DNA of 64,000 bases from Candidatus Multivoradales bacterium (GTDB lineage: Bacteria > Acidobacteriota > Thermoanaerobaculia > Multivoradales > J023), in NCBI GenBank assembly GCA_965248925.1, contig CBDFLE010000005.1, forward strand, positions 1,344,001-1,408,000. Direction: 5' to 3'. The notes under the pieces were generated by a model. The model saw only the letters and a list, made by a program, of their open reading frames with translations, did no database searches and had not been told where the DNA came from. How positions within the stretch are numbered: position 1 is the first letter of the stretch; each line of letters opens with the position of its first letter. This document shows positions 1 to 64,000 of this stretch, in pieces. Both the position numbers and the translations under genes were made by a program.

Positions 1-514
1 CAACTGAGTAGTTACGTTTTGTCGAGATTGTCCTTGGCATCCGGTTCGAGAGATATCGGGCACTTCGATGGCTTTCTCCGTGGAGAACCCCCAGCGCCAA
101 GGCAGCAATAAATCTGTCTACGCGACTCTTCCTCCAGTTGAGTGCACTCCTCAAGTACATCACCTGACTCAGGGTGTGCTTATGAAAACAAAGCGCAAAG
201 AACGGATCATCAAGTAGGCAACAGTTAGTTCCCTGGGAGTCAGCAAACCCTGCCTGAAGCTCTCGCATGCGAAGCAGAACCGAACGCATCTCAGGAGGAT
301 CAGCCTTTGCATTCGAGAGGCAAAAGGCAACAGCGTTGACATCGCAACCAGCGGCCTCACGACCTTGAAGTAAACTCTGGAAGACTGTCGTACCGCGACC
401 ACTAAACGGGTCGAAGACGCGATCTCCTCGTTTAGTCCAGACAAGGTACTTCTGCACGAATGTCTCAGGAAACATCGCGAAGTAAGGGCAGATTGCGTGA
501 AATCTATGTCTCAC
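1..514 (-). CDS. DNA amino-methyltransferase (N4-C/N6-A family), 3' part outside the window; missing from the ORF track
   Basis: Hand translation from GTG at 514, which overlaps the upstream TGA (GTGA): MRHRFHAICPYFAMFPETFVQKYLVWTKRGDRVFDPFSGRGTTVFQSLLQGREAAGCDVNAVAFCLSNAK... The frame is open to base 2. DPFSGRGTT is SAM-binding motif I; GCDVN is motif II. Confidence 0.85.
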   Translation of the reverse strand, partial: MRHRFHAICPYFAMFPETFVQKYLVWTKRGDRVFDPFSGRGTTVFQSLLQGREAAGCDVNAVAFCLSNAKADPPEMRSVLLRMRELQAGFADSQGTNCCLLDDPFFALCFHKHTLSQVMYLRSALNWRKSRVDRFIAALALGVLHGESHRSARYLSNRMPRTISTKRNYSV

Positions 515-1542
515 AGCTCTCCTAGATTTCTTACTGCCTTTCTGCGAAATGAACGAACCCACTTCCTGACGTCCCGAAGACTCTCAACCCCGTCAATCGG
601 CTCAACGCCTTGTTTGTGGAGACCCAAAGCCCGCCCCAGGTGGGCGACGAGTCGATGTCGATAGAAGAAAGCGCCGAACTGGAGAGTCAGCACCCTAAGG
701 TAACCCTGAATCCTCTCTTCGTAGGAAAAGGAACCGAAATTTTCATCGGGTGGCTCAACACAAAAAGGAATAAACAGAGCTGGTGCAGGTTTGGCCGCGG
801 GACGCTCCTCGAACCAGCACTCAAAGAATGTGTCGAGGTGTAGTCTAACAGACTTGTCACGCCAGTTCGATAGACCAGAGGCTGTCTGCCCAAGAAGGAA
901 CCGTAGACTAGGGCGGCTGTCAATGTTCGGGCGCCAGGCGATCACATCGATACCACCATCTTTTTCCTTACCGCTCATTCCCGCCAAGGGTTGATCCCGA
1001 ACTTTCCCTTCACCCCAAAGTTCCACGACTTCCCTGAGCTTCTCCCGAATTGCAGATCCATCTGGCCGGGGGAAATCGAAGTAGACCGAGGGTCCGGTCA
1101 TATAGTCAGCTGCGCAGATAGTTGCGCATGCTTGGAACAGGCGTCGCTCGTTGTAAGTAATCGACGGGCTGAGGTCACCCGACAAAATTAGGCTTGAGGT
1201 CGCATGCGAGAGGAGCAGGCAAAACAGATAGGAACTCTGGCCGTCCGACCACCGCTTGGCCAGGACGAGCCGACGCCCGTTACTGCTAAGATCATAAGGA
1301 TACGCGGGGCCCATAACTTTTTTCCGAAAGTTGATCTCTTCTAGAATTTCCCCCAAGCGGGCCTCAGATCTTGCATCATCTTGGTCGAGTTTTTCTGAGT
1401 CCCAGTCTCGATCGAAATCTAAGGCATCGACGACGTCCCGAGTATGACAGGAATAATTTGAGCAGCAGAAGGCGCGCAATTCAAGCCAGTCGCTCCAGAT
1501 CATCAGTGATGCGGACGCCGGAGGAGAACTCAAAGAGGACAA
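511..1542 (-). CDS. Putative Mrr-like/PD-(D/E)xK-fold restriction endonuclease-like protein
   Basis: 343 aa. KDGGIDVIAW...FLLGQTASG resembles the Mrr-type DxGxD...Qx(K) core. Coupled between the ParB-like and MTase genes. Confidence 0.55.
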   Translation of the reverse strand: MSSLSSPPASASLMIWSDWLELRAFCCSNYSCHTRDVVDALDFDRDWDSEKLDQDDARSEARLGEILEEINFRKKVMGPAYPYDLSSNGRRLVLAKRWSDGQSSYLFCLLLSHATSSLILSGDLSPSITYNERRLFQACATICAADYMTGPSVYFDFPRPDGSAIREKLREVVELWGEGKVRDQPLAGMSGKEKDGGIDVIAWRPNIDSRPSLRFLLGQTASGLSNWRDKSVRLHLDTFFECWFEERPAAKPAPALFIPFCVEPPDENFGSFSYEERIQGYLRVLTLQFGAFFYRHRLVAHLGRALGLHKQGVEPIDGVESLRDVRKWVRSFRRKAVRNLGEL

Positions 1543-1546
1543 CAGA

Positions 1547-2665
1547 CTAAACCTCAGCGGGAGCTGTTTTCTGTCGCCCAGTCATCACTTCGATTAGGAT
1601 ATTGGCGTTCTCCGCAAGGCTCTTACCAGTGGCAAAGAGGGTTTCTGTTCCGTCGTATGCCCGCACTTTTGAAAGTGCTTCTTCCGTTTTCTGATTCGCT
1701 TGGACCAGAGCCTGCTCGAATGCTGTTGCCGGAGTCCGGACTAGCTTGTAGGCTTCAACGCGACTGGCGTTAGCCTCCAGGTTCTGGCGGGCCTGGGGGA
1801 CTCGAATGATCTCGTCGAGCTGCTTCACATGAGGGTTCTGAGAAGTAACAAGTGGGTCACACTCATCTTGTTTGGATCCGTAGAGCCACTGCAGAACTCG
1901 TTTCAAATTCTCGAGCTTCTCCGGGGAAACTGGGTTCGGAAGCGGTTCGCTATTGCGCCAGTCATCTGGAAGACCTAAATATGCCCTGAAACCGGGTCGG
2001 GTTATTGCTGTGTAAAGGTGCGAGAAATAAAAGACACGGCCACTGGCACGATCTCGAACATCAAATATCTTCTCTTGTTGAGCCTGAATCAAGACGAGCA
2101 TCCCGTTGACTAGGCGTCGGACGACATCGTGTCTGTCGCCGAGTTTCTTCGCAATTTCTCGGATCGTGATCTTCGGTTGCTCCTTCAAATACCAATTTGT
2201 TGCAAATTTCGCTTTCGGGTAAGAGTCCCATCGGTGAGGGCCATTGATGTGCTTGAATCCAATAAAGGCGCGTGCTGTATGACGGTCGGACACAAAGTAG
2301 ACCGTTACTTTCTCAAGGCTACTCTTCTTGTCTTCGGCAATCTGAGGTACTGAAATACCGATCGTCGCAGCCAATTCGGGTTCGCGGAGAAGACGAAGAG
2401 CAGCCAACCGGCGGTTGCCCTCATAAACGACACTGGAATTGGTGTCTACTAAGAGCGGCTCGATATCGATGTAGCCGTTAGCGGCAATCGACTCTAGGAG
2501 TTCTCCAAGATCGGCTGTTTCGTCAAGGGCTGCAATGGCATCCTCCTCGGTCTGAATCCGGGTCTCGCCGTCGAATAGCCGAGGGTTCTCAAGATCGAAC
2601 TTGAGTGTTTCCACGTCGACTAGGCGTGTGGAAGGCATCGTGTCGTTTGTCATGAGTCTGCTCAT
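1547..2665 (-). CDS. ParB/Sulfiredoxin N-terminal domain protein with HTH
   Basis: DLENPRL, ELLESIAANGYIDIEPLLV, VVYEGNRRLAAL (ParB/Srx GxxR box); HTH-like IREIAKKLG. Confidence 0.8.
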   Translation of the reverse strand: MSRLMTNDTMPSTRLVDVETLKFDLENPRLFDGETRIQTEEDAIAALDETADLGELLESIAANGYIDIEPLLVDTNSSVVYEGNRRLAALRLLREPELAATIGISVPQIAEDKKSSLEKVTVYFVSDRHTARAFIGFKHINGPHRWDSYPKAKFATNWYLKEQPKITIREIAKKLGDRHDVVRRLVNGMLVLIQAQQEKIFDVRDRASGRVFYFSHLYTAITRPGFRAYLGLPDDWRNSEPLPNPVSPEKLENLKRVLQWLYGSKQDECDPLVTSQNPHVKQLDEIIRVPQARQNLEANASRVEAYKLVRTPATAFEQALVQANQKTEEALSKVRAYDGTETLFATGKSLAENANILIEVMTGRQKTAPAEV

Positions 2666-3244
2666 TTCCCAGCAACCTTTCAGGCGGAGGTACCACCATC
2701 ACACCATGAGGCCGTTTGGCCTGGACCAATCTCACTCAGCCACCCTGGCTCAGAGCAGCACGTCCTGCCCCGATTGTCTCAGATACTCAGGGGTTCTGCT
2801 GGCCTGATTCTCAAGTCTGTGCCTTTTGGATCTCTCCTGAATCTGCCTGGACCCTAGCAGCTCGAAGGCAGAGACAATGTCCATAGGGGAAATCTGCCCA
2901 AGGCTTACCCCATGTGGGCGACTATATCGCCTAGGCGAGTGCAAGAGGGCACCACAGGACAGTAGCCAGGAACCGAATCCACGGTTAACACCAGGGTAGG
3001 CACGCGACTAGGATTGCGCAGCCAGTATCGCCGAACAAAGACGCCAAAGTCATTTCTTGATCGAATGAACATCTGCGCCCACTCGCTCCTGCTCTACCGG
3101 TGTTTCGCACCTCCACAGCACATGAACCCTAGGAAACGCGTTCGCGGCCCACAAATCCCTCCCCGCCATCCGCGCCGCCCGGCTGCCGGTGGCGACGGCG
3201 CTGCGGGAGCTTTGAGGAAAGCAACTGGCTGGGCGGGCCAGCGC

Positions 3245-5949
3245 TCAGCTGGCCCGCAGGGCCTCGACGGTGTCGGTGCTTGCCGCCTTTAAGGCAGGTC
3301 CCAAACCAGCCAGGGCGGCGACTCCCAGCAGCAGAACCGCCATGGCGAGGAAGATCATCGGGTCGGTTGGCTCGACACCATAGAGCAACGACTCGACCGA
3401 TCGCGACACCACCAAGGCACCCACGCTGCCGAGGGCCAGACCGCAGCCGGCCAAGAGCAGGGTCCTGCCCACGATGCGTCGCAGAACTCCCGCCGCCGAC
3501 TCTCCCAATGCCATGCGGATGCCAATCTCGGGCAAGCGCTCGTTGACCGAATAGGAGAGCACGCCGTAGATCCCCAAAGCAGCCAGCAGCAGAGCGGTAG
3601 CCGCAAAGGCAATAAGCAATTGCAGGGTGAAGCGGCGCGGTGACATCGAACGCTCAACCACCCCGTCGAGGCTCTGGTATTCGCCGGTCGGCAAGGTCGG
3701 GTCTAGCCGGCTGATCGCCGCCGCAACGCTGGGCACCAGAGCAGTGGCCGCCAAACGCGATCGCACCACCATGTCAAGGGTCTGAAAATCACCATTCTGA
3801 GTGACCGGGAGATACATCTCCGAACCCGCACCCAACTCTAGAGACCGATGCCGCACATCGGCCACCAGCCCCACCACCCGATGCTCCGCGCCGTTGATCA
3901 CCATGATCTGGTCGAGGGCGCGCTGGCCGCCAAAGACCCGCTTGGCGCCAGTCTGATTGAGCATCACGACCCGCTCTTGGTCGCCATCGTCGTGGGCACT
4001 GAAGTAGCGGCCCGCCAGCAGCGGAATCTGCATCGATTGCAAATAGCGGCTATCGATCAAATGGGGGAAGACCACCGTCCACTCTTCACCATCCTGGTAC
4101 TCAACCCCCGGTGCCCGCACCGCCCAGGATCGATTGCGCCCCAAAGGCAGAGCATCCGTGAGGCCCACTGCCTCGACCCCAGGAATCGCTGTCACCGCCG
4201 TCAGCGCACGGTCATAGAAGGCGTTGACCTCCGCCAAGCTGTCGAGATTCTGCGGGGTGTTGATCTGCCAAGCATAGGCCCCAGCGGGCTGAAAACCGAG
4301 ATCGACATCGAGCACCCGCTGGAAACTCTTCAACAACAAGCCGCCGAAGACCAGCAAGACGCAGGCCAGGGCGACCTCGGCAATGACCAGACCCTCGCGC
4401 CAACGGGTACTGCGCCGAGTGGCACTCAATCCCCTGCCCGTGCCTTTGAAGGCAGCTGCCTCACTGCCGTTGGAAACCTGCAGGGCGGCACCAGACCCGC
4501 CGCCAAACCGACGACGAAAGTCAGCGCAGTGGTGAAGAGCAAGGCACCGCCGTCGACCGAGACCGAGCGCAAGAGTGGAATGCTCAGCGCGTTGTCGGAG
4601 GCCGCGAATTCGGTGATCGAAACCGCCAGCAGAAGACCGACCCCAGCACCCGCGGTCGCCAATAGCGAACTCTCGATCAACAGCTGACGCAGCAGCCGCC
4701 AGCGGGAGGCACCCAGAGCACTGCGCACCGCCATCTCGCGACTCCGCTTGGTGCTACTGGCCAACAGCAGGTTAGAGAGATTGACACAAACGATAAGCAT
4801 CACCGCTCCAGCCGCCGCCGCCAGCAGCAACATGGCGGAACGGAAGGGGCCAGCGATCTGCCCCTTGAGAGAACTCACCTTGGCTCCTAAACCCCAACGC
4901 TCTGGATCGTCCTTTTTCAAGGCCGCGAGCACCGCGTCGAGTTCGGCCTGGGCGCTGGCGACGGTGGCGCCGGGAGCCAACCGGCCGATCATCGATAGGG
5001 TATTACCCCAGCGGTCGGTCTGATCGCTGATCGGAAAGACGTGCAAGAAATCTACCCTCGTGCTGGGAGTGAAGATGGAGGCAAAGTCGAAAGATGGAGG
5101 CAGCACACCGACCACCTCGAGCGGGCCATTGCTGAAGGAGATCGTGCTACCGACCACCGCCGGATCGGCGGCGAATCGTCGCTGCCACAAGGCGTGGGAC
5201 AAAATCACCACCGGCGGGCCGTTGTCAGCCCCCTCTTCCAAGACGAAGGCGCGGCCATGGAGCGGCTGCACACCCAGCACCTGGAGGAAATCTTGGGCCA
5301 CCGCTGCGCCGACCAGCCTCTCGGGCTCGCCTTCCCCCACCAGATTGTAGCTGCGGTGCTCGAAGAAGGCGTTGTAGCCGGTGATTGCGGTGAAAGACTG
5401 GGTGCGATCACGGAAGTCGCGCAAGTTGCTGGTGCGCGAAGTAACTGCCGACATGCCGCCCACGCCATCGTTGGCAATCCACACCAGCCGCTCAGCTTCA
5501 GTGAGCGGTAACTGGCGCAGCATCAGAGGGCTCAAGACACTAAACACCGCGGTACAGGCGCCGATCCCCAAGCCGACGATCGGCACCGCGAAGAGAAACA
5601 AGCGCGGATCCTTGCGCACCGCGCGCAGGGCATATTTCGCATCCGAAATCCAAGCCGAAGGTCGCAATAAGTCGCTCACGCTCTCTCCTTTGATTTCCGC
5701 CACCACCAGCGAGCTGAGGGGCTGCCGGCGCTGCCGGCGATCACTCAATCCCAAACTGCAAGCCAACACCAATGCCTGGCGCCAGTACCAGAAGTAAGCC
5801 GTCAATGCTCCCCGCCGCCGTGCTAGCCGGCCACAGTCCTCGCTGAGATCACCGAGGATCGAGCGGGTAATATCGCTGGCGCCAAGGCAGCGCAGCAGCA
5901 GCCACTCTGCCCCCCAGGGGGGTCGCGGGATCTGCTGTAGGCTGCTCAC
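3245..5949 (-). pseudogene. ADOP-family (MacB/FtsX duplicated) ABC permease split by a 1-nt frameshift at about 4487
   Basis: ORFs 4426-5949 and 3245-4429 carry the N- and C-halves (LLIxCxNLSNLLLA...REMAVRSALGA; LVIAEVALA...EIGIRMALG). Adding one G in GTG CCG CCC TGC gives a continuous VPALQVSNGSEAAAFKGTGRGLSATRR. Confidence 0.8.
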
Positions 5950-6272
5950 CGTGGGTCCATCATCGGCCCGAGCGCCGCGAAGAAACGCAGCAGAGTAGTG
6001 CGCGATGCCCGTGCCGCGCTGAGCCCTTCGGCGGAGACCCGCAGTCGGCGCATCGGGTGACCACCGCGTTCAGGAACTCCGCTAGGCTCGATCTCCCAGC
6101 TGATCAGTCTCTTGGCTTCGAGCCGGGCCAGGGTGCGGTAGAGCGCCCCGCGAGTTACCTTGCGGCCAGCGTTCTGCTCGAGGTCCCAGCGCACCCGATT
6201 GGCATAGGGCTCCTCTGCTTGGCGCAGGATCGCCAACAACACCAACAGCTCAAACTCACCCATCTTTGCCAT
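5946..6272 (-). CDS. PadR-family transcriptional regulator (acidobacterial ADOP-associated type)
   Basis: MGEFELLVLLAIL...GALYRTLARLEAKRLI...ERGGHPMR; overlaps the permease start (GTGA). Confidence 0.88.
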   Translation of the reverse strand: MAKMGEFELLVLLAILRQAEEPYANRVRWDLEQNAGRKVTRGALYRTLARLEAKRLISWEIEPSGVPERGGHPMRRLRVSAEGLSAARASRTTLLRFFAALGPMMDPR

Positions 6273-6330
6273 GCGTTTCCTACCCTGATTTTTCAACTCT
6301 CACTCTAATTCTTCAACTCTCATGCGAAGC

Positions 6331-6374
6331 ATACATTGTATACCTCGAAGCCTCAGACAAGTTACAACTGGTCT
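6331..6374. promoter_or_regulatory. Candidate PadR operator palindromes upstream of padR
   Basis: ATACA-T-TGTAT (6331-6341) and imperfect AGACaAGTTacAACTgGTCT (6355-6374) in the AT-rich intergenic gap. Confidence 0.35.
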
Positions 6375-6390
6375 AGGCAACCGTCTCGCT

Positions 6391-8463
6391 CTATGAGCTC
6401 GGCGCCTGCTGGCTGCCGAATCGGCCTGCCGCGAAAGTCTGCAGCAAGGTCGGCAACACCAGCAGGGACAGCACCAGTCCGGCGCCGACTCCCAGACCAA
6501 GAACTTGGGCAAAAGAAGCCAAACCCCGATGACTGGTCAAGGCCAGAGTGACGAAAGCGGCCAGGGTGGTGAGGGAGGTCAGGACGATGCTTCGACCGGT
6601 GCCTATCAGGGTGCTGTGGAGGTCACCTCGCTCCGAGCGGTAGCGGTGAACCAGGTGAATACCGTCGTCGACAGCGATCCCCAGCACCACCGGCAGAGCC
6701 ATGATATCGAGAGGATTGAAGGACAGCCCAAAGAGCTTCATCAGGCCGATCAGCGCGCTCACCGTCAGCCCGGTCGGCATCACCGCTAGCAAAGTCCAGA
6801 GCGGGTCGCGGAATACCGAGAAGACCCAGATCAGAAGCAGAGGAGCGCCCGCCGCAGCCGTCACCCACAAAGCTCGTTTTGATCGCTCGACCATGAATTG
6901 GCCGAGGAAGGGCATGCCGGTGGCTTGGCTGTCGATTGCCAGCATATGATCGATGAAAGTCTGCTGCTCCAGCGGGTCCCAGATGTCAGCCTGAGGATAA
7001 GCGTAGACCGCCAGTTGGCCGGCGGTGGATTCAAAGGCCCGCAGCAGGTCCGGCGGCAGCTCTGCCCGCACTCCCGGCAGCACTTCAAAATCGAGCATCG
7101 AACGCACTGTGCCCACGGTCTCGTCATCACTCAGTCGCCAGACCAGATCTTGTAGCTCTTGGCGTGAGCCAACGGTGAAAGCAGCCAACTCGGGTGACCA
7201 GCTCGACCGCCGCACCATCTCGCGCTCCAGGCGCACAGTCTCTGAGTCTACCGGCTGTAGATTGAGGTAGTCGGTGTCAAAAGACGGCAGCCCACCGAGC
7301 AGTCCCGTCAGGGCAGCTAGCACCAACAGCCAGGCCAGCGGCCGGCTTTGCAACGCCACCAAGATTCGGCCGAGGCGCCGCCCGCCACCAGCCCATGGCC
7401 GCAGCTGTCGCCCGCCAGTCCAGCTAAGACTTAGCAAGGCCGGCAGCACTGTCACCATCGACAACAGACAGATCACCACACCGGTGCCGGCGATCGCTCC
7501 CAATTCAGCGAAGCCACGAAAACCGGAGAGCTGCATTGCCCACAGAACCGAGGCGGTGGTCAGCGCGCTGCCGGCCAGGCTCGGCGCCAGCTCGCCCACC
7601 GCTCGTGGCACCGCCCGCGCCAGCACCAGGCCCTCGCCCAGCAGCTCCTCAGTCCGAGCAACAATGTGAATGCCAGAGTCTATGCCGAGGCCAAGAAGGA
7701 TCGAAGCAAAGAACGCCGACAGCAGAGTGAGGTGGCCAGGGTAGATGGCGGCGAATCCCACCGTCACAACAACCCCGAAAGCCAAGGCCAGGGTCGCGGC
7801 CAAGGGGCGACGGATATCACCAAAGGCAGTGGCGAAGAGCACCAGCACCAAGATCAACGACAACGCCGACAACCGGCCGATGTCACGCTGCACCAAGTTG
7901 CGATCGTCGAGAGCGAAACGCGGCATGCCGGTGGTTCCGGCTCTAACCTGGGTAGCCGCTAATTCCGCCTGCAAACGCTCCTCCACCCCAGCGACGAAGG
8001 GCTCCAGGGTCTCGACCCGAGAGTAAGCATCCTCCGGCTGGACGAAGAGAAATAGCAGTCCGCCATCCTCAGAACTCAGGTAAGGATCGACACCTGTCAC
8101 TTCCACCACCGCCGGATCGAGCGGCAGCCTGGCGAACACACTGCGCACGCCGGGGAGCTGTCGCAGAGCAACCTCCAGCCGGTCGGCGGCACTTCGCAAA
8201 CGGCTTTGATCAGCCCCTTCGAGCACTACCACCAAGCTGTTGGGAGTGCCGAACCGAGCAGCGAAGTCTTGAAACCGCTGCACTGGTGGCAGTTTGGTAT
8301 CGATCAAATCGAGGTTCGAAGTGCGCAGACTCAGCCGGGTCACGGCCAGTCCCAGGGATCCGCCCGCCAACAGCAAAGCCACCAGCAAGACGGCGCCAGG
8401 TTGCCGCACCGAGACTCGGGCGGCGACGGCGAGCATCCCAGCTGCGCGGCCCAGCCAGTTCAT
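6391..8463 (-). CDS. MMPL/RND-family lipid exporter (HpnN-like)
   Basis: Two TM bundles with ILLGLGIDSGIH and VVLGIAVDDGIH; TSLTT motif; ATG 8463 overlaps the upstream stop. Confidence 0.85.
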   Translation of the reverse strand: MNWLGRAAGMLAVAARVSVRQPGAVLLVALLLAGGSLGLAVTRLSLRTSNLDLIDTKLPPVQRFQDFAARFGTPNSLVVVLEGADQSRLRSAADRLEVALRQLPGVRSVFARLPLDPAVVEVTGVDPYLSSEDGGLLFLFVQPEDAYSRVETLEPFVAGVEERLQAELAATQVRAGTTGMPRFALDDRNLVQRDIGRLSALSLILVLVLFATAFGDIRRPLAATLALAFGVVVTVGFAAIYPGHLTLLSAFFASILLGLGIDSGIHIVARTEELLGEGLVLARAVPRAVGELAPSLAGSALTTASVLWAMQLSGFRGFAELGAIAGTGVVICLLSMVTVLPALLSLSWTGGRQLRPWAGGGRRLGRILVALQSRPLAWLLVLAALTGLLGGLPSFDTDYLNLQPVDSETVRLEREMVRRSSWSPELAAFTVGSRQELQDLVWRLSDDETVGTVRSMLDFEVLPGVRAELPPDLLRAFESTAGQLAVYAYPQADIWDPLEQQTFIDHMLAIDSQATGMPFLGQFMVERSKRALWVTAAAGAPLLLIWVFSVFRDPLWTLLAVMPTGLTVSALIGLMKLFGLSFNPLDIMALPVVLGIAVDDGIHLVHRYRSERGDLHSTLIGTGRSIVLTSLTTLAAFVTLALTSHRGLASFAQVLGLGVGAGLVLSLLVLPTLLQTFAAGRFGSQQAPSS

Positions 8464-9404
8464 CGTGGCGGCCCGCCGCCGACAGATCCGGCAGCCAACT
8501 GCGGCATCATCCAACGCAGGCCGGCAATCTCAGCAGCGCGGGCAAAGCGCGGCAGGGCCGAGGAGGGCCGATCGAGCGATAGAGTGAAGGTTCCGAAATG
8601 ACAAGGCACGACTTGCTCGACACCAAGAATCTTGGCCACTCTCACCGCCTCCTCCGGATTCAGATGGAATTTGGCCAGCGGAAACCGCGGCGCGTAGGCG
8701 CCGATCGGCAGCACCGCGACGCGCGGCTGATAGCGCTCAGCGATCACCGCAAAGTGCTCGCCGAAACCGCTGTCACCAGCGAAGTAGATGGCATCTTCCG
8801 GTGATCGGATGATGTAACCCAAGGCCAGCTGGCGGCTCGCCAAGGGGTGATAACGATTGCCATTGTGGGCCGCCTCGACGGCTATCACTTCCAGCTCTCC
8901 CAGCCGCAAACTCGAACCAGGCTCGAGGCTATCGATGCGGATAGCGGGATCGAAAACGCCCTCGAGATACGCGGCGGCCCCAGCGGGTACCAGCATCCGC
9001 CCAAGGCGAGGCACCGCCGCCAGGGTCGGCAGATCGAGATGGTCGTAGTGAGCATGACTAATCAACACCGCATCAAGCGGCCCTAGCTCTCCAGCCGCTA
9101 ATGGTGGAGCCATCAGCCGGCGACTCAGAGTGCAATGCCGGCTGAGGTTTGGATCGACCAGGATTCGCTGCCCCAACCACTCGACCAAGAAACCCGAATG
9201 TCCCAGCCAGTGCAACCGCGGCACCGGCGAATCACCCCGCCAGAGCACCGTTTCCCGAGGTCGCGCCGCCCTTGGGATCTCTTCCCAGCCGGTGGCGCCC
9301 TGCCAGTGTTGGAGAGGTGTCAACCAACCAAGCCAGCCTGCCGAGGCGAGAACTGCTGCCATTAAGATCGCGGCACCGATCAGGCGTCTTCGCTTACCCC
9401 TCAT
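8460..9404 (-). CDS. MBL-fold metallo-hydrolase (NAPE-PLD/RomA-like), N-terminal membrane anchor
   Basis: HWLGHSGF, LISHAHYDHLD, YFAGDSG, LPIGAYAP, PCHFGTF. Confidence 0.88.
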   Translation of the reverse strand: MRGKRRRLIGAAILMAAVLASAGWLGWLTPLQHWQGATGWEEIPRAARPRETVLWRGDSPVPRLHWLGHSGFLVEWLGQRILVDPNLSRHCTLSRRLMAPPLAAGELGPLDAVLISHAHYDHLDLPTLAAVPRLGRMLVPAGAAAYLEGVFDPAIRIDSLEPGSSLRLGELEVIAVEAAHNGNRYHPLASRQLALGYIIRSPEDAIYFAGDSGFGEHFAVIAERYQPRVAVLPIGAYAPRFPLAKFHLNPEEAVRVAKILGVEQVVPCHFGTFTLSLDRPSSALPRFARAAEIAGLRWMMPQLAAGSVGGGPPR

Positions 9405-11457
9405 CCCAGCCTCCTGAAGGTTCAGCGCTGGCCGGACCGCCAAGTTCACGACTCTTGCTGAGCTGCTGAACCCAGGCCACCAGATCCGCCACCTCGCGGT
9501 CCGGCAAAGTCTCATGACCAGGCATCGAAGTGCCCAGCAGGCCGAATTTCACCAGCCGCGCCAAAGCCAGATCCGCAGAATCCGCGCCGGGCCCCCAAGA
9601 CACTGCCCAGAACTCCCCCTTGGTGAGATCCATGGCCGGACGAAAGACCGCCGCCGCCAGCGGTCCATGCCCCCGCCCATCGCTGCCGTGGCAGGCCGCG
9701 CAATAGCTCGCGAACAGCACCGCGCCGCGCTCGCCGCTACCGCCCCTGAAGCTCTCGGCCATCGGATGGGCTGCCACCTGCGCCGCCCAAATGATGAGCG
9801 GTGCCGCCCGCAAGCTCGTCAAATAGGCCACCAAATCACTACCCCGCCGGCCATCGCCAACGAATAGATGCCGGTAGGACGGCATTCTCGACGCTGGCTC
9901 CAGGGTTCGCGGATCGAGCAGATGGAGACGGTGCCAAGTGGCCGAGCGGCGCAAGCCTGCGTTGCTGAGATCGGGACCTTGGCGGCGATTGCCATACAAC
10001 GGGGGACGCTCATTGGCTCCGACTCGGTCCTCCCCGTTCGACCCCGGCAAGGGTCCCCACAACTCAGTGTCCCTGAGCAAGGGGCGGACGTATTGCGAGT
10101 GACAGCCGATGCACCCTTCGGCGATGTAGACCTGGCGACCGCCCGCCACCGCCGCGTCCAACCGCGCTTCAGCTGTCGGGTTTGGCTCCGACCCGCCACC
10201 GCCAAACATCCCCAGGGCGAGGAGGCCGCCAGTGAAAGTCAGGCCATGGCGGCGTAGCAGCCCGGCGAGCCGGCCACTGCCCAGCGCCCAAGCCAGCAGC
10301 AGCAACACAGCAGCGATCAGCACAAAACTCCGCGGAATCTGCTCGCGACCTTGTGCCATGGCAATTCCCAAGCCCGAACCCAACCAGCCCGCGACACCGA
10401 ACAACAACGCTGCGCGAAATCTCCCTGGCACCCGCCCGGGTGCTTCGCCGCCGGCCGAGGGGTAGACTACTAGCGCCACCGAGTAGAACGAGATTCCCAT
10501 CGCATACAACGAGCCCGATATCGCCGCCGCGACACCTCCGAGACTCAGCAAGCGAAAAGCTACCGCAAAGAGAGTGACGGCGCTGAGCAACAAGCCGTGG
10601 AAATTGCCGCGATCGATCCGCCAGCCAGCGATCAGCGCCGCTGCCAAATGGGTCCAACCGATAACTATCTTACCTTGCCCCGCCCAAGTCGCCCCTCGCA
10701 GCACCGGACTTTGCTGGATGATGGCAAATGCCGCTGAGTCGAGCCAAATCAGCGCCAAGAAGGCCAGCACCACAGCGGCAAAACCCAAGCCAGCGAAATC
10801 TCTAGTCATCAGCCCTGCTGGACGGCTTAGCGGCTCGCCGACCGGTGGCTGCGCGGTCTCTCCCCGTTCGAGAAAGGGAGTCGCCGCCAGGCCCGCCAGG
10901 CAAGCCAGCGACGCCGCTACACTCTGCTCCACCGGCGAACCTGCGAAGAGAAGCGGCACATTGCTCAGCAAATATGCCAGGCCGGTTCCCAGGCCAACTC
11001 CCAACCCCAGCCTGCGACCGCCGAGCAGAAATCGCAGACGATAAGCCAGCGAGACCGTGGCCAGTGCCGTCGAGGCACCGATCAGTACAGCGATGGCGAT
11101 CAAGGCGCTCACCGCCGTACATGTCGGTGCCAACAGCGCCGCCAGCGCGCCGCCGGCCAACCCAGCCCGCAGCAGACGCAGGGTCGGCACCTTGCCCAAG
11201 GCCCAGGCGGCACCGAGACTGGTCAACAAGCCCGCAAAGCCCATCGCCCCCATCGCTCGCTGAAGCCAGAGGACCGAGTTCAAGCGCAGTTCGAGCACCT
11301 GGAGGAAACCAAACTGAGCATAGAGCAAGAAGAAGATGTAGACCGCGGCGATCACCACCACGCCGGCAACCCAAGGCGCCAGGCCAACACTCGCAGGTGC
11401 TTCGAGGACTTTGCCCCTCGCCCCGTTGTCGCGGTCAGAATCTAGCGCAGGACTCAT
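9394..11457 (-). CDS. Fusion: MFS-like multi-TM domain + CcoO (cbb3 subunit II)-like cytochrome c + second c-type cytochrome
   Basis: About 12-13 hydrophobic segments, then GRQVYIAEGCIGCHSQYVRP...GNRRQGPDLS...WHRLHLLDPR...SRMPSY (CcoO pattern), then YCAACHG...TSMPG. Confidence 0.85.
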   Translation of the reverse strand: MSPALDSDRDNGARGKVLEAPASVGLAPWVAGVVVIAAVYIFFLLYAQFGFLQVLELRLNSVLWLQRAMGAMGFAGLLTSLGAAWALGKVPTLRLLRAGLAGGALAALLAPTCTAVSALIAIAVLIGASTALATVSLAYRLRFLLGGRRLGLGVGLGTGLAYLLSNVPLLFAGSPVEQSVAASLACLAGLAATPFLERGETAQPPVGEPLSRPAGLMTRDFAGLGFAAVVLAFLALIWLDSAAFAIIQQSPVLRGATWAGQGKIVIGWTHLAAALIAGWRIDRGNFHGLLLSAVTLFAVAFRLLSLGGVAAAISGSLYAMGISFYSVALVVYPSAGGEAPGRVPGRFRAALLFGVAGWLGSGLGIAMAQGREQIPRSFVLIAAVLLLLAWALGSGRLAGLLRRHGLTFTGGLLALGMFGGGGSEPNPTAEARLDAAVAGGRQVYIAEGCIGCHSQYVRPLLRDTELWGPLPGSNGEDRVGANERPPLYGNRRQGPDLSNAGLRRSATWHRLHLLDPRTLEPASRMPSYRHLFVGDGRRGSDLVAYLTSLRAAPLIIWAAQVAAHPMAESFRGGSGERGAVLFASYCAACHGSDGRGHGPLAAAVFRPAMDLTKGEFWAVSWGPGADSADLALARLVKFGLLGTSMPGHETLPDREVADLVAWVQQLSKSRELGGPASAEPSGGWDEG

Positions 11458-11460
11458 GCT

Positions 11461-11868
11461 CTACCGCTGCCGCCACAACTGCCGCAGCCACCCCAGCTGG
11501 GCGATCGCCAGCAGCCAATCCGTGGCCATCACGGTGATCCATGGCAGCGATAGGCCACCGCTCAGCAGGCTGCCGCCGATGAACAGCGCCACCGCCGTAC
11601 GCAGCAAAGCGGTGATCTCGAAAATTGTCCGCAAACGCCCCAGGCGATGACCGCGGTCGAGCAGAAAGGGCAACAGGTAGGCAGCGCCCACCGCAGCGAC
11701 AAACACCCCAACAAAGCGCAGGAAGACGGTGTCAGATGGCGGATCCGAGACACCGAACAACCCCACTGTCAACCTTGGAGCAACGATCAGGGCCAGGCCG
11801 GTACAGCCGTCCAGTAGGCCGACCGCCAAGCTGAAAGTCTCCACTTGTCGGGTGAGACTCAATTTCAT
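11461..11868 (-). CDS. Small four-TM membrane protein
   Basis: 135 aa from ATG 11868 (ATGA overlap with the upstream stop); hydrophobic helices. Confidence 0.7.
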   Translation of the reverse strand: MKLSLTRQVETFSLAVGLLDGCTGLALIVAPRLTVGLFGVSDPPSDTVFLRFVGVFVAAVGAAYLLPFLLDRGHRLGRLRTIFEITALLRTAVALFIGGSLLSGGLSLPWITVMATDWLLAIAQLGWLRQLWRQR

Positions 11869-13190
11869 GCCACCACCTCCTCCGCTGGCGAGCGGGACCA
11901 CGCCGCCACCAGCCATTCAGCGGATGCGGCCAACATCGCCACCCCGCCCCCCAGGCGCAGCCCGTAGAGCAGATCGACAGCTCCCCGCCCGCCGAACAAG
12001 AAGTTGGGCCGGACCGCTTCGAGCGCTCCGAGGATGGTCAAAGAGAGCACCAATAGCAGAGTTCCTCCATGCCACAGCACAAAGGCCCGGCGATGCTGAA
12101 AGAGGCCCGCCAGGGGGGTCTCCCGGTGCATTCCTTCGAGCAGAAGGACAACAAAGCAAGTCAGCATCCCAGCCATCGCCAGATGGGCGTGAGCTACCAG
12201 AGCATTGGTGAATTTCAACCCTTCGAGCAGGCCGGGCAGAAAGGCGACCACCCCACTGACAATCAAGAAACCGCCCCAACCAGCAAAGGCAGAAAGCCAC
12301 CACCTGCCCCCGAGTAACGCCGGAAAGCAGCGCAGATGGCGGCGCAAAAGCGGCCACCACACCACCAGGCTGCACAGGCTAGCCACCTGTAGCCAATCAC
12401 GGTGGCTGTGATCGGCGTGATCGAGCAGCGCGAACCAAACCAGGTGCAGGCCCAACACCACGCCAATCCGCCGTGCACGCCGACCACCCTCGAGAGGCTT
12501 CAAACCAACCAGAAATGGATAAGCGAAGATAATCCCCACCAATGCCAACGAGCTGCCCAACAAGCTGGTTCCCGTGGGCCCGCCACTGATCGGATTGATC
12601 AGCGGGTAGACCGCCGGGCTGGCAACCCAGAACATCACTAGCGGCACCACTGACAGGGCGAGCAGCAGCAGCCCCTTGGCCAGCTTGCCAAGCGGGGACG
12701 ACCAGCCGGTTGCAGAACCTCCCCGGTTGGCTTTCAGCTGAGCGGCGAAACCCACCCACAGAGTCAAAGCCAGGCAGCCCAGAGCCACTGCCAGCAGCCC
12801 TCGCGCGGGGCCGCGCCATTCGAGGAAAATTTTCCCGCTGGACTGTCCAGCAAGCCAGGAAACGGCACCGAAGAGCAGGCTTCCGGACCACACCGAGACG
12901 GCCAGCAATGCCCCCCTGGAGCCGTCCCCGGGCGGCCGAAACAAGCGCAGCAGCACCCCCACCATCGGCAAGCTGACCCAGCCGTAGAGCTGCAAGTTGA
13001 AATGCACTGGCAACCATCGACCGTAAGTCAAAGCACCGGTCAAGCGCCCGAGTTGGGGAAACAGCAACAAGAGGGCGAGCCACACTCCGACCGCGTTGCC
13101 AACCACCAGCCAGGTCAGACTGTGCACCGTGACCTGCGAGGCGAGCGGCGAGTTACTCCCTCGGCGCGCCGCCGGGACGGCCGTACTCAT
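11865..13190 (-). CDS. Divergent heme-copper oxidase subunit I (CcoN-like) with altered CuB site
   Basis: TYGRWLPVHFNLQLYGW ~ CcoN helix II FGRLRPxHTN; SSGKIFLEW ~ SKEYAELEW; FTNALVAHAHLAMAG ~ helix X HxH. About 12 TMs. Confidence 0.75.
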   Translation of the reverse strand: MSTAVPAARRGSNSPLASQVTVHSLTWLVVGNAVGVWLALLLLFPQLGRLTGALTYGRWLPVHFNLQLYGWVSLPMVGVLLRLFRPPGDGSRGALLAVSVWSGSLLFGAVSWLAGQSSGKIFLEWRGPARGLLAVALGCLALTLWVGFAAQLKANRGGSATGWSSPLGKLAKGLLLLALSVVPLVMFWVASPAVYPLINPISGGPTGTSLLGSSLALVGIIFAYPFLVGLKPLEGGRRARRIGVVLGLHLVWFALLDHADHSHRDWLQVASLCSLVVWWPLLRRHLRCFPALLGGRWWLSAFAGWGGFLIVSGVVAFLPGLLEGLKFTNALVAHAHLAMAGMLTCFVVLLLEGMHRETPLAGLFQHRRAFVLWHGGTLLLVLSLTILGALEAVRPNFLFGGRGAVDLLYGLRLGGGVAMLAASAEWLVAAWSRSPAEEVVA

Positions 13191-13206
13191 CCCTTCACAC
13201 CTTCCT

Positions 13207-14229
13207 CTAAGCCGCCGCCAGGCGCTCTTCCATTTCGCGACACTCGTTCTCCAGCACCTCTTGCAAGCGCTCCAGGGGCCGCCACAGGATGGCATCAGCC
13301 TGATTACTCAGGCCAGCAATGATCTCCCTGCCTTCGTCGAGCAACCGGTTGACCTGCGCAGCCGCCTGCCGGACCCCCAACGCCTGAGCCAGATTGGGTC
13401 GCCCGAGCAGCCGATCGCGACCGGTTGACTTGCCAGCTTCTTGGCCCGACATCATCTGGTCCTTGAGGTCATCGAGAGCCTGATAGCCCAGGCCCCAGGT
13501 CAGCGCCAAACCCTCCAAGCGAGCTAACTCGCCAGCATCGCAGCCAGCGACCAAGGCCGGCAGCACCAGGGTCAGACGCACCAGGGTCACCGTCTTGCCC
13601 TCCGCCACCTGGCGGGCTTCCACCGCACCGCCGCGAAAAAAAAGGTCTTTGGACTGACCATTCAAGATACCCGCCACACCGAGGCAATCATCCACCAGGC
13701 GCGCCGCCGTTTGTTGACACTCAGCCGGCAACGGACCCAGCACCCGCCACAGCAGGTCGTAAGCGCGGGTGATCAAGGCCAACGAGCCGAGGATCGCTGC
13801 CCCTTCGCCATACACCCGGTGCGGGCAAGGCCGGCCGCGCCGCTCGACCGCATCGTCCATCGCCGGTAGATCGTCGAGCAGCAATGATGCGGTATGAAAG
13901 TACTCGACCGCAATGGCCAGCTCGAGAGCCGGCTGAGCGGCTTCGCCGTGGGCCCGCATCAAGCCGTAAATCACCTGCGCCCGCAGCAAGCCACCCGGAT
14001 GGTCGAGGGTATCGACCAAAACCCCGCGCAAATGCTCTTCGGTACCTGCGCCAACCTGCAGCAGATCGCGAAAGCCCGCCTCGACAAAGCGCCGGGGCAG
14101 GGGATCGAGGACGTTCCGCGGTGACTTCTCCGCCTTCGGAAAGCGGCTCGGAGCCGACTTTGCACCGAGTCCGGGCAGCGGCCGGGGCCGGGGCCAGCGA
14201 TCCAAGTCGCGTACTTCGCTGAGCGACAT
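13207..14229 (-). CDS. Trans-polyprenyl diphosphate synthase
   Basis: FARM EYFHTASLLLDDLPAMDDAVERRG, GQSKDL, KT, SARM YQALDDLKD, GKSTGRD; SD AGGAGG before ATG 14229. Confidence 0.9.
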   Translation of the reverse strand: MSLSEVRDLDRWPRPRPLPGLGAKSAPSRFPKAEKSPRNVLDPLPRRFVEAGFRDLLQVGAGTEEHLRGVLVDTLDHPGGLLRAQVIYGLMRAHGEAAQPALELAIAVEYFHTASLLLDDLPAMDDAVERRGRPCPHRVYGEGAAILGSLALITRAYDLLWRVLGPLPAECQQTAARLVDDCLGVAGILNGQSKDLFFRGGAVEARQVAEGKTVTLVRLTLVLPALVAGCDAGELARLEGLALTWGLGYQALDDLKDQMMSGQEAGKSTGRDRLLGRPNLAQALGVRQAAAQVNRLLDEGREIIAGLSNQADAILWRPLERLQEVLENECREMEERLAAA

Positions 14230-14240
14230 CCTCTGGCCTC

Positions 14241-14807
14241 CTAGTGCAACGGGCCACGAGCTCTTACGCTGACTTCGACAACTTTGCCCACTCGCAGAAA
14301 GAGCAGGCTCGGATTTTTCATTCCCCACTCCACATAGGGAACAGAGAAAGTAGTCTCGGCATCGAAGGTCTCTCCATCGAGGGTGAACTTGGCTGCCATC
14401 GACAAAGGGTGCTCATCGCCATGGATAGAAATGGTGCCAAAAATCTCTACTTCGCCGCTACCATCCGCCGGCAGCGTACCCTCGAAACGGCTCGGCTCGA
14501 AGACGATCCAGGGAAACTTCTCGGTTTCGAAAACCTTTTTGTGCATCGTCGCATCGCGTTTCTCGTTACCGGTTCTCGCCGATTTCAGAGCGAGCTTCAA
14601 CATGCCGCTGGCCTTGCTGCTCTGCGAATCCAGTCGCAGCTCGCCTTCGCTGAGTTGCAGCTGCCCTTCGACATCGTGGCCGGTCGCCGGCACATGAAAA
14701 GAAACCTCGGTCGCATCCAAGTCGAAGGTGATTATGCGTTCGACAGCAAACATCGAAGGAGCCAGGCAGAGCAGTCCAAAGTAACAGGTTAAGAGGATTC
14801 GGATCAT
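14241..14807 (-). CDS. YceI-family polyisoprenoid-binding periplasmic protein
   Basis: Signal peptide; TGNEKRDATM...FETEKFPWIVF...GTISIHG. Confidence 0.88.
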   Translation of the reverse strand: MIRILLTCYFGLLCLAPSMFAVERIITFDLDATEVSFHVPATGHDVEGQLQLSEGELRLDSQSSKASGMLKLALKSARTGNEKRDATMHKKVFETEKFPWIVFEPSRFEGTLPADGSGEVEIFGTISIHGDEHPLSMAAKFTLDGETFDAETTFSVPYVEWGMKNPSLLFLRVGKVVEVSVRARGPLH

Positions 14808-16264
14808 TGTCGATTCTCCATGCTAGATGATTCGAGAACAGCGCCAGATAGGTTTTCTACCTCGGCACCGAAAGACTTTAGGATCGAGTGCAACTTTAAT
14901 TCCGTTTCGCGGTACTCACGCCGCGGGTCAGAACCACTGACGATGCCGGCGCCGGCAAACGCCCGCACTTCGCGTCCGTCGATCAGAGCACTGCGCAGGG
15001 CGACGGCGAATTCACCGTCGCCAGCGCCATCGAACCAGCCGATCGGCGCCGCATACCATCCCCGTGGGGCGGCCTCGTGATCGCGGATCCACTGCCGCGC
15101 GTACTCGGTTGGCACGCCAGCAACCGCCGGCGTCGGGTGCAGAGCAGCCACCAACCGCAGCACATGGGTCGGAGTGCTCAGCGAGCCGGCGACCGGCGTC
15201 ACCAAGTGCTGCAAGCCGCGCAGCACCTTTACCCCTGGCTCGGCAGCGATCATCAAACGCTCACAGAAAGGTGCCAGCTGCCGCTCGATGGCTTGGACCA
15301 CCAACCGGTGCTCGTGGCGCTCCTTGGCGCAGGCAGTGAGCCGGCGTGCGGCGGCGGCACCCAGCACCGCCGAACCGGCTAGCGCTTCGCTGACCACTCG
15401 CCGACCACGCTTGGCCACCAAGCGCTCGGGAGTGGCGCCGAGAAAACAAGCACCGCCGTGGCGACAAGCAAAGCGAAGAGTACCGGCGGCCGGCAACCGG
15501 CGGAGCACAGCGGTGGTATCGGGCGGTTGCTGGAAGGTCACTCGGGCACCGTGGGCAGCGACCACCTTCTCCACCTGCGAACTCGCTATCGCCTGCCCGA
15601 TAGCCGCCACCGCCGACTCGAAGCGAGCCCTCGGAGGCGGCTCCAGGAGTGGTGTTGCGACCCCTGGAGCCACCACCCTTGGCTCGGGCGAGTCCAGCAC
15701 TTCGAGCAATTCCAAGGTGGTGTCGACAAGCTGGCGATAACTTCCACTTGCCAGCTCCGCGCTGCGCACCGCGAGGGTCAAACTGGCCCCCTGCGCGGTG
15801 GCGCGGTACAGCAATCGGGGCAAGACAAAGAGGGCATCTCCGAATGGCCGCCAAGGCGCCAGATCCGCCGCTCCGGGGTCAAAAGAAAAGCCGCCGAACA
15901 AGCGCGGCTGATGGCCTTGCGCCGCTGCCGAGCAGTCCTCATGGCGATCACTGTGGAATTCGGAGATCAGGACCTCCGCCTGCCGCTGAATGCTCTCGAA
16001 GCGATCCTCGCCGACAGCACTCAGTCGGTGGGCCGAGCCAAGACCGGCCACAGCCACACCATCACCAGCATTCCAAAAAACACTAGCGGAGCGCGGAAAC
16101 AAGTCTAGCTAGCGTTCCGCCGCGGTCACCGGCGCCGGTATCGTCATCAGAGTGGTTCCACGACGGCCCACCGCCCGCTGCAGGCAGCGCAGCAAAAAAC
16201 GCCGAACCTCGGGATCTTGCTGGATCGCTGCTGGGGCCGCGGACAGGCTCGTCGCTGAGGGCAT
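14804..16264 (-). CDS. menF: Isochorismate synthase (MenF-like, MST family) with an in-frame TAG at 16109-16111
   Basis: KVV, GATPERL, EALAGS, KERHEH, LHPTPAV, RGWY, FAGAGIV..S...E..ETELK. ATG 16264 with AAGGAG SD is in frame with 14804-16102 across GAA CGC TAG CTA GAC TTG. Confidence 0.8.
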
Positions 16265-16545
16265 CGGACTCCTTCGGAGCTGTACTCGGTGCGGCAACAA
16301 TGCCGACCGGATATCGCTAAGAGGGGGCGAGCAGGAAGATCCTTCGCGGTTTCTGAAGCGAAATCGAGATCAGAGAAAGGGAAAAGTTAGAAAGGCCCGC
16401 ACGGCAAGCGAGCGGCACCACCGTCGCTGCACCACCGTCGTTCAGTCCTACACCTCCGAACCTCAATCAACCAGCGAAATTCCAGGCCAGTTTCCGAGCC
16501 CCCAGTGGTGGGAAAGAGCGCCGCCGACGGAGCGCTAGCGCCACC

Positions 16546-19500
16546 TCAGTACCGCTTCCACAGTTTGATCCCAATCCCCTCGCGGGTCAGTCGGAAGAGC
16601 TTGCCGAGGGGCGCGCAGTACGGACTGTGGTGAGCTGGTTGATCATTGATGACGTCCACCGCCAGACGGCTGCGGGGCGAGGACTCACGGGTCAAGAGCA
16701 CTTTCAGCACGGCCCCGTACTCCGCCAGTCGGGGGTGCTCCGGTTCGATGTTGAATTGCAACTCAGCGGCATGCCGCTTCGACACCAACACCAACCGACT
16801 GCCATGGAAAACCAGATGGGTCGATGGTAAACGAGCTGGCAAATTGCCTTTGAGTGCTTCCAGGTCAACGCCGCACAACGACGCCGGATCATTGGCCGCC
16901 AGCCAGTAGATAACATCTTCGGGAAGGCCCTGGCGCAGCTCGCACAGTGCCCCTGGGGAGGCAAACTGCAACCCCGGTATGCCGTCAAAGAACTGCCCCG
17001 CCAACACTTCGCCGGACAACTCCATCAACCGCAGAGCGCGGAACACCCGTGACCAGCGCAACGCAGGTAGCTCACGAGCTAGCAGCTCGCGAAACACCAC
17101 CCCGTAGCGCTCGACCAGCCAGCGGGCACGATCCTTGGCCAGTTCTTCGCGCTCCAAGGCATCGAGGGGTTGGCTAGCGTTGGCTTCGAGCGCTCGCCAG
17201 CTATCGAGCCGCGGCCCGGTTGGGCGCCAACGATCAAGACCCCGGCGCCGCCCGCCGCGGCGAGCAGCGGCACGAGGCTCTTGCGCCGGCAGTTCGAAGC
17301 GCTGAGCGATTCCCTGGCGAACCGCCGCGAAGCTGCCACTGGTGACTCGGCCGCTCCAGGCCAAGCGCCACAACTCGGCAGCAGCCGCGGCGAGTTCGAG
17401 ACCAGCGCCGGCAGCAATCTCTGCCAACTCCAACCAACCACCACCCGGTGGCAACAGCTGAGCGCGGGCGGCGCTCTCGGCCACCGCCGACTCACCCTCT
17501 GCCGGTGGCTGGTGCAGGAGTTCCAAGTCGGAGGCGAGAACGAAGCTCAGCCGCCCCTTGCCCACCCCGGTCCACAGCAGCTGAGTCTCCCGCAGCAGGC
17601 TGTCGAGCCAAGCTTGATAGTAGGGTTCTAGCCGCGCCGGCAAGAAGTTGGATTCCCAGCTCTCGACCGGCGCCGGGTAGCCGAACAAGCGTTCCAAACT
17701 GTGCTGTAGGTCCTCCATCGCTGAGCCAGGCTCGGTGAGTCCTTGATGCCGAGCTAGCCACAGCGGCAGCTGCTCCAGACCCAGGGGCTCGAAGGCCGGC
17801 CGCGCCGCCAGCCGCAGCCAGCGAAGAAGAATCTCTAGGTTGTCGGCATCGCAGATCTCTACTGCCTCGACCCCCTGTTGCAACAAATCGACCACCAGCC
17901 GCTGGCCCTCGGCCAGTTCGGTGAGAACCCGCTCCAAAACGCTATCGTCAAAACCCCAGACCTGCCCGATTAGCCCCTGTGCCAGCGGCCCGTGAAAACG
18001 CAGCCACTCGCTCAGCACCAGCGCTAGCTCGGCTGCCGCTTCGGCGGCCGAGCGCCGCCCGATCAGCCGGTCAAGACGGCGCCGCGCTGGCTTCGGCGCG
18101 GCCTGCCTCGGATCGTCCACCCCTACCAGCTCGATCTGCTCGACCGTCAGCCCCAAGGCGTCGAGCAAATAGGGCAAGCGGTCGGTAGACACCACCACGG
18201 CTTCTTTCGCCCCCGGCAAGCACACTCCGAGAACTCGCTCGCCAAGCTCCTCGATCAGACCCGCCGGCTGCTCACCGTGGTCACTTTCCACCGCGGCGAG
18301 CAGCTCGCGCCACTCTTCTCGCGACAGCAGCAGGCGCTCATCGATCCAGTCGGCAAGGTCGTCGCCGGGACGGGGCGCATATCCCGCCAAGGTGCGCTGC
18401 ACCTTGCGCCGGAAGCGCTCCACCAGAGGGGCGGGCAACCGCGGCCGCAGCTGGGCCGAGAACACCAGTTCGCGCAATAGATCAGGGCGCACCCCGGTCC
18501 TCAGCTCTCCCCTCGGCGAGTCGTCCTCGTACATCAGGAAATTAGTCTCTTGCCATAACAAGTCAGCGGCAAAAGGCGATGGCACGGTGGTGCGCACATC
18601 GGCGATTTCTACTTCGCCGGCCGCCACCTCGGTGAGTCGTAGCTTCAAGGTTTCCAAGTCGAATTCGTCTTGCAGGCAGCTACGCCAAGTCTCGACCAGG
18701 ATGGGAAAGTCGCCGTAGCAGGCCACCCCATCGAGCAACTTCTTGGCCCGCTGACGAATCACCCACAGAGGCAGGCGCTGGCGGAAATTTTGCCGCGGCA
18801 GCAGCAGGGCAGTGGAAGCAGCAGCCCGGAAGCGGGCGCCAAAGAAGCCGGTGGCTTCGAGCCGCTGGCGTAGCAAACGCTCGATGCTCTCTGGCGGTAC
18901 CAGGGCGAATAGCTCCTCGGCACTGACCTGCCCCGGCAGGATCAGTAGCACGTTGTCGTCGCTGTGGTAGACCTCCAGATGATCGTCGTGGGCCTGGTCC
19001 CAGGCCGCGGCCAGGGCGGTGGCGAAGGGCCGGTTGACGGTGCCGCCCCAAAAGGTGTGGAGAATTACCCGCCGACGCCCGCCTTGAGCACCGTCCCAGC
19101 AATGCTCGACCAACAGCCGGCGACGATGCGGCAGTTTGCCGGTGGCCGCCTGCTGCTGCTGCAGAAACTCCACCAGCCGGTCGGCGGCGGCGGCCTCCAG
19201 ACAATGCCGGTCGATCAGCCGCTGGCGAAACTCGGGCCGGCCGAGGTGGTCATCGGCCTCTTGTAGCAGCCGCGCCACCTTCTCAGAGAGAAAAGCGCCA
19301 CGATCCTGAGCATCGGCCCGCCAAAAGGGGGCCAACGCCGCGCCACCATGCCCGGGCACCACCAGCACGTCGTTGTGGGTGATCTTGCGGATCCTCCACG
19401 CTTGGGTGCCGAGCACAAAGCTGTCGCCCACCGAACGCTCCCAAACAAACTCCTCATCCAGCTCGCCGAGCTTGGCCATCGACCGCTCTACTCGCAAGGT

Positions 19501-21045
19501 GAAATAGCCGCGGTCGGGAATCGTGCCACCGGCCAAGTAGAGCAGTCTCTCGACGCCCCGGCGGGCGCGCACCGTGCCATCGACTCTGTCGATACGCAGC
19601 CGCGGTCGCAGCTCTCGAATGCGGCTGTCGGCATACCGTCCGGCGAGCATCTCCAGCACCAAATCGAGCTGCCGGCGACGCAGCTGGTGGTAGGGCTGGC
19701 TGGTGCGCAAGAAGGCGTAAAGCCGGTCGACCTGCCATGTTTCGGCGACGACCATCGACAGCACCACCTGGGCGAGCACGTCGAGGGGCTGGCGAATCGG
19801 CTGCATCGGCTCGATGTCCTGATCGAGAATCGCTCGCGCCACCACCGCCGCGTCGAGGAAATCTCGGCCATGGGAGGGATAGATAACCCCACGGCTGGTC
19901 TCCCCCACCCCATGGCCGGCCCGGCCGACTCGCTGTACCGCCGCCGAAATCGCCCGTGGGGTCTGGATCAGCAACACCTCGTCGAGCGCCCCGATATCGA
20001 TGCCCAACTCCAGCGAGCTGGTGGCGACAATGGCACTGAGTTCGCCATCCTTGAGCCGCCGCTCGACCACCGAGCGCACCTCGCGCGACAGCGAGCCATG
20101 GTGCGAATAGGCCAGATCTTCGTCCTGCTGGTCGTTGATCAGCCGGGTGATCTTCTCGGTCAGGCGACGGCTGTTGGCGAACAGCAACGTCGAGCGGTTG
20201 GTCAGGATTTGACGCTTGAAGTCGCGAGCCAGGCTCTCCCACACCACCTCGTCCTCCGCCTCGACGGCGGCCGGCGGCCGCGGATGGCGCACCCGGATGC
20301 GGTAATCCTTGCCGGCGGTCGAGCGCACCACCCGCACCTGCCGCGGCCGGTAGGAAGGCTCGCCGCCGGTCTCGATCAGCTGGTAGCCACCGACAAACGC
20401 CGCCACTTGATCGAGGGGGCGCACGGTGGCGGAGATCGCCAGGCGCTGGAAATCCCCCGCCAGCGGCACCAAGCGATCGACGGCGGTGATCAAGTGGGTA
20501 CCGCGCTTGCTGGCGACGACGGCGTGGATCTCGTCCAAGATCACCGTTTCGAGACCACCGAGCAGCTCGCGCCCACTCTTCGAGGTGAGCAGAATATTGA
20601 GGCTCTCGGGAGTGGTGATCAAGATTTCCGGCGGCCGGCGCAGCATCTTGCGGCGTTCGGACTGAGGCGTGTCGCCGCTGCGCACCAGCGCCCGAATCTC
20701 TGGCGGCTCACCGCCCTCAGCGCGAAAAATCTCGACCAGCTCGGCGAGGGGCGAAGACAGATTACGCCGAATATCGGTGTTGAGCGCCTTTAGCGGCGAG
20801 ATGTAGAGCACCCGCGTGCGGCCCACCTGCCAAACCCCGGTGAGCAGTCGGTCGAGGGCCCAGAGGAAAGCGGTGAGGGTCTTGCCACTGCCGGTGGGCG
20901 CGCTGACCAGCACATGTTCGCCAGCGGCGATGTGCGGCCAGGCGCGCTGCTGAATGTCGGTCGGCTGGCCAAAGCGCTCGGCAAACCAGCGCCGCAGCCG
21001 CGGATCGAAAGCCGCCAGCGCGGCCTGCGGATCGCTCGCCGGCAC
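16546..21045 (-). CDS. lhr: Lhr-family SF2 helicase (long form)
   Basis: APTGSGKT, ISPLKALNTD, TTPESL, DEIH, SAT, HHGSLS, TSSLELGIDIG, QRVGRAGH, GGTIPDRG, LDEEFV. GTG 21045 directly follows the upstream stop. Confidence 0.93.
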   Translation of the reverse strand: MPASDPQAALAAFDPRLRRWFAERFGQPTDIQQRAWPHIAAGEHVLVSAPTGSGKTLTAFLWALDRLLTGVWQVGRTRVLYISPLKALNTDIRRNLSSPLAELVEIFRAEGGEPPEIRALVRSGDTPQSERRKMLRRPPEILITTPESLNILLTSKSGRELLGGLETVILDEIHAVVASKRGTHLITAVDRLVPLAGDFQRLAISATVRPLDQVAAFVGGYQLIETGGEPSYRPRQVRVVRSTAGKDYRIRVRHPRPPAAVEAEDEVVWESLARDFKRQILTNRSTLLFANSRRLTEKITRLINDQQDEDLAYSHHGSLSREVRSVVERRLKDGELSAIVATSSLELGIDIGALDEVLLIQTPRAISAAVQRVGRAGHGVGETSRGVIYPSHGRDFLDAAVVARAILDQDIEPMQPIRQPLDVLAQVVLSMVVAETWQVDRLYAFLRTSQPYHQLRRRQLDLVLEMLAGRYADSRIRELRPRLRIDRVDGTVRARRGVERLLYLAGGTIPDRGYFTLRVERSMAKLGELDEEFVWERSVGDSFVLGTQAWRIRKITHNDVLVVPGHGGAALAPFWRADAQDRGAFLSEKVARLLQEADDHLGRPEFRQRLIDRHCLEAAAADRLVEFLQQQQAATGKLPHRRRLLVEHCWDGAQGGRRRVILHTFWGGTVNRPFATALAAAWDQAHDDHLEVYHSDDNVLLILPGQVSAEELFALVPPESIERLLRQRLEATGFFGARFRAAASTALLLPRQNFRQRLPLWVIRQRAKKLLDGVACYGDFPILVETWRSCLQDEFDLETLKLRLTEVAAGEVEIADVRTTVPSPFAADLLWQETNFLMYEDDSPRGELRTGVRPDLLRELVFSAQLRPRLPAPLVERFRRKVQRTLAGYAPRPGDDLADWIDERLLLSREEWRELLAAVESDHGEQPAGLIEELGERVLGVCLPGAKEAVVVSTDRLPYLLDALGLTVEQIELVGVDDPRQAAPKPARRRLDRLIGRRSAAEAAAELALVLSEWLRFHGPLAQGLIGQVWGFDDSVLERVLTELAEGQRLVVDLLQQGVEAVEICDADNLEILLRWLRLAARPAFEPLGLEQLPLWLARHQGLTEPGSAMEDLQHSLERLFGYPAPVESWESNFLPARLEPYYQAWLDSLLRETQLLWTGVGKGRLSFVLASDLELLHQPPAEGESAVAESAARAQLLPPGGGWLELAEIAAGAGLELAAAAAELWRLAWSGRVTSGSFAAVRQGIAQRFELPAQEPRAAARRGGRRRGLDRWRPTGPRLDSWRALEANASQPLDALEREELAKDRARWLVERYGVVFRELLARELPALRWSRVFRALRLMELSGEVLAGQFFDGIPGLQFASPGALCELRQGLPEDVIYWLAANDPASLCGVDLEALKGNLPARLPSTHLVFHGSRLVLVSKRHAAELQFNIEPEHPRLAEYGAVLKVLLTRESSPRSRLAVDVINDQPAHHSPYCAPLGKLFRLTREGIGIKLWKRY

Positions 21046-21046
21046 T

Positions 21047-21838
21047 TCAGTGAACCCAGGGATCGCCGCCGGCCCGGCCGTTCCCCGGTCGACCGCCCTG
21101 ACCCTTACCGCCCCCGTCGACCACCCGGAAATTGCGCTTCTTGCGCGAGCTCGCCAACCGCGCTTCAAGGATCAACTTCTCGATCCGCAAGCGCAGCTCG
21201 CGCAGAATCTTGCGCGGTCCGCGACCGCTGAGCATCGAGTAGGTCACCCCCACCGCGGTGCAGATACCGAGAAAGCCCGGCAGATCCTTCGAGCTCAGAT
21301 AGCCCATGAAGCCGAACAAGATCTCCAACCACAGGAACCAGCGTGCCTGCACCGGCAGGACAAAGAAGAGCAAAATGCTGGCATTGGCGAAGAGCACCGA
21401 GAAGGCGGCGATGACGACGGTGATCAAGATCCGCTGACCTTGCATCAGCGAGAACACCGGCACTGACGGATCACTGCCGAAGAGCAGCGTGCCGAGCAAC
21501 GCCGTGCCCACCGCCACTAGCGAAGCGCAGCCCACCCCCCAGCCGAGCAAGGTCCAGAACTGGCGCCGGCCTAAGTAGCGATAGACATCGCGCGAGAACC
21601 AGAACAAGATCAGCAGCTCGAGCAAAAACCAGATACTCGGCGGGCCATAGCCGATGAAGGGATAGGTCGCCAGCTGCCAGAGAAAGAAGCTCTCCCAGAC
21701 CAGCGGCGTCAGCCGTAGCAGCGCCGGCAGCAGGCGAATACCCTCGAAGAACTGCAACGAGAAAGTGACGAAGAGCACCGCCAGCAGGATCATCAGATCC
21801 CGCGGCGGCGGCTGGTGTCCGCCCATGCCAAAGCTCAT
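21047..21838 (-). CDS. Rhomboid-like/DUF1751-like membrane protein (probably non-catalytic)
   Basis: LWQLATYPF (WR/WQ loop), multiple TMs, C-terminal FRVVDGG...WVH. No GxSG motif seen. Confidence 0.6.
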   Translation of the reverse strand: MSFGMGGHQPPPRDLMILLAVLFVTFSLQFFEGIRLLPALLRLTPLVWESFFLWQLATYPFIGYGPPSIWFLLELLILFWFSRDVYRYLGRRQFWTLLGWGVGCASLVAVGTALLGTLLFGSDPSVPVFSLMQGQRILITVVIAAFSVLFANASILLFFVLPVQARWFLWLEILFGFMGYLSSKDLPGFLGICTAVGVTYSMLSGRGPRKILRELRLRIEKLILEARLASSRKKRNFRVVDGGGKGQGGRPGNGRAGGDPWVH

Positions 21839-21964
21839 CGGGCGGCGGGTGAAGGGTCGCTGGCTATTCAAGATCGGGGCTCCGGGCAATTGGCGGTCAG
21901 GTGGCGAGCGCCTATTCTACGCTCTCGCTCCGCACCCTGACTGTTCTGGAGTACGATTTGCCGC

Positions 21965-22168
21965 ATGAGCGAGCCCACTTTTCCCGACATCGTGGTCGAT
22001 CTGGTCGGCCAGCAGGAGGCGCCGGTGGCCTGCATTGCGGTGGTCCGGCGGGCACTGCAGAAGGCTGGCCACGCCGAGGCCGCTCGGCAGTTCACCGACC
22101 GGGCTTTCGCCAGCTCCACCGAGCACATCCTCACCCTGGCACGGCGCTATGTTCAGCTGCTCGTCTGA
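21965..22168 (+). CDS. Small hypothetical protein (67 aa)
   Basis: Clean ORF with host-like codon usage filling the gap: MSEPTFPDIVVDLVGQ...VRRALQKAG. Confidence 0.6.
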   Translation: MSEPTFPDIVVDLVGQQEAPVACIAVVRRALQKAGHAEAARQFTDRAFASSTEHILTLARRYVQLLV

Positions 22169-22175
22169 GCGGCGC

Positions 22176-22739
22176 TCAGCAGACCACGCCGAAGCTCGGC
22201 GCGCCGCGCAGCTGCTCCCAGCTCACCCCGGACAGCCGGCAGTCGAGGAAGACGGCGCCTAGCACGACAGCGCGGTCGAGCACCGCGCCGCGCAGATCGC
22301 AGCCCTTGAAGCTGGCATGGCGCAGATCGGCATGGCGGAACGAGGCCCGCCGCAAGTCGACCTCGACAAACGTGGACCGCTTCGCCGTGACCTGGTCAAA
22401 ACACCCTTCGCTCAAGTTCGAGCGCGAGACTTCAGCACAGTCGAGCTGCGCGCCGCGCCAGTCGGCTGCGACTACCAGGGATTGCTGGATGCTGATGCCA
22501 AAGAGATCCGCCTTGCCGAATCGACAGCGGCTGAGCTCGGCATGGTAGATGACCGCCTCGGTCAGCTGTTGCTCGGCGAAGTCATAGCCTTGGACGATGA
22601 GTAAGGAAAGGTCGATCGACTGCCGACCACGCCGCAAGATTTCGGCGACGCGCAGAGCATCGCACGCAGTAATTTCGGGTGCAGGCACAGGTCCCCCCTG
22701 ACGGCTGCAAATGTCTGAAAATACGGGAGGATCTATCAA
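22176..22739 (-). CDS. Pentapeptide-repeat protein
   Basis: A(D/S)(L/F)xx repeats: ADLFG, ADWRG, VDLRR, ASFRH, ADLRH, CDLRG, AVLDR. Start uncertain. Confidence 0.85.
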   Translation of the reverse strand: MIDPPVFSDICSRQGGPVPAPEITACDALRVAEILRRGRQSIDLSLLIVQGYDFAEQQLTEAVIYHAELSRCRFGKADLFGISIQQSLVVAADWRGAQLDCAEVSRSNLSEGCFDQVTAKRSTFVEVDLRRASFRHADLRHASFKGCDLRGAVLDRAVVLGAVFLDCRLSGVSWEQLRGAPSFGVVC

Positions 22740-22902
22740 CCCAAACCACGCTGCTGCACGCGGTCGCTCAAGCAGTCCCCCCGGACGGCAGGGTCAGTAT
22801 AGTCAGCGCTGGTGGAGTCTCAAACAGGTACTGTTCAGATGGCATTTAGGGCGCGACTGGATACTTCCCCTCCCAGGCACGACCTTGCACTGAGCAGGAT
22901 CG

Positions 22903-23274
22903 TTATTCGGCAGCGACCAATCCACCCTTCCGGGGTAAACGACTCTCAAAGTCGCAGGCGGCCACTGCCGACGCCCCCATCTGCCAGAGACTCTCCAAGA
23001 CTTCGCCTACAGCCTCGATGTAGGGATCTTCACTGGCCCCTTCTCGAGGCTCAGTCTCAAGAAAGAAAGGCGAGTAGACAAAGCCATCGTAATTCGGCTC
23101 GAACCTCGCCGGATCATGGTCCTTATTCGGCCGGACATCGAGTTCAAGATGCTCGCCGTAGAGAGTTGAGACCTTCTGTTCTCCGCGAACCACGGCTGCC
23201 AGGCGAGTGAACAGCTCGTCGCGGGAGAGATCGCTTCCAACAAAGATCTTGCAGTACAAATCCATGGTTGTCAT
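22903..23274 (-). CDS. Putative cognate immunity protein
   Basis: 123 aa, acidic, starts 8 nt after the toxin stop; shares the lower GC of the toxin tip; C-terminal LWQMGASAVAACDFESRLP. Confidence 0.7.
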   Translation of the reverse strand: MTTMDLYCKIFVGSDLSRDELFTRLAAVVRGEQKVSTLYGEHLELDVRPNKDHDPARFEPNYDGFVYSPFFLETEPREGASEDPYIEAVGEVLESLWQMGASAVAACDFESRLPRKGGLVAAE

Positions 23275-23282
23275 TTCCTAGT

Positions 23283-26200
23283 TCACCCGACCGGAATAGT
23301 CGGCGGATTGTCGAAAGGTCCACCCTTGAGGATAACAGAGACATCGACCTCAATACCAAGGAACGCTTCCAGTTCCTTGCGTAGACTGCGCAAACCAGCT
23401 TCACCAGATTGGATTTTACCGGTAGCAATAGCGTGCAACATTGTACGCTCTTTGGCCGATCCAGGATTGACACTCTTGAATCGTTCTCGTAAGAACCGGT
23501 CGAACTCCGACTTCGGCAGAAGAATGGCCACGTCTACATCAGACTTGGCAGCAGCCGTTCCAGCCGCCCTACTGCCTTGGACAACGATGTCATCCCCCAA
23601 ACCTAACTGCCGAGCCCGGTCGCTGATCTTACTGGACAAGAACTCGAATTGCTCGCTGGTAAAGCCTTGTGGAATCTTGCCCGCAAGCGCCTTGAGTTCA
23701 TCGACCCATTTGACCACCGCAGCCTCGATCTTGGCGACCATCGGCCCCAGCTTAGGATGGTTCTTGAAGCGCCTGAAGAACGCCCGAATGTCGATTTTTC
23801 CAAGTAGGTCGAGAAGCCTCTTGGCCGCTGGACGAGCCAACTTCTTGCCGCCCCGGAGCAGGTATTTACCGCCTTTCCCGATCAAGTCACCCACTCCGGG
23901 GATCATCGAAACCATGGCGAACCCCGCATCGAGGTACTTGCCATCCTTGGCGTACCAGGCGGCATTGGCCAGATCCGCGGCCTCGCCGACCCCCGGCACG
24001 ATGCCCGCAACATCCAAAGCTGTATGGCCGATATCACTCCAACTCCAACCGCTGGCCTGGTCCGCCGCCGCCTGCTGTTCGAGATAGCCCTGCTCGACAG
24101 CGATCTCCCGCACCTGCGCCGGCCGCAAACCATCGGGAAATTGATCGCCCCGCTGCACCATGACCTGCGCCGCGACCTGCTCTAACCGCGCCTGATGGGC
24201 TTGGTTGGCACGCTCGAACTGCTCGGCGCCAACCGGGATCTTGATCTGCTGACCAATCTGCAAACGGCGCGGTTCGAGGGCGTTGCCGTTGGCGGCCTGG
24301 ATCTTGGAAACGGTGGTGCCATAGCGCCGCGCCAAGTCCCACAGCGTGTCACCAGCTTGGACGGCGTAGGGTTGACCGCTGCCCAGCAGCTGGCCGGCGT
24401 GGTCGTCGAGCACCGCCCGAGCGGTGATCTCGCCGGCTGCCGCAACCTCGGCGTTGGCGGCCTTGCGCGCCGTCTGATCGGCCACCTTGGCGAGCTGCTG
24501 ACCGGCACGGGCGATGCTCGCCGCATCTCCCGACACCAACGCCTGCTGCAGTTGGTCGACCTCGGCGCCGAGTTTGGCGGCCTCGCCGCTGGGCCGGCTG
24601 TCGCGCACCCAAGCGTGCAGGTCCTTGGCCGCGTCGACCGCCGCCGGCCAATTCTGGCTCTCAATCGCCTGCTGTAGATCACCAGCTTTCTCCAGCCCAC
24701 TCGCGGCATTCTCCAGCCGGCCGCCCAAGCGGTCACCGGACGCCCGCTTCGCTGCTTCACCGAACAGCAGACTGGCCGCCTTGCCGTAATCACCGCTGCT
24801 GATCGCTCTTTGGGCCGCACCGGCGGTCTCCAGCAGACCCGAGGCCGAGTCCAATCGGCGACCGATACGGCTACCGGAAGAGTGGTTGGCGGCAATGCGC
24901 GACAGGCTCTCCAAGGCTGAGGCGTAGTCCCCTGCTTCGACCGCCTGGTAGGCGGTGTTGGCTTCCGACAAGGAGGAAGAGAACTTCAGCAAGCGCTGCT
25001 GCACACGCTCGTTACCAACCATCTTGCTTGCCGCGCCTGCCAAGGCCGCGGCGGCACCGCCATAGTCACCCGCCTCGATCAACTGGTGCGCCCGCCCGGC
25101 ACCGCGCAGGGCATCGGCAAATTGGCTCAAACGACTGCGGCTCGAAGCATCGCCCACCTGCACCTCGGCGGCGGCGGCAAAGGCCTTGGCCGCACCGGCG
25201 AAGTCGCCACTCTCGATCAGGCCCTCGGCACTGGCGGCCTGCTGCATCGCTGCCGCCTGCTCGGCGAGCTTCTTCTTGGTAGCCCGGTCGCCAACGTAGA
25301 CATCAGCCGCTTCGAGCAGCGACGCCGCCGCCTCGCCATAGTCTCCCCGGCGGAAAGCGGAGTAAGCATCGCCAGCCTTGTCGAGGGCCGAACTCGCCTT
25401 CTGCAAGCGCGCTTTGACCTGGGGGTCGCCGACATAGGCCGCCGCCACCCCCGACATCAGGTGCGCCGCTTCCAGGTAATTACCGCTGTCAATCAACTGC
25501 GGCAGACCGCGGGCCGCCTCGAAGGCTTTGGCTCCTTCGAGCAGCTTCTGCTGCATCGGTCCATCGAGATGACCGGCGGCGATCTCTTGCAGGCTGGCGG
25601 CGGCACCGATGTAGTCGCCGTTTTCGATCCGGGCATAGGCGCCGCCCAGATTGGCAAGATCCTGACCCACCGAGAGCATCCGCTCACCGGCTTTGCCGGC
25701 AAATTGGGAGCCAGCGGCGGTGAGAATGCCCGCCGCTTCCAAATAGCGGCCCTGGTCGATCAGCTGCTGTGCCTGGCCAACTCCGGCCAGCGAGTTGGCG
25801 ATCTTCGACAGGGTCGTCACGTCCTCCGGGTCGCGCGCCGAGGCCGGCCCATTCTTGAGATGATCGATCGCACCGGCCAAGGTGGCCGCGGCGCCGGCAT
25901 AGTCACCGTTTTCGAGTGCATTTTGTACGGCGCCGCCGTACTGCGCCCCAAGGTCGACCTTGTTGAGGATATTGAGGGCCCTGGCACCGCCACTGAGCGG
26001 CACGCTGGGATTGGCCGAGACGTACTGGCCGTGCTTGTTCTGCACCAGAGTGCCATCGTTGAGACCCCGGCTGACGGCAAAACTGCGCCCTAGATTGGCG
26101 CCGATGGCGGCGGCTCCGAGATAGTCACCACGCTTGGCGGCAGCGGCGGTGTTGGCGCCCATCTGCACCCGATCTGCCCACTTGACCACTTTGCCCGCGA

Positions 26201-27680
26201 CGCCTGCCAGGCTGTTCGCCGAGGTCTTGACAAAGCCAGACACCGCACTCGCCGCTCCGGCGATCGCACCGAGCCAATTGCCTTGCTTGGCGGCCTTGTA
26301 GGCATTGAGCGCGGCCTGCGCATTGCCGGCATAGGAGGCGACCTTTGACGCTACATTGACCACCTTGCCAGCGACAGCAGAGGTAAAACCACCCGCTACC
26401 CCGGCAACCGCACCGGCCACGCCCACCACTGCTTGTAGCCAATTTCCGTTCTTGACCCCGTTGTAGGCATTGAGCGCGGCATTGGCGGCGATTGCGAAAG
26501 GTGCCGTCACCGGAATGAAGCTGAGAATCGTGAGAACGATCGGCAGAGCCTTCTTGACCGCATCGCCAACCTTCGACCAGAAACTCTTCTTCTTCACCTG
26601 CTCAGAGGTGGTGACCCCGTTATCGTCGTTCTCGATCTTGTAGGTCTGGCTGGAGCGCAGCTTGACCGAATGTTTGCCAGGAATCGACTGGATTTGATTG
26701 ATCTCGTCGTACTTCTGGCGCAACTCCGCGGTGCTGTACTTCAGCGCGTGGCCGGGGATGTTCTGGTTGAACGCCCACAGCTCCTCGCGCATCTGCTTGT
26801 CGCTGACCGGTGGCCCGCCGACCCGAGCATGCACCCAAGTAGCCTGCATCACCGCGCTGAGGCGGACGACCTGGTCAGCGGCGTCGGTGGCTCCCTTGAC
26901 GTAGTTCAGCGCCCCCATCAACTGGCTGCCATCGATCATTTCGGGCGGCACGCGCTCGAAAATCGCCGTCAGGATGGCTTCGTCGTTGAGCTGCCGCTTG
27001 GCCCCGCTCGGTACCTGGCCCTCGAAACCGAGCAGAGCGTGGGCGGCGCGGCCGATGTCGTGCTTGATTTCGGGCGTCAGGGCGCCGGTCTTCTCACCGT
27101 ATTGCAGGCTGGTGTGGATCGACTCGCCACGCCAGTTGATGACGACCTTGCCCGGAGGGTGGCCGGGCAGGATCTCATCCAGGTTGTTGGTGTTTTGGAA
27201 TTGTTGCCAATGCTCGCCGAGGTACTCCTGCAACTGTGCCTTGTCTTGCGGGTTGGGGATCTGTACCGGAACGTTGTAGTCCACCCGCGGCGCGGTGTCG
27301 GGATCCGCTGGTGCGGCTGGTGGCGGAGCCGGGGTATTGCCCTGGCCGCCGATCAACGCTTGCAGCTGAGCCGGATTGATCCCGGCGCGGCGCAGCTCGG
27401 CGAGGTCCAATTCACCAGATTCGAGCATCTGACGGAGCCGCGGATGGGCTCTGAGGTCGCCGCCGGCCGGGCCACCCCCCGCTTCTGCCGGGCGTCCCTC
27501 GGCAAAGCGATCGAAGACGTTGGATTGGCGCTGGCGCTCGACCTCTACATCGGGTGAGAGAGACGCCTTGGTGGGTGCCGCGTCGGGCGCGGGCTCTGAG
27601 CTGGACGGCAGTCCCTGGCTTTCCTGGAACTCACGCACCGCGTCGAGCATCTTCTGCCGGTCGAAGTCGAAGTTGATCAT
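23283..27680 (-). CDS. Large polymorphic toxin: hydrophobic hairpin, ~41-aa helical repeats, LysM, PT-TG, C-terminal nucleotidyltransferase
   Basis: LysM YAVQAGDTLWDLARRYGTTVSKIQAAN...LQIGQQIKIP; PT-TG DIGHTALDVAGIVPGVGEAADLANAAWY; NTase QGSRAAGTAAAKSDVDVAI...EVDVSV; SD AAGGA. Confidence 0.8.
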   Translation of the reverse strand: MINFDFDRQKMLDAVREFQESQGLPSSSEPAPDAAPTKASLSPDVEVERQRQSNVFDRFAEGRPAEAGGGPAGGDLRAHPRLRQMLESGELDLAELRRAGINPAQLQALIGGQGNTPAPPPAAPADPDTAPRVDYNVPVQIPNPQDKAQLQEYLGEHWQQFQNTNNLDEILPGHPPGKVVINWRGESIHTSLQYGEKTGALTPEIKHDIGRAAHALLGFEGQVPSGAKRQLNDEAILTAIFERVPPEMIDGSQLMGALNYVKGATDAADQVVRLSAVMQATWVHARVGGPPVSDKQMREELWAFNQNIPGHALKYSTAELRQKYDEINQIQSIPGKHSVKLRSSQTYKIENDDNGVTTSEQVKKKSFWSKVGDAVKKALPIVLTILSFIPVTAPFAIAANAALNAYNGVKNGNWLQAVVGVAGAVAGVAGGFTSAVAGKVVNVASKVASYAGNAQAALNAYKAAKQGNWLGAIAGAASAVSGFVKTSANSLAGVAGKVVKWADRVQMGANTAAAAKRGDYLGAAAIGANLGRSFAVSRGLNDGTLVQNKHGQYVSANPSVPLSGGARALNILNKVDLGAQYGGAVQNALENGDYAGAAATLAGAIDHLKNGPASARDPEDVTTLSKIANSLAGVGQAQQLIDQGRYLEAAGILTAAGSQFAGKAGERMLSVGQDLANLGGAYARIENGDYIGAAASLQEIAAGHLDGPMQQKLLEGAKAFEAARGLPQLIDSGNYLEAAHLMSGVAAAYVGDPQVKARLQKASSALDKAGDAYSAFRRGDYGEAAASLLEAADVYVGDRATKKKLAEQAAAMQQAASAEGLIESGDFAGAAKAFAAAAEVQVGDASSRSRLSQFADALRGAGRAHQLIEAGDYGGAAAALAGAASKMVGNERVQQRLLKFSSSLSEANTAYQAVEAGDYASALESLSRIAANHSSGSRIGRRLDSASGLLETAGAAQRAISSGDYGKAASLLFGEAAKRASGDRLGGRLENAASGLEKAGDLQQAIESQNWPAAVDAAKDLHAWVRDSRPSGEAAKLGAEVDQLQQALVSGDAASIARAGQQLAKVADQTARKAANAEVAAAGEITARAVLDDHAGQLLGSGQPYAVQAGDTLWDLARRYGTTVSKIQAANGNALEPRRLQIGQQIKIPVGAEQFERANQAHQARLEQVAAQVMVQRGDQFPDGLRPAQVREIAVEQGYLEQQAAADQASGWSWSDIGHTALDVAGIVPGVGEAADLANAAWYAKDGKYLDAGFAMVSMIPGVGDLIGKGGKYLLRGGKKLARPAAKRLLDLLGKIDIRAFFRRFKNHPKLGPMVAKIEAAVVKWVDELKALAGKIPQGFTSEQFEFLSSKISDRARQLGLGDDIVVQGSRAAGTAAAKSDVDVAILLPKSEFDRFLRERFKSVNPGSAKERTMLHAIATGKIQSGEAGLRSLRKELEAFLGIEVDVSVILKGGPFDNPPTIPVG

Positions 27681-27933
27681 TGATGTAATTCCTTAGCAGA
27701 TGATGTAGGTGCTGATCAGGCAGCTGGCTTGGGAGGTGGCTTCGCCGCACCTCCGACGGCGCCTATTAACCACTTGCGCCGACGCAGCGAGTCGCCGCAA
27801 GCAAGACGGTGGTCACCAATAGGCAAAAATAGAGACATGCAAACACTTCGCTGGGCAGGGGCCATCGGCGCTGCCGTGGGTAGGTAGCTGGGGGTGTGAG
27901 CGCCGTGCATCATGTTTAATCCTACCTACGAAT

Positions 27934-27954
27934 ACGAGCGCCTAGGGCGCTCGT
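27934..27954 (-). terminator. Hairpin downstream of the FKBP gene (possible terminator)
   Basis: ACGAGCGCC-TAG-GGCGCTCGT, 9-bp perfect stem; weak U-tract. Confidence 0.35.
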
Positions 27955-28029
27955 TCAGGATTCTTTGCTCTTGCGGGACACTCGGCGAAATCGATGGGAC
28001 AGGCTGGCGATTTCCGGGGTTGGCAAATA

Positions 28030-28863
28030 TCAGCTGTTGCCGATTTTGACCATCTCGACATCAAATACCAATAAACCCTGAGGATTGTTGGTCCAGCTGC
28101 CGTCGTTGAGGTGCGCGGGAATCCAGAAGCGGCGCGACTCACCCTCGACCATGGTTTGCAGACATTCCGCGAAAGCCGGCATCACTGCTTCGAGCAAGAA
28201 AAGGGTCGGCCGTTGGCGCGGCGCCGAAGAGTCGAAGGTCTTGCCGTCGGCGGTCCAGCCAGTGTAGCTGATCAACACTCCGCCGGCCGTGGCCTTAGTT
28301 TCGCCTTTGCCTGGTTCCAAGATCAGAGTGCTAGCACCGCTCTCGGTACGCACGGCCGTGGCGGGAATTTCGGTCGGATCCGCCGGCGCATTGGGCAACC
28401 GCAGAATGCCTTTGAGTTCGACATCAAAGATCACCGAACCGCGCGGGCCTTCAGCGGGTTTCTGCGGTGCCAACTCAGCGGGAATCCACAGCCGACGGGT
28501 CTCATTCAGCACCATCAGCCGGATGCCCTCGGTCCAGCCAGGAAAGGTCTGCTGCAAGTTGAAGGTATGCAAGCCATTCTTGAATTGGCGCGAACTCGTG
28601 AACTCGGCACCAGCTGGCGTCCAACCGGTGTAGCTCACCACCACCATGTCGTTGGCGTCGGGGCGGTAGTCACCGTCACCCGGCCTCAGCACTTGGCTGA
28701 CCAAGCCCGAAGGTGAATGTACCGCCGCGGCCGGCGGGCTGCGCAAATCCTCGTCGCTGGGTCCGTCGGCGGCCAAGACCGTAGCGGGCACGAGCAGGGT
28801 CAGAAGGGAGACGGTGCTGAGCACAGCAGCGGTAGAAGTTGAGTTTCTTAGCTTGTTCATCAT
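28030..28863 (-). CDS. FKBP-type peptidyl-prolyl isomerase, two FKBP domains, exported
   Basis: Signal peptide; two copies of SG...L.PG.G...YTGWT..G..F.SS...M..GE.RR.WIP...FDVE. Confidence 0.9.
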   Translation of the reverse strand: MMNKLRNSTSTAAVLSTVSLLTLLVPATVLAADGPSDEDLRSPPAAAVHSPSGLVSQVLRPGDGDYRPDANDMVVVSYTGWTPAGAEFTSSRQFKNGLHTFNLQQTFPGWTEGIRLMVLNETRRLWIPAELAPQKPAEGPRGSVIFDVELKGILRLPNAPADPTEIPATAVRTESGASTLILEPGKGETKATAGGVLISYTGWTADGKTFDSSAPRQRPTLFLLEAVMPAFAECLQTMVEGESRRFWIPAHLNDGSWTNNPQGLLVFDVEMVKIGNS

Positions 28864-28923
28864 CACCTGGGGAAAATACCGAGTCCATCCACCCGACCGC
28901 AAGCAGGTGGCCGTTCCTGGCGG

Positions 28924-29688
28924 TCAAGCGCCTGTAAAAAGGGCTAGCGAAGGCACCCCAAAGGCCTGTTCGAGGGCTCGCTGCTGCACCAGTTCCGCCG
29001 GCTGACCACAGATCAGGTGGCCAGCCTTATCGATCAACCACAACCGATCGGCGGTGCCGAGGGCGAAGTCCAGATCGTGGGTCGAGAGCACCACCGCCCG
29101 ATCTTCGGCAGTACTCGCCACCTGGCGCAGCAGGCCACCGATTTCGTATCGGCCCGGCAGATCGAGAAAGGCAGTGGGCTCGTCGAGCAGCAGGACTTTG
29201 GGTTCTTGCGCCAAAGCGCGGGCGATCATCGATTTCTGCCGCTCGCCATCACTGAGTGATTCAAGGGTACGTGTTGCCAACTCCGCGATGCCGACTTGAT
29301 CGACAGCTCGAGCCACCGCGGCGCGGTCAGTGGCGGTGAAGCGGCCACTCCAATCAGTGTGCGGATACCGTCCCAGGGCCACCAACTCGGCGACGGTCAT
29401 GGCACCCAGGGCCAGTGGCTCCGCCAGCAAGATCGCCACCCGTCGCGCCAGTTGACGAATGGACAGCAAACCCAACTCGGCCCCCTCGATCTCGACCTGC
29501 CCCGCGAGCGGCTTTTGAGTGCCGGCCAAAGTGCGCAACAAGGTCGACTTGCCACAACCATTCGGCCCCAGTAGGCAGACTAATTCCCCAGCCCGTAGCT
29601 CGACCTCTATCCCTTCGAGCACCCGGCGCTGGCGGCGACCGGAGACATAGCCCGCTGCCAATCGACGAGCCTGAAGCAAAACGCTCAA
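28924..29688 (-). CDS. btuD: Cobalamin/iron-chelate ABC transporter ATPase
   Basis: GPNGCGKST, LSDGERQK, LLLDEPT, STHD; last gene of the riboswitch operon. Confidence 0.85.
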   Translation of the reverse strand: MSVLLQARRLAAGYVSGRRQRRVLEGIEVELRAGELVCLLGPNGCGKSTLLRTLAGTQKPLAGQVEIEGAELGLLSIRQLARRVAILLAEPLALGAMTVAELVALGRYPHTDWSGRFTATDRAAVARAVDQVGIAELATRTLESLSDGERQKSMIARALAQEPKVLLLDEPTAFLDLPGRYEIGGLLRQVASTAEDRAVVLSTHDLDFALGTADRLWLIDKAGHLICGQPAELVQQRALEQAFGVPSLALFTGA

Positions 29689-30725
29689 CGCAGCCCGCCG
29701 GCGGCCGAGCGGCGGCGTAGGATCACCCAGGCGATCACTGGTGTGCCCACCAGGGCGGTCACCGCATTGAGCGGCAGCACCCCCTCGCGACCCGGCATCT
29801 GCGCCAATAGGTCGGCCAGCAACGCCACCGCCGAACCGGTCAGGGCCACCGCCGGCAACAGCAGACGATGGTCAGAGCTGGCGAGCAAACCACGGCCGAG
29901 ATGCGGCACCGCCACACCGAGAAAGCCCACCGGCCCGCAGAAGGCCGTCACCGTACCGGCCAAAAGAGCGGTCGCTAGAATCACCCACAGCCGTGCCGCC
30001 GCCACCGCCAAACCCAGGCTCCGAGCATAGCGTTCGCCCAACATCAGAGCGTTGAGCGGCTTGGCCGCTAGGCCGGCAATCACCAGGCCGAGAGCCAAAG
30101 CCGGCGCCAGAATCCACAGCTGCTGCCGAGTAACACCGCCAAAACTGCCAAAAGTCCAGGTCAGATAAGCCTGCACCCGTTCGGCGGCGCTCCAATGCAG
30201 TAACAAGGTGACCAAAGCGCCCGCAGCGTAGCCGATCAACACCCCGAGGATCAGCAGAGTCAAGGTCGACACTCGGCGCGAAGCCGCCATCACCATGGCC
30301 AGCACCGCCAAAGCTCCCAGGCTAGCCGCCACCACGGTACCGACAGCCCCCCCCGCACCGGCCAGCAGGCCCAGCCCGGCGCCAGAAGCCAGCACCACCA
30401 GAGCCACCCCCAGACTGGCCCCTGCCGACAGCCCGAGCACATAAGGTCCAGCCAGTGGGTTGCGAAAAAGGGTCTGCATCAGCAGCCCACTGACCGCCAG
30501 CGCTGCGCCCGCCAGCAAGGCGGTCAGTGCTCGCGGCAGCCGCAAGTCGAGCACGATCAAGCGCCAGGAGGGCTCACGGGGCTGACCACCGCGCAACACC
30601 TCGAACACTTGATCCGGTGGGATCGACACCGAGCCGGCCGCCAGGTGCAGCACCAAGAGCACCGCCACCGCCAGCAGCAGCAGCAGCAGCACGGCAAAGG
30701 GCCGCCGGCGGCCAGACTCAGCCAT
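29685..30725 (-). CDS. btuC: FecCD/BtuC-family permease
   Basis: LRLPRAL, MQTLFRNPLAGPYVLG, GERYARSLG, GPVGFLGVAVPH. Confidence 0.87.
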   Translation of the reverse strand: MAESGRRRPFAVLLLLLLAVAVLLVLHLAAGSVSIPPDQVFEVLRGGQPREPSWRLIVLDLRLPRALTALLAGAALAVSGLLMQTLFRNPLAGPYVLGLSAGASLGVALVVLASGAGLGLLAGAGGAVGTVVAASLGALAVLAMVMAASRRVSTLTLLILGVLIGYAAGALVTLLLHWSAAERVQAYLTWTFGSFGGVTRQQLWILAPALALGLVIAGLAAKPLNALMLGERYARSLGLAVAAARLWVILATALLAGTVTAFCGPVGFLGVAVPHLGRGLLASSDHRLLLPAVALTGSAVALLADLLAQMPGREGVLPLNAVTALVGTPVIAWVILRRRSAAGGLR

Positions 30726-32046
30726 CACCAACCTTTAGCCGGCGATGAAAAACCATCTGGTGCTCGGCCAGCAGCTCGGGATGGAGAATCGCCACTAGGT
30801 CGGCCAGCACCCAATCAGGCCGTAGGGAGCCAGCCTCCCAATAGGCATTGCCACCATGGGGTCCACGGCGGGCATCGTTTCCCCACACCTGGCCGGTGGC
30901 AAAAGCAGCAAAAGCGGCATAGCGCTGATCGGCCACGCGCAGCGCCTGCAGCGAAGGATAGTCACTGGGATGCAGCCAAATCTCGGCCGCGGCGGCCCGC
31001 GCCACCACACTCTCCAGATCCAACGCTAGGCTGCCACTGGAGAGATCGTTCCGCCACGGATAGGAGGCGCCGGCATCGTTGAGCAAGCGGGCCATGAAGC
31101 TGCGACCCCCCGGCACGTACCAGGTGCTACCGAGGGCGGCGCCGGTCAGCACCGTCGGCCGGTGCGCGAGTTCCGCCACTTTCTGGGCAAGCTCCAAGTA
31201 GCGCTTCTCGATCGGTCCAAAGACCTCCTCTGCCCGCTCTTCGAGATCGAAAAACGCCGCTGTCAGCTTAATCCACTCGGCGCGACCCAGCGGTGACGTT
31301 TCGAGGTAGGAAGGCACCAAAACAACGGCAATCCCAGCGTCGCGCAGGCGGCTCAAATCAGTATTGCGGATGCCGCCGGCACTCTGGGTCAGCAAGAGGT
31401 CCGGCGCCAAGGCCAGCAGACGCTCCACATCGAGCCGTGCCCCGCTACCGATCTCAACCAGCTCACCGCTCTCGGCCCGCTGCAGGACCGCCGCTGAAGT
31501 CACCCAATCGAGTTCGTCGTGTCCCACCAGGCGCTCTACCAGACCCAGCTCCACCAGATGCGGCAATTCAGTGGTTGAAGTGGTCACCACTCGCGCGATC
31601 GGCAGTTCGACCAGCTGCGCTCCTCTAAGCGCTGGTGGCGGTCCACCACAGACCACCAATAAGTAGTGCTTCAGACTCGCCTCGCCAGCCGCTGGATCGT
31701 CAACTTCGATACGTTTCCAATGGCGCCCGTAGGTGATCCCGAACCCGCTAGCGTGTCTGATCTCGGCCCGGTGGGGAAAGTAATCGAACTCGGGATCGAA
31801 TGGTCTGGCACAGGGCCGCGATGCCTCGGCCGGCCGTGAATCGAGCGCACCGCCACACCCCATCAGTCCTATCAACAAACAAGCAACGCCAAAGAACCAC
31901 CAGGAACCGAAGGTGGCTGACCAATCCAGGCAGCTGGTCGGGGAGCACGGCGTGCGCCCGCGGCGTGCACAACCACCGCCGATCGACGAGGGCGCACCAC
32001 CGTGCGCCCCGACGAACGAACCTGAAAAATCTCGGTGGTTTCCCAA
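30718..32046 (-). CDS. btuF: Periplasmic cobalamin-binding lipoprotein (start uncertain)
   Basis: Lipobox LIGLMG-C; YLETSPLGRAEWIK; YWEAGSLRPDWVLADL. Confidence 0.82.
   Translation of the reverse strand: MGNHRDFSGSFVGAHGGAPSSIGGGCARRGRTPCSPTSCLDWSATFGSWWFFGVACLLIGLMGCGGALDSRPAEASRPCARPFDPEFDYFPHRAEIRHASGFGITYGRHWKRIEVDDPAAGEASLKHYLLVVCGGPPPALRGAQLVELPIARVVTTSTTELPHLVELGLVERLVGHDELDWVTSAAVLQRAESGELVEIGSGARLDVERLLALAPDLLLTQSAGGIRNTDLSRLRDAGIAVVLVPSYLETSPLGRAEWIKLTAAFFDLEERAEEVFGPIEKRYLELAQKVAELAHRPTVLTGAALGSTWYVPGGRSFMARLLNDAGASYPWRNDLSSGSLALDLESVVARAAAAEIWLHPSDYPSLQALRVADQRYAAFAAFATGQVWGNDARRGPHGGNAYWEAGSLRPDWVLADLVAILHPELLAEHQMVFHRRLKVGDG
31937..32013. repeat. Degenerate REPIN (two inverted REP palindromes)
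   Basis: GTCGGGGAGCACGGCGTGCGCCC ... GGGCGCACCACCGTGCGCCCCGAC; same family as the REPs at 59227 and 59305. Confidence 0.7.
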
Positions 32047-32052
32047 AACGCT

Positions 32053-33954
32053 CTAAAACGTCAAGCTCACACCCACCGCCCCCACCACTCCGGGACTGGT
32101 GAAGCCGGGAATTTCCTCGTAGTCCTCGTCTAAAGCATTTTCTAGCCGCAGATAAGGTTCGGCGCGCTGACTCAGACGGTACCCCAGGGCCAGATCGAGC
32201 CGGCTGTAGTCATCTATCTCCGAGCCATTGCTGTCGATCCGGTCGGCCACCGAACTAAGCACCGCGCTAAGCCGCCAGTGATCGCCCAGTCTGCCGTCGA
32301 TCTGTAGCGTACCGCGGTGTTTGGGGCGACGCGGTAGAGGCGCGCCAGTGGCCTCATCCTCGGTGTCATTCCAGGTGTAGGAAAGATCGATACCCCAGCT
32401 CGGCGCCGGCCGCAGGCCCAAGCCTAGTTCGATCCCATCAGAACTCGCCGAGGCCAGATTCTCAGGCCGGAAGGCCACCTGGTCAAAGACGATCAGATCG
32501 TCGAAATCGAGTGAGAACCAAGTCAGATCGAGGGTTACCCGATCGCCGGCAAAGCGCTTCTCCAAGCCGATATCCCAACCACTGCTGGTCTCGGGCACCA
32601 GATCGGGGTTGCTGAAAAACGGAAAGAAAAGATCGTTGAAGGTCGGCGCCTTGAAACCCGTGCCCCAGCTCAGGCGGAGCCGCGTGTCCCGCGCCGGCCA
32701 GGCGGTCGTAGCGCTTAGCCGGTAGGTGGTCTCACCGCCAAACTCGGAGTGATCATCGTGACGAACGCCAGCGGTCAAATGCCCCTGCTGGCCAAGGGTG
32801 AAGCGTCCTTCGACGAAGGCCGAATCGATATCGACTTGCTGATCGAAGTTGCCCACCGACACTCCGTCGCGGCGCTCGCTCTGCAGCCCCAGGCTGAAGG
32901 CGCCATCGGCGTTGAACTCGAAATCGCTCTGCAAGGAAAAAGAACTCACCTCGCTATCGACCCGGAAGTTGCTGAAGAAATCCGCCGGATCAGAGCCGAT
33001 CAGCCGCTCATCGACCACCCCCAGGCTCAGCGAGTGAGTCCAGCGATTACTCGGCGACAGCTGCACCCGCAAGCGGGCCGACAGCGCTTCGCGGTCTTGC
33101 AGCCGGTCAAGGGCATCGACCGGCCCGACGCCAAAAGCAAAGCCGTCGGTCGCTACCTGACTAGCGAAGCGCCGCAAGGACAAGTCGGCACGCCCCTGAG
33201 CGGAAAAATCCAATCCTAGACGCGCCGATTGACTACTCGATTCCCAGGGATCGACTTCGCTATTGCCCCGCGACTCCTGCGCCGCCGACACCCCGTCGAC
33301 CTCGAGTTCCGAGGCCGACAGCCGGTAATCGAAGGGCCCCTGGCTGCCCGCCACGCCAGCACGCAGCCGCAGAAGGTCGTCCGACCCGGCCTCGCCAAGA
33401 GCATTCCAGGTGATCCCCGGCCCGCCCTTCTTAGTCACCAGCTGGATCACGCCGGTCATCGCTTCAGAGCCGTGAACCGTGCTCTGCGGCCCGCGCACCA
33501 CCTCCAGGCGCTCGATATCCAGGCTTTGCAAGTCGGCCAGATCATACGCGCCAGTGGTGGCGCTGTTGGCTCGTTGGCCATCGATCAAGACCAAGGTCTG
33601 CGACGAACTACCGCCGCGCAAGAAAGCACTGGTGACCTGGCCATAGCCGCCACTGCGAGCAATCTCGAGTCCCGGCACGGTGCGGAGCAAGTCGGCAACG
33701 CTGGGTTGGCGGCGAGCTTCGATCTGCTCGGCCGAGATGACCGTCACCGACGAACCGGCCTCGTCCCGCGGCCGCTCAGTGCGATCGGCGGTAACGATGA
33801 TCTGCTCTTCGATCACCGGCTGATCAATAGTCTCAGAAGCGGTTGATTCAGCTGCAAGGATGGTGGGCGACTGCAACCCTAGAAACAAAGCAAACAAGCT
33901 GCAGGCAAGCAAGAACAGCCGCTGATGCGGCATCGTGAGTGCCCCATGATTCAT
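32053..33954 (-). CDS. btuB: TonB-dependent cobalamin receptor
   Basis: TonB box IIVTADR, plug IERLEVVRGPQSTVHGS, FKAPTFNDL, C-terminal F; downstream of a B12 riboswitch. Confidence 0.9.
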   Translation of the reverse strand: MNHGALTMPHQRLFLLACSLFALFLGLQSPTILAAESTASETIDQPVIEEQIIVTADRTERPRDEAGSSVTVISAEQIEARRQPSVADLLRTVPGLEIARSGGYGQVTSAFLRGGSSSQTLVLIDGQRANSATTGAYDLADLQSLDIERLEVVRGPQSTVHGSEAMTGVIQLVTKKGGPGITWNALGEAGSDDLLRLRAGVAGSQGPFDYRLSASELEVDGVSAAQESRGNSEVDPWESSSQSARLGLDFSAQGRADLSLRRFASQVATDGFAFGVGPVDALDRLQDREALSARLRVQLSPSNRWTHSLSLGVVDERLIGSDPADFFSNFRVDSEVSSFSLQSDFEFNADGAFSLGLQSERRDGVSVGNFDQQVDIDSAFVEGRFTLGQQGHLTAGVRHDDHSEFGGETTYRLSATTAWPARDTRLRLSWGTGFKAPTFNDLFFPFFSNPDLVPETSSGWDIGLEKRFAGDRVTLDLTWFSLDFDDLIVFDQVAFRPENLASASSDGIELGLGLRPAPSWGIDLSYTWNDTEDEATGAPLPRRPKHRGTLQIDGRLGDHWRLSAVLSSVADRIDSNGSEIDDYSRLDLALGYRLSQRAEPYLRLENALDEDYEEIPGFTSPGVVGAVGVSLTF

Positions 33955-34029
33955 GGGAGGCTCCTTTCCCCCTCGGGAAATCAGGCTCTCGGCTGGAGAT
34001 CAATGGCTGAACCCGGCCAAGGCCTGAGG

Positions 34030-34125
34030 CGTCCGGGGGAGGTATCTGGCTCGCGCCACTCGCAAGTAGCGCTTACAGTCGCGGGGCGGCGGGAGATTCT
34101 CACTCCACTTCCCTACATCCCGGGG
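34030..34125 (-). promoter_or_regulatory. Cobalamin riboswitch (compact form)
   Basis: Minus strand: AGGGAAgtGGAGTGAGAATCTCCcGCCGCCCCGCGACTGTAA...GAGCCAGATACC (GGGAA, T-loop, GCCCCGCxACTGT, B12 box), directly upstream of btuB. Confidence 0.88.
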
Positions 34126-34215
34126 CGGCCTCTGGTTGTTGTCATACAACCACCGGACGAACGTCCAGTGGTTGCTTCAATGGCAAGCTATCACAGGCAA
34201 GATGAAGAAACTCTG

Positions 34216-36924
34216 TTACGGCGGCAAGCAAACATCCACCGCTGGCGGGAAGCCAAAATCGGCGCCCCGGTTGTCGACGCAGATCAGGCCGATGGCGCAT
34301 TCAGCGTCGTTGTCGCAATCGCCTTCTCCTTCGCCGCAAGGGCCGCATTCGGTGCAGTAACGGCCATTGCCCAGGGGTCGGCCGCAGGTGGTGCCACCGC
34401 CATCCGGCGGCAGACAAACATCCACCGCCGGTGGGAAGCCAAAATCGGCGCCGCGGTTGTCGATGCAACTCAAGCCCGCCGCGCACTCGCTATTCCGATC
34501 GCAGTCGCCCTGTCCCATGCCGCAGGGGCCGCATTCGGTACAGAAGCGGCCGTGACCCGGATGGAGCGGACAGGAGGAATCGCCACCACTGGGCAAGCAC
34601 ACATCGACCGCCGGGGCGAAACCGAAGTCGGCACCGCGATTGTCGAAGCAAGCCAAGCCGACGGCGCATTCGGCATCGTTGTCGCAATCACCTTCGCCGG
34701 CAACACAAGGGCCGCACAGAGCGCAGAACGGCCCGCTGCCGAGATTCGCCGGGCACCCTCCACCATCCGGCGGTTGACCGCCACCAGGCAAGGAGGTGGA
34801 CCACACTCCGCGGCCCAGGGTCGAGACCAGCAAGCGGTCGTGGACCGTGTCGACCAGCAGATCCTGCACTGGAGCGGTCGGCAAGCCGGTGCCATAGGGC
34901 TGCCAGCTAACGCCATCATCGCTAGAGGCGAATACCCCCCGATCGCCACCAGCTAGCAGCACCCGGCCACCACTGGCCCGATGCACCGCCACCGTGGTGA
35001 AGGGAGCGTCGGGCAGCCCGCCGCCGACCGTCCGCCAGCTGACGCCACCGTTATTGGTGGCCAGGATGCGCTCGCCACCGAAACGTGCCACCGCTACCCA
35101 GGCGGCGTCGGCGTCCTGGGGATCCACCGCGATTTGGCGCATCACCCGCGGCCAGCCAAAGACCCCTTCGCGACGCAGGGTCCAGGTCGTACCCCGGTCA
35201 TTGCTGACCATCAGCCGGTCGTCGTTGGTCACCGCATAGACCCGCGTGTTATCCCCCGGCGCGATCTGCAAAGCACGCACGGCAAACGGCGCACCACTGG
35301 TGAGATCGCCGCTGATCGCGCTCCAGGTCAAGCCGCGGTCGGTGGACTCGTAGATCCGGTGGGTGGCGTAGAGCATGCGCTCGGGATCGGCCGGGTCGAT
35401 GACGAAAGGCGGCAAGAAACAGCTGCGATCGTTACCACTGATGCCGTTGCTGCTCTGGTTGACGCTAGCGTTGGCAAGATTTAGCCGCCACAGATTGGCG
35501 GCGCCTTGGAACTCCACGAACCACAGATCAGGGTCGCTAGGATGGATCAAAGTGTAGCCACCGTCACCACCAAAGACCGCATCCCACTGCCGCCCAACAC
35601 CACTGCGCACCAACGTGCCGTTATCCTGCAAGCCGGCCAACATCACTTGCGGGTCAGTGGGGTGAACCGATAGCCCAGCGTAGATCTGCGACGTACCGAG
35701 GTTGCTGTTCAAACTCGACCAGTTGGCGCCGAGATCGCTCGAACGGAAGATCCCGCCATCGGTGGCCACCATCAGCCGTCCCTGCAAATCGAAGTCGATA
35801 TCGTGCAGGTCGACGTGCGGCGGAGTGATGGTCTGCCAAGTGCGACCACGGTCGCGACTGATCAGCATCTGCACCCCGCCCACCAGCACCGTGTCGGGAT
35901 CGGTGGGATGCACCGCGATGGCGGCGTTGTAACCTCCTTGCTGCCCCATGAAGTTGTCGGGCACGAACCGTCGCCAGGTGTTACCCCCGTCATCAGAGCG
36001 GTAAACCCCGAAGCTCGAGGCTCCTCCGGGCAAGAAACCACCGAGAAAAACGCGATCTGTCGGCTGCACCATAAGGGCGTAGATACGGCGCGGTAGAGAT
36101 GGCGAGATCGCCAGGGTGATCCGGCCGACGCGGGCCCCGTTGAGTTCCGGAAGCAGCCTGCTGAAGCTGGCGCCTCCGTCAGTGCTGCGATAGACGCCGT
36201 TCCGAGAATCGCCAAACACCTCACCGAAACTGACGAAGATCCGCCCCGGATTCGCCGGATCGAGGTCGACATCGCTGGCCGGCAGGGCCGGTAGCCCATT
36301 GCGAATCCGCTGCCAGCTACGGCCAGCGTTGGTCGAGCGGAACAGGCCCGTCTGGCCACCCCTGCCAGGATGCAGCCGTGCGCCTTCGGTACCTTCTGAA
36401 GTGCCACCGGCGGTGTTCACCGCCGCCCACAGCAAATTGCCATTGGCGGGTGAGATCGCCAGCTCAGAAAATGTCCGGCCGGCAAAGGTATCGGCCGCCA
36501 GAACTTGCCAATTGCGGCCGCCGTTGGCGCTCTTGTAGAGACCCAAACCGTAGAGGCTGTGGTAGGCGTGGTTGGCCTCGCCAGAGCCGGCATAAATGAG
36601 GTCTTCGTTCTGTGGATCCAAGGCCAAAGCGCCAATCGCCGGTATCGGCAAGCCATCGCCCAAGGGGCGCCAAGTACCACCGTCATTCCGCGACACCCAC
36701 ACGCCACCGGAAGCAGCGCCAGCGAAGATCAAACCCTCGTCCCGCCGACTCAAAGCCAGTGAGCTGAAGCGACCAGCATTCAAGGTGCTATTGACCAACG
36801 GCGAAGGTCCAAGTTCGCGCCATTGCTGGGCCGCGATCGGAGCGGCTAACAAGCTGGTGAGAACTAGCACCACTGTTGAAGCCAAACTACCTAGAACCGC
36901 TGTTCGCCGGTTTGAGTACCCCAT
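34216..36924 (-). CDS. Secreted BNR/VPS10-like beta-propeller protein with three C-terminal Cys-rich repeats
   Basis: Signal peptide; many SxDxGxTW Asp-boxes; GLQDNGT, GGDG; 3x CGPCxxGEGDCDxxxECxxGLxCxDNRGADFGFxPAVDVC. Confidence 0.85.
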   Translation of the reverse strand: MGYSNRRTAVLGSLASTVVLVLTSLLAAPIAAQQWRELGPSPLVNSTLNAGRFSSLALSRRDEGLIFAGAASGGVWVSRNDGGTWRPLGDGLPIPAIGALALDPQNEDLIYAGSGEANHAYHSLYGLGLYKSANGGRNWQVLAADTFAGRTFSELAISPANGNLLWAAVNTAGGTSEGTEGARLHPGRGGQTGLFRSTNAGRSWQRIRNGLPALPASDVDLDPANPGRIFVSFGEVFGDSRNGVYRSTDGGASFSRLLPELNGARVGRITLAISPSLPRRIYALMVQPTDRVFLGGFLPGGASSFGVYRSDDGGNTWRRFVPDNFMGQQGGYNAAIAVHPTDPDTVLVGGVQMLISRDRGRTWQTITPPHVDLHDIDFDLQGRLMVATDGGIFRSSDLGANWSSLNSNLGTSQIYAGLSVHPTDPQVMLAGLQDNGTLVRSGVGRQWDAVFGGDGGYTLIHPSDPDLWFVEFQGAANLWRLNLANASVNQSSNGISGNDRSCFLPPFVIDPADPERMLYATHRIYESTDRGLTWSAISGDLTSGAPFAVRALQIAPGDNTRVYAVTNDDRLMVSNDRGTTWTLRREGVFGWPRVMRQIAVDPQDADAAWVAVARFGGERILATNNGGVSWRTVGGGLPDAPFTTVAVHRASGGRVLLAGGDRGVFASSDDGVSWQPYGTGLPTAPVQDLLVDTVHDRLLVSTLGRGVWSTSLPGGGQPPDGGGCPANLGSGPFCALCGPCVAGEGDCDNDAECAVGLACFDNRGADFGFAPAVDVCLPSGGDSSCPLHPGHGRFCTECGPCGMGQGDCDRNSECAAGLSCIDNRGADFGFPPAVDVCLPPDGGGTTCGRPLGNGRYCTECGPCGEGEGDCDNDAECAIGLICVDNRGADFGFPPAVDVCLPP
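34220..34760 (-). repeat. Three intragenic tandem repeats (~183-186 bp period)
   Basis: ACATC(C/G)ACCGC...AA(G/A)CC(A/G)AA(A/G)TCGGC recurs at about 34232, 34418 and 34601. Confidence 0.9.
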
Positions 36925-36926
36925 GG

Positions 36927-37679
36927 TTACCTCCCCTCCCCACTCAACCGCTGCCAGGCCGCGTCGTCCAGGACTTCGAACACCAACTCGGCCACCGACG
37001 GCTCAGCCACCGCCGAGTTCAGATGCTCAAAGCGCAAAGTCCAACGCCCAGGTCGATCGAGAGCCAGCGCGGCAATACCTACCGAGTCGGTGGTGGCCAA
37101 GTGCTTCGAACCGTCCTCGCTCTGCGCCACCAACCTGGCACCGCTCACCGAAGAGCCCTGGAAGTAGGCTCGCACCGGCAAATCAGAGCCCACCCGCAGC
37201 AGCGCCGGATTGAACAGCGGCCGCAGCTCGATCCGGCTGCCGACCTTGCTGGTCAAGACCGCCGCCGCCTGGCGCCGGGCGGCCAGAACATCGACGGCGG
37301 ATTTACCGAAACGGCAGCTAACAATCTTGATCGAACGACTCGGCCGCGCCGGGCTGGCCGGAATCGCGGCTGGCACCAGGTCAGCCAGCACCAAGACACA
37401 CCCTTGTTCTTCGAGTTGAAAATCGATCGGCTGCCCCTGGCGCAGTTTCTTGCCCGGCAGCGAGCGTTGACCGCCGAGCGAACGCACCACCAACCAGTCC
37501 ACCCGCGCTTGCTGCCAAGCCGGACTCAGCTGATCGCTCAGAACCAGCCTGCGAGCTGCCTCACTCGCTCCCTTGGGCGCCACCAACTCGACGGTGGAGG
37601 CTAGCGGGTTCCCAGCCAGGGAACTTGCCGGCGAGAGAAGCAATAGTAAACAGAATACGGTGGACAGCGATACGCGCAT
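36927..37679 (-). CDS. DUF4198-like exported protein
   Basis: Signal peptide; VGSRIELRPLFNPALLRVGSDLPVR...TTDSVGIA...PGRW. Confidence 0.6.
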   Translation of the reverse strand: MRVSLSTVFCLLLLLSPASSLAGNPLASTVELVAPKGASEAARRLVLSDQLSPAWQQARVDWLVVRSLGGQRSLPGKKLRQGQPIDFQLEEQGCVLVLADLVPAAIPASPARPSRSIKIVSCRFGKSAVDVLAARRQAAAVLTSKVGSRIELRPLFNPALLRVGSDLPVRAYFQGSSVSGARLVAQSEDGSKHLATTDSVGIAALALDRPGRWTLRFEHLNSAVAEPSVAELVFEVLDDAAWQRLSGEGR

Positions 37680-37853
37680 AATGAGGCCTCGTCAACGAAT
37701 TCAACCCATGATTGGCCACCAAAAGGGTAGCGAAACCCACCCTGCACTGCCAGCGCTCAGGGCCGAAAGAGAGCCAGCGGGGGACGACCAGTCAGCGCCC
37801 AGGTGTCGCACGCCTCAGCAGGACCCTGCCGTTGGATCCAGAGACCGCCGCCA

Positions 37854-39533
37854 CTAGCCGGCGACCTCCGCCGGGGCCTTGCCGCCATAGTCCTTGAGCA
37901 GCGGCTGGCGGCGCCCGAGGGCATCTTCGGCGGCGGCGATCAGCTGACGCAAGCCCTGCCGCCGGGTGGCACTGATGGCCACCCCCTCCCAGGTCTGAGC
38001 CAACGCCGCGGCCTTGTCTTCGCCCAGCAAGTCGGCTTTGTTGAGCACCAGGAGGCGGGGAATATGGTCCAGCTCGAGTTCTTGCAGCAACTTCTCCACC
38101 GCTCGCTTCTTGCTCGCCATATCTTCGTCGGCGGCGTCGACCATATGCAGTAGCAGATCTGCGTCGGCTAGCTCTTCGAGGGTGGCGCGGAAGGCGTTGA
38201 CCAGATCCTTGGGTAGGTCGCTGATGAAGCCCACTGTGTCGGTCAGGATCACATCCCCCTCGCGGGGGAAGCGTAGCCGGCGGCTGGTCGGATCGAGGGT
38301 CATGAAAAGCTGATCGGCAACCGCGATCTTGCTCTGGGTCAAGGCGTTCAGCAGCGTGCTCTTGCCGGCATTCGTGTAGCCGACGATCGACAGCACCGGC
38401 AGAGCTTCCTCGCGCCGCCGACGACGGCGAATATCGCGCTGCTTGGAGAGCTGCTCGATCAGCTGCTCGAGCTTGCGTATGCGGTCACGGATGCGCCGGC
38501 GGCCGATCTCCATCACCGTCTCACCCGGCCCGCGACCACCGATGCCACCGGTCAACCGCGACAGCCCAGCGTCTTTGTCGGTGAGCCGTGGCAGCGAGTA
38601 TTTGAGCTGCGCCAACTCTACCTGCACCTTGCCGTCGCGACTCTTGGCTCGTTGCGCGAAGATGTCGAGGATCAGCTGGGTCCGATCGATCACCTTCAAG
38701 CCGGTGGCATCCTCAAAGGCGCGGGATTGGGCTGGCTTGAGATCGATGTCGAAGATCGCTACCTCGGCCTGCCGGCGCATGCTTTCGAACACGATGTCCT
38801 GAATCTTGCCGCGGCCAACGATGGTCTTGGGATGCACTTTGAACCGCTTCTGCCGCACCGTGCCAGCGATCTCCACCCCGGCCGAACGCACCAGCTCGAG
38901 CATCTCCTCGAAGTGCGCATCCTCCGGCGTCACCGCGATAACCAGGGCGCGCTCGCGATCGGTCTTGCCGGCGGCACCGCGAGTAATCCGGCCCAGCTCG
39001 CTTTCGAGGGCTTCGATCTCCAAGCGAAAATCGAGGTCCAGATGATGAATGTCGCGGGCAGCGACCCGGCGAAAGGGCTCCTTCGCGGCATCCTCGTCGG
39101 CCAGATTTCCCGGCTCGATCAGCGCCACCTCGACGCGGCCGGGGCGCCCCCCTGGCTGCACCTGCAGCATCGCCACCAAGTCCAGGCGTAGAAGAACCAG
39201 ATCGTTGAGGTCGTCGTCGGTGAGATCCTCGCCGCGCAGGTGGGTGTGTACCAGACGCAAGCCACGGAAACGACCTACCCCACCGCGCAAGCGACCGATG
39301 TCGGGCAACTCCAAGCGAGTGGCGTCACCGACAATCACGTTGCGCACCGTGCCATCGCGCCCCAGCAGCACTCCGACCTGACGGCCGAGTCGGGCCGAGA
39401 TCTCGCACAAATGCCGGCACAGTTCCGCTGAAGCCACCTCGTCCGGCGCCACCCGGCGCCTGAAGGTGCGCTCCAATGCACGCCGGTCAGAAGTCTTGAT
39501 ACCGCGGAGATTGCCGTCTAGATGATGGGAAAT
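37854..39533 (-). CDS. hflX: GTPase HflX (N-terminally extended type), probable ATT start
   Basis: [45 protein letters not shown]. The family-typical N-terminus [15 protein letters not shown] lies upstream of the tracked TTG. Confidence 0.92.
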
Positions 39534-39952
39534 GGGACTAACTCCTCAAAACATTGCGTAAACCTCGGACGAGCCACTATTCTGCCACGTTTCCTGGCCA
39601 CCTTCGCCCTCTCCATCGCCCAGTATCGCTCCGTCTCATCCTGTCGCAGTGATCGCCGCCAGGGTGAACCTCTCTGCCCAAGATATGGTCTCGTGATTCT
39701 TCTTGTCCCAAACGCCCTTGGACACACTGTCAAGACCCCAAAGACCTTTGAAAGGCAGCTGCCAACGATTTTGGGCTTTTGGAATTGAGGAAAAAAGCAA
39801 GACCATGCCTTAGCCAACTCACAGCTATGTAGTGGACTCAGCCGCATCGAATCTGCGAGAGTATTCGGGTGATCGACCCGCCAAAATAACCCAGGACAAT
39901 CCTCACGTCCGGTCGAGACCGGGCCAAGTAACTCGGTGAGAAGTACCCCATA

Positions 39953-40618
39953 ATGTGCGGACGCTACACCTTAAGCGACCCCGGCGATCTACTCGAGGAA
40001 CTCGGCATCGAGCCTGGCGAGGAACTGCGACCGCGGTTCAATATTGCTCCCACCCAACTAGCGCCGGTGGCTCGTCAGACGGCGGCCGGTGGGCACCAGC
40101 TGGACCATTTGCGCTGGGGCTTGGTGCCGTTCTGGGCCAAGGACCTGTCGATTGGTAGCCGGATGATCAACGCCCGCGCCGAAACCGTGGCCGAGAAGCC
40201 CTCGTTCCGCAACGCCCTGCGCCAGCGCCGGTGCCTGGTGCTCAGCGATGGCTTCTATGAGTGGCGAAAACTTGCCGACGGCAAGCAGCCGCACCACATC
40301 CGCCTCATCTCGGGGCGGCCATTTGTTTTCGCTGGCTTGTGGGAACGCTGGGACAAGGGGGAGCAGCCGATCGAGACTTTCACCATCATCACCACCGAGG
40401 CCAGCGACGACGTTCGTCAGCTGCACCACCGCATGCCGGTGATTCTGGACGGCGAAACTCGCGACCTGTGGCTCGATCCACGGGTCGAAGACAAAGAGCT
40501 GCTGACTTCGCTGCTACTGCCCTACCCAGCCGGCTCGATCGAACATCGACCGGTCAGCCGGGTGGTCAACAGCCCGCGCAACGATTCGCCAGCTTGCCTG
40601 GCGCCGATCGAGAGTTGA
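39953..40618 (+). CDS. SOS response-associated peptidase (SRAP/HMCES/YedK family)
   Basis: MCGRY start, RFNIAPTQ, WGLVPFW, INARAET, GFYEW, HHRMPVIL. Confidence 0.93.
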   Translation: MCGRYTLSDPGDLLEELGIEPGEELRPRFNIAPTQLAPVARQTAAGGHQLDHLRWGLVPFWAKDLSIGSRMINARAETVAEKPSFRNALRQRRCLVLSDGFYEWRKLADGKQPHHIRLISGRPFVFAGLWERWDKGEQPIETFTIITTEASDDVRQLHHRMPVILDGETRDLWLDPRVEDKELLTSLLLPYPAGSIEHRPVSRVVNSPRNDSPACLAPIES

Positions 40619-40620
40619 AC

Positions 40621-42060
40621 TCAGTCAGAGGATCGGCGAGGTTTCACTTCAGCACTCTCCGGATGCTCCATCACCACGGTCGTCGCCATCTCGCGACCGC
40701 TGCCGATGAGCGTCTCGCCAGAGGCTTCCCCAACGACCTGCTGCGGCAGGTCAACCTCGTTCGCCGGACCGTCTGAAAATAGGGATAGCGCCTGCGCCAC
40801 CTCACGGGCCGAGGGCCGTTCTTCCTGCTGTTTGGCCAGCATTTTCAAGATCAGTGAGTCGATTTCCGCTGGGATAGTTGAAAAAACTGACCGGGGCGGT
40901 TTGGGGTCGTCGTGCAGGTGCTGGGCGATGGTCGAGGAAATCGCGTCTTGCCCCGAGGCGGGGAATGGCAACACTCCGACCAGCATCTCGTAAAGCATCA
41001 CTCCTAGGCTGTAGACATCGGCCCGACCATCGTAGGTCTGTCCCTGGAAACGCTCCGGCGCCATGTAGGACGGTGTTCCCACCGCGCAATTCTCGAGCGT
41101 CAGCTTCTCCGCCACTACCGCCTCGCCGACCAGCTTGACGATACCGAAATCGAGCACTTTTACCGATTCACCCCGCGGCGAACGGTGCAAGAACACATTC
41201 TGCGGCTTGATGTCGCGGTGGATGATGCCAATCCCGTGGGCGGCATCGAGGACCTCGCAGACCGGCAAAGCCACTTCGATCAGGCGCTGCAACCCTAGCT
41301 GCCTGCTCTCGAACAGCGCGTCCTCCAGGGTTTGGCCTTCGAGCAACTCCATGACCAAGAAAGCGACACCATCGGAGGTCAAGCTGTAATCCAACACCGA
41401 GACCGCGTTGGGATGCTCCAAGCGCGACAACGCCACCGCTTCGCGCTCGAAGCGCGCCATGGCGCCAGCTTGCGAAGTCATGCCGCTGAGTAGCAGCTTG
41501 ACCGCCACCGGACGCTGCAATTTTAGGTGGGTACCGCGGTAGACCGAGCCATAGTTACCCTGGCCAATCAGCGAGTCGAGGCGATACTTGCCATCGAGCA
41601 CGCTACCCTCCGCCGGCCCCGCATGCCGTGGCCGGCCACTGCTAGCCGGCGTGCGAGCACGCAGCTGCGCCCTTACCCGAGCCAGCACGACGGGAAAGTC
41701 GAGCGGTTTGGTGACGTAGTCGTTGGCACCATGATCGAAGGCTTCGACCATGTCGTCACTGCCATCCTTGGCGGTGACCATGATCACTGGCAAACTCTGG
41801 GGAGGGTGGTGTTGGCGCAGTGTCTGCAACACCTCGATACCGCTCATGCCTGGCATCATGACGTCGAGCAACACCAGATCGACCGGGTCTTGGTCGACCG
41901 CCAGGATCGCCTCGAGACCACCAGCGGCCTGGATCACCAGGTACCCCTCGTCCTCAAGATACATCGACAGCGCGACCCGGTTGAACTCCGAATCGTCGAC
42001 CAGCAGAATTGTAAAGCGTTCTCGGCGCATCGCTACTCTAATCTTCGATCCGTCAACCAA
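40621..42060 (-). CDS. Receiver domain-Hanks Ser/Thr kinase fusion
   Basis: REC LVDD...LLDVMMP...TAK...YVTKP; kinase GQGNYG, VAVK, HRDIKPQN, DFG, GTPSYMAPE. Confidence 0.92.
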   Translation of the reverse strand: MVDGSKIRVAMRRERFTILLVDDSEFNRVALSMYLEDEGYLVIQAAGGLEAILAVDQDPVDLVLLDVMMPGMSGIEVLQTLRQHHPPQSLPVIMVTAKDGSDDMVEAFDHGANDYVTKPLDFPVVLARVRAQLRARTPASSGRPRHAGPAEGSVLDGKYRLDSLIGQGNYGSVYRGTHLKLQRPVAVKLLLSGMTSQAGAMARFEREAVALSRLEHPNAVSVLDYSLTSDGVAFLVMELLEGQTLEDALFESRQLGLQRLIEVALPVCEVLDAAHGIGIIHRDIKPQNVFLHRSPRGESVKVLDFGIVKLVGEAVVAEKLTLENCAVGTPSYMAPERFQGQTYDGRADVYSLGVMLYEMLVGVLPFPASGQDAISSTIAQHLHDDPKPPRSVFSTIPAEIDSLILKMLAKQQEERPSAREVAQALSLFSDGPANEVDLPQQVVGEASGETLIGSGREMATTVVMEHPESAEVKPRRSSD

Positions 42061-42295
42061 CTCTGCTCTGCCCGCAGCCGGGCCTCATCGCTCAAGGCTG
42101 GTCGGTGGGTCGAAGCCCCCAGGAATAGACACCCGGCAGCTTATGACGCGAAGGTCGAGTTGTCCAGCAAGGCCCTGCCAATTCGCTGGTGGGTGGCGCC
42201 TGCCTCGGAGGAGTGGCAACCGTGACTAGCTGGCCGCCAAAAACAAATATCTCCTCCTTGTAATTTGAAATGTAAGCTGCGTAGACCTACTATCA

Positions 42296-45200
42296 ATGCA
42301 GGGAAGAGCTTCCGGTTGGCCGTCTCACAGATGGGAGTCGGCCGCTCGCCTATCGGATCTGATGTCAACTTCTGAAGTACCTCTACAGCACGATCTCCAG
42401 CCGCAGCCAACGCGGCTGGCGGCCCAGCGCCGGGCTGGTCTCCGCAGGGCGGCCGCTTACACTTCTATCGGCCCGCTGGTCGGCCTGGCTTTGAGCGTTC
42501 TGCTGGGAGCGGCTGACGCTTTCCCCTTCTCCTGGTCCGATTGGTGGCTGACTCTGGCGGTGATCCTCGGCGCCCTCGGAGTGCTGTGGCTAGCCGTCGA
42601 GTCAGGCTTGAGCGAGAGGTGGCGTTGGGATCCGCACTTCGTCTTTCAGCCCGGAGTGGCGCTCGCCATCATCTTGAGCTTCGCTGTCTACCAGGCGCCG
42701 GAGCTGCGCATCGCGTTGCTGATGACCTGGTTCATCGTACTGCTTGTCTCCGTCGGCCTGGCTGGCTTTAGCCAAGTCTTGATTCTCGCCAGCCTGGTCA
42801 CCGGCGGCTACTTGCTGGCCGTGTCCCAGGAACCGGGTTTGGACGGCGATTTCCAAGCTGAGTTGTTCGTGGCGGTGGAGTTCTGGGTAGTGAACCTGCT
42901 TGCGGCCTTTGTCTGTGCCGGCCTGAAACGGCGGTTTGAAGCCGGTAGGCGACGCTACCGGGCACTGGCCGAGAATTCTCCGGTGGGCATCTTCCAGAGC
43001 GCTGGCAACGGCGATTGTCGCTATGTGAACCCCCGCTACTGCGAGATAACCGGCCAAGATCGCGAAGCGGCCCTCGGCATGGGCTGGAGTGAAGCGATCC
43101 ATCCCAAAGACCGGGCGACCGTGGTCGACAACTGGGAAGCTACGGTCGGCGCCAACCTGGAGGCGAAGAGCGACGGCACCGGCAGCTGGAATGTGCGCAA
43201 CGGCGAATACCGCTACCAGCGCCCGGACGGCAAGATCTCTTGGGTAGCGGCTTCGGTGATCGCCGACCGCGACAAGTTCGGCCGGCTGAACGGCTACATC
43301 GGTACGGTGACCGACATCACCGAACTCAAGCAAGCTCGTCAGGACTTAGATCGCCTGTTCGATCTGTCGCCAGATCTTCTATTTCTCAGCACTAGCGGCT
43401 ATTTCACCAGGGTCAATCCAGCCTTCACTCACTTGCTGGGCTATAGCAGCGAGGAATTGCTCAGCCGGCCGATCCGAGATTTCGTCCATGCCGAGGATCG
43501 CGGGGCTTCCGCAGGGTTGCTCGATTTGCCGCGCGACCAAGCGCCGACACCGGAAATCGTCAACCGTTTCCGCCACCGCGATGGCGGCTACCGCTGGATA
43601 TCCTGGCGTTCGATCGCGGTCGTAGCGGAGGGTCGGATCTACGGCATCGCCCGCGACATCACCGGCGCCAAATACGCCAAGGAAGCTCTGGAGCTAAGCC
43701 AAGCCAACCTGGCCGAAGCGCAGCGCCTGGCCCATCTCGGCAGTTGGGATTTCGATATCGAGACCAACAAGATGTCCTGGAGTGAGGAGCTGTTCCGCAT
43801 CTTTGGCGTCAGCCGCACTCGCCATCGCCCGACGATCGACGATTTCTGGACTCTGGCCCACCCCGAGGATCGGCCCACGGTGGAAGCTGCCCTGGCCCGC
43901 TCGGCAACCATCGGCACGGCGTTCGATTTCGAACTGCGCATGTTGCGCAGCGATGGCTCGGAACGGGTGATCCACTCCCAGGCCCGCATCCATCTCAACG
44001 AGCTCGGCCGACCGGTGCGCATGGTGGGTTCGGTGCTCGACATCACCGAACGGATCCGCGCCAACGAGGCCCTGGAACGGGCCAGCAGCGCCAAGGGTGA
44101 ATTCCTGGCCAACATGAGTCACGAGATACGCACGCCAATGAACGGGGTTATCGGCATGGCCAACTTGCTGCTCAAGACCGATCTCGGCTATCGCGAGCGC
44201 GACTACGCCGAGATCATCAAGAGTTCCGCTGAGGGCTTGCTGGGGGTCATCGACGACATTCTCGACTTCTCCAAGATCGAGGCCGGCAAGATGAGCCTGG
44301 AGCAGATTTCATTCAGCCTCCGCGAGTCCTTGGCAGCGGTAATTGAGCTGCTCGCCCCGCGGGCCGAAGTGAAGGATTTGCAATTAGACCTCGATCTGGA
44401 AGACGACGTGCCCGACCAGGTCGAGGGCGACCCGACCCGCCTGCGCCAGGTACTATTGAATCTACTCGGCAACGCGATCAAGTTCACCGGTGATGGATCG
44501 GTCACCCTGGAAGTGCGCCTGGTTCGCCGCCGAGGCGATCTGCTGGTCTTGGCGATTGCCGTCCGCGATACCGGCATCGGCATCAGGCCAGAGGCTCAAG
44601 AACAGCTGTTCACCCCCTTCACTCAAGCCGATAGCTCGACCACCCGCAAGTTCGGCGGCACCGGCCTCGGTCTGGCGATCAGCCAGCGGCTGGTCCAGTT
44701 GATGGGCGGAACGATCCATGTTGATAGCGCTCCCGAGCTGGGTTCTTGTTTCTCCTTCGAGCTCGAGCTACGAAGCGGTCAACGGGGCACCTCAGTGGCC
44801 GACCCTGCCGCCCGTGAAGCTGGCCCCACCCAACGCACGGGGCAGCGCGGCGGCATTCGCATCCTGGTGGTAGAGGACGACCAAGTCAACCAACTGGTAG
44901 CGATGCATCAGGTCCAGAGCCTGGGCTTCAGCGCCCAAGCAGTTTCGAACGGCCGCGAAGCCCTACGAGTCTTGGATCAGGCACGTTTCGACCTGGTGCT
45001 GATGGATTGCCAGATGCCTGAGCTTGATGGCTATGAGACCACTCGCCGAATCCGCCGCCAAGAGACCGAGAGCGAGCGCCACCTACCGGTGATCGCGGTG
45101 ACTGCTCACGCCATGCCTGGCGACCGGGAGAAGTGCCTCGCCGCCGGCATGGACGACTATCTGGCCAAACCGTTCAAGGAAGACAGCCTGGCGGCGGTGC

Positions 45201-45676
45201 TCGATCAGTGGCTAGGACTGGACCAGAGTGCGCGCTCAATCCGGGGTCCCACCGCCACCTCCGCGGCCCCGGCCTCAGTGCTTGACCGAGAAACCGTCGA
45301 TCGGCTGCAACAGATCGATCGGCGCTCCAAACGTGGTTTCCTGCGCCGCTCGATCGAGGTCTTCCTCAGCCACAACGCGCCCAAACTGCGAGACCTGCGC
45401 CGGGCTTTAGAGCAACAAGACAGCGAACCGCTCGGCCAGATAGCCCACGGCTTGGCCGGCTCGGCCGGCACTCTCGGTGCCCTCGACCTTTCCCTGCTCG
45501 GCCGCCAGCTCGAAAGGGTGGCCGAGGCTCGGGATTTCACCAGCGCCAAGCCGCTGGTCGAGCAGATTGAAGTCGGCTACCGGCAGGCTGAAACGGAACT
45601 TCGTCAGCTGGTCAGCGACAGGGAAGATAGAGACACGGCCGCGGGTTCTGAAGGGGCTGACGACGAGCAGGTTTAA
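42296..45676 (+). CDS. Membrane hybrid histidine kinase (TM-PAS x3-HisKA-HATPase-REC-Hpt)
   Basis: FLANMSHEIRTP, NLLGNAIKF, DTGIG, GGTGLGL, LMDCQMP, AHGLAGSAG. Alternative start at 42362. Confidence 0.93.
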   Translation: MQGRASGWPSHRWESAARLSDLMSTSEVPLQHDLQPQPTRLAAQRRAGLRRAAAYTSIGPLVGLALSVLLGAADAFPFSWSDWWLTLAVILGALGVLWLAVESGLSERWRWDPHFVFQPGVALAIILSFAVYQAPELRIALLMTWFIVLLVSVGLAGFSQVLILASLVTGGYLLAVSQEPGLDGDFQAELFVAVEFWVVNLLAAFVCAGLKRRFEAGRRRYRALAENSPVGIFQSAGNGDCRYVNPRYCEITGQDREAALGMGWSEAIHPKDRATVVDNWEATVGANLEAKSDGTGSWNVRNGEYRYQRPDGKISWVAASVIADRDKFGRLNGYIGTVTDITELKQARQDLDRLFDLSPDLLFLSTSGYFTRVNPAFTHLLGYSSEELLSRPIRDFVHAEDRGASAGLLDLPRDQAPTPEIVNRFRHRDGGYRWISWRSIAVVAEGRIYGIARDITGAKYAKEALELSQANLAEAQRLAHLGSWDFDIETNKMSWSEELFRIFGVSRTRHRPTIDDFWTLAHPEDRPTVEAALARSATIGTAFDFELRMLRSDGSERVIHSQARIHLNELGRPVRMVGSVLDITERIRANEALERASSAKGEFLANMSHEIRTPMNGVIGMANLLLKTDLGYRERDYAEIIKSSAEGLLGVIDDILDFSKIEAGKMSLEQISFSLRESLAAVIELLAPRAEVKDLQLDLDLEDDVPDQVEGDPTRLRQVLLNLLGNAIKFTGDGSVTLEVRLVRRRGDLLVLAIAVRDTGIGIRPEAQEQLFTPFTQADSSTTRKFGGTGLGLAISQRLVQLMGGTIHVDSAPELGSCFSFELELRSGQRGTSVADPAAREAGPTQRTGQRGGIRILVVEDDQVNQLVAMHQVQSLGFSAQAVSNGREALRVLDQARFDLVLMDCQMPELDGYETTRRIRRQETESERHLPVIAVTAHAMPGDREKCLAAGMDDYLAKPFKEDSLAAVLDQWLGLDQSARSIRGPTATSAAPASVLDRETVDRLQQIDRRSKRGFLRRSIEVFLSHNAPKLRDLRRALEQQDSEPLGQIAHGLAGSAGTLGALDLSLLGRQLERVAEARDFTSAKPLVEQIEVGYRQAETELRQLVSDREDRDTAAGSEGADDEQV

Positions 45677-45699
45677 CCACTCCGACCCTGCGGCCTCGG

Positions 45700-47094
45700 C
45701 TACTCCACCATGATTCGCTGACGAGCCTCGACGGCGGCACCCTCGAAGAGTAGTCGCAAGGGCTGGCGAAGATCACTCGGCACCCGACTGCGCTCGACAT
45801 CGATGGCCAAGAATCGCTCGAGAGCCGCGCCGACCTCGAATTTCTCCACTTGCTGACAGAAGTCGTCCATCGCCCCCCCTTTCAGACCCTTGCGGCGGCA
45901 GAGTTCAAAGGCCAGGCGGGCTTCGTCGATGGTGCCGATGCACTCAAAAGGGGTGTGTTTTTCGAGTCCGAGCATACGGCGAAAATGAAGCCTATTCTCT
46001 GTCACCGCGAAGAGATTCTCGGCAAATACCGAGTCCACCACCGAACGCGGTAAATAGGCCATCGCGCAGAGCCAGACATAGGCGCATTTAGGGCACCGTC
46101 GACACCACGGCTTGGCGACATTGCAGGAGTGAGTGACCTTGAAGCGCTCGGCATCGGCCGCCAGAAGTTGAAAGATCAACACATCCCAGATCGGCTTCAA
46201 AAGACTGAAATATTCCACGCCCTCGATCAGTTCTGCAGCCAGGTAGTCCGCTAACAAAGTCTCGGCTGCGAGCGACTTCCCCCACTGATGGTTGACCTCT
46301 TCACCGGTGCGTTGCCAGATCAGATTGCCATGGTCGGCGCTGCGCTCGTGAGCTAGCACTAGCCGGCGGTAGCCATGTTCGAGCACCAAGGGCAGAGCGG
46401 CGAATAGCGAACTAGGGGTCTCGGCAGCGGTCAGTGACCGCACCCCCAGCTCTCCGTGCAACTCAGCGACCGGGCTGTCGATAAAGTCGTCGTAGATCCA
46501 CAGACGACGACGCTGGCGGGCTGCCGTTTGCAGCAACATGCCATCGATCAGCCGATGTTGAACGGCCGCCAAGCCATACACCGAACTCGAATAAGCAAAG
46601 CTATCGAAAGGCACCTCGGCCCGCTCGAGCAGCCGCAGGGCCACCAGACTGTCCTTGCCGCCGCCGCAGAATGCCAACGTCGCCACCGGCCCAGCGGACC
46701 GCCTTAGCGGTCGGCCGGCAGCGGGGGCCAAGGATGCTAATTCTGGGCCCAGGTAGTCAGGGTCGTCGTGTTCATATCGCCACTGTGCCCAAACCTGCCT
46801 TTGGATAGTGCTCCACAGCTCGACAAATGCCGAGTCGACGAAACGCTCCCAGGGACCCGGATCAAAGCGCCGCGGTCGCAAGCTGGTCAACTTGTTGGCC
46901 TCAAAAGCGGCGATGTGGAAGTAAATGCGCTCCATTACCTCGAGGCCAAAACGCTGTTCCAAAGCCTTCAGGTCGACGTCGCCGTACCAGTAGCTGGTGT
47001 TGAAAACCAGCTCGTCAACACCGAAGGTAAGGCACAATTGGTGCCGCGACCGGCGATGACCGCCGAGCCACAACCGGCGATCCGCGGCCCTCAC
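45700..47094 (-). CDS. MurL-like PP-loop (N-type ATP pyrophosphatase) protein
   Basis: GGGKDSL, HERSAD, VNHQWGKS, YFSLLKP, SCN...WCRRCPKC, PFECIG match the MurL (UDP-MurNAc-L-Ala-L-Glu epimerase) motif series. Confidence 0.65.
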   Translation of the reverse strand: MRAADRRLWLGGHRRSRHQLCLTFGVDELVFNTSYWYGDVDLKALEQRFGLEVMERIYFHIAAFEANKLTSLRPRRFDPGPWERFVDSAFVELWSTIQRQVWAQWRYEHDDPDYLGPELASLAPAAGRPLRRSAGPVATLAFCGGGKDSLVALRLLERAEVPFDSFAYSSSVYGLAAVQHRLIDGMLLQTAARQRRRLWIYDDFIDSPVAELHGELGVRSLTAAETPSSLFAALPLVLEHGYRRLVLAHERSADHGNLIWQRTGEEVNHQWGKSLAAETLLADYLAAELIEGVEYFSLLKPIWDVLIFQLLAADAERFKVTHSCNVAKPWCRRCPKCAYVWLCAMAYLPRSVVDSVFAENLFAVTENRLHFRRMLGLEKHTPFECIGTIDEARLAFELCRRKGLKGGAMDDFCQQVEKFEVGAALERFLAIDVERSRVPSDLRQPLRLLFEGAAVEARQRIMVE

Positions 47095-47951
47095 CCTTCA
47101 GCTCCAAGGCGACACTCGGCCAACATCTTGTCGGCGGCGTTGATCGCCGCCGACAGATAGGCCCGAGTTCGCCGCTCCTGCCCCACCGGCTCGCCATCGA
47201 GCAACTCGCTGGCGGTGAGGATGGCGCCGAAGAAACCCTGCCGCCGCCAACTGCCAAAGGGCAAAGGCGGCAGATCGCCGGCGGGCGGCACCGGCCACGG
47301 GGTGACATAGAAATAAGGCTGGTCGTAGCTGCCGTCGCCGGGCGACAGGCCGATGCCGATCGAGCAGAGGTCGTCTCCCCGCTGGCCGAGCTGCAGCAGG
47401 ATGGCGTGATCGAAGTGGTGCGGCCAAGTGAGGATCGGCGTTTCCGGGGCTCTTGTCGCAACCAAGTCGACCAGCAGACCATGGACGTTGCCATAGTAGG
47501 CCGCGAGTTCGACCGCGGCGGCACCGGGAGCAGCGAATCGAGCCCCCGCGGCGAGCCCATGGGGAGGTATCTCGTAAGGCGACTTGAGGCTCGGCAATTC
47601 GCCATCACGCCCTTGCAGCGACAGCTCTCGGCGCAACCAACCGAGCGCCTCCGCAAGGGTCTTGCCGGCCAACGGCAGGCCCTTTTCACCGAGCATCAGC
47701 ATCAGATCGGCGGGCCGCAAGCCAGCCTGCAACGGATCGCCGGCCGAGCGCGAAAGGGGCGGAATCTCCTGCCCTAGCCAGAGTTCACCTGCGGCATCCC
47801 AAGTGAGCGCGGTATGACTATCGTCCGGCCGCGCGGGAATCAACGATTGACCGATCGCCACCGCCAGTAATTGGGCGGCATGATGGATCTGCAGCCTTGC
47901 TTCGCCCAGTGCGGACGGCGGTACAGCTCCCAGAGACTTCCAATGCTTCAT
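47091..47951 (-). CDS. DUF5996-like hypothetical protein
   Basis: RLQIHHAAQ, DDSHTAL, WPHHFD, GLSPGDGSYDQPYFYVTPWP. Confidence 0.6.
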   Translation of the reverse strand: MKHWKSLGAVPPSALGEARLQIHHAAQLLAVAIGQSLIPARPDDSHTALTWDAAGELWLGQEIPPLSRSAGDPLQAGLRPADLMLMLGEKGLPLAGKTLAEALGWLRRELSLQGRDGELPSLKSPYEIPPHGLAAGARFAAPGAAAVELAAYYGNVHGLLVDLVATRAPETPILTWPHHFDHAILLQLGQRGDDLCSIGIGLSPGDGSYDQPYFYVTPWPVPPAGDLPPLPFGSWRRQGFFGAILTASELLDGEPVGQERRTRAYLSAAINAADKMLAECRLGAEG

Positions 47952-48142
47952 TATGGTTCCTCCCAGCGTTGCTAACTATGAATCACTCTCATGGCTGCCT
48001 TTGTCGGCCCGATCATACGCCCTCTCGCCGGGAACCGACTGCTGAACTATCGGGTCGATCCTCATCACTGATCCTCGCCACCGAACCTCACCACTGTGTT
48101 AGGAAGGTCCGGTGTGAACGATCTGGTCAGGAGTAGTCGGCG

Positions 48143-48880
48143 GTGTTACAGCTACAGCAGGTTTCAAAGTCATTTGCCCAGGTGGCGGCCGTGGCCGCAG
48201 TCGACTTGCAGATCGGCGGCGGCGAAGCCGTGGCGTTGATCGGTCCGAGCGGCTGCGGCAAGTCGACGCTGCTGCGGCTGATGGTCGGCTTGCTACAACC
48301 CGATAGCGGCGAGGTCCGGCTCGACGGCCAGCGGCTGGCCGGACCGGCCCTCTCCACCCTGCGCCAGCAACTCGGTTACGTCATTCAGTCAGGGGGCCTC
48401 TTCCCCCACCTCAGCGCCACCGCCAACGTCACCTTGATGGCCCGCCATCTGCGCTGGGAGAAGTCGCGGATCGACTCGCGCCTCAGCGAGCTGGCCGACC
48501 TAGTGCGGCTGCCAGCTACCGCCTTGGCCAGGTTCCCACACCAGCTTTCCGGCGGCCAGAGCCAACGGGTCAGCTTGATGCGGGCGCTGATGCTCGACCC
48601 GCGAGTGCTACTGCTCGACGAGCCCCTCGGCGCGCTCGACCCGATGATTCGCCGCGATCTGCAAGTCGATCTACGGAGTATCTTCCGCCGCTTGGAAAAG
48701 ACCGTGGTACTGGTGACCCACGACTTGGCAGAGGCCAGCTACTTTACTTCCCGCTTGGTGCTGATGGACGGCGGCAGAATCGTCCAGCAAGGTTCCTTCG
48801 AGGAACTTAGCCAGAATCCTGCCACCCCTTTCGTCAGTCGTTTCGTCGCCGCTCAACGGCCACCCGGCAGCCAGTTATGA
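48143..48880 (+). CDS. OpuA/EgtV-like ABC ATPase
   Basis: GPSGCGKST, GYVIQSGGLFPH, LSGGQ, LLDEPLGALDP. Confidence 0.9.
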   Translation: MLQLQQVSKSFAQVAAVAAVDLQIGGGEAVALIGPSGCGKSTLLRLMVGLLQPDSGEVRLDGQRLAGPALSTLRQQLGYVIQSGGLFPHLSATANVTLMARHLRWEKSRIDSRLSELADLVRLPATALARFPHQLSGGQSQRVSLMRALMLDPRVLLLDEPLGALDPMIRRDLQVDLRSIFRRLEKTVVLVTHDLAEASYFTSRLVLMDGGRIVQQGSFEELSQNPATPFVSRFVAAQRPPGSQL

Positions 48881-50394
48881 GGAGGCAGAGGCAGCCAGCA
48901 GTGCGGACCTTCGCTTACGGCGTGTGGACAATGGTCTGCTGTCTCTTGGCCAGTGGCTGCAATCGGGACGCCGCCGTCGAGCGTCCGCTGCGGGTCGGAT
49001 CGAAGAAGTTCACCGAATCGGTGATTCTCGGCGAGCTGCTCGAGCTGTCGCTCGAAGAAGCTGGCTTCTCCACCACTCACCGGCGCCAGCTCGGCGGCAC
49101 CCGAGTGCTGTGGAACGCCCTTCTGCGCGGCGATATCGACGCTTATGTCGACTACACCGGGACTCTGCGCGAAGAGATCTTCGCCGACCGCGAACTCGGC
49201 CAGGATGGCTTGGACGAGGCGCTGGCCGAAGTCGGCTTGCGGTGCAGTGCAACGTTGGGCTTCAACAATACCTACGCCCTCGGCATGCTCGAACCATTGG
49301 CCGAGCGGCTCGGCTTGCGGCGCATCTCACAGCTGGTCGATCATCCAGATCTGGTGCTGGGATTCACCAATGAGTTTCTCGACCGCCCCGACGGTTGGCC
49401 CGGATTGCGCGAAGCCTATGGACTCGAACAGCGGCCCCGTGGCCTCGACCACGACTTGGCCTATCAAGGCCTGGCGGCGGGCAGCCTGCAAGTGATCGAC
49501 CTCTACTCCACCGATGCCGAGATCGCCTACTACGGCCTGCGGGTGCTGCAAGACGATAGACAGCACTTTCCAACGTACCAACCGCTGGTGCTCTACCGCG
49601 CCGATCTGCCGCTGGCGGCAGCGAACGCTCTAAGCCGCCTCGAAGGACGGATCGACGGCGCCACTATGGTGCGGCTCAACGCCGCGGTAAAAATCGAACG
49701 CCAAGCCGAAGCGGCAGTCGCCGCCGACTTCCTACTCCACGCCTTTGACTTGCGAGTCACCGCCGTAGTGGACAGCCTGTGGACCCGGCTTAGGCATCGC
49801 ACCGCTGAGCATTTGTGGCTGGTGCTGCTGTCGCTGGGAGCCGCGATCTTGGTGGCGATTCCACTCGGCATCGCCGCCGCCCGCCGACCGCGGCTCGGCC
49901 AGCTACTGTTGGCCGCGGTCGGTGTCTTGCAGACCATCCCCTCGCTGGCCTTGCTGGTGTTGATGATTCCTCTACTCGGCATCGGCGCGCCGCCGGCCCT
50001 GGCCGCCCTCTTCCTCTACAGCTTGCTGCCAATCGTCCGCAACACCTATATTGGACTGCGCTCGATCCCTGGCGAGCTGATGCAATCCGCTGCGGCCCTC
50101 GGCTTGCCAGCCGCGGCTTGCTTGCGGCGGGTCGAGCTACCCCTGGCGGCGCCGGCGATCCTGGCTGGCGTCAAGACCTCGGCGGTGATCAACATCGGCA
50201 CCGCCACTCTCGGCGCATTGATCGGTGCCGGCGGCTATGGCCAGCCGATTTTGACTGGTATCCGCCTCGACGACCTCGGGTTGATTCTCGAAGGTGCGCT
50301 ACCCGCCGCCGGTCTGGCCCTCCTCGCCCAAGGGTTGTTCGAACTCGCCGAGCGGCGGCTGGTGTCGGCGGGACTTCGGCAAGCTATTCGCTAG
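48877..50394 (+). CDS. Fused substrate-binding/permease of a quaternary-amine ABC importer (EgtU/OpuBC-like)
   Basis: VGSKKFTESVILGE, YVDYTGT, GFNNTYAL, YSTDAEI; permease QTIPSLALL, GAGGYG. Confidence 0.88.
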   Translation: MRRQRQPAVRTFAYGVWTMVCCLLASGCNRDAAVERPLRVGSKKFTESVILGELLELSLEEAGFSTTHRRQLGGTRVLWNALLRGDIDAYVDYTGTLREEIFADRELGQDGLDEALAEVGLRCSATLGFNNTYALGMLEPLAERLGLRRISQLVDHPDLVLGFTNEFLDRPDGWPGLREAYGLEQRPRGLDHDLAYQGLAAGSLQVIDLYSTDAEIAYYGLRVLQDDRQHFPTYQPLVLYRADLPLAAANALSRLEGRIDGATMVRLNAAVKIERQAEAAVAADFLLHAFDLRVTAVVDSLWTRLRHRTAEHLWLVLLSLGAAILVAIPLGIAAARRPRLGQLLLAAVGVLQTIPSLALLVLMIPLLGIGAPPALAALFLYSLLPIVRNTYIGLRSIPGELMQSAAALGLPAAACLRRVELPLAAPAILAGVKTSAVINIGTATLGALIGAGGYGQPILTGIRLDDLGLILEGALPAAGLALLAQGLFELAERRLVSAGLRQAIR

Positions 50395-50732
50395 CCGCGA
50401 GAATACCGTCCGCCAGCCATTGGATCTCGCCTCCATCGTGCAGACAAAGACTGAGAAGGCCGGAATCGGCAGGCTCTCATGGCCTTGGAGACTGCTTTCT
50501 CGGTACCGATCAGCAGCAGCACTGATGAAACCCATCAGGGTCACCGATAGGGTTGCGAATCGGCACACCACCAGCGATCCAAAAAGCACTTTGCCCGGCG
50601 TCGATCGGGGTCGGCTGGACATCGATATCGCGGATGATAGCCTCAGTCAGGAAGACACTCATCGCTCGCCTATCCCGGCCTTAACTGGGTCAGCTTGAGC
50701 ACAATTGCCAATTACTGTTGGAGAGGACCCCG

Positions 50733-52109
50733 ATGGCCGAGGCCACCCCAATCCCCGTACCCGTCTCTTTGCCCAGCGCCACCAGCAGCCCACCGAGCGG
50801 CACCGCGAGCGCGGTGAGTGATGCTGCCGGCTCGGCAAACGCAAATACCGCAAGCGAGCGTTTCCACCAGGTTCGAGCTTGGACCGAGACCCTCTGCGAG
50901 CCTCTCAATACCGAAGATTATGTTGTCCAATCGATGCCCGACACCAGCCCGACCAAATGGCATCTAGCCCATACCAGCTGGTTCTTCGAGACTTTCCTGC
51001 TGGCAGCCAACGTCAGTGGTTACCATGCCGACCCGACCTACGCCTTCTTGTTCAACTCCTACTACAACAGCCTTGGCAAGCAGCATGCCCGGCCGCAACG
51101 CGGTCTGCTATCGCGGCCGACAGTGGCCCAGGTAAATGCTTATCGCGAGCAGGTAGACGCCGACATGATCGAGCTGCTCAGCGGCGACGAGCTACCGCCA
51201 TCGCTACTCAACCTGCTGGAGATCGGTCTCAATCACGAACAACAGCATCAGGAGCTGATGCTCACCGACCTCAAACACATGTTCTCTTGCAACCCCTTGC
51301 GTCCGACCTATCGCCCGGCCCCTCTGACCGCCGCGGCCACCGCGGTCGAGATGGTCTGGCACCCCTTTGCCGAAGGTTTGCAGCAAATAGGCCATCGCGG
51401 CAGCGGCTTTGCATTCGACAACGAGGGGCCCCGGCACCAGACTTTCGCCGCGGCATTCAAGATCGCCTCTCGGCCGGTGACCTGCGAAGAGTTCTCAGCC
51501 TTCATCGCCGACGGCGGTTATCAGCGCCCCGAGCTGTGGTTGTCGGACGGTTGGAGCACAGTGCAGGAGCAAGGCTGGCGAGCGCCGCTCTACTGGTTCG
51601 AGGAAGATGAGACTTGGCAGCAGCAGACCTTGAGTGGTTGTCGCGGCGTCAACAGTAGAGAGCCGGTCTGCCACGTCAGCCTCTTTGAAGCCGACGCCTA
51701 TGCTCGCTGGGCTGGCGCCCGCTTGCCGACCGAGACCGAGTGGGAAGTCGCCGCCGACCACTGGATCGGGCCCAACGGCCGCGGGGAGGATTCGCCGGAG
51801 GCCAATCTGGCCGAAGGCGGCTTTTACCACCCGCGACCGTTGGCCCCGCGGGCCAGGCACCGCCAGATGCTCGGCGATGTCTGGGAGTGGACCCGCAGCG
51901 CCTACTCCCCTTATCCGGGCTTTCAACCACCGTCTGGAGCCTTGGGCGAGTACAACGCCAAGTTCATGAACAACCAGAACGTCTTGCGCGGCGGCTCTTG
52001 CGCCACTCCGCGGTCACACATCCGCAGCACGTACCGCAACTTCTTCCCCGCCGCCACCCGCTGGCAGTTCACCGGCTTCCGTCTGGCCCGCGATGGTGGT
52101 GCGGCATGA
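50733..52109 (+). CDS. egtB: Ergothioneine sulfoxide synthase
   Basis: QSMPDTSPTKWHLAHTSWFFE, HEQQHQEL, FDNE, GDVWEW, GEYNAKFM, YRNFF. Confidence 0.93.
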   Translation: MAEATPIPVPVSLPSATSSPPSGTASAVSDAAGSANANTASERFHQVRAWTETLCEPLNTEDYVVQSMPDTSPTKWHLAHTSWFFETFLLAANVSGYHADPTYAFLFNSYYNSLGKQHARPQRGLLSRPTVAQVNAYREQVDADMIELLSGDELPPSLLNLLEIGLNHEQQHQELMLTDLKHMFSCNPLRPTYRPAPLTAAATAVEMVWHPFAEGLQQIGHRGSGFAFDNEGPRHQTFAAAFKIASRPVTCEEFSAFIADGGYQRPELWLSDGWSTVQEQGWRAPLYWFEEDETWQQQTLSGCRGVNSREPVCHVSLFEADAYARWAGARLPTETEWEVAADHWIGPNGRGEDSPEANLAEGGFYHPRPLAPRARHRQMLGDVWEWTRSAYSPYPGFQPPSGALGEYNAKFMNNQNVLRGGSCATPRSHIRSTYRNFFPAATRWQFTGFRLARDGGAA

Positions 52110-53068
52110 GCGCTACCAGCGAACTGCTCGACTTCGCACCGCGAATCACAACCCTGATGGAAGACGTGCTCACCGGCCTCAGCCAAAGGCCCAAGACGCT
52201 GCCGTGCAAATACCTCTACGACGAAACCGGCTCCCACCTGTTCGAGGCCATTTGCACCCTCGGCTCTTACTACCCGACCCGCACCGAGCTGGCGATCATG
52301 GACCGCCACATCGGCGAGATGGCCAGCCGGTTGGGCGTCGCATGTCAGCTGATCGAGTACGGTAGCGGCAGTGGCATGAAGACCGAAATCCTGCTCAGCA
52401 ACCTGGACCAGCCGGCGGCGTATGTGCCGATCGAAATTTCCCGCGAGCACCTGGAGCGCTCCGCCCGTCATCTGGCCAGGCGCTTCCCGCTGCTCAAAGT
52501 GCTGCCGGTTTGCGCCGACTACACCGCCGACTACCAGATCCCCTCGCCGCCGGGCAAGGTAGCTCGGCGAGCGGTCTATTTCCCAGGTTCAACCATCGGC
52601 AATTTCGATCGCCCCGACGCGCTTTCGTTTCTGCGCAAGATCGCCCGCGTATGTGGCGCGGGGGGAGCGCTGCTGATCGGTGTCGACCTGCACAAAGACG
52701 CGGCGATCCTGGAGCGGGCCTACAACGATCCGGCAAGAGTCACCGCCGCTTTCAACCTCAACCTGCTCGACCGCCTGAATCGCGAGCTGGATACCGGCTT
52801 CGACCTCGAACGGTTCCGCCACCAGGCGATCTGGGATGCCACTGCTGGACGCATCGAGATGCACTTGGTAAGCCTCGGCGCGCAGACCGTGCGCATCGGC
52901 GAGGAGCGGATCCATTTCGCCGACGGCGAGACCATTTGCACCGAGCATTCCAACAAATACACCCTGGAGGGTTTCCGCCGCCTGGCCGAGGAAGCAGGTT
53001 TCCAGGTACAGCAGGTGTGGACCGACGACCGAAAGTGGTTCAGCGTGCAGTATCTGGTGGTTGCGTGA
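52106..53068 (+). CDS. egtD: L-histidine N-alpha-methyltransferase
   Basis: ATGA overlap with egtB; LPCKYLYD, YYPTRTE, EYGSGSG, FPGSTIGNF, VTAAFNLN, RIEMHL, TEHSNKY. Confidence 0.93.
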   Translation: MSATSELLDFAPRITTLMEDVLTGLSQRPKTLPCKYLYDETGSHLFEAICTLGSYYPTRTELAIMDRHIGEMASRLGVACQLIEYGSGSGMKTEILLSNLDQPAAYVPIEISREHLERSARHLARRFPLLKVLPVCADYTADYQIPSPPGKVARRAVYFPGSTIGNFDRPDALSFLRKIARVCGAGGALLIGVDLHKDAAILERAYNDPARVTAAFNLNLLDRLNRELDTGFDLERFRHQAIWDATAGRIEMHLVSLGAQTVRIGEERIHFADGETICTEHSNKYTLEGFRRLAEEAGFQVQQVWTDDRKWFSVQYLVVA

Positions 53069-53302
53069 GGGCGAGCCCCGCCAACGCCGGAGGCAGTTCA
53101 CCCTCGTTCGCCATCTTCGAGCAATTCGGCGAAGCGCGCACGCCGATAGAGAATCGCTTGCCTCCGCTAGCCGGTTGGCATACGCTCGGCGGCGCAGCCT
53201 TCGGTAAATCCTTACATGGCTTGGGTTCTCATCCGACATCCAAGATCATCCAATGACTCCCCCCGACTGCTGGAGATTCCTTTGCGCGAGGACTCGCAGA
53301 CT

Positions 53303-53764
53303 GTGAGCAACCCAAACCAACAACTACTCGACGAAATCGCCTACGGCCAGCACTGGTTCCACGCCAAGAAAACCCGACCGATTTGGGCCAAACCACTGCG
53401 AGAGAATTTACAGGTAGAGACTCTCGAGGGCACCACCAACGCCTTCAAGGGAGACTACCTTTGCCGTGGCGAGATCGGTGAGGTGTGGCCACAGAAGATC
53501 ACCCAGCTGGTCAGCAAGTACAGGCCCGAAGATGAGATCGACGCCAATGGCTGGCAGCTCTTCACCCCTCTGCCCGACAATACTGGCGTGATGGCGGTCA
53601 GGATCGATCGAGACTTCAGTGTCGAATCCACCTGGGGCAAGCTGCGAGGACAAGCCGGGGATTTCTTGGTCAAGAGCTGGAAAGACCGCCATGTGCGCTA
53701 CCCAGAAGACGTCTGGATCGTCAACCAAGCGCTGTTCCTGGCAACCTACGAGCCAGATCCATAA
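53303..53764 (+). CDS. Tandem PGDYG-domain protein
   Basis: Two copies of V(E)TxxG...GD(Y/F)L...W......(F)xxxY: ETLEGTTNAFKGDYLCRGEIGEVWP and ESTWGKLRGQAGDFLV...DVWIVNQALFLATY. Confidence 0.65.
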   Translation: MSNPNQQLLDEIAYGQHWFHAKKTRPIWAKPLRENLQVETLEGTTNAFKGDYLCRGEIGEVWPQKITQLVSKYRPEDEIDANGWQLFTPLPDNTGVMAVRIDRDFSVESTWGKLRGQAGDFLVKSWKDRHVRYPEDVWIVNQALFLATYEPDP

Positions 53765-54012
53765 GGTGCAGATCCATAAGGTGCCTGGCACCAGATCCAT
53801 AAGGTGCAGATCCATAAGGTGCCTGGCACAGATCCATAAGGTGCCTGGCACCACTTCAGATCCATAAGGTGCCTGGCACAGATCCATAAGGCACAGATCC
53901 ATAAGGTGCCTGGCACCACTTCAGATCCAGATCCATAAGGTGCCTGGCACCACTTCAAGGTGCCTGGCACCACTTCAGCCAGCACCACTTCAGCCAGCAC
54001 CACTTCAGCCAG
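53754..54012. repeat. Mosaic tandem array around the palindrome GGTGCC-T-GGCACC
   Basis: About 10 CAGATCC(ATAAG) modules, 7 GGTGCCTGGCAC cores and several CACTTCAG(CCAG) modules in irregular combinations. Confidence 0.9.
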
Positions 54013-54033
54013 CCAGCAGCGAACTCAGCCGCT

Positions 54034-55119
54034 TCAGTCGTTCAGCGGCGCTGGCCGCAGCTGGCGCCAGGCATCGAGCAGCCGATCGGCAGCCAGCACG
54101 GCGGTGGTCTCGCCCAATTCGACCTGGCGCTCCAACTCGGGCAGTAGCCGCGCCAGCGCGGGTGCTTCGCGCAGCTCGCGTTGGATGGCCTCTTCGACCA
54201 GCGCCCACATCCAGCGGCGGCGCTGGCGGCGCCGTTTGGCCTCGATCTCACCATGCTCAGCAAGCACTCGCCGGTGCTCTTCTACTCGGCGCCAGAGTTC
54301 ATCAATGCCAGTGCCCCGGAGACCGCTGACGGTGGTGACCGGCGGTCGCCAGTGGGCTGATTGCTGGCGGACCAGCTTGAGGGCCGCCAAGTATTGAGCC
54401 TGAGCACGTTGGGCTGGTGCCTCGCCACCACCATCGGCTTTGTTGATGGCGATCATGTCGATCAGCTCAATAATGCCGCGCTTGATCCCCTGCAATTCGT
54501 CGCCAGCACCGGGCAACAAGAGCAGCAGCAAGAAGTCGACCATCTCCGCCACCACGGTCTCCGACTGGCCGACCCCGACGGTCTCGATCAACACCACGTC
54601 AAAATCGGCGGCTTCACAGAGCAACAGAGCCTCGCGGGTCTTTCCCGCCACCCCGCCCAACGTACCACCGCTTGGCGACGGTCTGACGAATGCCCGTGGA
54701 TGCCGAGCGAGTTCCGTCATCCGGGTCTTGTCGCCAAGGATCGAGCCGCCACTGAGAGAACTCGACGGATCGATCGCCAAGACTGCCACTCGTTTCCCTT
54801 GCTCGATCAGCTGCAATCCCAAGCTCTCGATGAACGTGCTCTTGCCAACTCCCGGCACACCGGTAATCCCCACTCGTTGGGCACCGCCGGTGTGTGGCAA
54901 CAGCGCGGTGAGCAACGCCTGCGCCTGCCGCCGGTGATCAGCACGACGGCTCTCGATGAGAGTGATCGCCCGCCCCAACATGGCGCGCTCGCCCGCCCGC
55001 ACCCCGGCGACATAAGTAGCGAGCGAGAATCTAGAGGGACGATTTGGACGGGCAGGATTGGCGTCGGACATCAGCAGCAGTCTATGCCACGGCCGAGTAT
55101 TCCGCCGATCAGAGGCCAA
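54034..55119 (-). CDS. meaB: Methylmalonyl-CoA mutase-associated GTPase
   Basis: GITGVPGVGKST, IDPSS, GGSILGDKTRM, ETVGVGQSE, NKAD. Confidence 0.93.
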   Translation of the reverse strand: MASDRRNTRPWHRLLLMSDANPARPNRPSRFSLATYVAGVRAGERAMLGRAITLIESRRADHRRQAQALLTALLPHTGGAQRVGITGVPGVGKSTFIESLGLQLIEQGKRVAVLAIDPSSSLSGGSILGDKTRMTELARHPRAFVRPSPSGGTLGGVAGKTREALLLCEAADFDVVLIETVGVGQSETVVAEMVDFLLLLLLPGAGDELQGIKRGIIELIDMIAINKADGGGEAPAQRAQAQYLAALKLVRQQSAHWRPPVTTVSGLRGTGIDELWRRVEEHRRVLAEHGEIEAKRRRQRRRWMWALVEEAIQRELREAPALARLLPELERQVELGETTAVLAADRLLDAWRQLRPAPLND

Positions 55120-57264
55120 TCAGTGGCCGAGCTGCCGACTGAGTTCGGCCAGTAGCTCGGTGGCGGCCTCGGTTATCACCGTGCCAGGGCCGAAAATCGC
55201 CGCCGCGCCAGCGCCGAGAAGGGCCTCGTGGTCCTGCGGCGGCACCACGCCGCCGACGACGATCAAGATGTCCTCGCGGCCCTCCTCAGCAAGCGCCGTG
55301 CGCAGCTCGGGGACCAAGGTCAAATGGCCGGCAGCCAGCGAACTGACCCCCACCACATGGACATCGTTCTCGACCGCCTGGCGAGCGGTCTCAGCGGGAG
55401 TCTGGAATAGCGGCCCGACATCGACATCGTAACCAAGATCGACAAAAGCGGTGGCAATCACCTTCTGCCCACGGTCGTGGCCATCCTGGCCCATCTTCGC
55501 CACCAGCAGGCGCGGCCGCCTGCCTTCGGCCCGAGCAAATACCTCGACTTGCTCGCGAACCTGCTGAATCGCCTCGCTAGACTCTCCCACCTCGCGACTA
55601 TACACGCCCGACAAAGTGTCGATCTTGGCTTGATGACGGCCCCAGACCGCGACCAGCGAAGCGCTGATTTCGCCCACTGTCGCCCGCGCTCGGGCAGCGT
55701 CGATCGACAGCGCCAGCAAGTTGCCGTCGCCCGCTTCAGCGGCCGCCCGCAGCGCCGTCAAGCGCTCCTCTACCGCCCTTGGATCACGCCCCCGCTTGAG
55801 CTCCGCCAGCCGTGCCAGCTGCGCTTCACGCACCGCCGTGTTGTCGACTTTGAGCACCTCGATCGGCGTCTCCCGGGTGGGCTTGAGCTTGTTGACTCCA
55901 ACGATGGTCTGGCGACCCGAGTCGATCAACGCCTGGGTGCGAGCCGCTGCTTCCTCGATGCGAAGTTTGGGCAGGCCGGTTTCAAGCGCCTTGGCCATGC
56001 CGCCGAGCTTCTCGATCTCCTCGATGTGGGCGCGCGCCCGCGCCGCCAGACTGTGGGTCAGGCTCTCGACGTAGTGACTGCCGCCCCAGGGATCGATCAC
56101 CCGGCAGGCACCGGTCTCATGCTGCAAAAAGAGCTGAGTATTGCGTGCGATCCGCGCCGAACTCACCGATGGTAGCGCCAGCGCTTCGTCAAGCGAGTTG
56201 GTGTGCAGCGACTGGGTATGCCCATGCACCGCCGCCATCGCTTCGACACAGGTGCGGGCAACGTTGTTGTGTACGTCCTGGGCAGTGAGACTCCAGCCGG
56301 AGGTCTGGCAATGAGTGCGCAACGCCAAAGACTTGGGATTCCGCGGCGCGAAGGGCTGGATCAGCTGCGCCCACAGCAAGCGCGCCGCCCGCAGCTTGGC
56401 CACCTCCATGAAATAGTTCATGCCAATGGCGAAAAAGAACGACAGCCGCGGCGCAAAGCGATCGATCGCAAGTCCTGCCGCCAGCCCGCTGCGAACGTAC
56501 TCCAGACCGTCGGCCAAGGTGTAGCCCAGTTCCAGATCGGCGGTCGCACCGGCCTCTTGCATGTGGTAGCCGGAAATCGAAATCGAATTGAAACGCGGCA
56601 TCTCCCGCGAGGCGTAGCGGAAGATGTCGGCGATGATCCGCATCGAGGGTGCCGGCGGGTAAATGTAGGTGTTGCGCACCATGAACTCTTTCAGCACATC
56701 GTTTTGAATCGTGCCGGTGAGTTCGCCGGGCGTCACTCCCTGCTCTTCCGCCGCCACCACGTAAAGAGCCATAATCGGCAACACGGCGCCGTTCATGGTC
56801 ATCGAGACACTCATCCGATCGAGCGGGATGCCGTCAAAAAGCACCCGCATATCGGCAATCGAGTCGATCGCCACCCCGGCCATGCCGACATCGCCCACCA
56901 CCCGCGGGTGGTCCGAGTCGTAACCGCGGTGAGTGGCCAAGTCGAAAGCGATCGATAATCCACGTTGGCCGGCGGCCAAGTTCTTGCGGTAGAAGGCGTT
57001 CGAGGCCTCGGCGGTGGAAAAACCAGCGTACTGCCGCACGGTCCAAGGACGCTGTACATACATCGTCGGATAGGGCCCCCGCAGGTAAGGCGGCGAACCC
57101 GGCAGGCTGTCCAAGAAAGGCAGATCGGCCACCGCGGCGCCGGTGTAGCGCGGCCGCACATCGATCTGCTCCGGCGTTCTCCAGACTCCGCCCGCCGCCG
57201 CGGGAACCGCCGCGGCCTGCGCCTGATCGAAGGTCAAGCGGGAATAGTCAGGCAGCTGGCTCAT
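55120..57264 (-). CDS. scpA: Methylmalonyl-CoA mutase, catalytic B12-binding subunit
   Basis: [35 protein letters not shown] (DxHxxG), SSLAAGH. Confidence 0.95.
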
Positions 57265-59195
57265 GATTTCTCAGCGCTCGCGGTTGGCTTCTGTTTAGCG
57301 GTCAAGACGGCGTGCAGAGCGGCCATCGCCGCCAACGCATCACCACCCCGGTAAAGAAAACCGGCAATGCCGGCAGCGCGCCAGCTCGGCTCTTGGTCGC
57401 CGGGGGGACGGCCGGCGACCAACAATCGTTGGGCGCCAGCAGCCAGTAGCCGGCTGGCGACACCAGCGAGCCGCTCACCATAGGCGGCATCGCTACCGCA
57501 AACCACCGCCAGCCTCGCACGAGTAGCGCGGAAGGCTTCGACAATGGCGTCATCGTCCAGCGACGACGGCCCCGATTCCGCTTGTAAGCCACCCGCCGCT
57601 AGCAAATCGCGAGCAAAAGCGGTTCGCGGCCCATGCTCAATCAGGCTGCCCAGATTGGCCAGGAAAACCTGCGGGCGTTGACCATGAGCGGCCTGCCAGC
57701 CCTCACTAGACGCGTGCAGGGCCTCGAAAGGCTCCGACCATCGCACCGGCATCAGCGCCGCCAGCCACCGTTGCCCGCAGGTGCCACCCTCTTCGGTAGA
57801 CCGGGAGGAGCTCCCCTCTTCGGCAGCCTCGGGAACGGTCTGAAGACCTCGTTCATGCTGCTCGTCAAGGTCGACAAATTGGCTGACGCCGACGATTGGC
57901 GCCTCGCGGCGAGCTACCGCTCGCCGCCGCTCGCCGGCCAGCTCTTGGAGACGCTCGGCCACTCGACCACTATTCAGCCACAGTGCCATGCCGCCATAGC
58001 TTTCGATCCGGCGGAAGAGGTCCCAGGCTGAACGGGCCAAATCATCGGTCAGCGATTCCACATACCAACTGCCAGCCGCCGGGTCGGCGACTCGCCCGAG
58101 ATGGACTTCCTCCGCCAACACATGCTGCAAGGTAAGAGCCAAGCGGCGGCCCGAGCGCGAGGGCTGACCCAACACCGTGTCGTAGGGCATCACCGCCAGG
58201 CTGTCCACACCACCGACGGCAGCGGCGAGCGCCTGAGCGGTGGCACGCAACCAATTGCCGGCCACATGCCGGGTAGTTTGGCTAGCGGCCGAGGTTCGGC
58301 CGTGGAGGCACATTTCACCGCCCGACGCACCTCCGGCACCCAGCACCTTGGCCCACAGCAGGCGCGCGGCGCGCAACTTGGCGATTTCCAGAAAAGTGTC
58401 GGAGCCGATGGCGAAGGCAAAGCGCAGTTGGCTCGCTGCCTGGTCGACCCCAACCCCAGCATCGAGCAAGCGCCGCAAGTAGAGCACGCCGCTGGCGAGA
58501 GCATAAGCAAGCTCCTCGACCGCACTGGCCCCAGCCTCGTGATACACCACGCTAGAGACCAAGCCGGCACGCAACTCAGGCGCTTTGCTCAGCGACCATT
58601 GGGCCAGCTGGACCCAACCCGCGAGAGCTTCGTCGAACTCCGCCGCCCGCCCGCCACGGGCGGCTAGAGTGCCCAGCGGGTCAGCGCCAAGCCCACCCCG
58701 CAACACCGATTCGCCACTTTGCTGCCCGGCCCAGTGCCGTAAAGCGGTCGTCCAAACTTGGGTTTCAGAACCGGCGTCGAGCTGCAAGGAGACAAAGCGC
58801 GGATCCACTCCTGCGAGCAGGTTCTCGAGCGCGGCAGGGGTACTCAGAGCAATGCCGTGCTCGCCCTCTGGGTCGATCCGCAGCCAAAGCTGCTCTACTC
58901 CCAGCGCCAGCGCCTGTTGCAATGCCCGACGTGCCTCGGCCGGATCCGAGGAAGCGATCTCCGCCACCACCTGCCAACCGGGATCGCGGGCGGAGGTCTG
59001 CTTGGCGGCCGCCGAATCTTCCGCAGGGGCCGCTTCGCCGGCGGTGTATAACGGCTCGATATCGAGCCCGGCGGAAATTCTGTCGACCCATGCTCGGTCG
59101 AATGGGACTTCGCCCAACGAGCGCTCCACCTGTCGCCGCCAGTCGGCATAGGAGGTGCTCGGAAAATCATCGGCAAAAAGTTTGGATGAAGGCAT
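57261..59195 (-). CDS. mutA: Methylmalonyl-CoA mutase small (non-catalytic) subunit
   Basis: [31 protein letters not shown]; lacks DxHxxG; ATGA-coupled to the large subunit. Confidence 0.88.
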
Positions 59196-59222
59196 GGTTT
59201 GGATGGAGGCGTGGTTTGGATA

Positions 59223-59330
59223 AAGAGGGCGCACGCCGTGCGCCCCTACGAAGACAAGATACCAATATTCTAGCCTCCGCGGAATTGCCGGCGTACATCG
59301 AAGAGGGCGCGCGCCGTGCGCCCCTACGAA
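59223..59330. repeat. Two direct copies of a GTAG-family REP palindrome
   Basis: AAGAGGGCGC(A/G)CGCCGTGCGCCCCTACGAA at 59223-59252 and 59301-59330; the reverse complement begins GTAG-GGGCGCAC. Confidence 0.8.
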
Positions 59331-59345
59331 TACAGATCCTACCGT

Positions 59346-60422
59346 CTACCCCTCCGTCGGCAATGCCAACCCGGCGATCGTCCCTCTCGCCACCGCTAAC
59401 TCGGCGACCAAGATCGATCCACCGGCGGCACCGCGCAGGGTGTTGTGCGACAGGGCGACAAACTTGTAGTCGAACAACGGACAAGGCCGCAACCGGCCGA
59501 CCGTCGTCGCCATCCCTCCTCCCCGCCCCCGGTCTAACCGTGGCTGCGGACGGTCGGCGATGTCACAGACTTCGATCGGCTGCGCCGGTGCCGACGGCAG
59601 GCCGAGACGCTGCGGCTCGCCCCGGAAATCATCCAGCGCCTGGGCAACCTCGGTCAACGAAGCCCGGCGGCCGAGGCGTACCGAAACACACTCGGTGTGG
59701 CCATCGATCACCGGCACGCGGGTACATTGGGCGCTGATCTCGATCTCTGCCGGCGCTATCCGGCCTTCAACTAGCTGGCCGAGGATCTTCTGAGTCTCGG
59801 TCTCCAATTTTTCTTCCTCGCCACCGATGTACGGCACCACGTTGTCGAGGATCGCCATGCTCGGAACTCCGGGTAGACCGGCTCCAGAAAGTGCCTGCAA
59901 GGTGACAACGTGCAACTGACGCAAACCAAAAGCGTCGGCGAGAGGTTTCAGCGCCAATACCAGGCCGATGGTCGAGCAATTCGGGTTGGTGATCAGAGCA
60001 CCGTCGCCGAAACTCTGCTCTGCCACCAGATCAAGATGCTCGGGATTGACCTCCGGCACCATCAGCGGCACATCTGCGTCCATCCGATGGCTCTTGGCAT
60101 TCGACACCACCACATGGCCGGCGCGGGCGAACTCTGCTTCGACCTGGTCTGCGACGCTGGAATCGAGAGCCGAGAACAGCAGGCGCGGCGCCATCGGCAG
60201 AGCGGTCGGCTGCACCGTCATTGCCGCGATGCGTGCATCAAGCGCTCCTTCTTGCGCCCAACGGACGGCTTCACCATAGGCTCGGCCGGAGGAGCGGGGC
60301 GACGCGGTCAGCAGGGCGAGTTCGAACCACGGATGGGCGGCCAGCAGCTGGACAAACCGCTGTCCAACACTGCCAGTCGCACCCAGAACACCGACCGGGA
60401 TCTTCTTTCTCAGTGGACCCAT
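59346..60422 (-). CDS. asd: Aspartate-semialdehyde dehydrogenase (archaeal/fungal-like type)
   Basis: [40 protein letters not shown]. Confidence 0.93.
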
Positions 60423-60424
60423 TA

Positions 60425-62887
60425 TCACCAAACTCCTGCGGCCAGCGCCGCCGCTTTCAACAAATCAGCAAAGACTCCGGCGGCGGTTACCTCCGGACCG
60501 GCCCCCGGACCCCTGACCACTAACGGCGAGTCACGGTAGCGGGTGGTGGTGAACGCCACCAGGTTGTCCGCCCCTTCGATCCCAAAGGCGGGATGCTCGG
60601 CCGCCACTGCTTGCAGGGCAACCCGCGCGCCATGCGGGTCCAACGACGCTACATAGCGTAGACGCTGGCCTTGAGCAGCGGCCTCGGCGCGGCGCTCGGC
60701 AAATCCTTGGTCGAGTTCTGGCAACCGCTGCCAGAAACTATCGAGATCGAGCCCGCTCCACGGCTCTGCCGGCACCAGGGGTTCGACTTGGACCTCTTCC
60801 GGCTCGATCGAACGACCGGCCGAACGTGCCAGAATCGTCAGCTTGCGGCCGACATCAGCACCTCCAAGATCGTCCCAAGGATGAGGCTCGGTTAGCCCAT
60901 CATCATAGGCGCGTCGCACTGCTTTGCTAAACGGCAGGCCGCCGTCGAGCCAATCGAGCACGGCGTTGAGAGTGCCCGAAAGGAGACCCTCGATACGCTC
61001 CAGCCGATCGCCGGTGCGACGCAAGTCGGCAAGGGTCGAAAGGACCGGTAGACCCGCGCCGACTGTCGCTTCGTGCAACAGGACAGCACCGCTGCCGGCT
61101 GCTGCCTGGAGCAACTCCCGATAACTGGCCTCCGGACCGGCGAAGGGCCGCTTGTTGGCCGCCACCACCGCCACCCCGGCGGCCAGCAAACGCGGGTAGG
61201 AGGAGGCAGTGGACTCGCTGGCCGTACAGTCGATCCACACCCGAGCGGCCGCCGAACCGCGGTCGAGGAAGAAATCCTCGAGTCGCCGCGGCTCACGCTT
61301 GCCACCACCGGCAAGGGCTTGCCGCCAACGCTCGAGATCAATCCCGGCGCCATCTTCGACTTGCCGCTGGCTCGCTCCCAGAGCCACCAAGCGCAGTTCA
61401 AGGCCCGCCTCCGCGGCCAACCGGGGGGCTGCCTGCCGCAACTGTTCGAGTAGCGCGCTACCGACCCGACCGGTACCGAGCAAGGCGATCTCCACCCGTT
61501 GCGGAACGACGCCGAAGAAACCCTCGTGCAATGCACACAATGCCCGATGCTGGTCCGCGGCATCGATCACCAGCGAAATATTGAGTTCTGAAGAGCCCTG
61601 AGCGATCGCCCGCACGTTGATCTGCTGCCGGCTGAGCAAACCGAACAGACGCGCCGCCACCCCACTGCGCTCGCGCATCGCCTCGCCGACCACCGCAATT
61701 ACCGACAGCGGTTGCTCGACCAGCAGAGGCTCGACCAGGTCAGCTTGCAGTTCGAGAGCAAATTCCTCGCTAATCGCCGAGCACGCCGCGGCGACTTCGG
61801 CCGGCTCCACCGCCAGGCTGATCGAATGCTCGGAGGAGCCTTGGGTGATCAAGATTACCGACACCTCGCAGCGAGCCAGAGCGCCGAACAAGCGCATCGC
61901 AACTCCCGGCACGCCGACCATGCCGTCACCCTCGAGGCGCAACAAGGCCACTTGTGGGATCGATGAGATACCGCGCACTAGATAGTCAGACGGCGCCGAT
62001 TCTTCGGTCACCAGCGTACCGGTCGCCGCCGGTCGCAGAGTGTTCTTGATCCACAGCGGAATAGCTCCGCGGCGGGCCGGGTGAATGCTCGGTGGATAAA
62101 CTATCTTGGCACCAAAATGCGACAACTCCATCAACTCGGCATAGCTCAACCGCGGCAGCACTCGGACACCCTCGACCTGGCGCGGATCGGCACTCAGCAC
62201 CCCGTCGACATCGGTCCACAATTCTATCGCTTCCGCATCAACGGCAGCGCCGAGTAATGCTGCGGTGTAATCCGAACCGCCCCGGCCGAGGGTGGTGGTC
62301 TGCCCCTCCGAGGTCGCGGCAACAAAGCCAGTTACCACCGCCAAGCGCTCCGGGTCGGCAAGAGCAGCTCGGCAACGGCGATAGGTTTCCCTGACCTCCA
62401 CCCGAGCACGGCCAAAGACAGCATCAGTGACGATTAATTGCCGCGCGTCAACCGCCGTTGCCGGCAGTCCTGCAGCTCGCATCGCGGCCGCTACCGCCAT
62501 CGCCGACAGCCGCTCGCCATAAGACACGATGCGGTCACCAGCCCGATCGCTGAGTTCGCGCAACAGGAAGACACCCCGAAGCAAGTCGTTCAGCTCGTCG
62601 ATCTCTGCCAGCAACAGCTGGCGCACGGCAGCAGCTTCGGTAACCGGCGCCAGCTCGGCCAGCGCCAAGCGATGGCGCTCAGCGAGATTGTCGAGGGAAT
62701 CGCGGTAGGCGTCGTCGTGGGCCGCGGCCAACTCAGCAGCTTGCAGCAACGAGTTGGTCACCCCGCCAAATGCCGACACCACCACCGCTAGGCGACCGCG
62801 CGAGTGCGCCTTGGCGACGATCTCCACTACACCGCGAATCCGTTCTGGAGTGGACAGAGAGCTGCCACCGAACTTGAGCACCTTCAT
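60425..62887 (-). CDS. thrA: Bifunctional aspartokinase/homoserine dehydrogenase
   Basis: MKVLKFGGSS, LGRGGSDYTA, two ACT domains (QGSSE), EATVGAGLP, GPGAGPEVTAAGV. Confidence 0.93.
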   Translation of the reverse strand: MKVLKFGGSSLSTPERIRGVVEIVAKAHSRGRLAVVVSAFGGVTNSLLQAAELAAAHDDAYRDSLDNLAERHRLALAELAPVTEAAAVRQLLLAEIDELNDLLRGVFLLRELSDRAGDRIVSYGERLSAMAVAAAMRAAGLPATAVDARQLIVTDAVFGRARVEVRETYRRCRAALADPERLAVVTGFVAATSEGQTTTLGRGGSDYTAALLGAAVDAEAIELWTDVDGVLSADPRQVEGVRVLPRLSYAELMELSHFGAKIVYPPSIHPARRGAIPLWIKNTLRPAATGTLVTEESAPSDYLVRGISSIPQVALLRLEGDGMVGVPGVAMRLFGALARCEVSVILITQGSSEHSISLAVEPAEVAAACSAISEEFALELQADLVEPLLVEQPLSVIAVVGEAMRERSGVAARLFGLLSRQQINVRAIAQGSSELNISLVIDAADQHRALCALHEGFFGVVPQRVEIALLGTGRVGSALLEQLRQAAPRLAAEAGLELRLVALGASQRQVEDGAGIDLERWRQALAGGGKREPRRLEDFFLDRGSAAARVWIDCTASESTASSYPRLLAAGVAVVAANKRPFAGPEASYRELLQAAAGSGAVLLHEATVGAGLPVLSTLADLRRTGDRLERIEGLLSGTLNAVLDWLDGGLPFSKAVRRAYDDGLTEPHPWDDLGGADVGRKLTILARSAGRSIEPEEVQVEPLVPAEPWSGLDLDSFWQRLPELDQGFAERRAEAAAQGQRLRYVASLDPHGARVALQAVAAEHPAFGIEGADNLVAFTTTRYRDSPLVVRGPGAGPEVTAAGVFADLLKAAALAAGVW

Positions 62888-63008
62888 CTAGGTAATCCCC
62901 GGGAATCCGCGCCGTCGGGCGCGGCCCTCGATCTTCGAGGCTCAGTAGTCTAAGGCCAAATAGAGGTTCAGACCTAGAGCATAGGAGTCTCCGTATACTC
63001 TCTGTACG

Positions 63009-63929
63009 ATGGCAAATTCGAAACGCCGACCCGACGGGCCGCCCCCCGAGAGCCCGAAAATCGCACCAGCTGAGCTGCAGGAACTACTTGCTGAATTGCG
63101 CCAGCAAGCCGCTGCTTACCCGCCGCAAGAGATGTGGGACAGCCTCGAACCACGGCGCTGGCCAGCCTTTTTCCGCTTGCTCGATATCGCCGCCGATCTG
63201 CCGCGACTGGCTGAACAAGGAGTGCTCCAACGGTTGCCCGCAGTGCTGTGGCCCGAACTCACCAAAGTCAGCGACGACCTTATTGCCCTCCAGCGCTGGG
63301 TCGACCTGCCGGTGGTGCCCGCGCAATCGATCGAACTCAGGACCGCCGCTAGTCCCGCTCAGGCTGCCGCCGAATTGGTCGATTTGCACCTGACCAACAT
63401 CGACTTCCTATTCGCGGCCGAACAGCGAGCCGAGATCGAGCGTCAGGTTGCCGGATTGGCCGCCCAGCGTGGCGGCAGTTGGGGCGAATTGGATCGAACA
63501 AGCGCCCCTCAGCTTTGGGACTGCTTCGCGGCGGCTCTGGGTAGCGATATCTTTCGTCAACTGACCGGCTTTGACCTCGCCCGCGGCGAGTTCTCGATCA
63601 CTCTCTCGCTACAGGACTTGCAGCCCGCCGGGATCGGTTGGCATCGCGATCTTTACTGGCCGCGAGAGTGGGTGGGTCGTGATGTCTTCGCCCTGTTCTA
63701 CGCCCTCGGCGCCGACCGGCCGGAAAAGGGCGGCGCCTTCGTTCACTACGTGCCCTGGCGGAATCAGATCTTCCACTTCTACCGCCAACGTCACCAAGCC
63801 ACCGTGCTGTGGAACTCCCGCCACCGCCGCGGCCGGCTGCTGCATGCGGTCAGTGGCTACCGCGGCGCGGACACTTCACGCCACTTGATCATCGTTCAGT
63901 GTCTGCGCCAGGACCGCTCGCGAGCGTAG
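63009..63929 (+). CDS. Putative 2OG-Fe(II) dioxygenase-fold protein
   Basis: GWHRD (HxD), KGGAF, LLHAVS...SRH (distal His and Arg). Confidence 0.6.
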   Translation: MANSKRRPDGPPPESPKIAPAELQELLAELRQQAAAYPPQEMWDSLEPRRWPAFFRLLDIAADLPRLAEQGVLQRLPAVLWPELTKVSDDLIALQRWVDLPVVPAQSIELRTAASPAQAAAELVDLHLTNIDFLFAAEQRAEIERQVAGLAAQRGGSWGELDRTSAPQLWDCFAAALGSDIFRQLTGFDLARGEFSITLSLQDLQPAGIGWHRDLYWPREWVGRDVFALFYALGADRPEKGGAFVHYVPWRNQIFHFYRQRHQATVLWNSRHRRGRLLHAVSGYRGADTSRHLIIVQCLRQDRSRA

Positions 63930-64000
63930 CTAGCAGCGGCGGCTACCGGCGCTGCTCAGGAGTTGTTGAGGAACAGATAACTCATGTCCACTGCCGAGCC

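Follow-up and report, generated by a model that had tools for sequence, protein, structure and literature searches.

The cbb3 oxidase, a C-family heme-copper oxidase (HCO) composed of CcoN, CcoO and CcoP, is one of several described systems with which the gene cluster considered here can be compared. Within the same superfamily, the NO reductases keep three histidines (plus a glutamate) at the FeB site. Among transport systems, the HpnN, BstA and LolCDE families all hand lipidic cargo to periplasmic carriers, and the extracellular electron-transfer locus of Listeria has a dedicated quinone branch (DmkA/DmkB). The HCO-superfamily NO reductases include cNOR, qNOR and eNOR/sNOR/gNOR/nNOR, as well as 'N2Ored', examples of which in PMC11214002 are from the Bacteroidota (Flavobacterium and Cloacibacterium). 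PMC9113575 describes a genetic link between the YceI-family protein BcnA and LcoA, a di-heme cytochrome b561, and proposes that the two re-reduce lipocalin-bound quinone and quench lipid peroxyl radicals in the periplasm. The present cluster combines a cbb3-like complex that appears to lack the copper site with genes predicted to make, carry and export an isoprenoid. The preliminary description knew of no system with this layout, and a search of the literature likewise found no matching system in print. From the sequence we infer, with a probability of roughly 0.35, a system for redox protection of the envelope, in which a periplasmic YceI protein receives a dedicated, exported isoprenoid or prenylquinone and a heme b/c complex without CuB is redox-coupled to this lipid. 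The preliminary description had suggested either oxidative tailoring and export of a prenylated chorismate-derived lipid or a quinone-fed electron conduit.

The span analysed, positions 6391-16264 of the window (the whole stretch of DNA, 64,000 nt in length), contains eight genes. As first described, these are co-directional on the minus strand, lie where they had been placed and are joined within the claimed limit of 16 nt; with starts as suggested by the translations, overlaps and gaps are at most 14 nt (in transcription order, from the isochorismate synthase to the RND exporter, -4, +11, +13, -4, +3, -14 and -4 nt), four of the junctions being overlaps of 4-14 nt. Gene content, recurrence, fusions, folds and the ligand residues kept or lost were observed, the comparison set being 80 loci with a CcoN-like relative from the Verrucomicrobiota, Acidobacteriota, Myxococcota and Bdellovibrionota. 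The cluster recurs as a unit in at least four phyla, its core order is kept in 69-77 of the 80 loci, and, because of this recurrence, the arrangement is far beyond chance. The genes for prenyl synthesis and export co-occur with the CcoN-like gene across the set, which bears out the linkage first proposed from this one genome. Natural gene fusions also tie several parts of the cluster together, joining the CcoN-like protein to a 4-TM subunit (TM4) in four cluster representatives (P0156, P0172, P0180 and P0223) or to the MFS-CcoO protein in one (P0204). The idea that unrelated genes simply happen to be neighbours in this genome could draw on a pattern scan of the region, in which a sigma-70-type promoter was not found and terminator-like sites were not in excess; however, it is contradicted by the recurrence and by several independent fusions, sits poorly with the translational overlaps, and is exceedingly improbable.

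The 12-TM CcoN-like protein (11865..13193) was recognized by fold and profile, as the copy encoded here has no Pfam match (no COX1) and no TIGR00780 match. The top Foldseek match of its model (pLDDT 81.7) is cbb3 CcoN (8smr_E and 3mk7; E 8e-8, TM 0.67-0.68), with the NorB subunit of cNOR (4xyd and 3o0r) next best, and hhalign against canonical CcoN gave a probability of 96.9 (E 1.4e-10). In a quick tree, a very long branch lies between the CcoN-like family and canonical CcoN. Three residues, H63, H334 and H336, are invariant within the family. On a low-identity profile alignment, as opposed to coordinates, the TM2 and TM10 heme histidines of the cbb3 subunit I fold are kept, but the CuB site is remodelled, with Ser in place of the TM6 His, x-Ser in place of the TM7 His-His pair and Leu in place of the cross-link Tyr, and with a near-invariant G-D-x-S-H motif lying where the His-His pair would be. 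Judged by these residues, the protein is a divergent HCO subunit I that retains the three histidines for hemes b and b3 and has lost the CuB histidines and the Tyr; hence, the oxidase had been rightly called degenerate. Neither a canonical ccoN nor a second FixO gene was found in the genome.

Two partners would complete the redox module. The 4-TM subunit (11461..11868), an addition relative to cbb3 oxidases, was recognized by its recurrence (75 of 80 loci) and by weak DUF4345 matches (six of 24 members, best 3e-5), and its residues D21, T24, G25, P32, R91, D118 and Q125 are invariant. The second partner (9394..11457; 70 of 80 loci) is a fusion of a 12-TM MFS domain, one TM helix, a CcoO/FixO mono-heme domain and a cytochrome c domain (PF02433 2e-25, PF00034 2e-12 and PF13442). 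The order of a CcoO/FixO heme c domain and, after it, a CcoP-type cytochrome c domain is shared with cbb3 oxidases, whereas the placement of CcoO behind an MFS domain is not. Across 26 sequences, neither CxxCH motif varies. In the model (pLDDT 82.3), the N-terminal part matches MFS transporters by fold, with OxlT the best (3.5e-6) and NarK-type transporters also among the matches. The labels 'CcoN-like' and 'MFS', initially guesses without Pfam support, are thus confirmed by fold.

The strict conservation of the heme ligands and the two c-heme motifs leaves an intact route for electrons out of cytochrome c and into heme b3, and this would also suit a C-family-derived reductase of NO, O2, H2O2 or N2O with a metal site at H249/D260/H263, in which the MFS domain moves substrate or product and the lipid genes are either the source of a cofactor (farnesylated heme or bound quinone) or stress genes under shared regulation. 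Such a reductase is possible, if on the unlikely side. The G-D-x-S-H motif at the site of the His-His pair may, together with H249, bind metal, in which case the module could be a true small-molecule reductase, and the NarK-type fold matches point the same way. So does a two-component pair, with best matches to heavy-metal and PmrA-like families, that adjoins the one locus scanned for it (L025, Opitutaceae); relatives of its regulator and kinase occur within 8 kb in 35 and 31 of the 80 loci, respectively. Loss of the catalytic Tyr and a changed second metal site are features shared with the NO reductases, and, in the available part of PMC11214002, several Tyr-less HCO families with altered sites have a proposed or demonstrated NO reductase function. 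However, that part of the source describes neither an MFS fusion nor lipid genes for its families, both of which are present here, and the TM6 His, a metal ligand in O2 and NO reductases alike, has given way to an invariant Gly-Ser. Furthermore, nir, nos and nar genes were not seen beside the loci scanned, and a reductase leaves unexplained both the co-occurrence of the YceI, prenyl synthase and exporter genes (69-77 of 80 loci) and an exporter that is swapped yet kept.

Those genes, and not ccoQP and ccoGHIS, form the context of the module. The YceI-family lipocalin (14241..14807; PF04264 2e-20), encoded in 69 of 80 loci, has a hydrophobic N-terminus taken as a signal peptide, and is a putative secreted periplasmic carrier of lipid or quinone. 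As with BcnA and LcoA (PMC9113575), a secreted YceI lipocalin is linked to a membrane protein predicted to hold two b hemes, but the heme protein here has an HCO fold with c-type heme partners rather than that of cytochrome b561, and further components, namely a prenyl synthase, an exporter and the NAPE-PLD-like hydrolase, are encoded in the cluster. The trans-prenyl diphosphate synthase (PPS; 13207..14229; PF00348 7e-30) carries both Asp-rich motifs and appears to be of the short-chain, FPP/GGPP-synthase-like type; of the NCBIfam models, FPPsyn and CrtE come closest without reaching their cut-offs, and its best PDB relatives are FPP/GGPP synthases (6e-27) as against octaprenyl synthase (4e-14). 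Of the 80 loci, 70 encode it; six verrucomicrobial loci with full flanks (L019, L031, L033, L042, L053 and L071) do not.

The isochorismate synthase (ICS) paralogue (14804..16264; PF00425 2e-64; TIGR00543 302 bits against a cut-off of 224.75) is of narrower distribution. Its start had been placed at 16264, which does not hold, since that reading runs through an in-frame TAG (16111-16109) with the remnant 16112-16264 lying N-terminal of it. Because the TAG is in frame, the preceding 51 codons align with the N-termini of intact homologues (L004 and L002), and the stop was seen in the contigs of four of four runs (all from one sample, possibly the source), the gene is, as predicted from these data, either truncated, with a possible restart at TTG 16102 (ORF 14804-16102), or a pseudogene. 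ICS genes occur in just six of the 80 loci; consequently, the men connection proposed as part of the system is lineage-specific. In L008, L020 and L079 the ICS is fused to PPS. As reported, menD and menA are absent from the window; they lie elsewhere on this contig, at a distance of approximately 140 kb, where there are also a further prenyl synthase gene and, adjoining menD, a second chorismate-binding gene that is likely menF (menA being of the UbiA family). With this separate set in the genome, the ICS and PPS of the cluster are extra copies. No aromatic prenyltransferase or further men or ubi gene was found in the cluster, and therefore a quinone product would need the housekeeping enzymes.

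A paralogous polyprenyl synthase in a specialized electron-transfer locus, apart from the housekeeping menaquinone genes, recalls the Listeria locus, although the cluster lacks the prenyltransferase paralogue, flavin-transfer genes and NDH-2 of the latter, and its hosts are of the Gram-negative type. An extracytoplasmic conduit, in which the heme b/c module draws electrons from a short-chain quinone pool of its own and delivers them outward to acceptors, for instance metals, in the periplasm or outer membrane, would account for the extra PPS (and sometimes ICS) copies, their fusions, the two c-type hemes on the periplasmic side, the metal-type sensor pair adjoining L025 and a multicopper oxidase gene upstream in L045. 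This reading is nevertheless quite doubtful, as it gives no reason for a lipid to be exported rather than retained in the inner membrane, and the loci scanned showed neither multiheme cytochrome nor outer-membrane porin-cytochrome genes.

The last gene (6391..8463; PF03176 8e-28 and PF12349) encodes an HpnN/BstA-like (HAE3/MMPL) RND protein, a predicted lipid exporter, that matches TIGR03480 (HpnN; 1.5e-89) and BstA (8e-75) below both cut-offs. A lipid-type exporter is encoded in 77 of 80 loci, being RND in 22 and ABC in 55 (ABC ATPase in 55, FtsX permease in 54), and never both in one locus. The ABC genes are closest to LolCE and LolD, again below family cut-offs. The MMPL exporter first assigned to the system can be replaced by a LolCDE-like transporter. 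Where no exporter was found (three loci), the contig ends 58 to 2369 bases downstream of the CcoN-like gene; in the other loci with an RND gene, that gene lies downstream of the CcoN-like gene. In the quick tree, the ABC type is confined to two verrucomicrobial clades and the RND type is found in the rest; since exporter kind follows the tree, the export role has been kept through a non-orthologous swap. Like HpnN, BstABC and LolCDE-LolA, the cluster pairs an inner-membrane extractor of RND or MacB type with a periplasmic carrier of hydrophobic cargo, but the carrier is YceI rather than BstB or LolA, and there are no hopanoid or sterol synthesis genes in the cluster.

The remaining gene encodes a metallo-beta-lactamase (MBL) fold hydrolase (8460..9407; PF12706 1e-34) with an N-terminal hydrophobic anchor and an H-x-H-x-D-H motif, which probably faces the periplasm. 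Its best solved relative is human NAPE-PLD (1e-24, against 2e-11 for UPF0173 hydrolases), a lipid phosphodiesterase. An MBL gene is present within 8 kb at 38 of the 80 loci, sharing the strand at only 19 of them, and in L079 it is fused behind the cytochrome c domain of the MFS-CcoO-cytochrome c protein. With these parts, a pathway for an oxidized outer-membrane isoprenoid can be drawn, in which the MFS domain flips a prenyl diphosphate, the hydrolase dephosphorylates it, a CuB-less heme b3 reached from the bilayer oxidizes or cleaves it, and the RND or ABC exporter and YceI export it. This gives the MFS fusion a role, and agrees with a NAPE-PLD-like, periplasmic hydrolase, with exporters of hopanoid, sterol or lipoprotein type, with PAP2 phosphatase genes near five Opitutaceae loci and a methyltransferase gene in eight Acidobacteriota loci, and with the existence of polyisoprene-cleaving heme enzymes, the rubber oxygenases RoxA and Lcp. 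It is unlikely, however, as to our knowledge no HCO acts on lipids, we know of no lipid oxygenase fed by c-type cytochromes, the prenyl synthase is missing from six loci and a nearby MBL gene from 42 of 80.

The preferred reading, protection of the envelope by an exported and redox-coupled isoprenoid, envisages a single envelope system with two coupled halves, a lipid supply and export line and a cbb3-derived redox module. PPS would make the isoprenoid, most likely a prenylquinone tail, in one clade beside or fused to the extra ICS. The inner-membrane extractor, HpnN-like RND here and LolCDE-like ABC in most Verrucomicrobiota, would lift the product from the membrane to the secreted YceI lipocalin, and the NAPE-PLD-like hydrolase may act from the periplasm to trim the phosphate head group of a lipid. 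The module of CcoN-like protein, DUF4345-like 4-TM subunit and MFS::CcoO::cytochrome c fusion would shuttle electrons between the periplasmic c-type hemes and the membrane heme site. In this way the isoprenoid or quinone, whether exported or bound to its carrier (or else lipid hydroperoxides), would stay reduced, by analogy with the pairing of YceI (BcnA) and cytochrome b561 (LcoA). The substrate, direction of electron flow and physiological role in this scheme are what we infer from the genes. Counted against it are the rarity of ICS and its stop here, the 38 of 80 for the hydrolase and the six loci without PPS; the MFS domain, which it gives no role, is likewise counted against it. The two-component relatives within 8 kb, and PAP2 and sulfatase-family genes near five loci each, are counted in its favour.

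The CcoN-like protein encoded in the window belongs to a previously undescribed family derived from the heme-copper oxidoreductases (HCOs), and its gene lies within a conserved cluster for the supply and export of lipid. The eight co-oriented minus-strand genes at 6391-16264 that were put forward in the preliminary description are borne out by the ORF list and by family scans. From first to last transcribed, they encode an isochorismate synthase (ICS; 14804-16102; PF00425), a YceI protein (14241-14807; PF04264, 73.9 bits, cut-off 23.7), a trans-prenyl diphosphate synthase (PPS; 13207-14229; PF00348, 104.6 bits, cut-off 27), the CcoN-like 12-TM protein (11865-13193) and a 4-TM protein (TM4; 11461-11868), neither of these two having a Pfam match, a fusion of a membrane domain with FixO and cytochrome c domains (MFS-CcoO; 9394-11457; PF02433, PF00034 and PF13442), a metallo-beta-lactamase-fold (MBL) hydrolase (8460-9407; PF12706, 120.4 bits) and, as the last gene, an MMPL/HpnN-like exporter (RND; 6391-8463; PF03176). 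With starts as suggested by the translations, the successive junctions measure -4, +11, +13, -4, +3, -14 and -4 nt. A pattern scan returned no sigma-70-like promoter and an uninformative number of terminator-like sites (16, against 10.9 +/- 3.7 in shuffles), Rfam gave no match within 5800-16700, and neither ccoQ nor ccoG/H/I/S appeared among the Pfam matches of the window ORFs scanned. Full-text searches of literature other than subscription journals yielded no description of the CcoN-like family or of the cluster.

As modelled by AlphaFold (pLDDT 81.7, pTM 0.86), the CcoN-like protein has the 12-TM subunit I fold of the HCO superfamily. Its best Foldseek matches are the cbb3 CcoN chains 8smr_E and 3mk7 (E about 1e-7, best 8e-8; TM 0.67-0.68), after which come cNOR NorB, qNOR and the ba3 and aa3 oxidases, and 31 HCO chains reach E≤1e-3. 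Likewise, a profile built from 24 members of the family matches PDB cbb3 CcoN chains at 4e-7, and its hhalign comparison with nine canonical CcoN sequences of the window's phylum, also taken as a profile, gave a probability of 96.9 and an E-value of 1.4e-10 over 383 columns. In cbb3 oxidases, the TM2 histidine and the TM10 H-x-H pair ligate heme b and heme b3. Three histidines, H63 at the TM2 position and H334 and H336 as the TM10 pair of the profile alignment, are invariant in the 24 sequences and correspond to H59, H344 and H346, which are invariant in canonical CcoN. The residues of the copper site have fared differently, as canonical H206, the CuB histidine of TM6, aligns to Ser213 within an invariant Gly/Ser-rich stretch, and the TM7 pair H256 and H257 aligns to variable residue 261 and Ser262, although the alignment has low identity and could be off by 1-3 residues, which would bring D260 or H263 into register. 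The cross-link tyrosine, Y250, aligns to leucine, and TM6-TM7 is without an invariant tyrosine. Near-invariant H249, D260 and H263 (the last two in a G-D-x-S-H motif) fall in the region of the lost CuB ligands, where they might make up another kind of site; the alignment is too weak to place them. Two near-invariant histidines, H23 in TM1 and H249 in TM7, match none of the invariant residues of canonical CcoN, and might represent an extra cofactor or metal site. If a small molecule were reduced at such a centre, the cluster would hold a new reductase with co-regulated lipid genes, a reading that has the conserved heme ligands on its side and a dedicated set of lipid genes to account for, and that we consider rather doubtful.

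In a quick maximum-likelihood tree of 79 family rows and five canonical CcoN sequences, from which two loci with matches of fewer than 330 query residues were left out, the family forms one group on a very long branch from canonical CcoN; supports are SH-aLRT values from the quick search. Pfam gives no match for the window copy, PF00115 matches are precomputed for some homologues, and many relatives are publicly labelled 'cytochrome c oxidase cbb3-type subunit 1'. Proteins apparently without the residues needed for O2 reduction are thus annotated as cbb3-type subunit 1, and counts may be inflated as a result in surveys that gauge micro-aerobic respiration from cbb3 genes among Verrucomicrobiota and Acidobacteriota of soil and freshwater. 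The genome from which the window comes (8.0 Mb, 6 contigs, 97 % complete) has a single copy of the family and two canonical COX1 loci elsewhere, with no match to ccoN or TIGR00780 and no other FixO. One of the COX1 loci (G000:C6:2425235-2426272) has a TAG inside it and is matched in two separate parts.

The FixO part of MFS-CcoO scores 89.9 bits with PF02433 (cut-off 29.6), covering profile positions 52-142 of 219 only, and both CxxCH motifs, the first being C449, C452 and H453, are kept in 26/26 sequences. The first ~400 residues of the fusion fold as a 12-TM MFS transporter (model pLDDT 82.3), for which Foldseek lists OxlT at 3.5e-6 and also G6PT, GLUT3, VMAT2 and NarK, with target-normalised TM scores of 0.53-0.68; no Pfam MFS model matches this part. 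It is followed by a thirteenth helix, so the heme domains would face the periplasm. That orientation would suit an outward electron conduit, a reading which does not account for export of the lipid and which is distinctly improbable. TM4 contains invariant membrane-embedded Asp, Arg and Gln residues, and is weakly DUF4345-like in 6/24 members (best 3e-5). Gene fusions, found among protein cluster representatives (P-numbers) and related loci (L-numbers), argue that the heme module is one complex: the CcoN-like protein is joined to TM4 in P0156, P0172, P0180 and P0223, and to the whole MFS-CcoO-cytochrome c part in P0204 (1130 residues). In L079, a single reading frame carries an MBL domain behind that of cytochrome c. 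P0261, an apparent chimera with internal deletions, was left out.

The CcoN-like family is compact and clearly bounded. A word-indexed search gave 298 relatives at E≤1e-3 among 8000 candidates scored. When 1.84 billion cluster representatives were searched with a profile, 658 matched at E≤1e-3, of which 313 also passed 1e-10 and 201 passed 1e-30. Within the window's own phylum, it is rare (2/301 sampled genomes, the genome of the window included and the unpublished G024 counted as a non-match). A locus scan with one genome per species returned 223 pattern matches, 159 of which encode a CcoN-like relative, and the best 80 of the 159 were used. Their hosts are Verrucomicrobiota (Opitutaceae, Akkermansiaceae and Verrucomicrobiaceae) and Acidobacteriota (Thermoanaerobaculia, Holophagales and others), along with one Myxococcota-labelled and one Bdellovibrionota metagenome-assembled genome (MAG).

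Neighbours within 8 kb of the CcoN-like gene were counted by searching six-frame ORFs with the window proteins and verrucomicrobial representatives. Among these best 80 of 159 loci, TM4 was found in 75, MFS-CcoO in 70, PPS in 70, an ABC ATPase in 55, an FtsX permease in 54 and ICS in six, in every case on the same strand as the CcoN-like gene. YceI occurred in 69 (68 on the same strand), MBL in 38 (19), an OmpR-type regulator in 35 (22), a histidine kinase in 31 (22) and RND in 22 (21); PadR occurred in none. RND and the FtsX/ABC genes were never together, and jointly they accounted for 77/80 loci. In the three exporter-less loci, L002, L006 and L016, the contig ends just 58, 2162 and 2369 bases beyond the CcoN-like gene, on the downstream side, where other loci have their RND gene, and several further missing genes are also at contig ends. 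PPS is truly absent from six verrucomicrobial loci with full flanks (L019, L031, L033, L042, L053 and L071), in which tandem paralogous ORFs of ~200-270 aa stand in its place, ~3-5 kb upstream of the CcoN-like gene. Several recurrent neighbour ORFs, including those replacing PPS in Lacunisphaera-type loci, had no Pfam match at relaxed thresholds; the all-against-all BLAST of locus ORFs took in those of at least 150 aa only, such that shorter conserved neighbours may escape. In one Opitutus-labelled MAG, a second, partial copy of TM4 and MFS-CcoO (L034:5052-6591) lies upstream of a complete cluster. The linkage to prenyl and exporter genes that had been proposed from the window alone is therefore recurrent, whereas the linkage to men genes does not hold as a general trait, being lineage-specific. 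Chance adjacency of these genes is scarcely credible.

The ICS gene calls for separate comment. The start at 16264 assigned in the preliminary description must be withdrawn, since it sits upstream of an in-frame TAG at 16111-16109 (minus strand). The 51 codons ahead of it align with the beginning of the intact L004 and L002 homologues, and the TAG is identical in contigs of 4/4 runs, all of one sample and possibly the assembly's own source. A search of sequencing runs listed four with this DNA, from a single sample and study, none of them on record as RNA. Although the gene scores 302 bits with TIGR00543 (cut-off 224.75), the TAG removes these conserved first codons, which leaves the window ICS as a young pseudogene or as a protein that lacks its N-terminus and may restart at TTG 16102. 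Distinct men genes lie ~140 kb off on the contig that carries the cluster, namely menD (382 bits, over cut-off), a chorismate-binding gene 67 nt from it, a UbiA-family gene and another prenyl synthase. The genome has four chorismate-binding and six prenyl-synthase genes in total, and MqnA was not found in it. The ICS and PPS of the cluster are, therefore, additional copies, and a role for this ICS as the housekeeping menF was rejected in view of the second chorismate-binding gene directly beside menD. In the CcoN-like tree, the ICS-bearing loci group within a single clade. PPS and ICS form single reading frames in L008, L020 and L079, and these fusions favour a prenylated, chorismate-derived product of naphthoquinone type, at least in one clade.

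As to the lipid half of the cluster, YceI has a signal-peptide-like N-terminus and, with PF04264 over its cut-off, is assigned to the YceI family and predicted to be secreted; a predicted complex of mature YceI with the CcoO-cytochrome c part scored 0.00, which speaks neither for nor against binding. PPS keeps both Asp-rich motifs and is nearer to short-chain FPP/GGPP synthases in the PDB (6e-27) than to octaprenyl synthase (4e-14), its best NCBIfam models, FPPsyn (121.7 vs 275) and CrtE (101.8 vs 460), both being under cut-off. The small residue five positions ahead of the first Asp-rich motif would, we presume, allow a C20 product. MBL has an N-terminal membrane anchor and an H-x-H-x-D-H metal motif in its translation, and its nearest solved relative is human NAPE-PLD (4qn9; E 1e-24, vs 2e-11 for UPF0173 hydrolases), which points to a NAPE-PLD-like MBL-fold phosphodiesterase. 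An oxidative lipid-tailoring pathway could accommodate this hydrolase beside the heme module, yet MBL is found in fewer than half of the best 80 loci, and such a pathway seems unlikely. The RND protein is closest to HpnN and BstA; it does not reach the HpnN cut-offs (TIGR03480, 301 bits vs 751.85; NF052374, 134.7 vs 1100), and only general MMPL and sterol-sensing Pfam domains pass. Its verrucomicrobial replacement, of ABC type, is closest to LolCE and LolD. The kind of exporter tracks the CcoN-like tree, with ABC in two verrucomicrobial clades and RND in the rest (two changes of the ABC label, vs a shuffled mean of 22), implying that the exporter was exchanged and its role kept.

The strongest case can be made for a hydrophobic isoprenoid that is taken from the inner membrane and passed to a periplasmic carrier, given that the cluster combines a lipid extractor of the inner membrane with a secreted lipocalin, has a PPS of its own and has undergone a non-orthologous exporter swap. 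Next in strength, the retained heme ligands suggest that the heme module still transfers electrons, a canonical O2 reductase being excluded on the aligned residues. Joining the two halves, we favour, with a probability of roughly 0.35, an exported isoprenoid or quinone that would be coupled to a CuB-less heme b/c complex for redox protection of the envelope. PMC9113575 proposes that LcoA (a cytochrome b561), a di-heme protein of the membrane, re-reduces quinone that is bound by the lipocalin BcnA (a YceI protein) and quenches lipid peroxyl radicals. The BcnA/LcoA pair appears to offer the closest published logic for joining two such halves; the likeness is functional only, as YceI is linked there to cytochrome b561 and here to an HCO-fold protein. 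A bolder and speculative proposal is that the HCO scaffold, without its copper site, acts as a lipid-directed redox enzyme, which would reduce, oxidise or cleave an isoprenoid, prenylquinone or lipid hydroperoxide in the membrane with electrons from periplasmic cytochrome c, and would be hard-wired to outer-membrane lipid traffic via the MFS fusion and the dedicated synthase, carrier and exporter. If true, no earlier member of the HCO superfamily would be on record with a lipid, in place of O2 or NO, as its substrate, and Verrucomicrobiota and Acidobacteriota would share a previously unknown way of tailoring lipids or of protecting the envelope by redox chemistry. Reuse of an oxidase scaffold without CuB bears on how respiratory enzymes gain new chemistry, and the strict linkage with YceI, a dedicated PPS and a swappable exporter raises the concrete question of what cargo YceI proteins carry, as well as how the periplasm and outer membrane obtain, or are protected by, isoprenoid redox lipids.

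New HCO families are listed in PMC11214002, one of which, 'N2Ored', is described as close to cNOR. Identity of the CcoN-like family with 'N2Ored' was rejected, the supplement examples seen being Bacteroidota and that family lying near cNOR. The per-genome table gives 'C' counts to Opitutaceae and Thermoanaerobaculia genomes, and these counts might include the CcoN-like family.

Around the cluster, several further genes were observed. Directly downstream of the RND gene lies a PadR-like regulator (5946-6296, minus strand), followed by two MacB/FtsX-type permease genes (4426-5949 and 3245-4429, minus); the junctions across 3245-6296 are 4-nt overlaps, and no ABC ATPase gene was seen there. Positions 1-3000 have a G+C of 0.52-0.53, against ~0.63 elsewhere in the window, and may be foreign DNA; the ORFs at 511-1542 and 1547-2665 in this stretch are without a Pfam match. 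Upstream, across an intergenic gap of ~280-440 nt, is a gene for a large Lhr-type helicase of 1540 aa (16546-21168, minus), and beyond it an ORF of 1465 aa (23283-27680, minus), in which a LysM domain and a C-terminal nucleotidyltransferase domain are the only recognised parts, and an uptake operon of siderophore/heme/B12 type (28924-33954, minus) with a TonB-dependent receptor, periplasmic binding protein, FecCD permease and ABC ATPase. In other genomes, genes for PAP2 phosphatases and sulfatase-family proteins adjoin five loci each, a class I methyltransferase gene is present in eight Acidobacteriota loci, and the cluster of an Akkermansiaceae MAG is closely preceded by a three-domain multicopper oxidase gene (L045:3438-5498). 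In L025, the one Opitutaceae locus scanned for this, the adjoining two-component pair best fits heavy-metal-type (CztRS/CopRS) and PmrA-type models, under their cut-offs.

Follow-up and report, generated by a model that had tools for sequence, protein, structure and literature searches.

The window analysed here, a stretch of 64,000 nucleotides from Candidatus Multivoradales bacterium (Acidobacteriota), harbours a run of minus-strand genes around an ORF whose product resembles subunit I of the heme-copper oxidases (HCO). The genes, and the domains and motifs within their products, are listed below by position in the window.

6391..8514 (-): HAE3/MMPL RND transporter (Pfam MMPL, 8.1e-28)
8460..9515 (-): metallo-beta-lactamase-fold hydrolase with a hydrophobic N-terminal segment (Pfam Lactamase_B_2, 9.8e-35; NCBIfam PRK00685, 2.4e-26)
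9394..11457 (-): MFS-FixO-cytochrome c fusion protein, 687 aa (Pfam FixO, 2.2e-25; Cytochrom_C, 1.6e-12)
9457-9732 (-): second cytochrome c domain of the fusion, CAACH
9859-10143 (-): FixO/CcoO-type heme c domain of the fusion, CIGCH
about 10168-11457 (-): MFS-fold 12-TM domain of the fusion, plus one anchor helix (AF2 pLDDT 90.1; OxlT 8hpk_A, E 6.8e-7)
11461..11868 (-): small 4-TM subunit, 135 aa from ATG 11868, overlapping the stop codon of the HCO-like gene as ATGA
11865..13190 (-): predicted diheme membrane protein of the HCO subunit I type, 441 aa with 12 TM helices, without canonical CuB/FeB ligands
12183..12197 (-): helix X VAHAH, residues 332-336; H334 at the high-spin proximal position, H336 at the second low-spin heme ligand position
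12402..12422 (-): VII-VIII loop DHADHSH, residues 257-263, standing where the helix VII His-His pair would be
12549..12608 (-): V-VI loop and start of helix VI, family signature YPPINPxSGGPTGxSLLGS (YPLINPISGGPTGTSLLGSS here); position 208 is that of the absent helix VI CuB His
12549-12587 (-): SGGPTGTSLLGSS, residues 202-214, the helix VI region quoted by the initial annotation
12816..12833 (-): III-IV loop KIFLEW, residues 120-125, counterpart of the SKEYAELEW loop of CcoN
12996..13022 (-): helix II motif GRWLPVHFN, residues 57-65; H63 at a low-spin heme ligand position
13207..14328 (-): short-chain (FPP/GGPP-type) prenyl-diphosphate synthase paralogue (Pfam polyprenyl_synt, 6.6e-30)
14241..14807 (-): YceI-like lipocalin of the polyisoprenoid-binding family (Pfam YceI, 2.3e-20)

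The longest frame of the HCO-like gene (11865..13295, minus strand) would encode 476 aa. The database call, however, is the 441-aa form starting at ATG 13190 (P0001, 100% identity), and a gap of 16 nt separates this codon from the end of the upstream gene at 13207. The AF2 model of the protein consists of 12 long helices (pLDDT 88.4, pTM 0.90). A Foldseek search with this model returned 57 PDB chains at E<=0.001, the cbb3 subunit CcoN (8smr_E) matching at E 1e-9, and all 50 of the 50 matches listed were HCO subunit I chains or complexes containing them. In structural alignment with VIA-align, the best score was obtained with the cbb3 chain 3mk7_G (Z 26.6 over 398 aligned residues), with the cNOR chains 4xyd_A (Z 26.3) and 3o0r_B (Z 25.6), the qNORs (Z 21-24) and the A-family (Z ∼18) also aligned; all HCO comparisons fell between Z 18 and 26.6 over ∼370-410 residues. 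Profile-profile alignment by hhalign of 36 homologues against a CcoN-type set, made up of ten sequences from Acidobacteriota genomes, gave a probability of 99.2% (E 1.3e-18, 406 columns). By its predicted 12-TM core fold the protein belongs to the HCO superfamily, and the identification of an HCO subunit I at 11865-13190 by the initial annotation is thereby confirmed, the modelled fold being nearest to cbb3 CcoN and cNOR NorB.

The positions expected to bind the two b-type hemes are well preserved. In the hhalign comparison H63 falls in the column of the helix II heme His, H334 and H336 coincide with the helix X HxH, and R412 occupies the column of the conserved CcoN arginine, i.e. the propionate Arg. 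When residue conservation was counted over 205 full-length homologues of the HCO-like protein, these positions were found to be kept almost without exception (H63 in 204, H334 in all 205, H336 in 203 and R412 in 204), and K120 of the KIFLEW loop, present in 202, is near-invariant as well. Both the bis-His low-spin heme site and the proximal His of the high-spin heme are thus predicted to be retained. The helix II His, the helix X HxH and the KIFLEW counterpart of the EYAELEW loop had all been read from the single sequence beforehand; each motif lies where it was placed, and the columns of the His residues match those of the CcoN hemes.

The canonical three-His metal site, on the other hand, is missing. 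The column of the helix VI CuB His (position 208) is occupied by A60/T55/G48/V16/S10/H9 among the 205 homologues, i.e. by mostly small and variable residues with His in nine sequences, as the lack of a helix VI His in this protein had suggested. The columns of the helix VII His-His pair read D124/N38/H19 and R62/H54/A21. Neither by profile-profile alignment nor in the columns of the 205 homologues was a three-His CuB/FeB site found, so that the one arrangement which the initial annotation had named as incompatible with its reading, three His at the CuB positions, is absent from the profile alignment and the claim of a remodelled or absent binuclear site is supported. The cross-link Tyr, which in the C-family precedes the helix VII HH by one turn, is absent from the same 205 sequences: column 254 reads A74/L49/G31 and the adjacent column 253 F154/Y19/W13. 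Nor is there an FeB site of the cNOR kind, defined here as three His together with a helix VI Glu four residues past the His, position 212 being G160/A20/I7 with no Glu in the 205 homologues.

In place of the canonical ligands, the alignment shows two family-specific loops. In the V-VI loop, G204 and T206 are each found in 204 of the 205 homologues. The VII-VIII loop follows a looser family motif, (D/G)H-G-(D/N)-x-S-(H/N)-(H/R)-(E/D), in which H258 is present in 137, H263 in 159 and H264 in 102 of the 205 sequences, position 263 being Asn in a further 38; at least one His occurs in 198 and none in the remaining 7. The earlier remark that there is no adjacent HH pair holds for the protein studied (DHADHSH) but not for the family, since 96 of the 205 homologues carry S-H-H, two residues past the canonical HH position. 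H208 was observed only together with N263 (9 of 9 homologues), a count that ignores kinship and may represent a single event. Because most members keep one to four His as well as acidic residues in the VII-VIII loop, the nearby histidines could, judging from the alignment, form a different, non-canonical metal site.

The family is discrete and lies outside the curated COX1 and ccoN models. A Pfam scan (E<=0.01) of the HCO-like protein gave no match, COX1 included, and 10 of 36 family members are matched by COX1 (best E 3.1e-13). A PF00115 search of the whole source genome missed the HCO-like gene and returned two other loci only, both on contig C6 and both exceeding the Pfam COX1 cut-off; NCBIfam TIGR00780 (ccoN) had no match in this genome. 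A PDB search with the family profile, taken as far as E 10, returned no NorB chain. The 29 members sampled formed a monophyletic group in a quick tree, on a stem of 2.74 substitutions/site (SH-aLRT 100). This tree includes seven rows of other HCO sequences and no cNOR rows; two of the seven, presumed from their length to be qNORs, grouped with A-type sequences instead. Clustering within a characterised HCO family, the other outcome that would have told against the initial annotation, was not observed in this cNOR-free tree, and the COX1 and ccoN models were negative. Since the text of PMC11214002 describes the three His as fully conserved in all families except gNOR, the present one would, by its sequence, not be among the families of that study, with the little-described 'N2O red' compared on the basis of the main text alone. 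The literature searched contained no description of the HCO-like family or its operon.

Matches at E<1e-30 comprise 213 clusters (50% identity), and the family was found in 242 species genomes, of which the best 80 belong to Acidobacteriota and Verrucomicrobiota. Among close relatives it occurs in 10 of 41 genomes, or 9 of 34 high-quality ones, the source genome counted. Members are present in the non-MAG records Opitutaceae bacterium D2-102 and MBA3-11 as well as in MAGs of named genera, e.g. Prosthecobacter and Luteolibacter. A search for sequencing runs listed no RNA run and four DNA runs of one study, probably the source sample.

Operon conservation was tabulated over 80 loci, the neighbouring genes being surveyed with phmmer and tblastn; counts made on ORFs are minimum values, since in these GC-rich loci some real ORFs were lost to spurious antisense ones. 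When the neighbourhood ORFs were clustered by single linkage, fused or spurious ORFs caused families to merge, and the clusters served only for choosing Pfam representatives. The gene for the small 4-TM protein, which has no conserved His or Cys but conserves D36, R106 and D133 (ORF numbering), follows the HCO gene in 69 of the 80 loci. The cytochrome c part of the fusion protein is present in 68 loci and the MFS part in 66; five loci have the former but lack the latter. The HCO-like protein is fused naturally to the small 4-TM protein in P0147, P0155, P0171, P0214 and P0234, and to the MFS-FixO-cytochrome c protein in P0199. A mono-heme c partner of the FixO (CcoO) type, a trait of the C-family, is encoded two positions downstream of the HCO-like gene.

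Complex prediction placed the fusion protein on the HCO-like protein with ipSAE values of 0.90, 0.90 and 0.91, against 0.00 for the best control; contact agreement between runs was at least 91% and partner pLDDT at least 79. The ipSAE mark applied is passed by 58 of 80 solved complexes and by 2 of 110 mismatched pairs, although likeness to solved cbb3 structures may account for the docking result. The predicted FixO interface on the HCO-like protein includes residues 115-121 and 192-204. Synteny, natural fusions and complex prediction together support an assembly in which the HCO-like protein would be joined by the 4-TM protein and the MFS-FixO-cytochrome c fusion. The possibility that the MFS domain is a CcoA-like copper importer was set aside, as such a function seems odd for a protein devoid of a CuB site.

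The genes on either side of these three point towards lipids. YceI was found in 71 of the 80 loci, in 66 of these 71 on the same strand and no more than 4 kb upstream; in 66 loci the available sequence extends 4 kb or further upstream, and 64 of these have the gene on that side (in locus L024, Pfam YceI gives 2.2e-18). The prenyl synthase is encoded upstream of the HCO gene in 71 of the 80 loci. Among NCBIfam models it scores highest against FPPsyn (121.7 bits) and CrtE (101.8 bits), under cut-off in either case, and as the fifth best of six PF00348 matches in its own genome it is a divergent extra paralogue. On the downstream side, the metallo-beta-lactamase-fold gene is present in 34 of the 80 loci, which are of the Acidobacteriota type. 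The RND transporter is nearest to hopanoid and sterol transporters (TIGR03480 HpnN, 301 bits; BstA, 252 bits; both under cut-off). MMPL was found in 26 of the 80 loci and either MMPL or a MacB-like FtsX permease in 75, the exporter type not being the same in Acidobacteriota and Verrucomicrobiota. In Verrucomicrobiota, genes of a two-component system are frequently found next to the operon. Gene adjacency shows linkage, not chemistry. MenF, present in 6 of the 80 loci only, was rejected as a core part of the operon; a role of the prenyl synthase in supplying the tail of heme O/A was likewise set aside, no heme O synthase being found among the Pfam-scanned neighbours.

From this combination we infer that the HCO-like gene encodes subunit I of a distinct branch of the HCO superfamily, on its cbb3/NOR side, and that the complex may be a copper-free, cytochrome c-linked diheme module acting on a YceI-carried isoprenoid or quinone lipid rather than a terminal O2 or NO reductase; branch and lipid role taken jointly, this is a serious possibility which still falls somewhat short of being probable. 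The module would retain both heme b sites, the 12-helix scaffold and the CcoO-type cytochrome c partner, and the distal side of its high-spin heme would putatively be lined by the NPxSGGPTGxS segment of the V-VI loop and by the variable VII-VIII loop, both of them periplasmic. The electron path could comprise periplasmic cytochrome c, the two c hemes, heme b and the high-spin heme, and the module would serve redox reactions of an isoprenoid lipid outside the cytoplasm, the lipid being e.g. a short-tailed quinone or a radical-scavenging terpenoid. In this scheme the neighbouring genes would handle the lipid: the dedicated prenyl-diphosphate synthase would produce it, the YceI lipocalin would be its carrier, and the HpnN-like RND or MacB-like ABC exporter would transport it outwards. 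The module would then parallel the YceI/BcnA-cytochrome b561 (LcoA) pair, which acts against peroxidation in the envelope, and would be neither a proton-pumping O2 reductase nor a respiratory NO reductase. The suggestion of the initial annotation that the protein has an electron-transfer or quinone/lipid-linked role, rather than that of a terminal oxidase, is still inferential and agrees with the YceI, prenyl synthase and exporter context.

A copper-free terminal reductase, in which the high-spin heme alone would reduce O2, H2O2 or membrane lipid hydroperoxides at the expense of cytochrome c, as a membrane-bound cytochrome c oxidase or peroxidase, while the lipid genes were merely co-regulated envelope functions, seems unlikely. 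In its favour, the cbb3-like electron input is intact, with the FixO heme c (CIGCH) and a second heme c (CAACH), the proximal His (H334) and the propionate Arg (R412) are invariant or nearly so, and a putative distal His/Asn at position 263 is usually present together with Asp/Asn at 260. We take these two positions to resemble the acid-base residues of heme peroxidases. A precedent is provided by the YceI/cytochrome b561 pair, described as dealing with peroxidised lipids (PMC9113575). However, the missing cross-link Tyr is held in the HCO literature to be required for O2 reduction, according to the text of PMC11214002; the distal residues vary, to the point that some loops are devoid of His; and the helix map suggests no chain of ionisable residues from the cytoplasmic side among the columns conserved at >=85%. 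A detoxifying reductase of NO, or of another N-oxide, with a non-heme metal site rebuilt from His, Asp and Glu of the VII-VIII loop, appears less plausible still and is distinctly improbable. The motif of this loop does supply up to three His as well as carboxylates, the fold is as near to cNOR as to cbb3 in the Z scores given above, and other ligand-altered HCO families are, in the text of PMC11214002, proposed or shown to reduce NO. Yet neither a helix VI His nor the Glu of cNOR is present, the loop ligands differ among members, with a single His in some verrucomicrobial lineages (IGGTHFD in L056, L064 and L079), no N-oxide genes occur across the 80 tabulated neighbourhoods, and none of NirK, NirS and NosZ (TIGR04246) was found above cut-off in the source genome, which is 96.9% complete.

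That the protein is a non-catalytic relic, serving e.g. as a scaffold, as a sensor or for the storage of electrons, with no substrate for its heme pocket, is very improbable, even though its catalytic ligands are lost and its patchy distribution among close relatives (10 of 41 genomes) suggests that the gene is dispensable. Strong purifying selection acts on the periplasmic loops around the hemes, G204, T206, S213, K326, F327, E391 and R412 being near-invariant; gene order is kept across two phyla, and a complete c-heme input chain is maintained.

The preferred reading, that of a copper-free module for an isoprenoid lipid, may be carried one step further. The oxidase scaffold would then have been repurposed as a cytochrome c:isoprenoid-lipid oxidoreductase which, with the MFS flippase-like domain, YceI, the private synthase and the exporter, would constitute a previously unknown redox-lipid shuttle of the envelope or outer membrane. 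In this full form the proposal is rather doubtful. If true, the shuttle would be common to Acidobacteriota and Verrucomicrobiota, with a role in antioxidant defence or in delivering electrons outside the cytoplasm.

The family constitutes a natural experiment in which a heme-copper scaffold apparently exists without copper, tyrosine or FeB site while the heme pair and the c-heme input are under strong selection. The association of YceI with a dedicated prenyl synthase and exporters offers a testable handle on the cargo and function of YceI lipocalins, and the operon also bears on how redox-active or protective isoprenoid lipids are supplied to Gram-negative envelopes. Members of the family are named 'cbb3-type cytochrome c oxidase subunit I/II' or 'hypothetical' in the databases; because of these names, metagenome surveys of Acidobacteriota and Verrucomicrobiota may take them for high-affinity oxidases and overestimate microaerobic respiration. 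Genetics and purification look feasible, since the family is carried by non-MAG Opitutaceae records and by MAGs in named genera.

Among the characterized systems closest to the HCO-like complex is the CcoN/CcoO/CcoP complex of the cbb3 oxidases. The two have in common the 12-TM fold, the loops GR..P.H and K..(E/D)W, the propionate Arg and the heme-ligand His of helices II and X (HxH in the latter), as well as an extra cytochrome c domain and a heme c partner of the FixO/CcoO type, for which docking on the periplasmic loops is predicted. Unlike the cbb3 oxidases, the HCO-like family has no helix VI His, canonical HH or cross-link Tyr, an MFS domain precedes its CcoO-like domain in a fusion protein, an extra 4-TM subunit is present, and the neighbouring genes are those for YceI, a prenyl synthase and lipid exporters, none of the ccoQ/ccoGHIS type having been seen in the tabulated neighbourhoods. 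To cNOR and qNOR the family is related by a fold similarity on a par with that to cbb3 and by the missing Tyr cofactor; it differs from cNOR in having neither the FeB ligands nor a denitrification context.

Altered active-site ligands have been described before in HCO families. Murali et al. (2024, PMC11214002) report them for gNOR and NOD, the text placing gNOR, with one His replaced by Asp, on the B-family side and with a cupredoxin subunit. In OccS of 'Ca. Dechloromonas occultata' the heme His are described as kept and several CuB ligands as missing (bioRxiv 10.1101/695007). The HCO-like protein resembles gNOR, NOD and OccS as a member of the superfamily in which the canonical CuB/FeB ligands are replaced. 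OccS, however, is betaproteobacterial and, according to the same preprint text, retains the first CuB His, whereas the HCO-like family, in contrast to both gNOR and OccS, lacks the helix VI His and the Tyr, is paired with FixO and resides in Acidobacteriota and Verrucomicrobiota.

The genetic context has a counterpart in another system. A genetic link between YceI-family lipocalins and a diheme membrane cytochrome is described for the detoxification of lipid peroxyls, a YceI homologue is reported to bind ubiquinone-8, and periplasmic redox cycling of a lipocalin-bound isoprenoid quinone is the role proposed there for BcnA-LcoA (PMC9113575); YceI-like domains are also said to bind polyisoprenoids and UQ-8 and to co-occur with c-type cytochrome domains (PMC8981238). 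As in BcnA-LcoA, and in yceI-yceJ/CybB of E. coli, a YceI gene is tightly linked to the gene for a diheme membrane cytochrome b, YceI being present in 71 of the 80 loci. The likeness would be only a functional analogy and not membership, as the cytochrome is not of the b561 family but has an HCO fold by both Foldseek and VIA-align. Compared with BcnA-LcoA, a 12-TM HCO fold replaces the 4-helix b561, c-type hemes would provide the entry or exit for electrons, and the cluster adds a prenyl synthase and exporters of its own.

The gene related to subunit I of the heme-copper oxidoreductases (HCO) lies within an ORF of 476 aa on the minus strand (window 11865-13295). The database gene call (P0001, 441 aa) starts at ATG 13190, leaving a spacing of 16 nt from the end of the upstream gene at 13207. 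Each of the five motifs quoted in the initial annotation was located in the protein:

GRWLPVHFN, residues 57-65
KIFLEW, residues 120-125
SGGPTGTSLLGSS, residues 202-214
DHADHSH, residues 257-263
VAHAH, residues 332-336

The protein matches no Pfam family at E≤0.01, its sole NCBIfam match is to a CcoN model (22 bits, residues 55-109), and phmmer returned no match in the PDB. Likewise, the gene was not recovered by PF00115 and TIGR00780 searches across its own genome. A profile of 36 homologues, however, matched only three PDB sequences at E≤10, all of them cbb3 CcoN (E 3.6e-7 to 2.4e-5). The AlphaFold2 model contains 12 long helices (pLDDT 88.4, pTM 0.90), and its best Foldseek match is cbb3 CcoN (8smr_E, E 1e-9, TM 0.68/0.65), followed by cNOR (4xyd_A, 2e-6) and then by ba3 and aa3 types. 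VIA-align placed CcoN 3mk7_G (Z 26.6, 398 residues, rmsd 4.2) level with cNOR (Z 26.3 and 25.6), with qNOR at Z 21-24 and A-family chains at about 18. The protein is a member of the oxidase superfamily that falls outside every curated model. Pfam COX1 matches 10 of the 36 members of the profile, as against 12 with weak matches to DUF2871 (best E 0.0022).

For the analysis of the active site, Acidobacteriota genomes supplied ten CcoN-type sequences for comparison with the profile; four of these exceed the TIGR00780 cut-off and the other six are divergent. In global mode hhalign aligned 406 columns (probability 99.2%, E 1.3e-18).

CcoN features and the aligned residues, counted in 205 full-length homologues
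Helix II heme His: H63, kept in 204/205
Helix X HxH: H334 and H336, kept in 205/205 and 203/205
Conserved helix XII Arg: R412, kept in 204/205
Helix VI CuB His: position 208 (codon at window 12567-12569, minus strand), A60/T55/G48/V16/S10/H9
FeB Glu of cNOR, four past the helix VI position: position 212, G160/A20
Cross-link Tyr: position 254, A74/L49/G31
Helix VII His-His: positions 260 and 261, D124/N38/H19 and R62/H54/A21

The heme histidines match those of CcoN, while the CuB columns hold mostly other residues, and these columns together with the counts confirm what had been read from the single protein, namely that heme ligands are kept and canonical CuB ligands are absent. Its assignment as a non-canonical HCO-superfamily member is supported by the same columns and by the fold matches. 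The protein is an HCO-fold diheme protein in which the canonical metal site for catalysis is missing, as are the Tyr and the Glu.

The family carries two periplasmic signatures of its own. One is YPPINPxSGGPTGxSLLGS, in which G204 and T206 are kept in 204/205 homologues; the other is (D/G)H-G-(D/N)-x-S-(H/N)-(H/R)-(E/D) in the VII-VIII loop. Within this loop H258 is found in 137/205 sequences and H264 in 102; position 263 (codon at window 12402-12404, minus strand) is His in 159 and Asn in 38. An HH pair is present in 96 sequences, and His is absent from the loop in seven. His208 is restricted to sequences with Asn263 (9/9, versus 0/159 with H263; Fisher 7.5e-7, relatedness uncorrected). This pattern fits positions 208 and 263 being neighbours that share one role, and His208/Asn263 may represent a "migrated" distal histidine; equally possibly, the association may reflect a single event or one clade. 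G212A accompanies His208.

The family is discrete and fairly large. Of 8000 candidates scored in a word-indexed search, 408 proteins reached E≤0.001, and an exhaustive profile search found 681 cluster representatives at this threshold, 323 at 1e-10 and 213 at 1e-30. In one-genome-per-species contigs, a relative is encoded in 242 of the 331 pattern matches. The best 80 of these 242 all belong to Acidobacteriota (Thermoanaerobaculia, Holophagae and others), Verrucomicrobiota (Opitutaceae, Akkermansiaceae, Luteolibacter, Prosthecobacter, Puniceicoccaceae and others) or unclassified "bacterium" records. The 29 family rows of a quick 46-row ML tree, which included no cNOR, stand together on one side of a branch of length 2.74 (SH-aLRT 100), apart from 10 CcoN-type rows and 7 other HCO ORFs. 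The gene is present in one copy in its own genome and is patchy among relatives (10/41 genomes at E≤1e-20; 9/34 high-quality ones, own genome included).

The minus-strand genes are tightly packed: the first ORF downstream begins in an ATGA overlap at 11868 and the second 3 nt past the end of the first. Given this close spacing and overlap, the arrangement looks like an operon. The gene directly downstream encodes a 4-TM protein in which neither His nor Cys is conserved. A 687-aa fusion protein carries two domains in its C-terminal part: a FixO/CcoO domain with CIGCH (2.2e-25) and a further cytochrome c domain with CAACH. Its N-terminal 430 residues are modelled as an MFS fold followed by one extra helix, which would bring the chain to the periplasm. 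The MFS assignment is based on weak PF07690 matches in some homologues, on monocarboxylate transporters found in a PDB profile search (E 0.005), and on an AF2 model (pLDDT 90.1) with a Foldseek match to OxlT (6.8e-7).

By tblastn, 69 of the 80 best family loci contain the small protein, 68 have the cytochrome c part and 66 the MFS part. The c-heme partner is conserved. Five loci possess the cytochrome c part without MFS, which indicates that the MFS module is separable; in these loci (L033, L042, L055, L058 and L074, from verrucomicrobial MAGs of Lacunisphaera, Nibricoccus and Oleiharenicola) FixO-cytochrome c follows soon after the 4-TM gene. Natural fusions of the HCO and small proteins were found in five cluster representatives, and in homologue P0199 (1130 aa) the HCO protein is joined to MFS-FixO-cytochrome c. 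The metagenomic P0254 (781 aa) contains fragments of the HCO-like N-terminus and MFS, then FixO, cytochrome c and an MBL-fold hydrolase; this odd chimera was produced by mis-assembly or else is naturally fused, in which case it also links the hydrolase to the complex. Complex prediction from the HCO alignment and fusion residues 425-687, with four hemes included, gave ipSAE values of 0.90, 0.90 and 0.91 (best control 0.00), a mark reached by 58/80 solved complexes and 2/110 mismatched pairs. At least 91% of contacts agreed between runs, partner pLDDT was at least 79, and the predicted interface comprises HCO residues 41-61, 115-121, 192-204, 323-332 and 395-402. Since the pair resembles solved cbb3 complexes, the pass may derive from those structures, and the prediction shows likeness rather than proof of binding.

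A prenyl-diphosphate synthase gene lies upstream in 71/80 loci; in NCBIfam it scores best against FPP synthase, at 121.7 bits, and CrtE, at 101.8 bits, both under cut-off. It ranks fifth of six PF00348 matches in its own genome and is thus an extra paralogue. Chain length in prenyl synthases is readable from the first Asp-rich region, which here reads like the short-chain type. A YceI lipocalin (two YceI queries) was found in 71/80 loci; among the 66 loci that extend 4 kb or more upstream, 64 have it. In 66 of the 71 it is encoded on the strand of the HCO gene, no more than 4 kb upstream. Downstream, Acidobacteriota-type loci encode an MBL-fold hydrolase (34/80) and an RND transporter closest to the transporters HpnN (hopanoids) and BstA (sterols) (26/80), whereas in verrucomicrobial loci a MacB-like FtsX permease is encoded together with an ABC ATPase between synthase and HCO gene (50/80 each). 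One or other exporter type is present in 75/80 loci, and the HCO-like gene has conserved links to YceI, to a short-chain prenyl synthase private to the cluster and to outward lipid transporters. Some verrucomicrobial loci also include two-component regulators, PAP2 phosphatases (8 loci) and sulfatase-family proteins; MenF accompanies the cluster in just 6/80. Two-component genes lie just downstream of the cluster in L024 (11417-13440) and in 38/80 loci, many verrucomicrobial, as an OmpR-type response regulator with a HAMP histidine kinase or as large hybrid kinases with Reg_prop/Y_Y_Y, which hints at inducible expression.

Elsewhere in the window, two adjacent minus-strand ORFs (3245-4429 and 4426-5949, overlap 4 nt) match TIGR03434, one at positions 408-802 and the other at 2-390, each with E about 1e-110; as halves of one ADOP-family duplicated permease they would represent a gene that is split or frameshifted, or else a natural two-piece form. 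The own genome (96.9% complete) holds two other loci above the Pfam COX1 cut-off, and no match above cut-off to NirK, NirS or TIGR04246 NosZ. One of these two, outside the window (C6, 2425235-2426272; L082/L083), is a 307-bit COX1 match with one in-frame TAG; next to it, another match of 39 bits covers the C-terminal part of the model. This locus may be a cox1 gene that is disrupted or frameshifted.

The gene context favours redox chemistry of isoprenoids or quinones in the envelope over terminal respiration, as a still unproven function. The complex would link cytochrome c in the periplasm to a site at the high-spin heme by electron transfer, and might act on or recycle an isoprenoid lipid that YceI and the exporters handle. 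A heme-only reductase of O2, peroxide or lipid hydroperoxide, an NO reductase with its metal site rebuilt in the VII-VIII loop, and a non-catalytic relic are possible alternatives to such lipid or quinone chemistry. The family is of solid interest for bioenergetics and envelope biology.

In the literature searched, no paper on this family or its operon was found. BcnA (YceI) and LcoA (cytochrome b561) are reported to guard the envelope against lipid peroxyl radicals, and a lipocalin-bound, redox-cycled quinone was proposed by the authors (PMC9113575). YceI-like domains are described as binding polyisoprenoids and UQ-8, and in Cbp2D they stand beside c-type cytochrome domains (PMC8981238). Known and new HCO families were catalogued by Murali et al. 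2024 (PMC11214002), where the main text, the basis of our comparison, describes the "N2O red" family scantily and states that every family except gNOR retains all three active-site His. The HCO-like OccS of "Ca. Dechloromonas occultata", reported to miss several CuB ligands, resembles the present family in this respect; however, it is betaproteobacterial and retains the first CuB His, according to its description (10.1101/695007).

Follow-up and report, generated by a model that had tools for sequence, protein, structure and literature searches.

The window analysed here, a 64,000-nucleotide stretch of DNA from a Candidatus Multivoradales bacterium, very probably carries a polymorphic toxin/immunity pair, in which a large carrier protein bears a swapped nucleotidyltransferase (NTase) tip that would transfer a nucleotide monophosphate (NMP) to a target, and a 123-aa protein would protect the producing cell. 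An interbacterial toxin with a dedicated immunity gene had been proposed for this locus in a first-pass annotation, and the modularity of the tip, its linkage to the immunity gene, a carrier relative tipped with a WHH nuclease (P0155), and the predicted complex of tip and immunity protein all argue for it. Both ORFs were recovered as given there: the ORF list and translation place the toxin (P0001, 1465 aa) at 23283..27680 (-), stop codon included, and the immunity protein at 22903..23274 (-). The toxin gene as a whole is present in a single copy in the 7.98-Mb genome, where no paralogues of the tip, carrier or immunity gene were found, and its neighbours are housekeeping genes. The features of the tip and the immunity gene are as follows.

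22903..23274 (-), cognate immunity gene, 123 aa (P0002), acidic
23286..23681 (-), toxin tip, aa 1334-1465, a minimal Pol-beta-type nucleotidyltransferase, counted from a conserved IPQG motif
23343..23345 (-), D1446, third catalytic carboxylate, in EVDVSV; conserved in 146/150; part of the modelled contact surface with the immunity protein
23349..23477 (-), family-specific insert, tip residues 69-111, NPGSAKERTMLHAIATGKIQSGEAGL plus the helix after it; strongly conserved
23532..23540 (-), D1381-V-D1383, metal-binding DxD; both Asp conserved in 150/150
23568..23576 (-), G1369-S1370-R1371, NTase hG[GS] motif; G in 150/150, S in 150/150, R in 149/150

The tip belongs to the MNT type of minimal nucleotidyltransferases, which have the Pol-beta fold. 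It matches NTP_transf_2 (PF01909) at aa 1350-1452 with an E value of 7.7e-08 (33.1 bits vs a cut-off of 21), and a Pfam scan of the last 256 aa gives 37.2 bits against the same cut-off. At E≤10, the only other models recovered from this segment are Polbeta, MTPAP-like_central, and a chance Diphtheria_T row; no MenT/AbiEii or RelA/SpoT model matched the tip. The catalytic motif reads VVQGSRAAGTAAAKSDVDVAILL. A Pol-beta NTase signature in the last ~130 aa, including a third Asp in EVDVSV, had been read from the sequence beforehand, and it holds at every catalytic position, with the correction that GSR and SD are separated by 8 residues rather than 7. Conservation was counted across 150 tip-family sequences, and the near-invariance of the G, S, DxD and third Asp positions indicates that the catalytic residues are under constraint.

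Structural comparison leads to the same assignment. The AF2 model of the tip (pLDDT 96.6) is aligned by VIA to 1no5_B (Z 9.0), 8xeh_E (7.8), 2rff (7.0), 1wot (6.6), 5yep_A (6.3) and ANT(4') (6.0), with minimal NTases occupying six of the seven top rows (Z 9.0-6.2, rmsd 2.7-3.5 Å over 82-94 residues). A profile search against the PDB also places MNTs at the top, namely HI0073 (E 3e-4), the 7ae2 MNT antitoxin (5e-4) and the SO_3166 MntA protein (7e-3). Foldseek matches to MNTs are weak (best E 4e-3, TM 0.4-0.5), a single-sequence phmmer search of the last 256 aa against the PDB gave nothing significant (best E 0.2), and Protein Atlas placed the tip in nothing more specific than generic NTase clusters. 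Identity as an aminoglycoside-resistance NTase was considered and rejected, because the fold match goes no higher than Z 6.0 and a resistance function cannot be reconciled with C-terminal placement on toxin carriers. Between the DxD and the third Asp lies the insert of ~40 aa, modelled with helices at tip residues 76-87 and 98-108, which is predicted to form the immunity-binding surface and is probably also the surface that binds the acceptor.

The tip is modular and resides at the C-terminus of many carriers. A HMMER search collected 442 representatives (clustered at 50% identity) at E≤1e-3 and 302 at E≤1e-10, and among the best 149 of the 442 matches the tip forms the extreme C-terminus in 147. 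NTP_transf_2 is recognised at E≤1e-4 in 96 of 109 relatives scanned with Pfam, and 28 of these 109 carry recognised trafficking or pre-toxin domains: RHS and DUF4280 (4 each), WXG100, WXG100_2, LXG, T7SS_signal, PAAR and eCIS_core (2 each), and PT-HINT, PT-TG, PT-VENN, PrsW, DUF6861, LysM, Tox-HNH-HHH and a weak Phage_GPD match (1 each). CDI carriers are recognised here by PT-VENN. The expectation that homologues would sit on other toxin scaffolds, with RHS, CDI and LXG C-termini named as the place to look, was therefore borne out. The genome loci examined, gathered from an 8-sequence tip alignment, number 72 and come from about ten phyla. Hosts of the tip family include gut, soil and marine bacteria.

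Linkage of the tip to one immunity family is strict. A homologue of P0002 lies directly after the tip in 68 of the 72 loci; of the four exceptions, two are cut off by the contig end and the other two consist of tip fragments, in agreement with the prediction that the tip would always be followed by the same family. In the window, the toxin stop codon TGA is followed by 8 nt (actaggaa, resembling an RBS) and then by the ATG of the small ORF, as had been noted, and its product is indeed acidic (pI 4.54; 23 D/E vs 12 K/R). Acidity is a family trait, with a median pI of 4.43 and values below 5.5 in 62 of 63 members. The database copy of P0002 starts at M4 (120 aa). No Pfam or NCBIfam model matches P0002, and a word-indexed search with the single sequence finds only two relatives, whereas a profile search yields 226 cluster representatives. 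The family is visible only through gene neighbourhoods combined with a profile. At least 10 of its database entries bear the name '1,4-dihydroxy-6-naphthoate synthase', an enzyme of menaquinone biosynthesis, and this name appears to be wrong. The AF2 model of P0002 (pLDDT 93.4) is an alpha/beta sandwich for which Foldseek found no convincing solved relative (best E 1.2e-2). A fold assignment was not drawn, as VIA scores several unrelated alpha/beta proteins about equally at the top (best Z 7.8), a CdiI at Z 7.5 among them.

Base composition sets the tip and its immunity gene apart as a swapped cassette. GC content is 0.52-0.57 across 22800-23800 vs 0.64-0.70 upstream, and the tip (aa 1334-1465) has a GC3 of 0.545 and the immunity gene one of 0.62, compared with 0.73-0.80 over the remainder of the toxin gene and 0.72-0.84 in neighbouring genes. 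The first-pass annotation had described this drop in GC and codon usage correctly and had begun it at about 23800; the switch lies slightly inside that point, at about aa 1330-1350 (~23680). Native codon usage in the carrier, with foreign usage confined to the tip and immunity gene, suggests functional replacement of the cassette. The junction (22850-24400) is a single contig with 0 differences in each of four DNA runs, all from one sample and possibly including the window's own source, which indicates that it is not the artefact of a single assembly. Predicted promoter and terminator sites at the locus are no more numerous than in shuffled sequence.

Modelling suggests that the two products bind each other. 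Their predicted complex has an ipSAE of 0.87 in three of three runs, vs 0.00 for the best of three controls, and the calibration of this score (116 of 157 solved complexes attain the mark, as do 2 of 215 mismatched pairs) applies only roughly because the complex was scored with alignments made in this analysis. At least 93% of contacts agree between runs, and the pLDDT of the partners is at least 89. The modelled interface coincides with the conserved motifs of both partners, and nearly all contacts on the tip side fall in the insert. Residues G36, S37, D48 and D50 (tip numbering) lie outside the predicted interface, and thus any occlusion of the active site would be only partial in this model.

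The remainder of the toxin, with the features listed below, is an undescribed delivery scaffold built around LysM and 46-aa repeats.

26553..27263 (-), aa 140-376, conserved N-terminal carrier domain of no known family, matched by BLASTP to P0155
26121..26552 (-), aa 377-520, hydrophobic Gly/Ala-rich stretch (GRAVY +0.54) with the block SFIPVTAPFAIAANAA
24516..25907 (-), aa 592-1055, about nine diverged 46-aa helical repeats with a GDYxxAA core
24234..24368 (-), aa 1105-1149, LysM peptidoglycan-binding domain (PF01476)
23856..24038 (-), aa 1215-1275, pre-toxin motif LDVAGIVPGVGEAADLANAAWY...MIPGVGD
23682..23855 (-), aa 1276-1333, basic linker, pI 11.1, native codon usage (GC3 0.73)

The N-terminal domain has no Pfam or NCBIfam match and aligns with P0155, a metagenomic LysM protein of 1401 aa, inside a 622-column BLASTP segment at 30% identity. 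The hydrophobic stretch that follows is possibly membrane-inserting, and its 16-aa block is identical in P0155. The GDYxxAA repeats recur at a spacing of 44-46 aa by regular expression and are also present in P0155; no tandem repeats were detected by TRF at the DNA level. The LysM domain reported earlier is confirmed well above the gathering threshold (E 5.8e-15, 55.4 bits vs 20.9). P0155 thus shares with the window toxin its N-domain, SFIPVTAPFAIAANAA block, repeats and LysM domain, but its C-terminus is a WHH/HNH nuclease (PF14414, 55.5 bits) where the window protein has the NTase. It is the single relative in which this carrier ends in a different toxin tip.

Upstream of the tip, the motif LDVAGIVPGVGEAADLANAAWY...MIPGVGD recurs in P0030 (E 8e-10) and P0102 (E 4e-7), in both cases ahead of the same tip, which supports its description as a pre-toxin-like element. 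Its naming as PT-TG in the first-pass annotation is not confirmed: the motif is real, but PF14449 gives no match at E≤1 for the whole protein or at E≤10 for the last 256 aa, in HMMER searches whose filters may hide very weak matches, so that membership in PT-TG is not demonstrated. The basic linker likewise precedes the tip in P0083, P0102 and P0126, with matches beginning at query residues 5-9. Besides itself, the carrier has two relatives in a word-indexed search. It was not found in the 40 relatives of the same family or order that were searched, and among the 72 tip loci nothing matches it beyond the 39 aa of the pre-toxin motif.

These observations suggest a mechanism in which the rare LysM carrier (aa 1-1333) would display a horizontally swapped, 132-aa C-terminal tip that is delivered into the cytoplasm of a competitor. 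There, the GS...DxD...D centre would use an NTP to place a nucleotide monophosphate on a hydroxyl group of some target that is essential and universally conserved. We infer that the tip is toxic, and the NTP and acceptor it would use are proposed in the same spirit. The preferred target would be a protein side chain, since the closest relatives of the tip, the MntA/MNT enzymes, AMPylate HEPN toxins. Protein is the leading candidate, at a little short of even chances; the 3' end of RNA or tRNA comes second and is decidedly less probable, a small nucleotide is unlikely, and any other acceptor is more unlikely still. In the producer, the acidic 123-aa protein, presumably co-transcribed with the toxin, would provide protection by clamping the family-specific insert beside the third catalytic Asp.

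The most serious competitor of a protein acceptor retains the same toxin/immunity pair and assigns the tip an RNA 3'-OH, with nucleotides added to tRNA ends so that aminoacylation and translation are blocked in the manner of MenT toxins. NTase-fold toxins of this kind exist, as the portion of PMC13617354 on MenT3 describes extension of tRNA acceptor ends, and tRNA is universally conserved, which fits a tip family spread over about ten phyla. A strongly acidic immunity family is also compatible with nucleic-acid mimicry, and fold comparison also retrieves the CCA-adding enzyme and TUTases (Z 4.6-5.4). Nevertheless, the nearest proteins by both profile and fold are protein-AMPylating MNTs rather than RNA NTases, and at E≤1 the tip region recovers only NTP_transf_2, Polbeta and LysM, with no MenT/AbiEii-type model. 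The tip (pI 8.25, family median 8.26; 18 K/R vs 17 D/E) has a net charge of only about +1 and, in its 132 aa, no extra RNA-binding lobe. Such mild basicity makes pI no discriminator between targets, and overall we regard an RNA acceptor as conceivable and rather doubtful.

A small-molecule acceptor, from which the same pair would generate a toxic or signalling nucleotide or drain NTP as Tas1 does, seems improbable. In the excerpts of a polymorphic-toxin survey (PMC3482391) and of a T6SS effector review (PMC11925235), RelA/SpoT-like NTases are the only Pol-beta-fold tips, and aminoglycoside NTases, which act on small molecules, appear among the fold matches of the tip at Z 6.0. Against this, neither RelA/SpoT nor CD-NTase Pfam models match, Foldseek matches CD-NTases only weakly (E 0.04-0.3), and the tip lacks the second lobe used by RelA/SpoT and CD-NTase enzymes.

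Export of the LysM carrier is presumed in the preferred reading. Searches with Pfam and NCBIfam found no known trafficking domain on it, no signal peptide was identified, a secretion-system search restricted to the T6SS sheath protein TssC (PF05943) found none in the 96.9%-complete genome, and all Protein Atlas leads for the carrier score below 0.9. The least probable reading, in which the locus holds no deliverable weapon and is either a stranded acquisition or an envelope LysM protein with a self-directed or regulatory NTase and a small-ORF partner, draws on these results (no secretion cluster was found by the search of TssC and neighbours), on the rarity of the carrier (two relatives, 0 of 40 related genomes, 0 of 72 tip loci) and on the appearance of the locus in no RNA data set, but it is at odds with an ORF intact over 1465 codons, with the functional cassette replacement implied by a foreign tip and immunity gene on a native-codon carrier, with the WHH nuclease of the sister carrier, which has no plausible housekeeping role, and with the association of the tip family elsewhere with bona fide delivery domains.

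For a toxin/immunity pair with an NMP-transferring tip, the consequences would extend beyond this genome. The evidence leans slightly towards the tip founding an uncharacterised, phylum-spanning class in which an MNT-type NTase, a domain so far known only as the antidote to HEPN toxins, serves as a weapon, NMPylates some cytoplasmic target conserved in all bacteria, is paired with a new immunity fold, and rides on many carriers including the LysM/46-aa-repeat scaffold. A full-text literature search, with subscription journals mostly outside its scope, found no description of an MNT/NTP_transf_2-type polymorphic-toxin tip, in keeping with the earlier remark that no characterised example was known. 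Polymorphic toxins rank among the main sources of novel toxic chemistry and of the tools built on it, and a tip of this type, if real, would bring minimal-NTase nucleotidyl transfer into the set of activities known from secreted antibacterial effectors. Because the family is large and its members ride on every major contact-dependent delivery system (T6SS, T7SS, CDI, RHS and eCIS carriers), one biochemical result would annotate hundreds of genes in roughly ten phyla. The immunity family has no family model, and correcting the menaquinone name of its members matters for metabolic reconstructions.

Among known systems, Fic/Doc tips of polymorphic toxins provide a precedent for a secreted tip that NMPylates its target protein, as the passages of PMC3710099 on these domains indicate, but their fold and catalytic motif are unrelated to those of the window tip. 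RelA/SpoT-like tips such as Tas1 share a Pol-beta-related fold and, according to the same excerpts of PMC3482391 and PMC11925235, deployment as secreted antibacterial tips next to an immunity gene. They differ in their pyrophosphokinase chemistry and belong to another family, and no RSH model matches the window tip. MenT/AbiEii proteins of type IV TA systems are likewise NTase-fold toxins that act by nucleotidyl transfer, but they are intracellular, belong to a different and larger family whose Pfam models do not match the tip, and are paired with different antitoxins.

The closest comparison is with the MNT/MntA antitoxins of HEPN-MNT (type VII TA) systems, represented by HI0073, SO_3166, 7ae9 and 8xeh, which have the same minimal Pol-beta fold, share the motif GSxxxGxxxxxSDxD...D, and rank highest by both profile and fold. 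These matches agree with the first-pass annotation, which described MNT domains as usually serving as antitoxins of HEPN RNases. NCBIfam names NF047752 'MntA family adenylyltransferase antitoxin', and the PDB title of 7ae9, 'mono-AMPylated HEPN toxin in complex with MNT antitoxin', reflects that MNTs AMPylate protein. The window tip was rejected as an MntA antitoxin, given a score of 23.4 bits against the NF047752 cut-off of 60 and an adjacent gene that is not HEPN. MntA pairs with HEPN domains, which are described as helical in the relevant part of PMC3710099, whereas the neighbour in the window is an unrelated alpha/beta protein matching no Pfam model. The window tip also differs from MNT/MntA in its conserved insert of ~40 aa between the DxD and the third Asp and in its fusion to secretion carriers. 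The roles would also be reversed: MNT/MntA is the antidote, and the window NTase would be the toxin tip, turning a domain known for protection into a weapon.

The toxin gene and the small ORF that follows it lie on the reverse strand of the window, with these features:

23283..27680, reverse strand: toxin ORF, 1465 codons (ORF list)
22903..23274, reverse strand: small ORF, 123 codons, directly after the toxin ORF (ORF list)
toxin aa 1105-1149, reverse strand: LysM domain (Pfam, E 5.8e-15)
toxin aa 1350-1452, reverse strand: NTP_transf_2 domain (Pfam, 33.1 bits against a cut-off of 21)

The first-pass annotation had placed a small acidic ORF 8 nt after the toxin gene, and indeed the TGA stop of the toxin ORF is separated by 8 nt, including an RBS-like aggaa, from the ATG of an ORF whose 123-aa product has a pI of 4.54. 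The drop in GC and codon usage reported from about 23800 to 22800 is likewise present. Window GC is 0.52-0.57 over ~22800-23800 versus 0.64-0.70 before the drop, and GC3 is 0.73-0.80 in the carrier (toxin aa 1-1333), 0.545 in the tip (aa 1334-1465), 0.62 in the small ORF and 0.72-0.84 in neighbouring genes, so that the tip boundary is sharper by GC3 than by overall GC. The junction in the toxin gene was found on one contig with 0 differences in each of 4 runs, which represent one sample and may include the source of the window itself. Of the toxin domains originally named, Pfam recovers LysM and the NTase tip (NTP_transf_2 rises to 37.2 bits in a scan restricted to the last 256 aa). The PT-TG model matches neither the whole protein nor its last 256 aa, although the pre-toxin-like motif is real and also precedes the same tip in two database relatives, P0030 and P0102.

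The next gene downstream of the small ORF (22176-22739, reverse strand) codes for a pentapeptide-repeat protein of 187 aa (PF00805, E 6e-17) and is probably outside the tip/immunity cassette, because its GC3 of 0.75 is native. Elsewhere in the window (50718-53068, forward strand), an EgtB-like gene (DinB_2 plus FGE-sulfatase) overlaps one for an EgtD-like histidine methyltransferase (Methyltransf_33, E 1e-111) in what looks like an ergothioneine biosynthesis pair.

The tip carries the catalytic signature VVQ-G1369-S1370-R1371, followed by S-D1381-V-D1383-VAI and later by EV-D1446-VSV; the spacer between GSR and SD, previously counted as 7 residues, is 8 in the translation. All 150 tip sequences compared have the G, the S and both Asp residues of DxD, and 146 of them have the third Asp. 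Because the catalytic residues are invariant or nearly so, members of the family are, judged by these sequences, constrained enzymes without decay. AF2 models the tip (pLDDT 96.6) as an NTase core to which two helices are added, between the DxD strand and the third-Asp strand. Its best structural matches are minimal nucleotidyltransferases (MNTs), namely HI0073 (Z 9.0, rmsd 2.7 Å, 92 residues) and the MNT of a HEPN-MNT complex (Z 7.8), followed by 2rff (Z 7.0), 1wot (Z 6.6), the MntA SO_3166 (Z 6.3), 1ylq (Z 6.2) and ANT(4') (Z 6.0). The same proteins come out on top with Foldseek, there only weakly (best E 4e-3), and in a profile search of the PDB (E 3e-4 to 7e-3). The tip belongs to the Pol-beta NTase superfamily. 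By Pfam it falls outside the MenT/AbiEii and RelA/SpoT families.

A full HMMER search of 1.84 billion representatives with toxin aa 1270-1465 gave 442 matches at E<=1e-3 (302 at <=1e-10, 102 at <=1e-30). The unit common to them spans query residues ~65-195 (toxin aa ~1334-1464) and starts with a conserved IPQG. Among the 149 best of the 442 matches, in proteins of 113 to 1247 aa, the tip lies within 12 residues of the C-terminus in 147. Pfam was run on 109 of these 149, each at least 230 aa long (the remainder being 6 more of that length and 34 shorter), and detected NTP_transf_2 in 96; in 28 it picked out known trafficking or pre-toxin domains. These include WXG100, WXG100_2, LXG, T7SS_signal, PAAR and eCIS_core (two each), DUF4280 and RHS (four each), and single occurrences of PT-HINT, PT-TG, PT-VENN, PrsW, DUF6861, LysM and Tox-HNH-HHH, plus a sub-threshold Phage_GPD; inspection of N-termini showed that several more start with an RHS core end motif. 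The tip is therefore modular across other scaffolds, as had been proposed. Database names in the family are generic, such as 'WXG100 family type VII secretion target' and 'nucleotidyltransferase domain-containing protein'.

Two relatives have unusual layouts. In P0029 (714 aa), a Tox-HNH-HHH nuclease immediately upstream of the NTase tip gives two tandem toxin domains, and P0086 (603 aa), with its tip at aa 69-209, is one of only two non-C-terminal cases among the 149 best representatives. The IPQG motif (window 23670-23681, toxin aa 1335-1338) stands at the tip start on all carriers, and its PQG residues are conserved in 143, 137 and 144 of 150 sequences. It coincides with the GC3 switch, lies in a coil of the AF2 model and may be a recombination or processing junction of the cassette type.

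When one genome per species was scanned, 72 tip loci were found, distributed among Bacillota, Actinomycetota, Bacteroidota, Planctomycetota, Acidobacteriota, Myxococcota, Cyanobacteria, Pseudomonadota, Campylobacterota and Verrucomicrobiota. As the first-pass annotation anticipated, the tip is followed by the same immunity family, with a homologue of the 123-aa protein directly after it in 68 of the 72; of the other four, L033 and L060 have the tip at the edge of the contig, and L077 and L079 are tip fragments. A profile search of the immunity family returned 226 cluster representatives of 61-233 aa. The family is acidic (median pI 4.43; 62 of 63 members below 5.5). The 123-aa protein has no Pfam or NCBIfam match, and none of 41 family members scanned has a plausible Pfam family. 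AF2 models the 123-aa protein as an alpha/beta sandwich (pLDDT 93.4) that resembles no solved structure convincingly. We conclude that the small ORF very probably encodes the immunity protein of the tip.

At least 10 of 120 listed members of the immunity family (22903-23274 in the window; P0180, P0197, P0198, P0230, P0234, P0237, P0249, P0276 and others) are named '1,4-dihydroxy-6-naphthoate synthase' (MqnD) in NCBI or UniRef. These proteins are ~120 aa long and match no NCBIfam model, and the name looks like a propagated misannotation. In seven loci (L023, L038 from Enterococcus faecalis, L054, L057, L062, L065 and L067), no start codon lies in the tip frame from the upstream stop to the match, and the immunity gene is still next; the arrangement resembles the orphan tip/immunity cassettes that polymorphic toxin loci typically contain.

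Prediction of the tip-immunity complex with both alignments gave an ipSAE of 0.87 in 3 of 3 runs, compared with 0.00 for the best of three controls. Of solved complexes, 116 of 157 score at least this high, as do 2 of 215 mismatched pairs; these counts apply only roughly, since own alignments were used. At least 93% of contacts agree between runs, with partner pLDDT of at least 89. The predicted interface is formed by those segments of each partner that are most conserved: tip residues 69-113, comprising the insert NPGSAKERTMLHAI.TGKIQ.GEAGL, the next helix and D113 (D1446), and immunity residues 5-11 (LYCKIFV), 62-66 (DGFVY) and 104-110 (AVAACDFE). As a prediction, the model supports binding between the two proteins.

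The carrier (window 24516-27263, toxin aa 140-1055) runs from a conserved N-domain through a hydrophobic stretch to about nine 46-aa GDYxxAA helical repeats, with LysM after them. It is an undescribed scaffold, and a rare one: a word-indexed search found two relatives besides itself, and it was not found in 40 searched genomes of the same family or order, among the 72 tip loci or, as a paralogue, in its own 7.98-Mb genome. Pfam and NCBIfam found no trafficking domain on it, and neither a secretion cluster near the toxin gene nor TssC in the genome was found. The metagenomic protein P0155 (1401 aa) has in common with it the N-terminal domain, the GDY-AA repeats, LysM and a hydrophobic Gly/Ala-rich stretch in which the 16-residue block SFIPVTAPFAIAANAA is identical. 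P0155 ends in a WHH nuclease (PF14414, 55.5 bits), not in the NTase tip. This different tip and the GC3 step at IPQG fit the exchange of one tip-plus-immunity cassette for another on a resident carrier.

The two genes very probably encode a toxin and its immunity protein, with the toxin acting by nucleotidyl transfer. Such MNTs transfer AMP to their HEPN partners, according to the PDB title of 7ae9 and an NCBIfam name, and a passage of PMC3710099 predicts this activity. By extension, the tip would move an NMP from an NTP onto a hydroxyl of an essential target conserved across bacteria, its family-specific insert would be the acceptor site, and the immunity protein would block that site. We tentatively favour a protein acceptor, because of the tip's nearest relatives. 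The main alternative, somewhat unlikely by comparison, is the 3' end of RNA or tRNA, the acceptor described for MenT3 in part of PMC13617354. Still less probable is a small-molecule product or NTP drain, as an excerpt of PMC11925235 gives for Tas1. Charge does not discriminate between these acceptor classes (tip pI 8.25, family median 8.26).

Overall, the pair has the architecture and genetic organization of a polymorphic toxin system, and the original reading as a polymorphic toxin with its immunity protein was both a real finding and a supported interpretation. In the searchable passages of the 2012 polymorphic-toxin survey (PMC3482391), RelA/SpoT-like enzymes are the only nucleotidyltransferases mentioned. 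The full-text literature searched, which largely excludes subscription journals, contained no description of an MNT-type toxin tip in its accessible passages, and an earlier report is possible. The nearest NCBIfam model, the MntA adenylyltransferase antitoxin, scores 23.4 bits, below its cut-off of 60, and membership in that family was rejected; MntA has a HEPN partner, whereas the toxin tip here has none. The paradigm of polymorphic toxins is already known, and what is new here is an uncharacterised enzymatic tip class with a new immunity family on an undescribed carrier.
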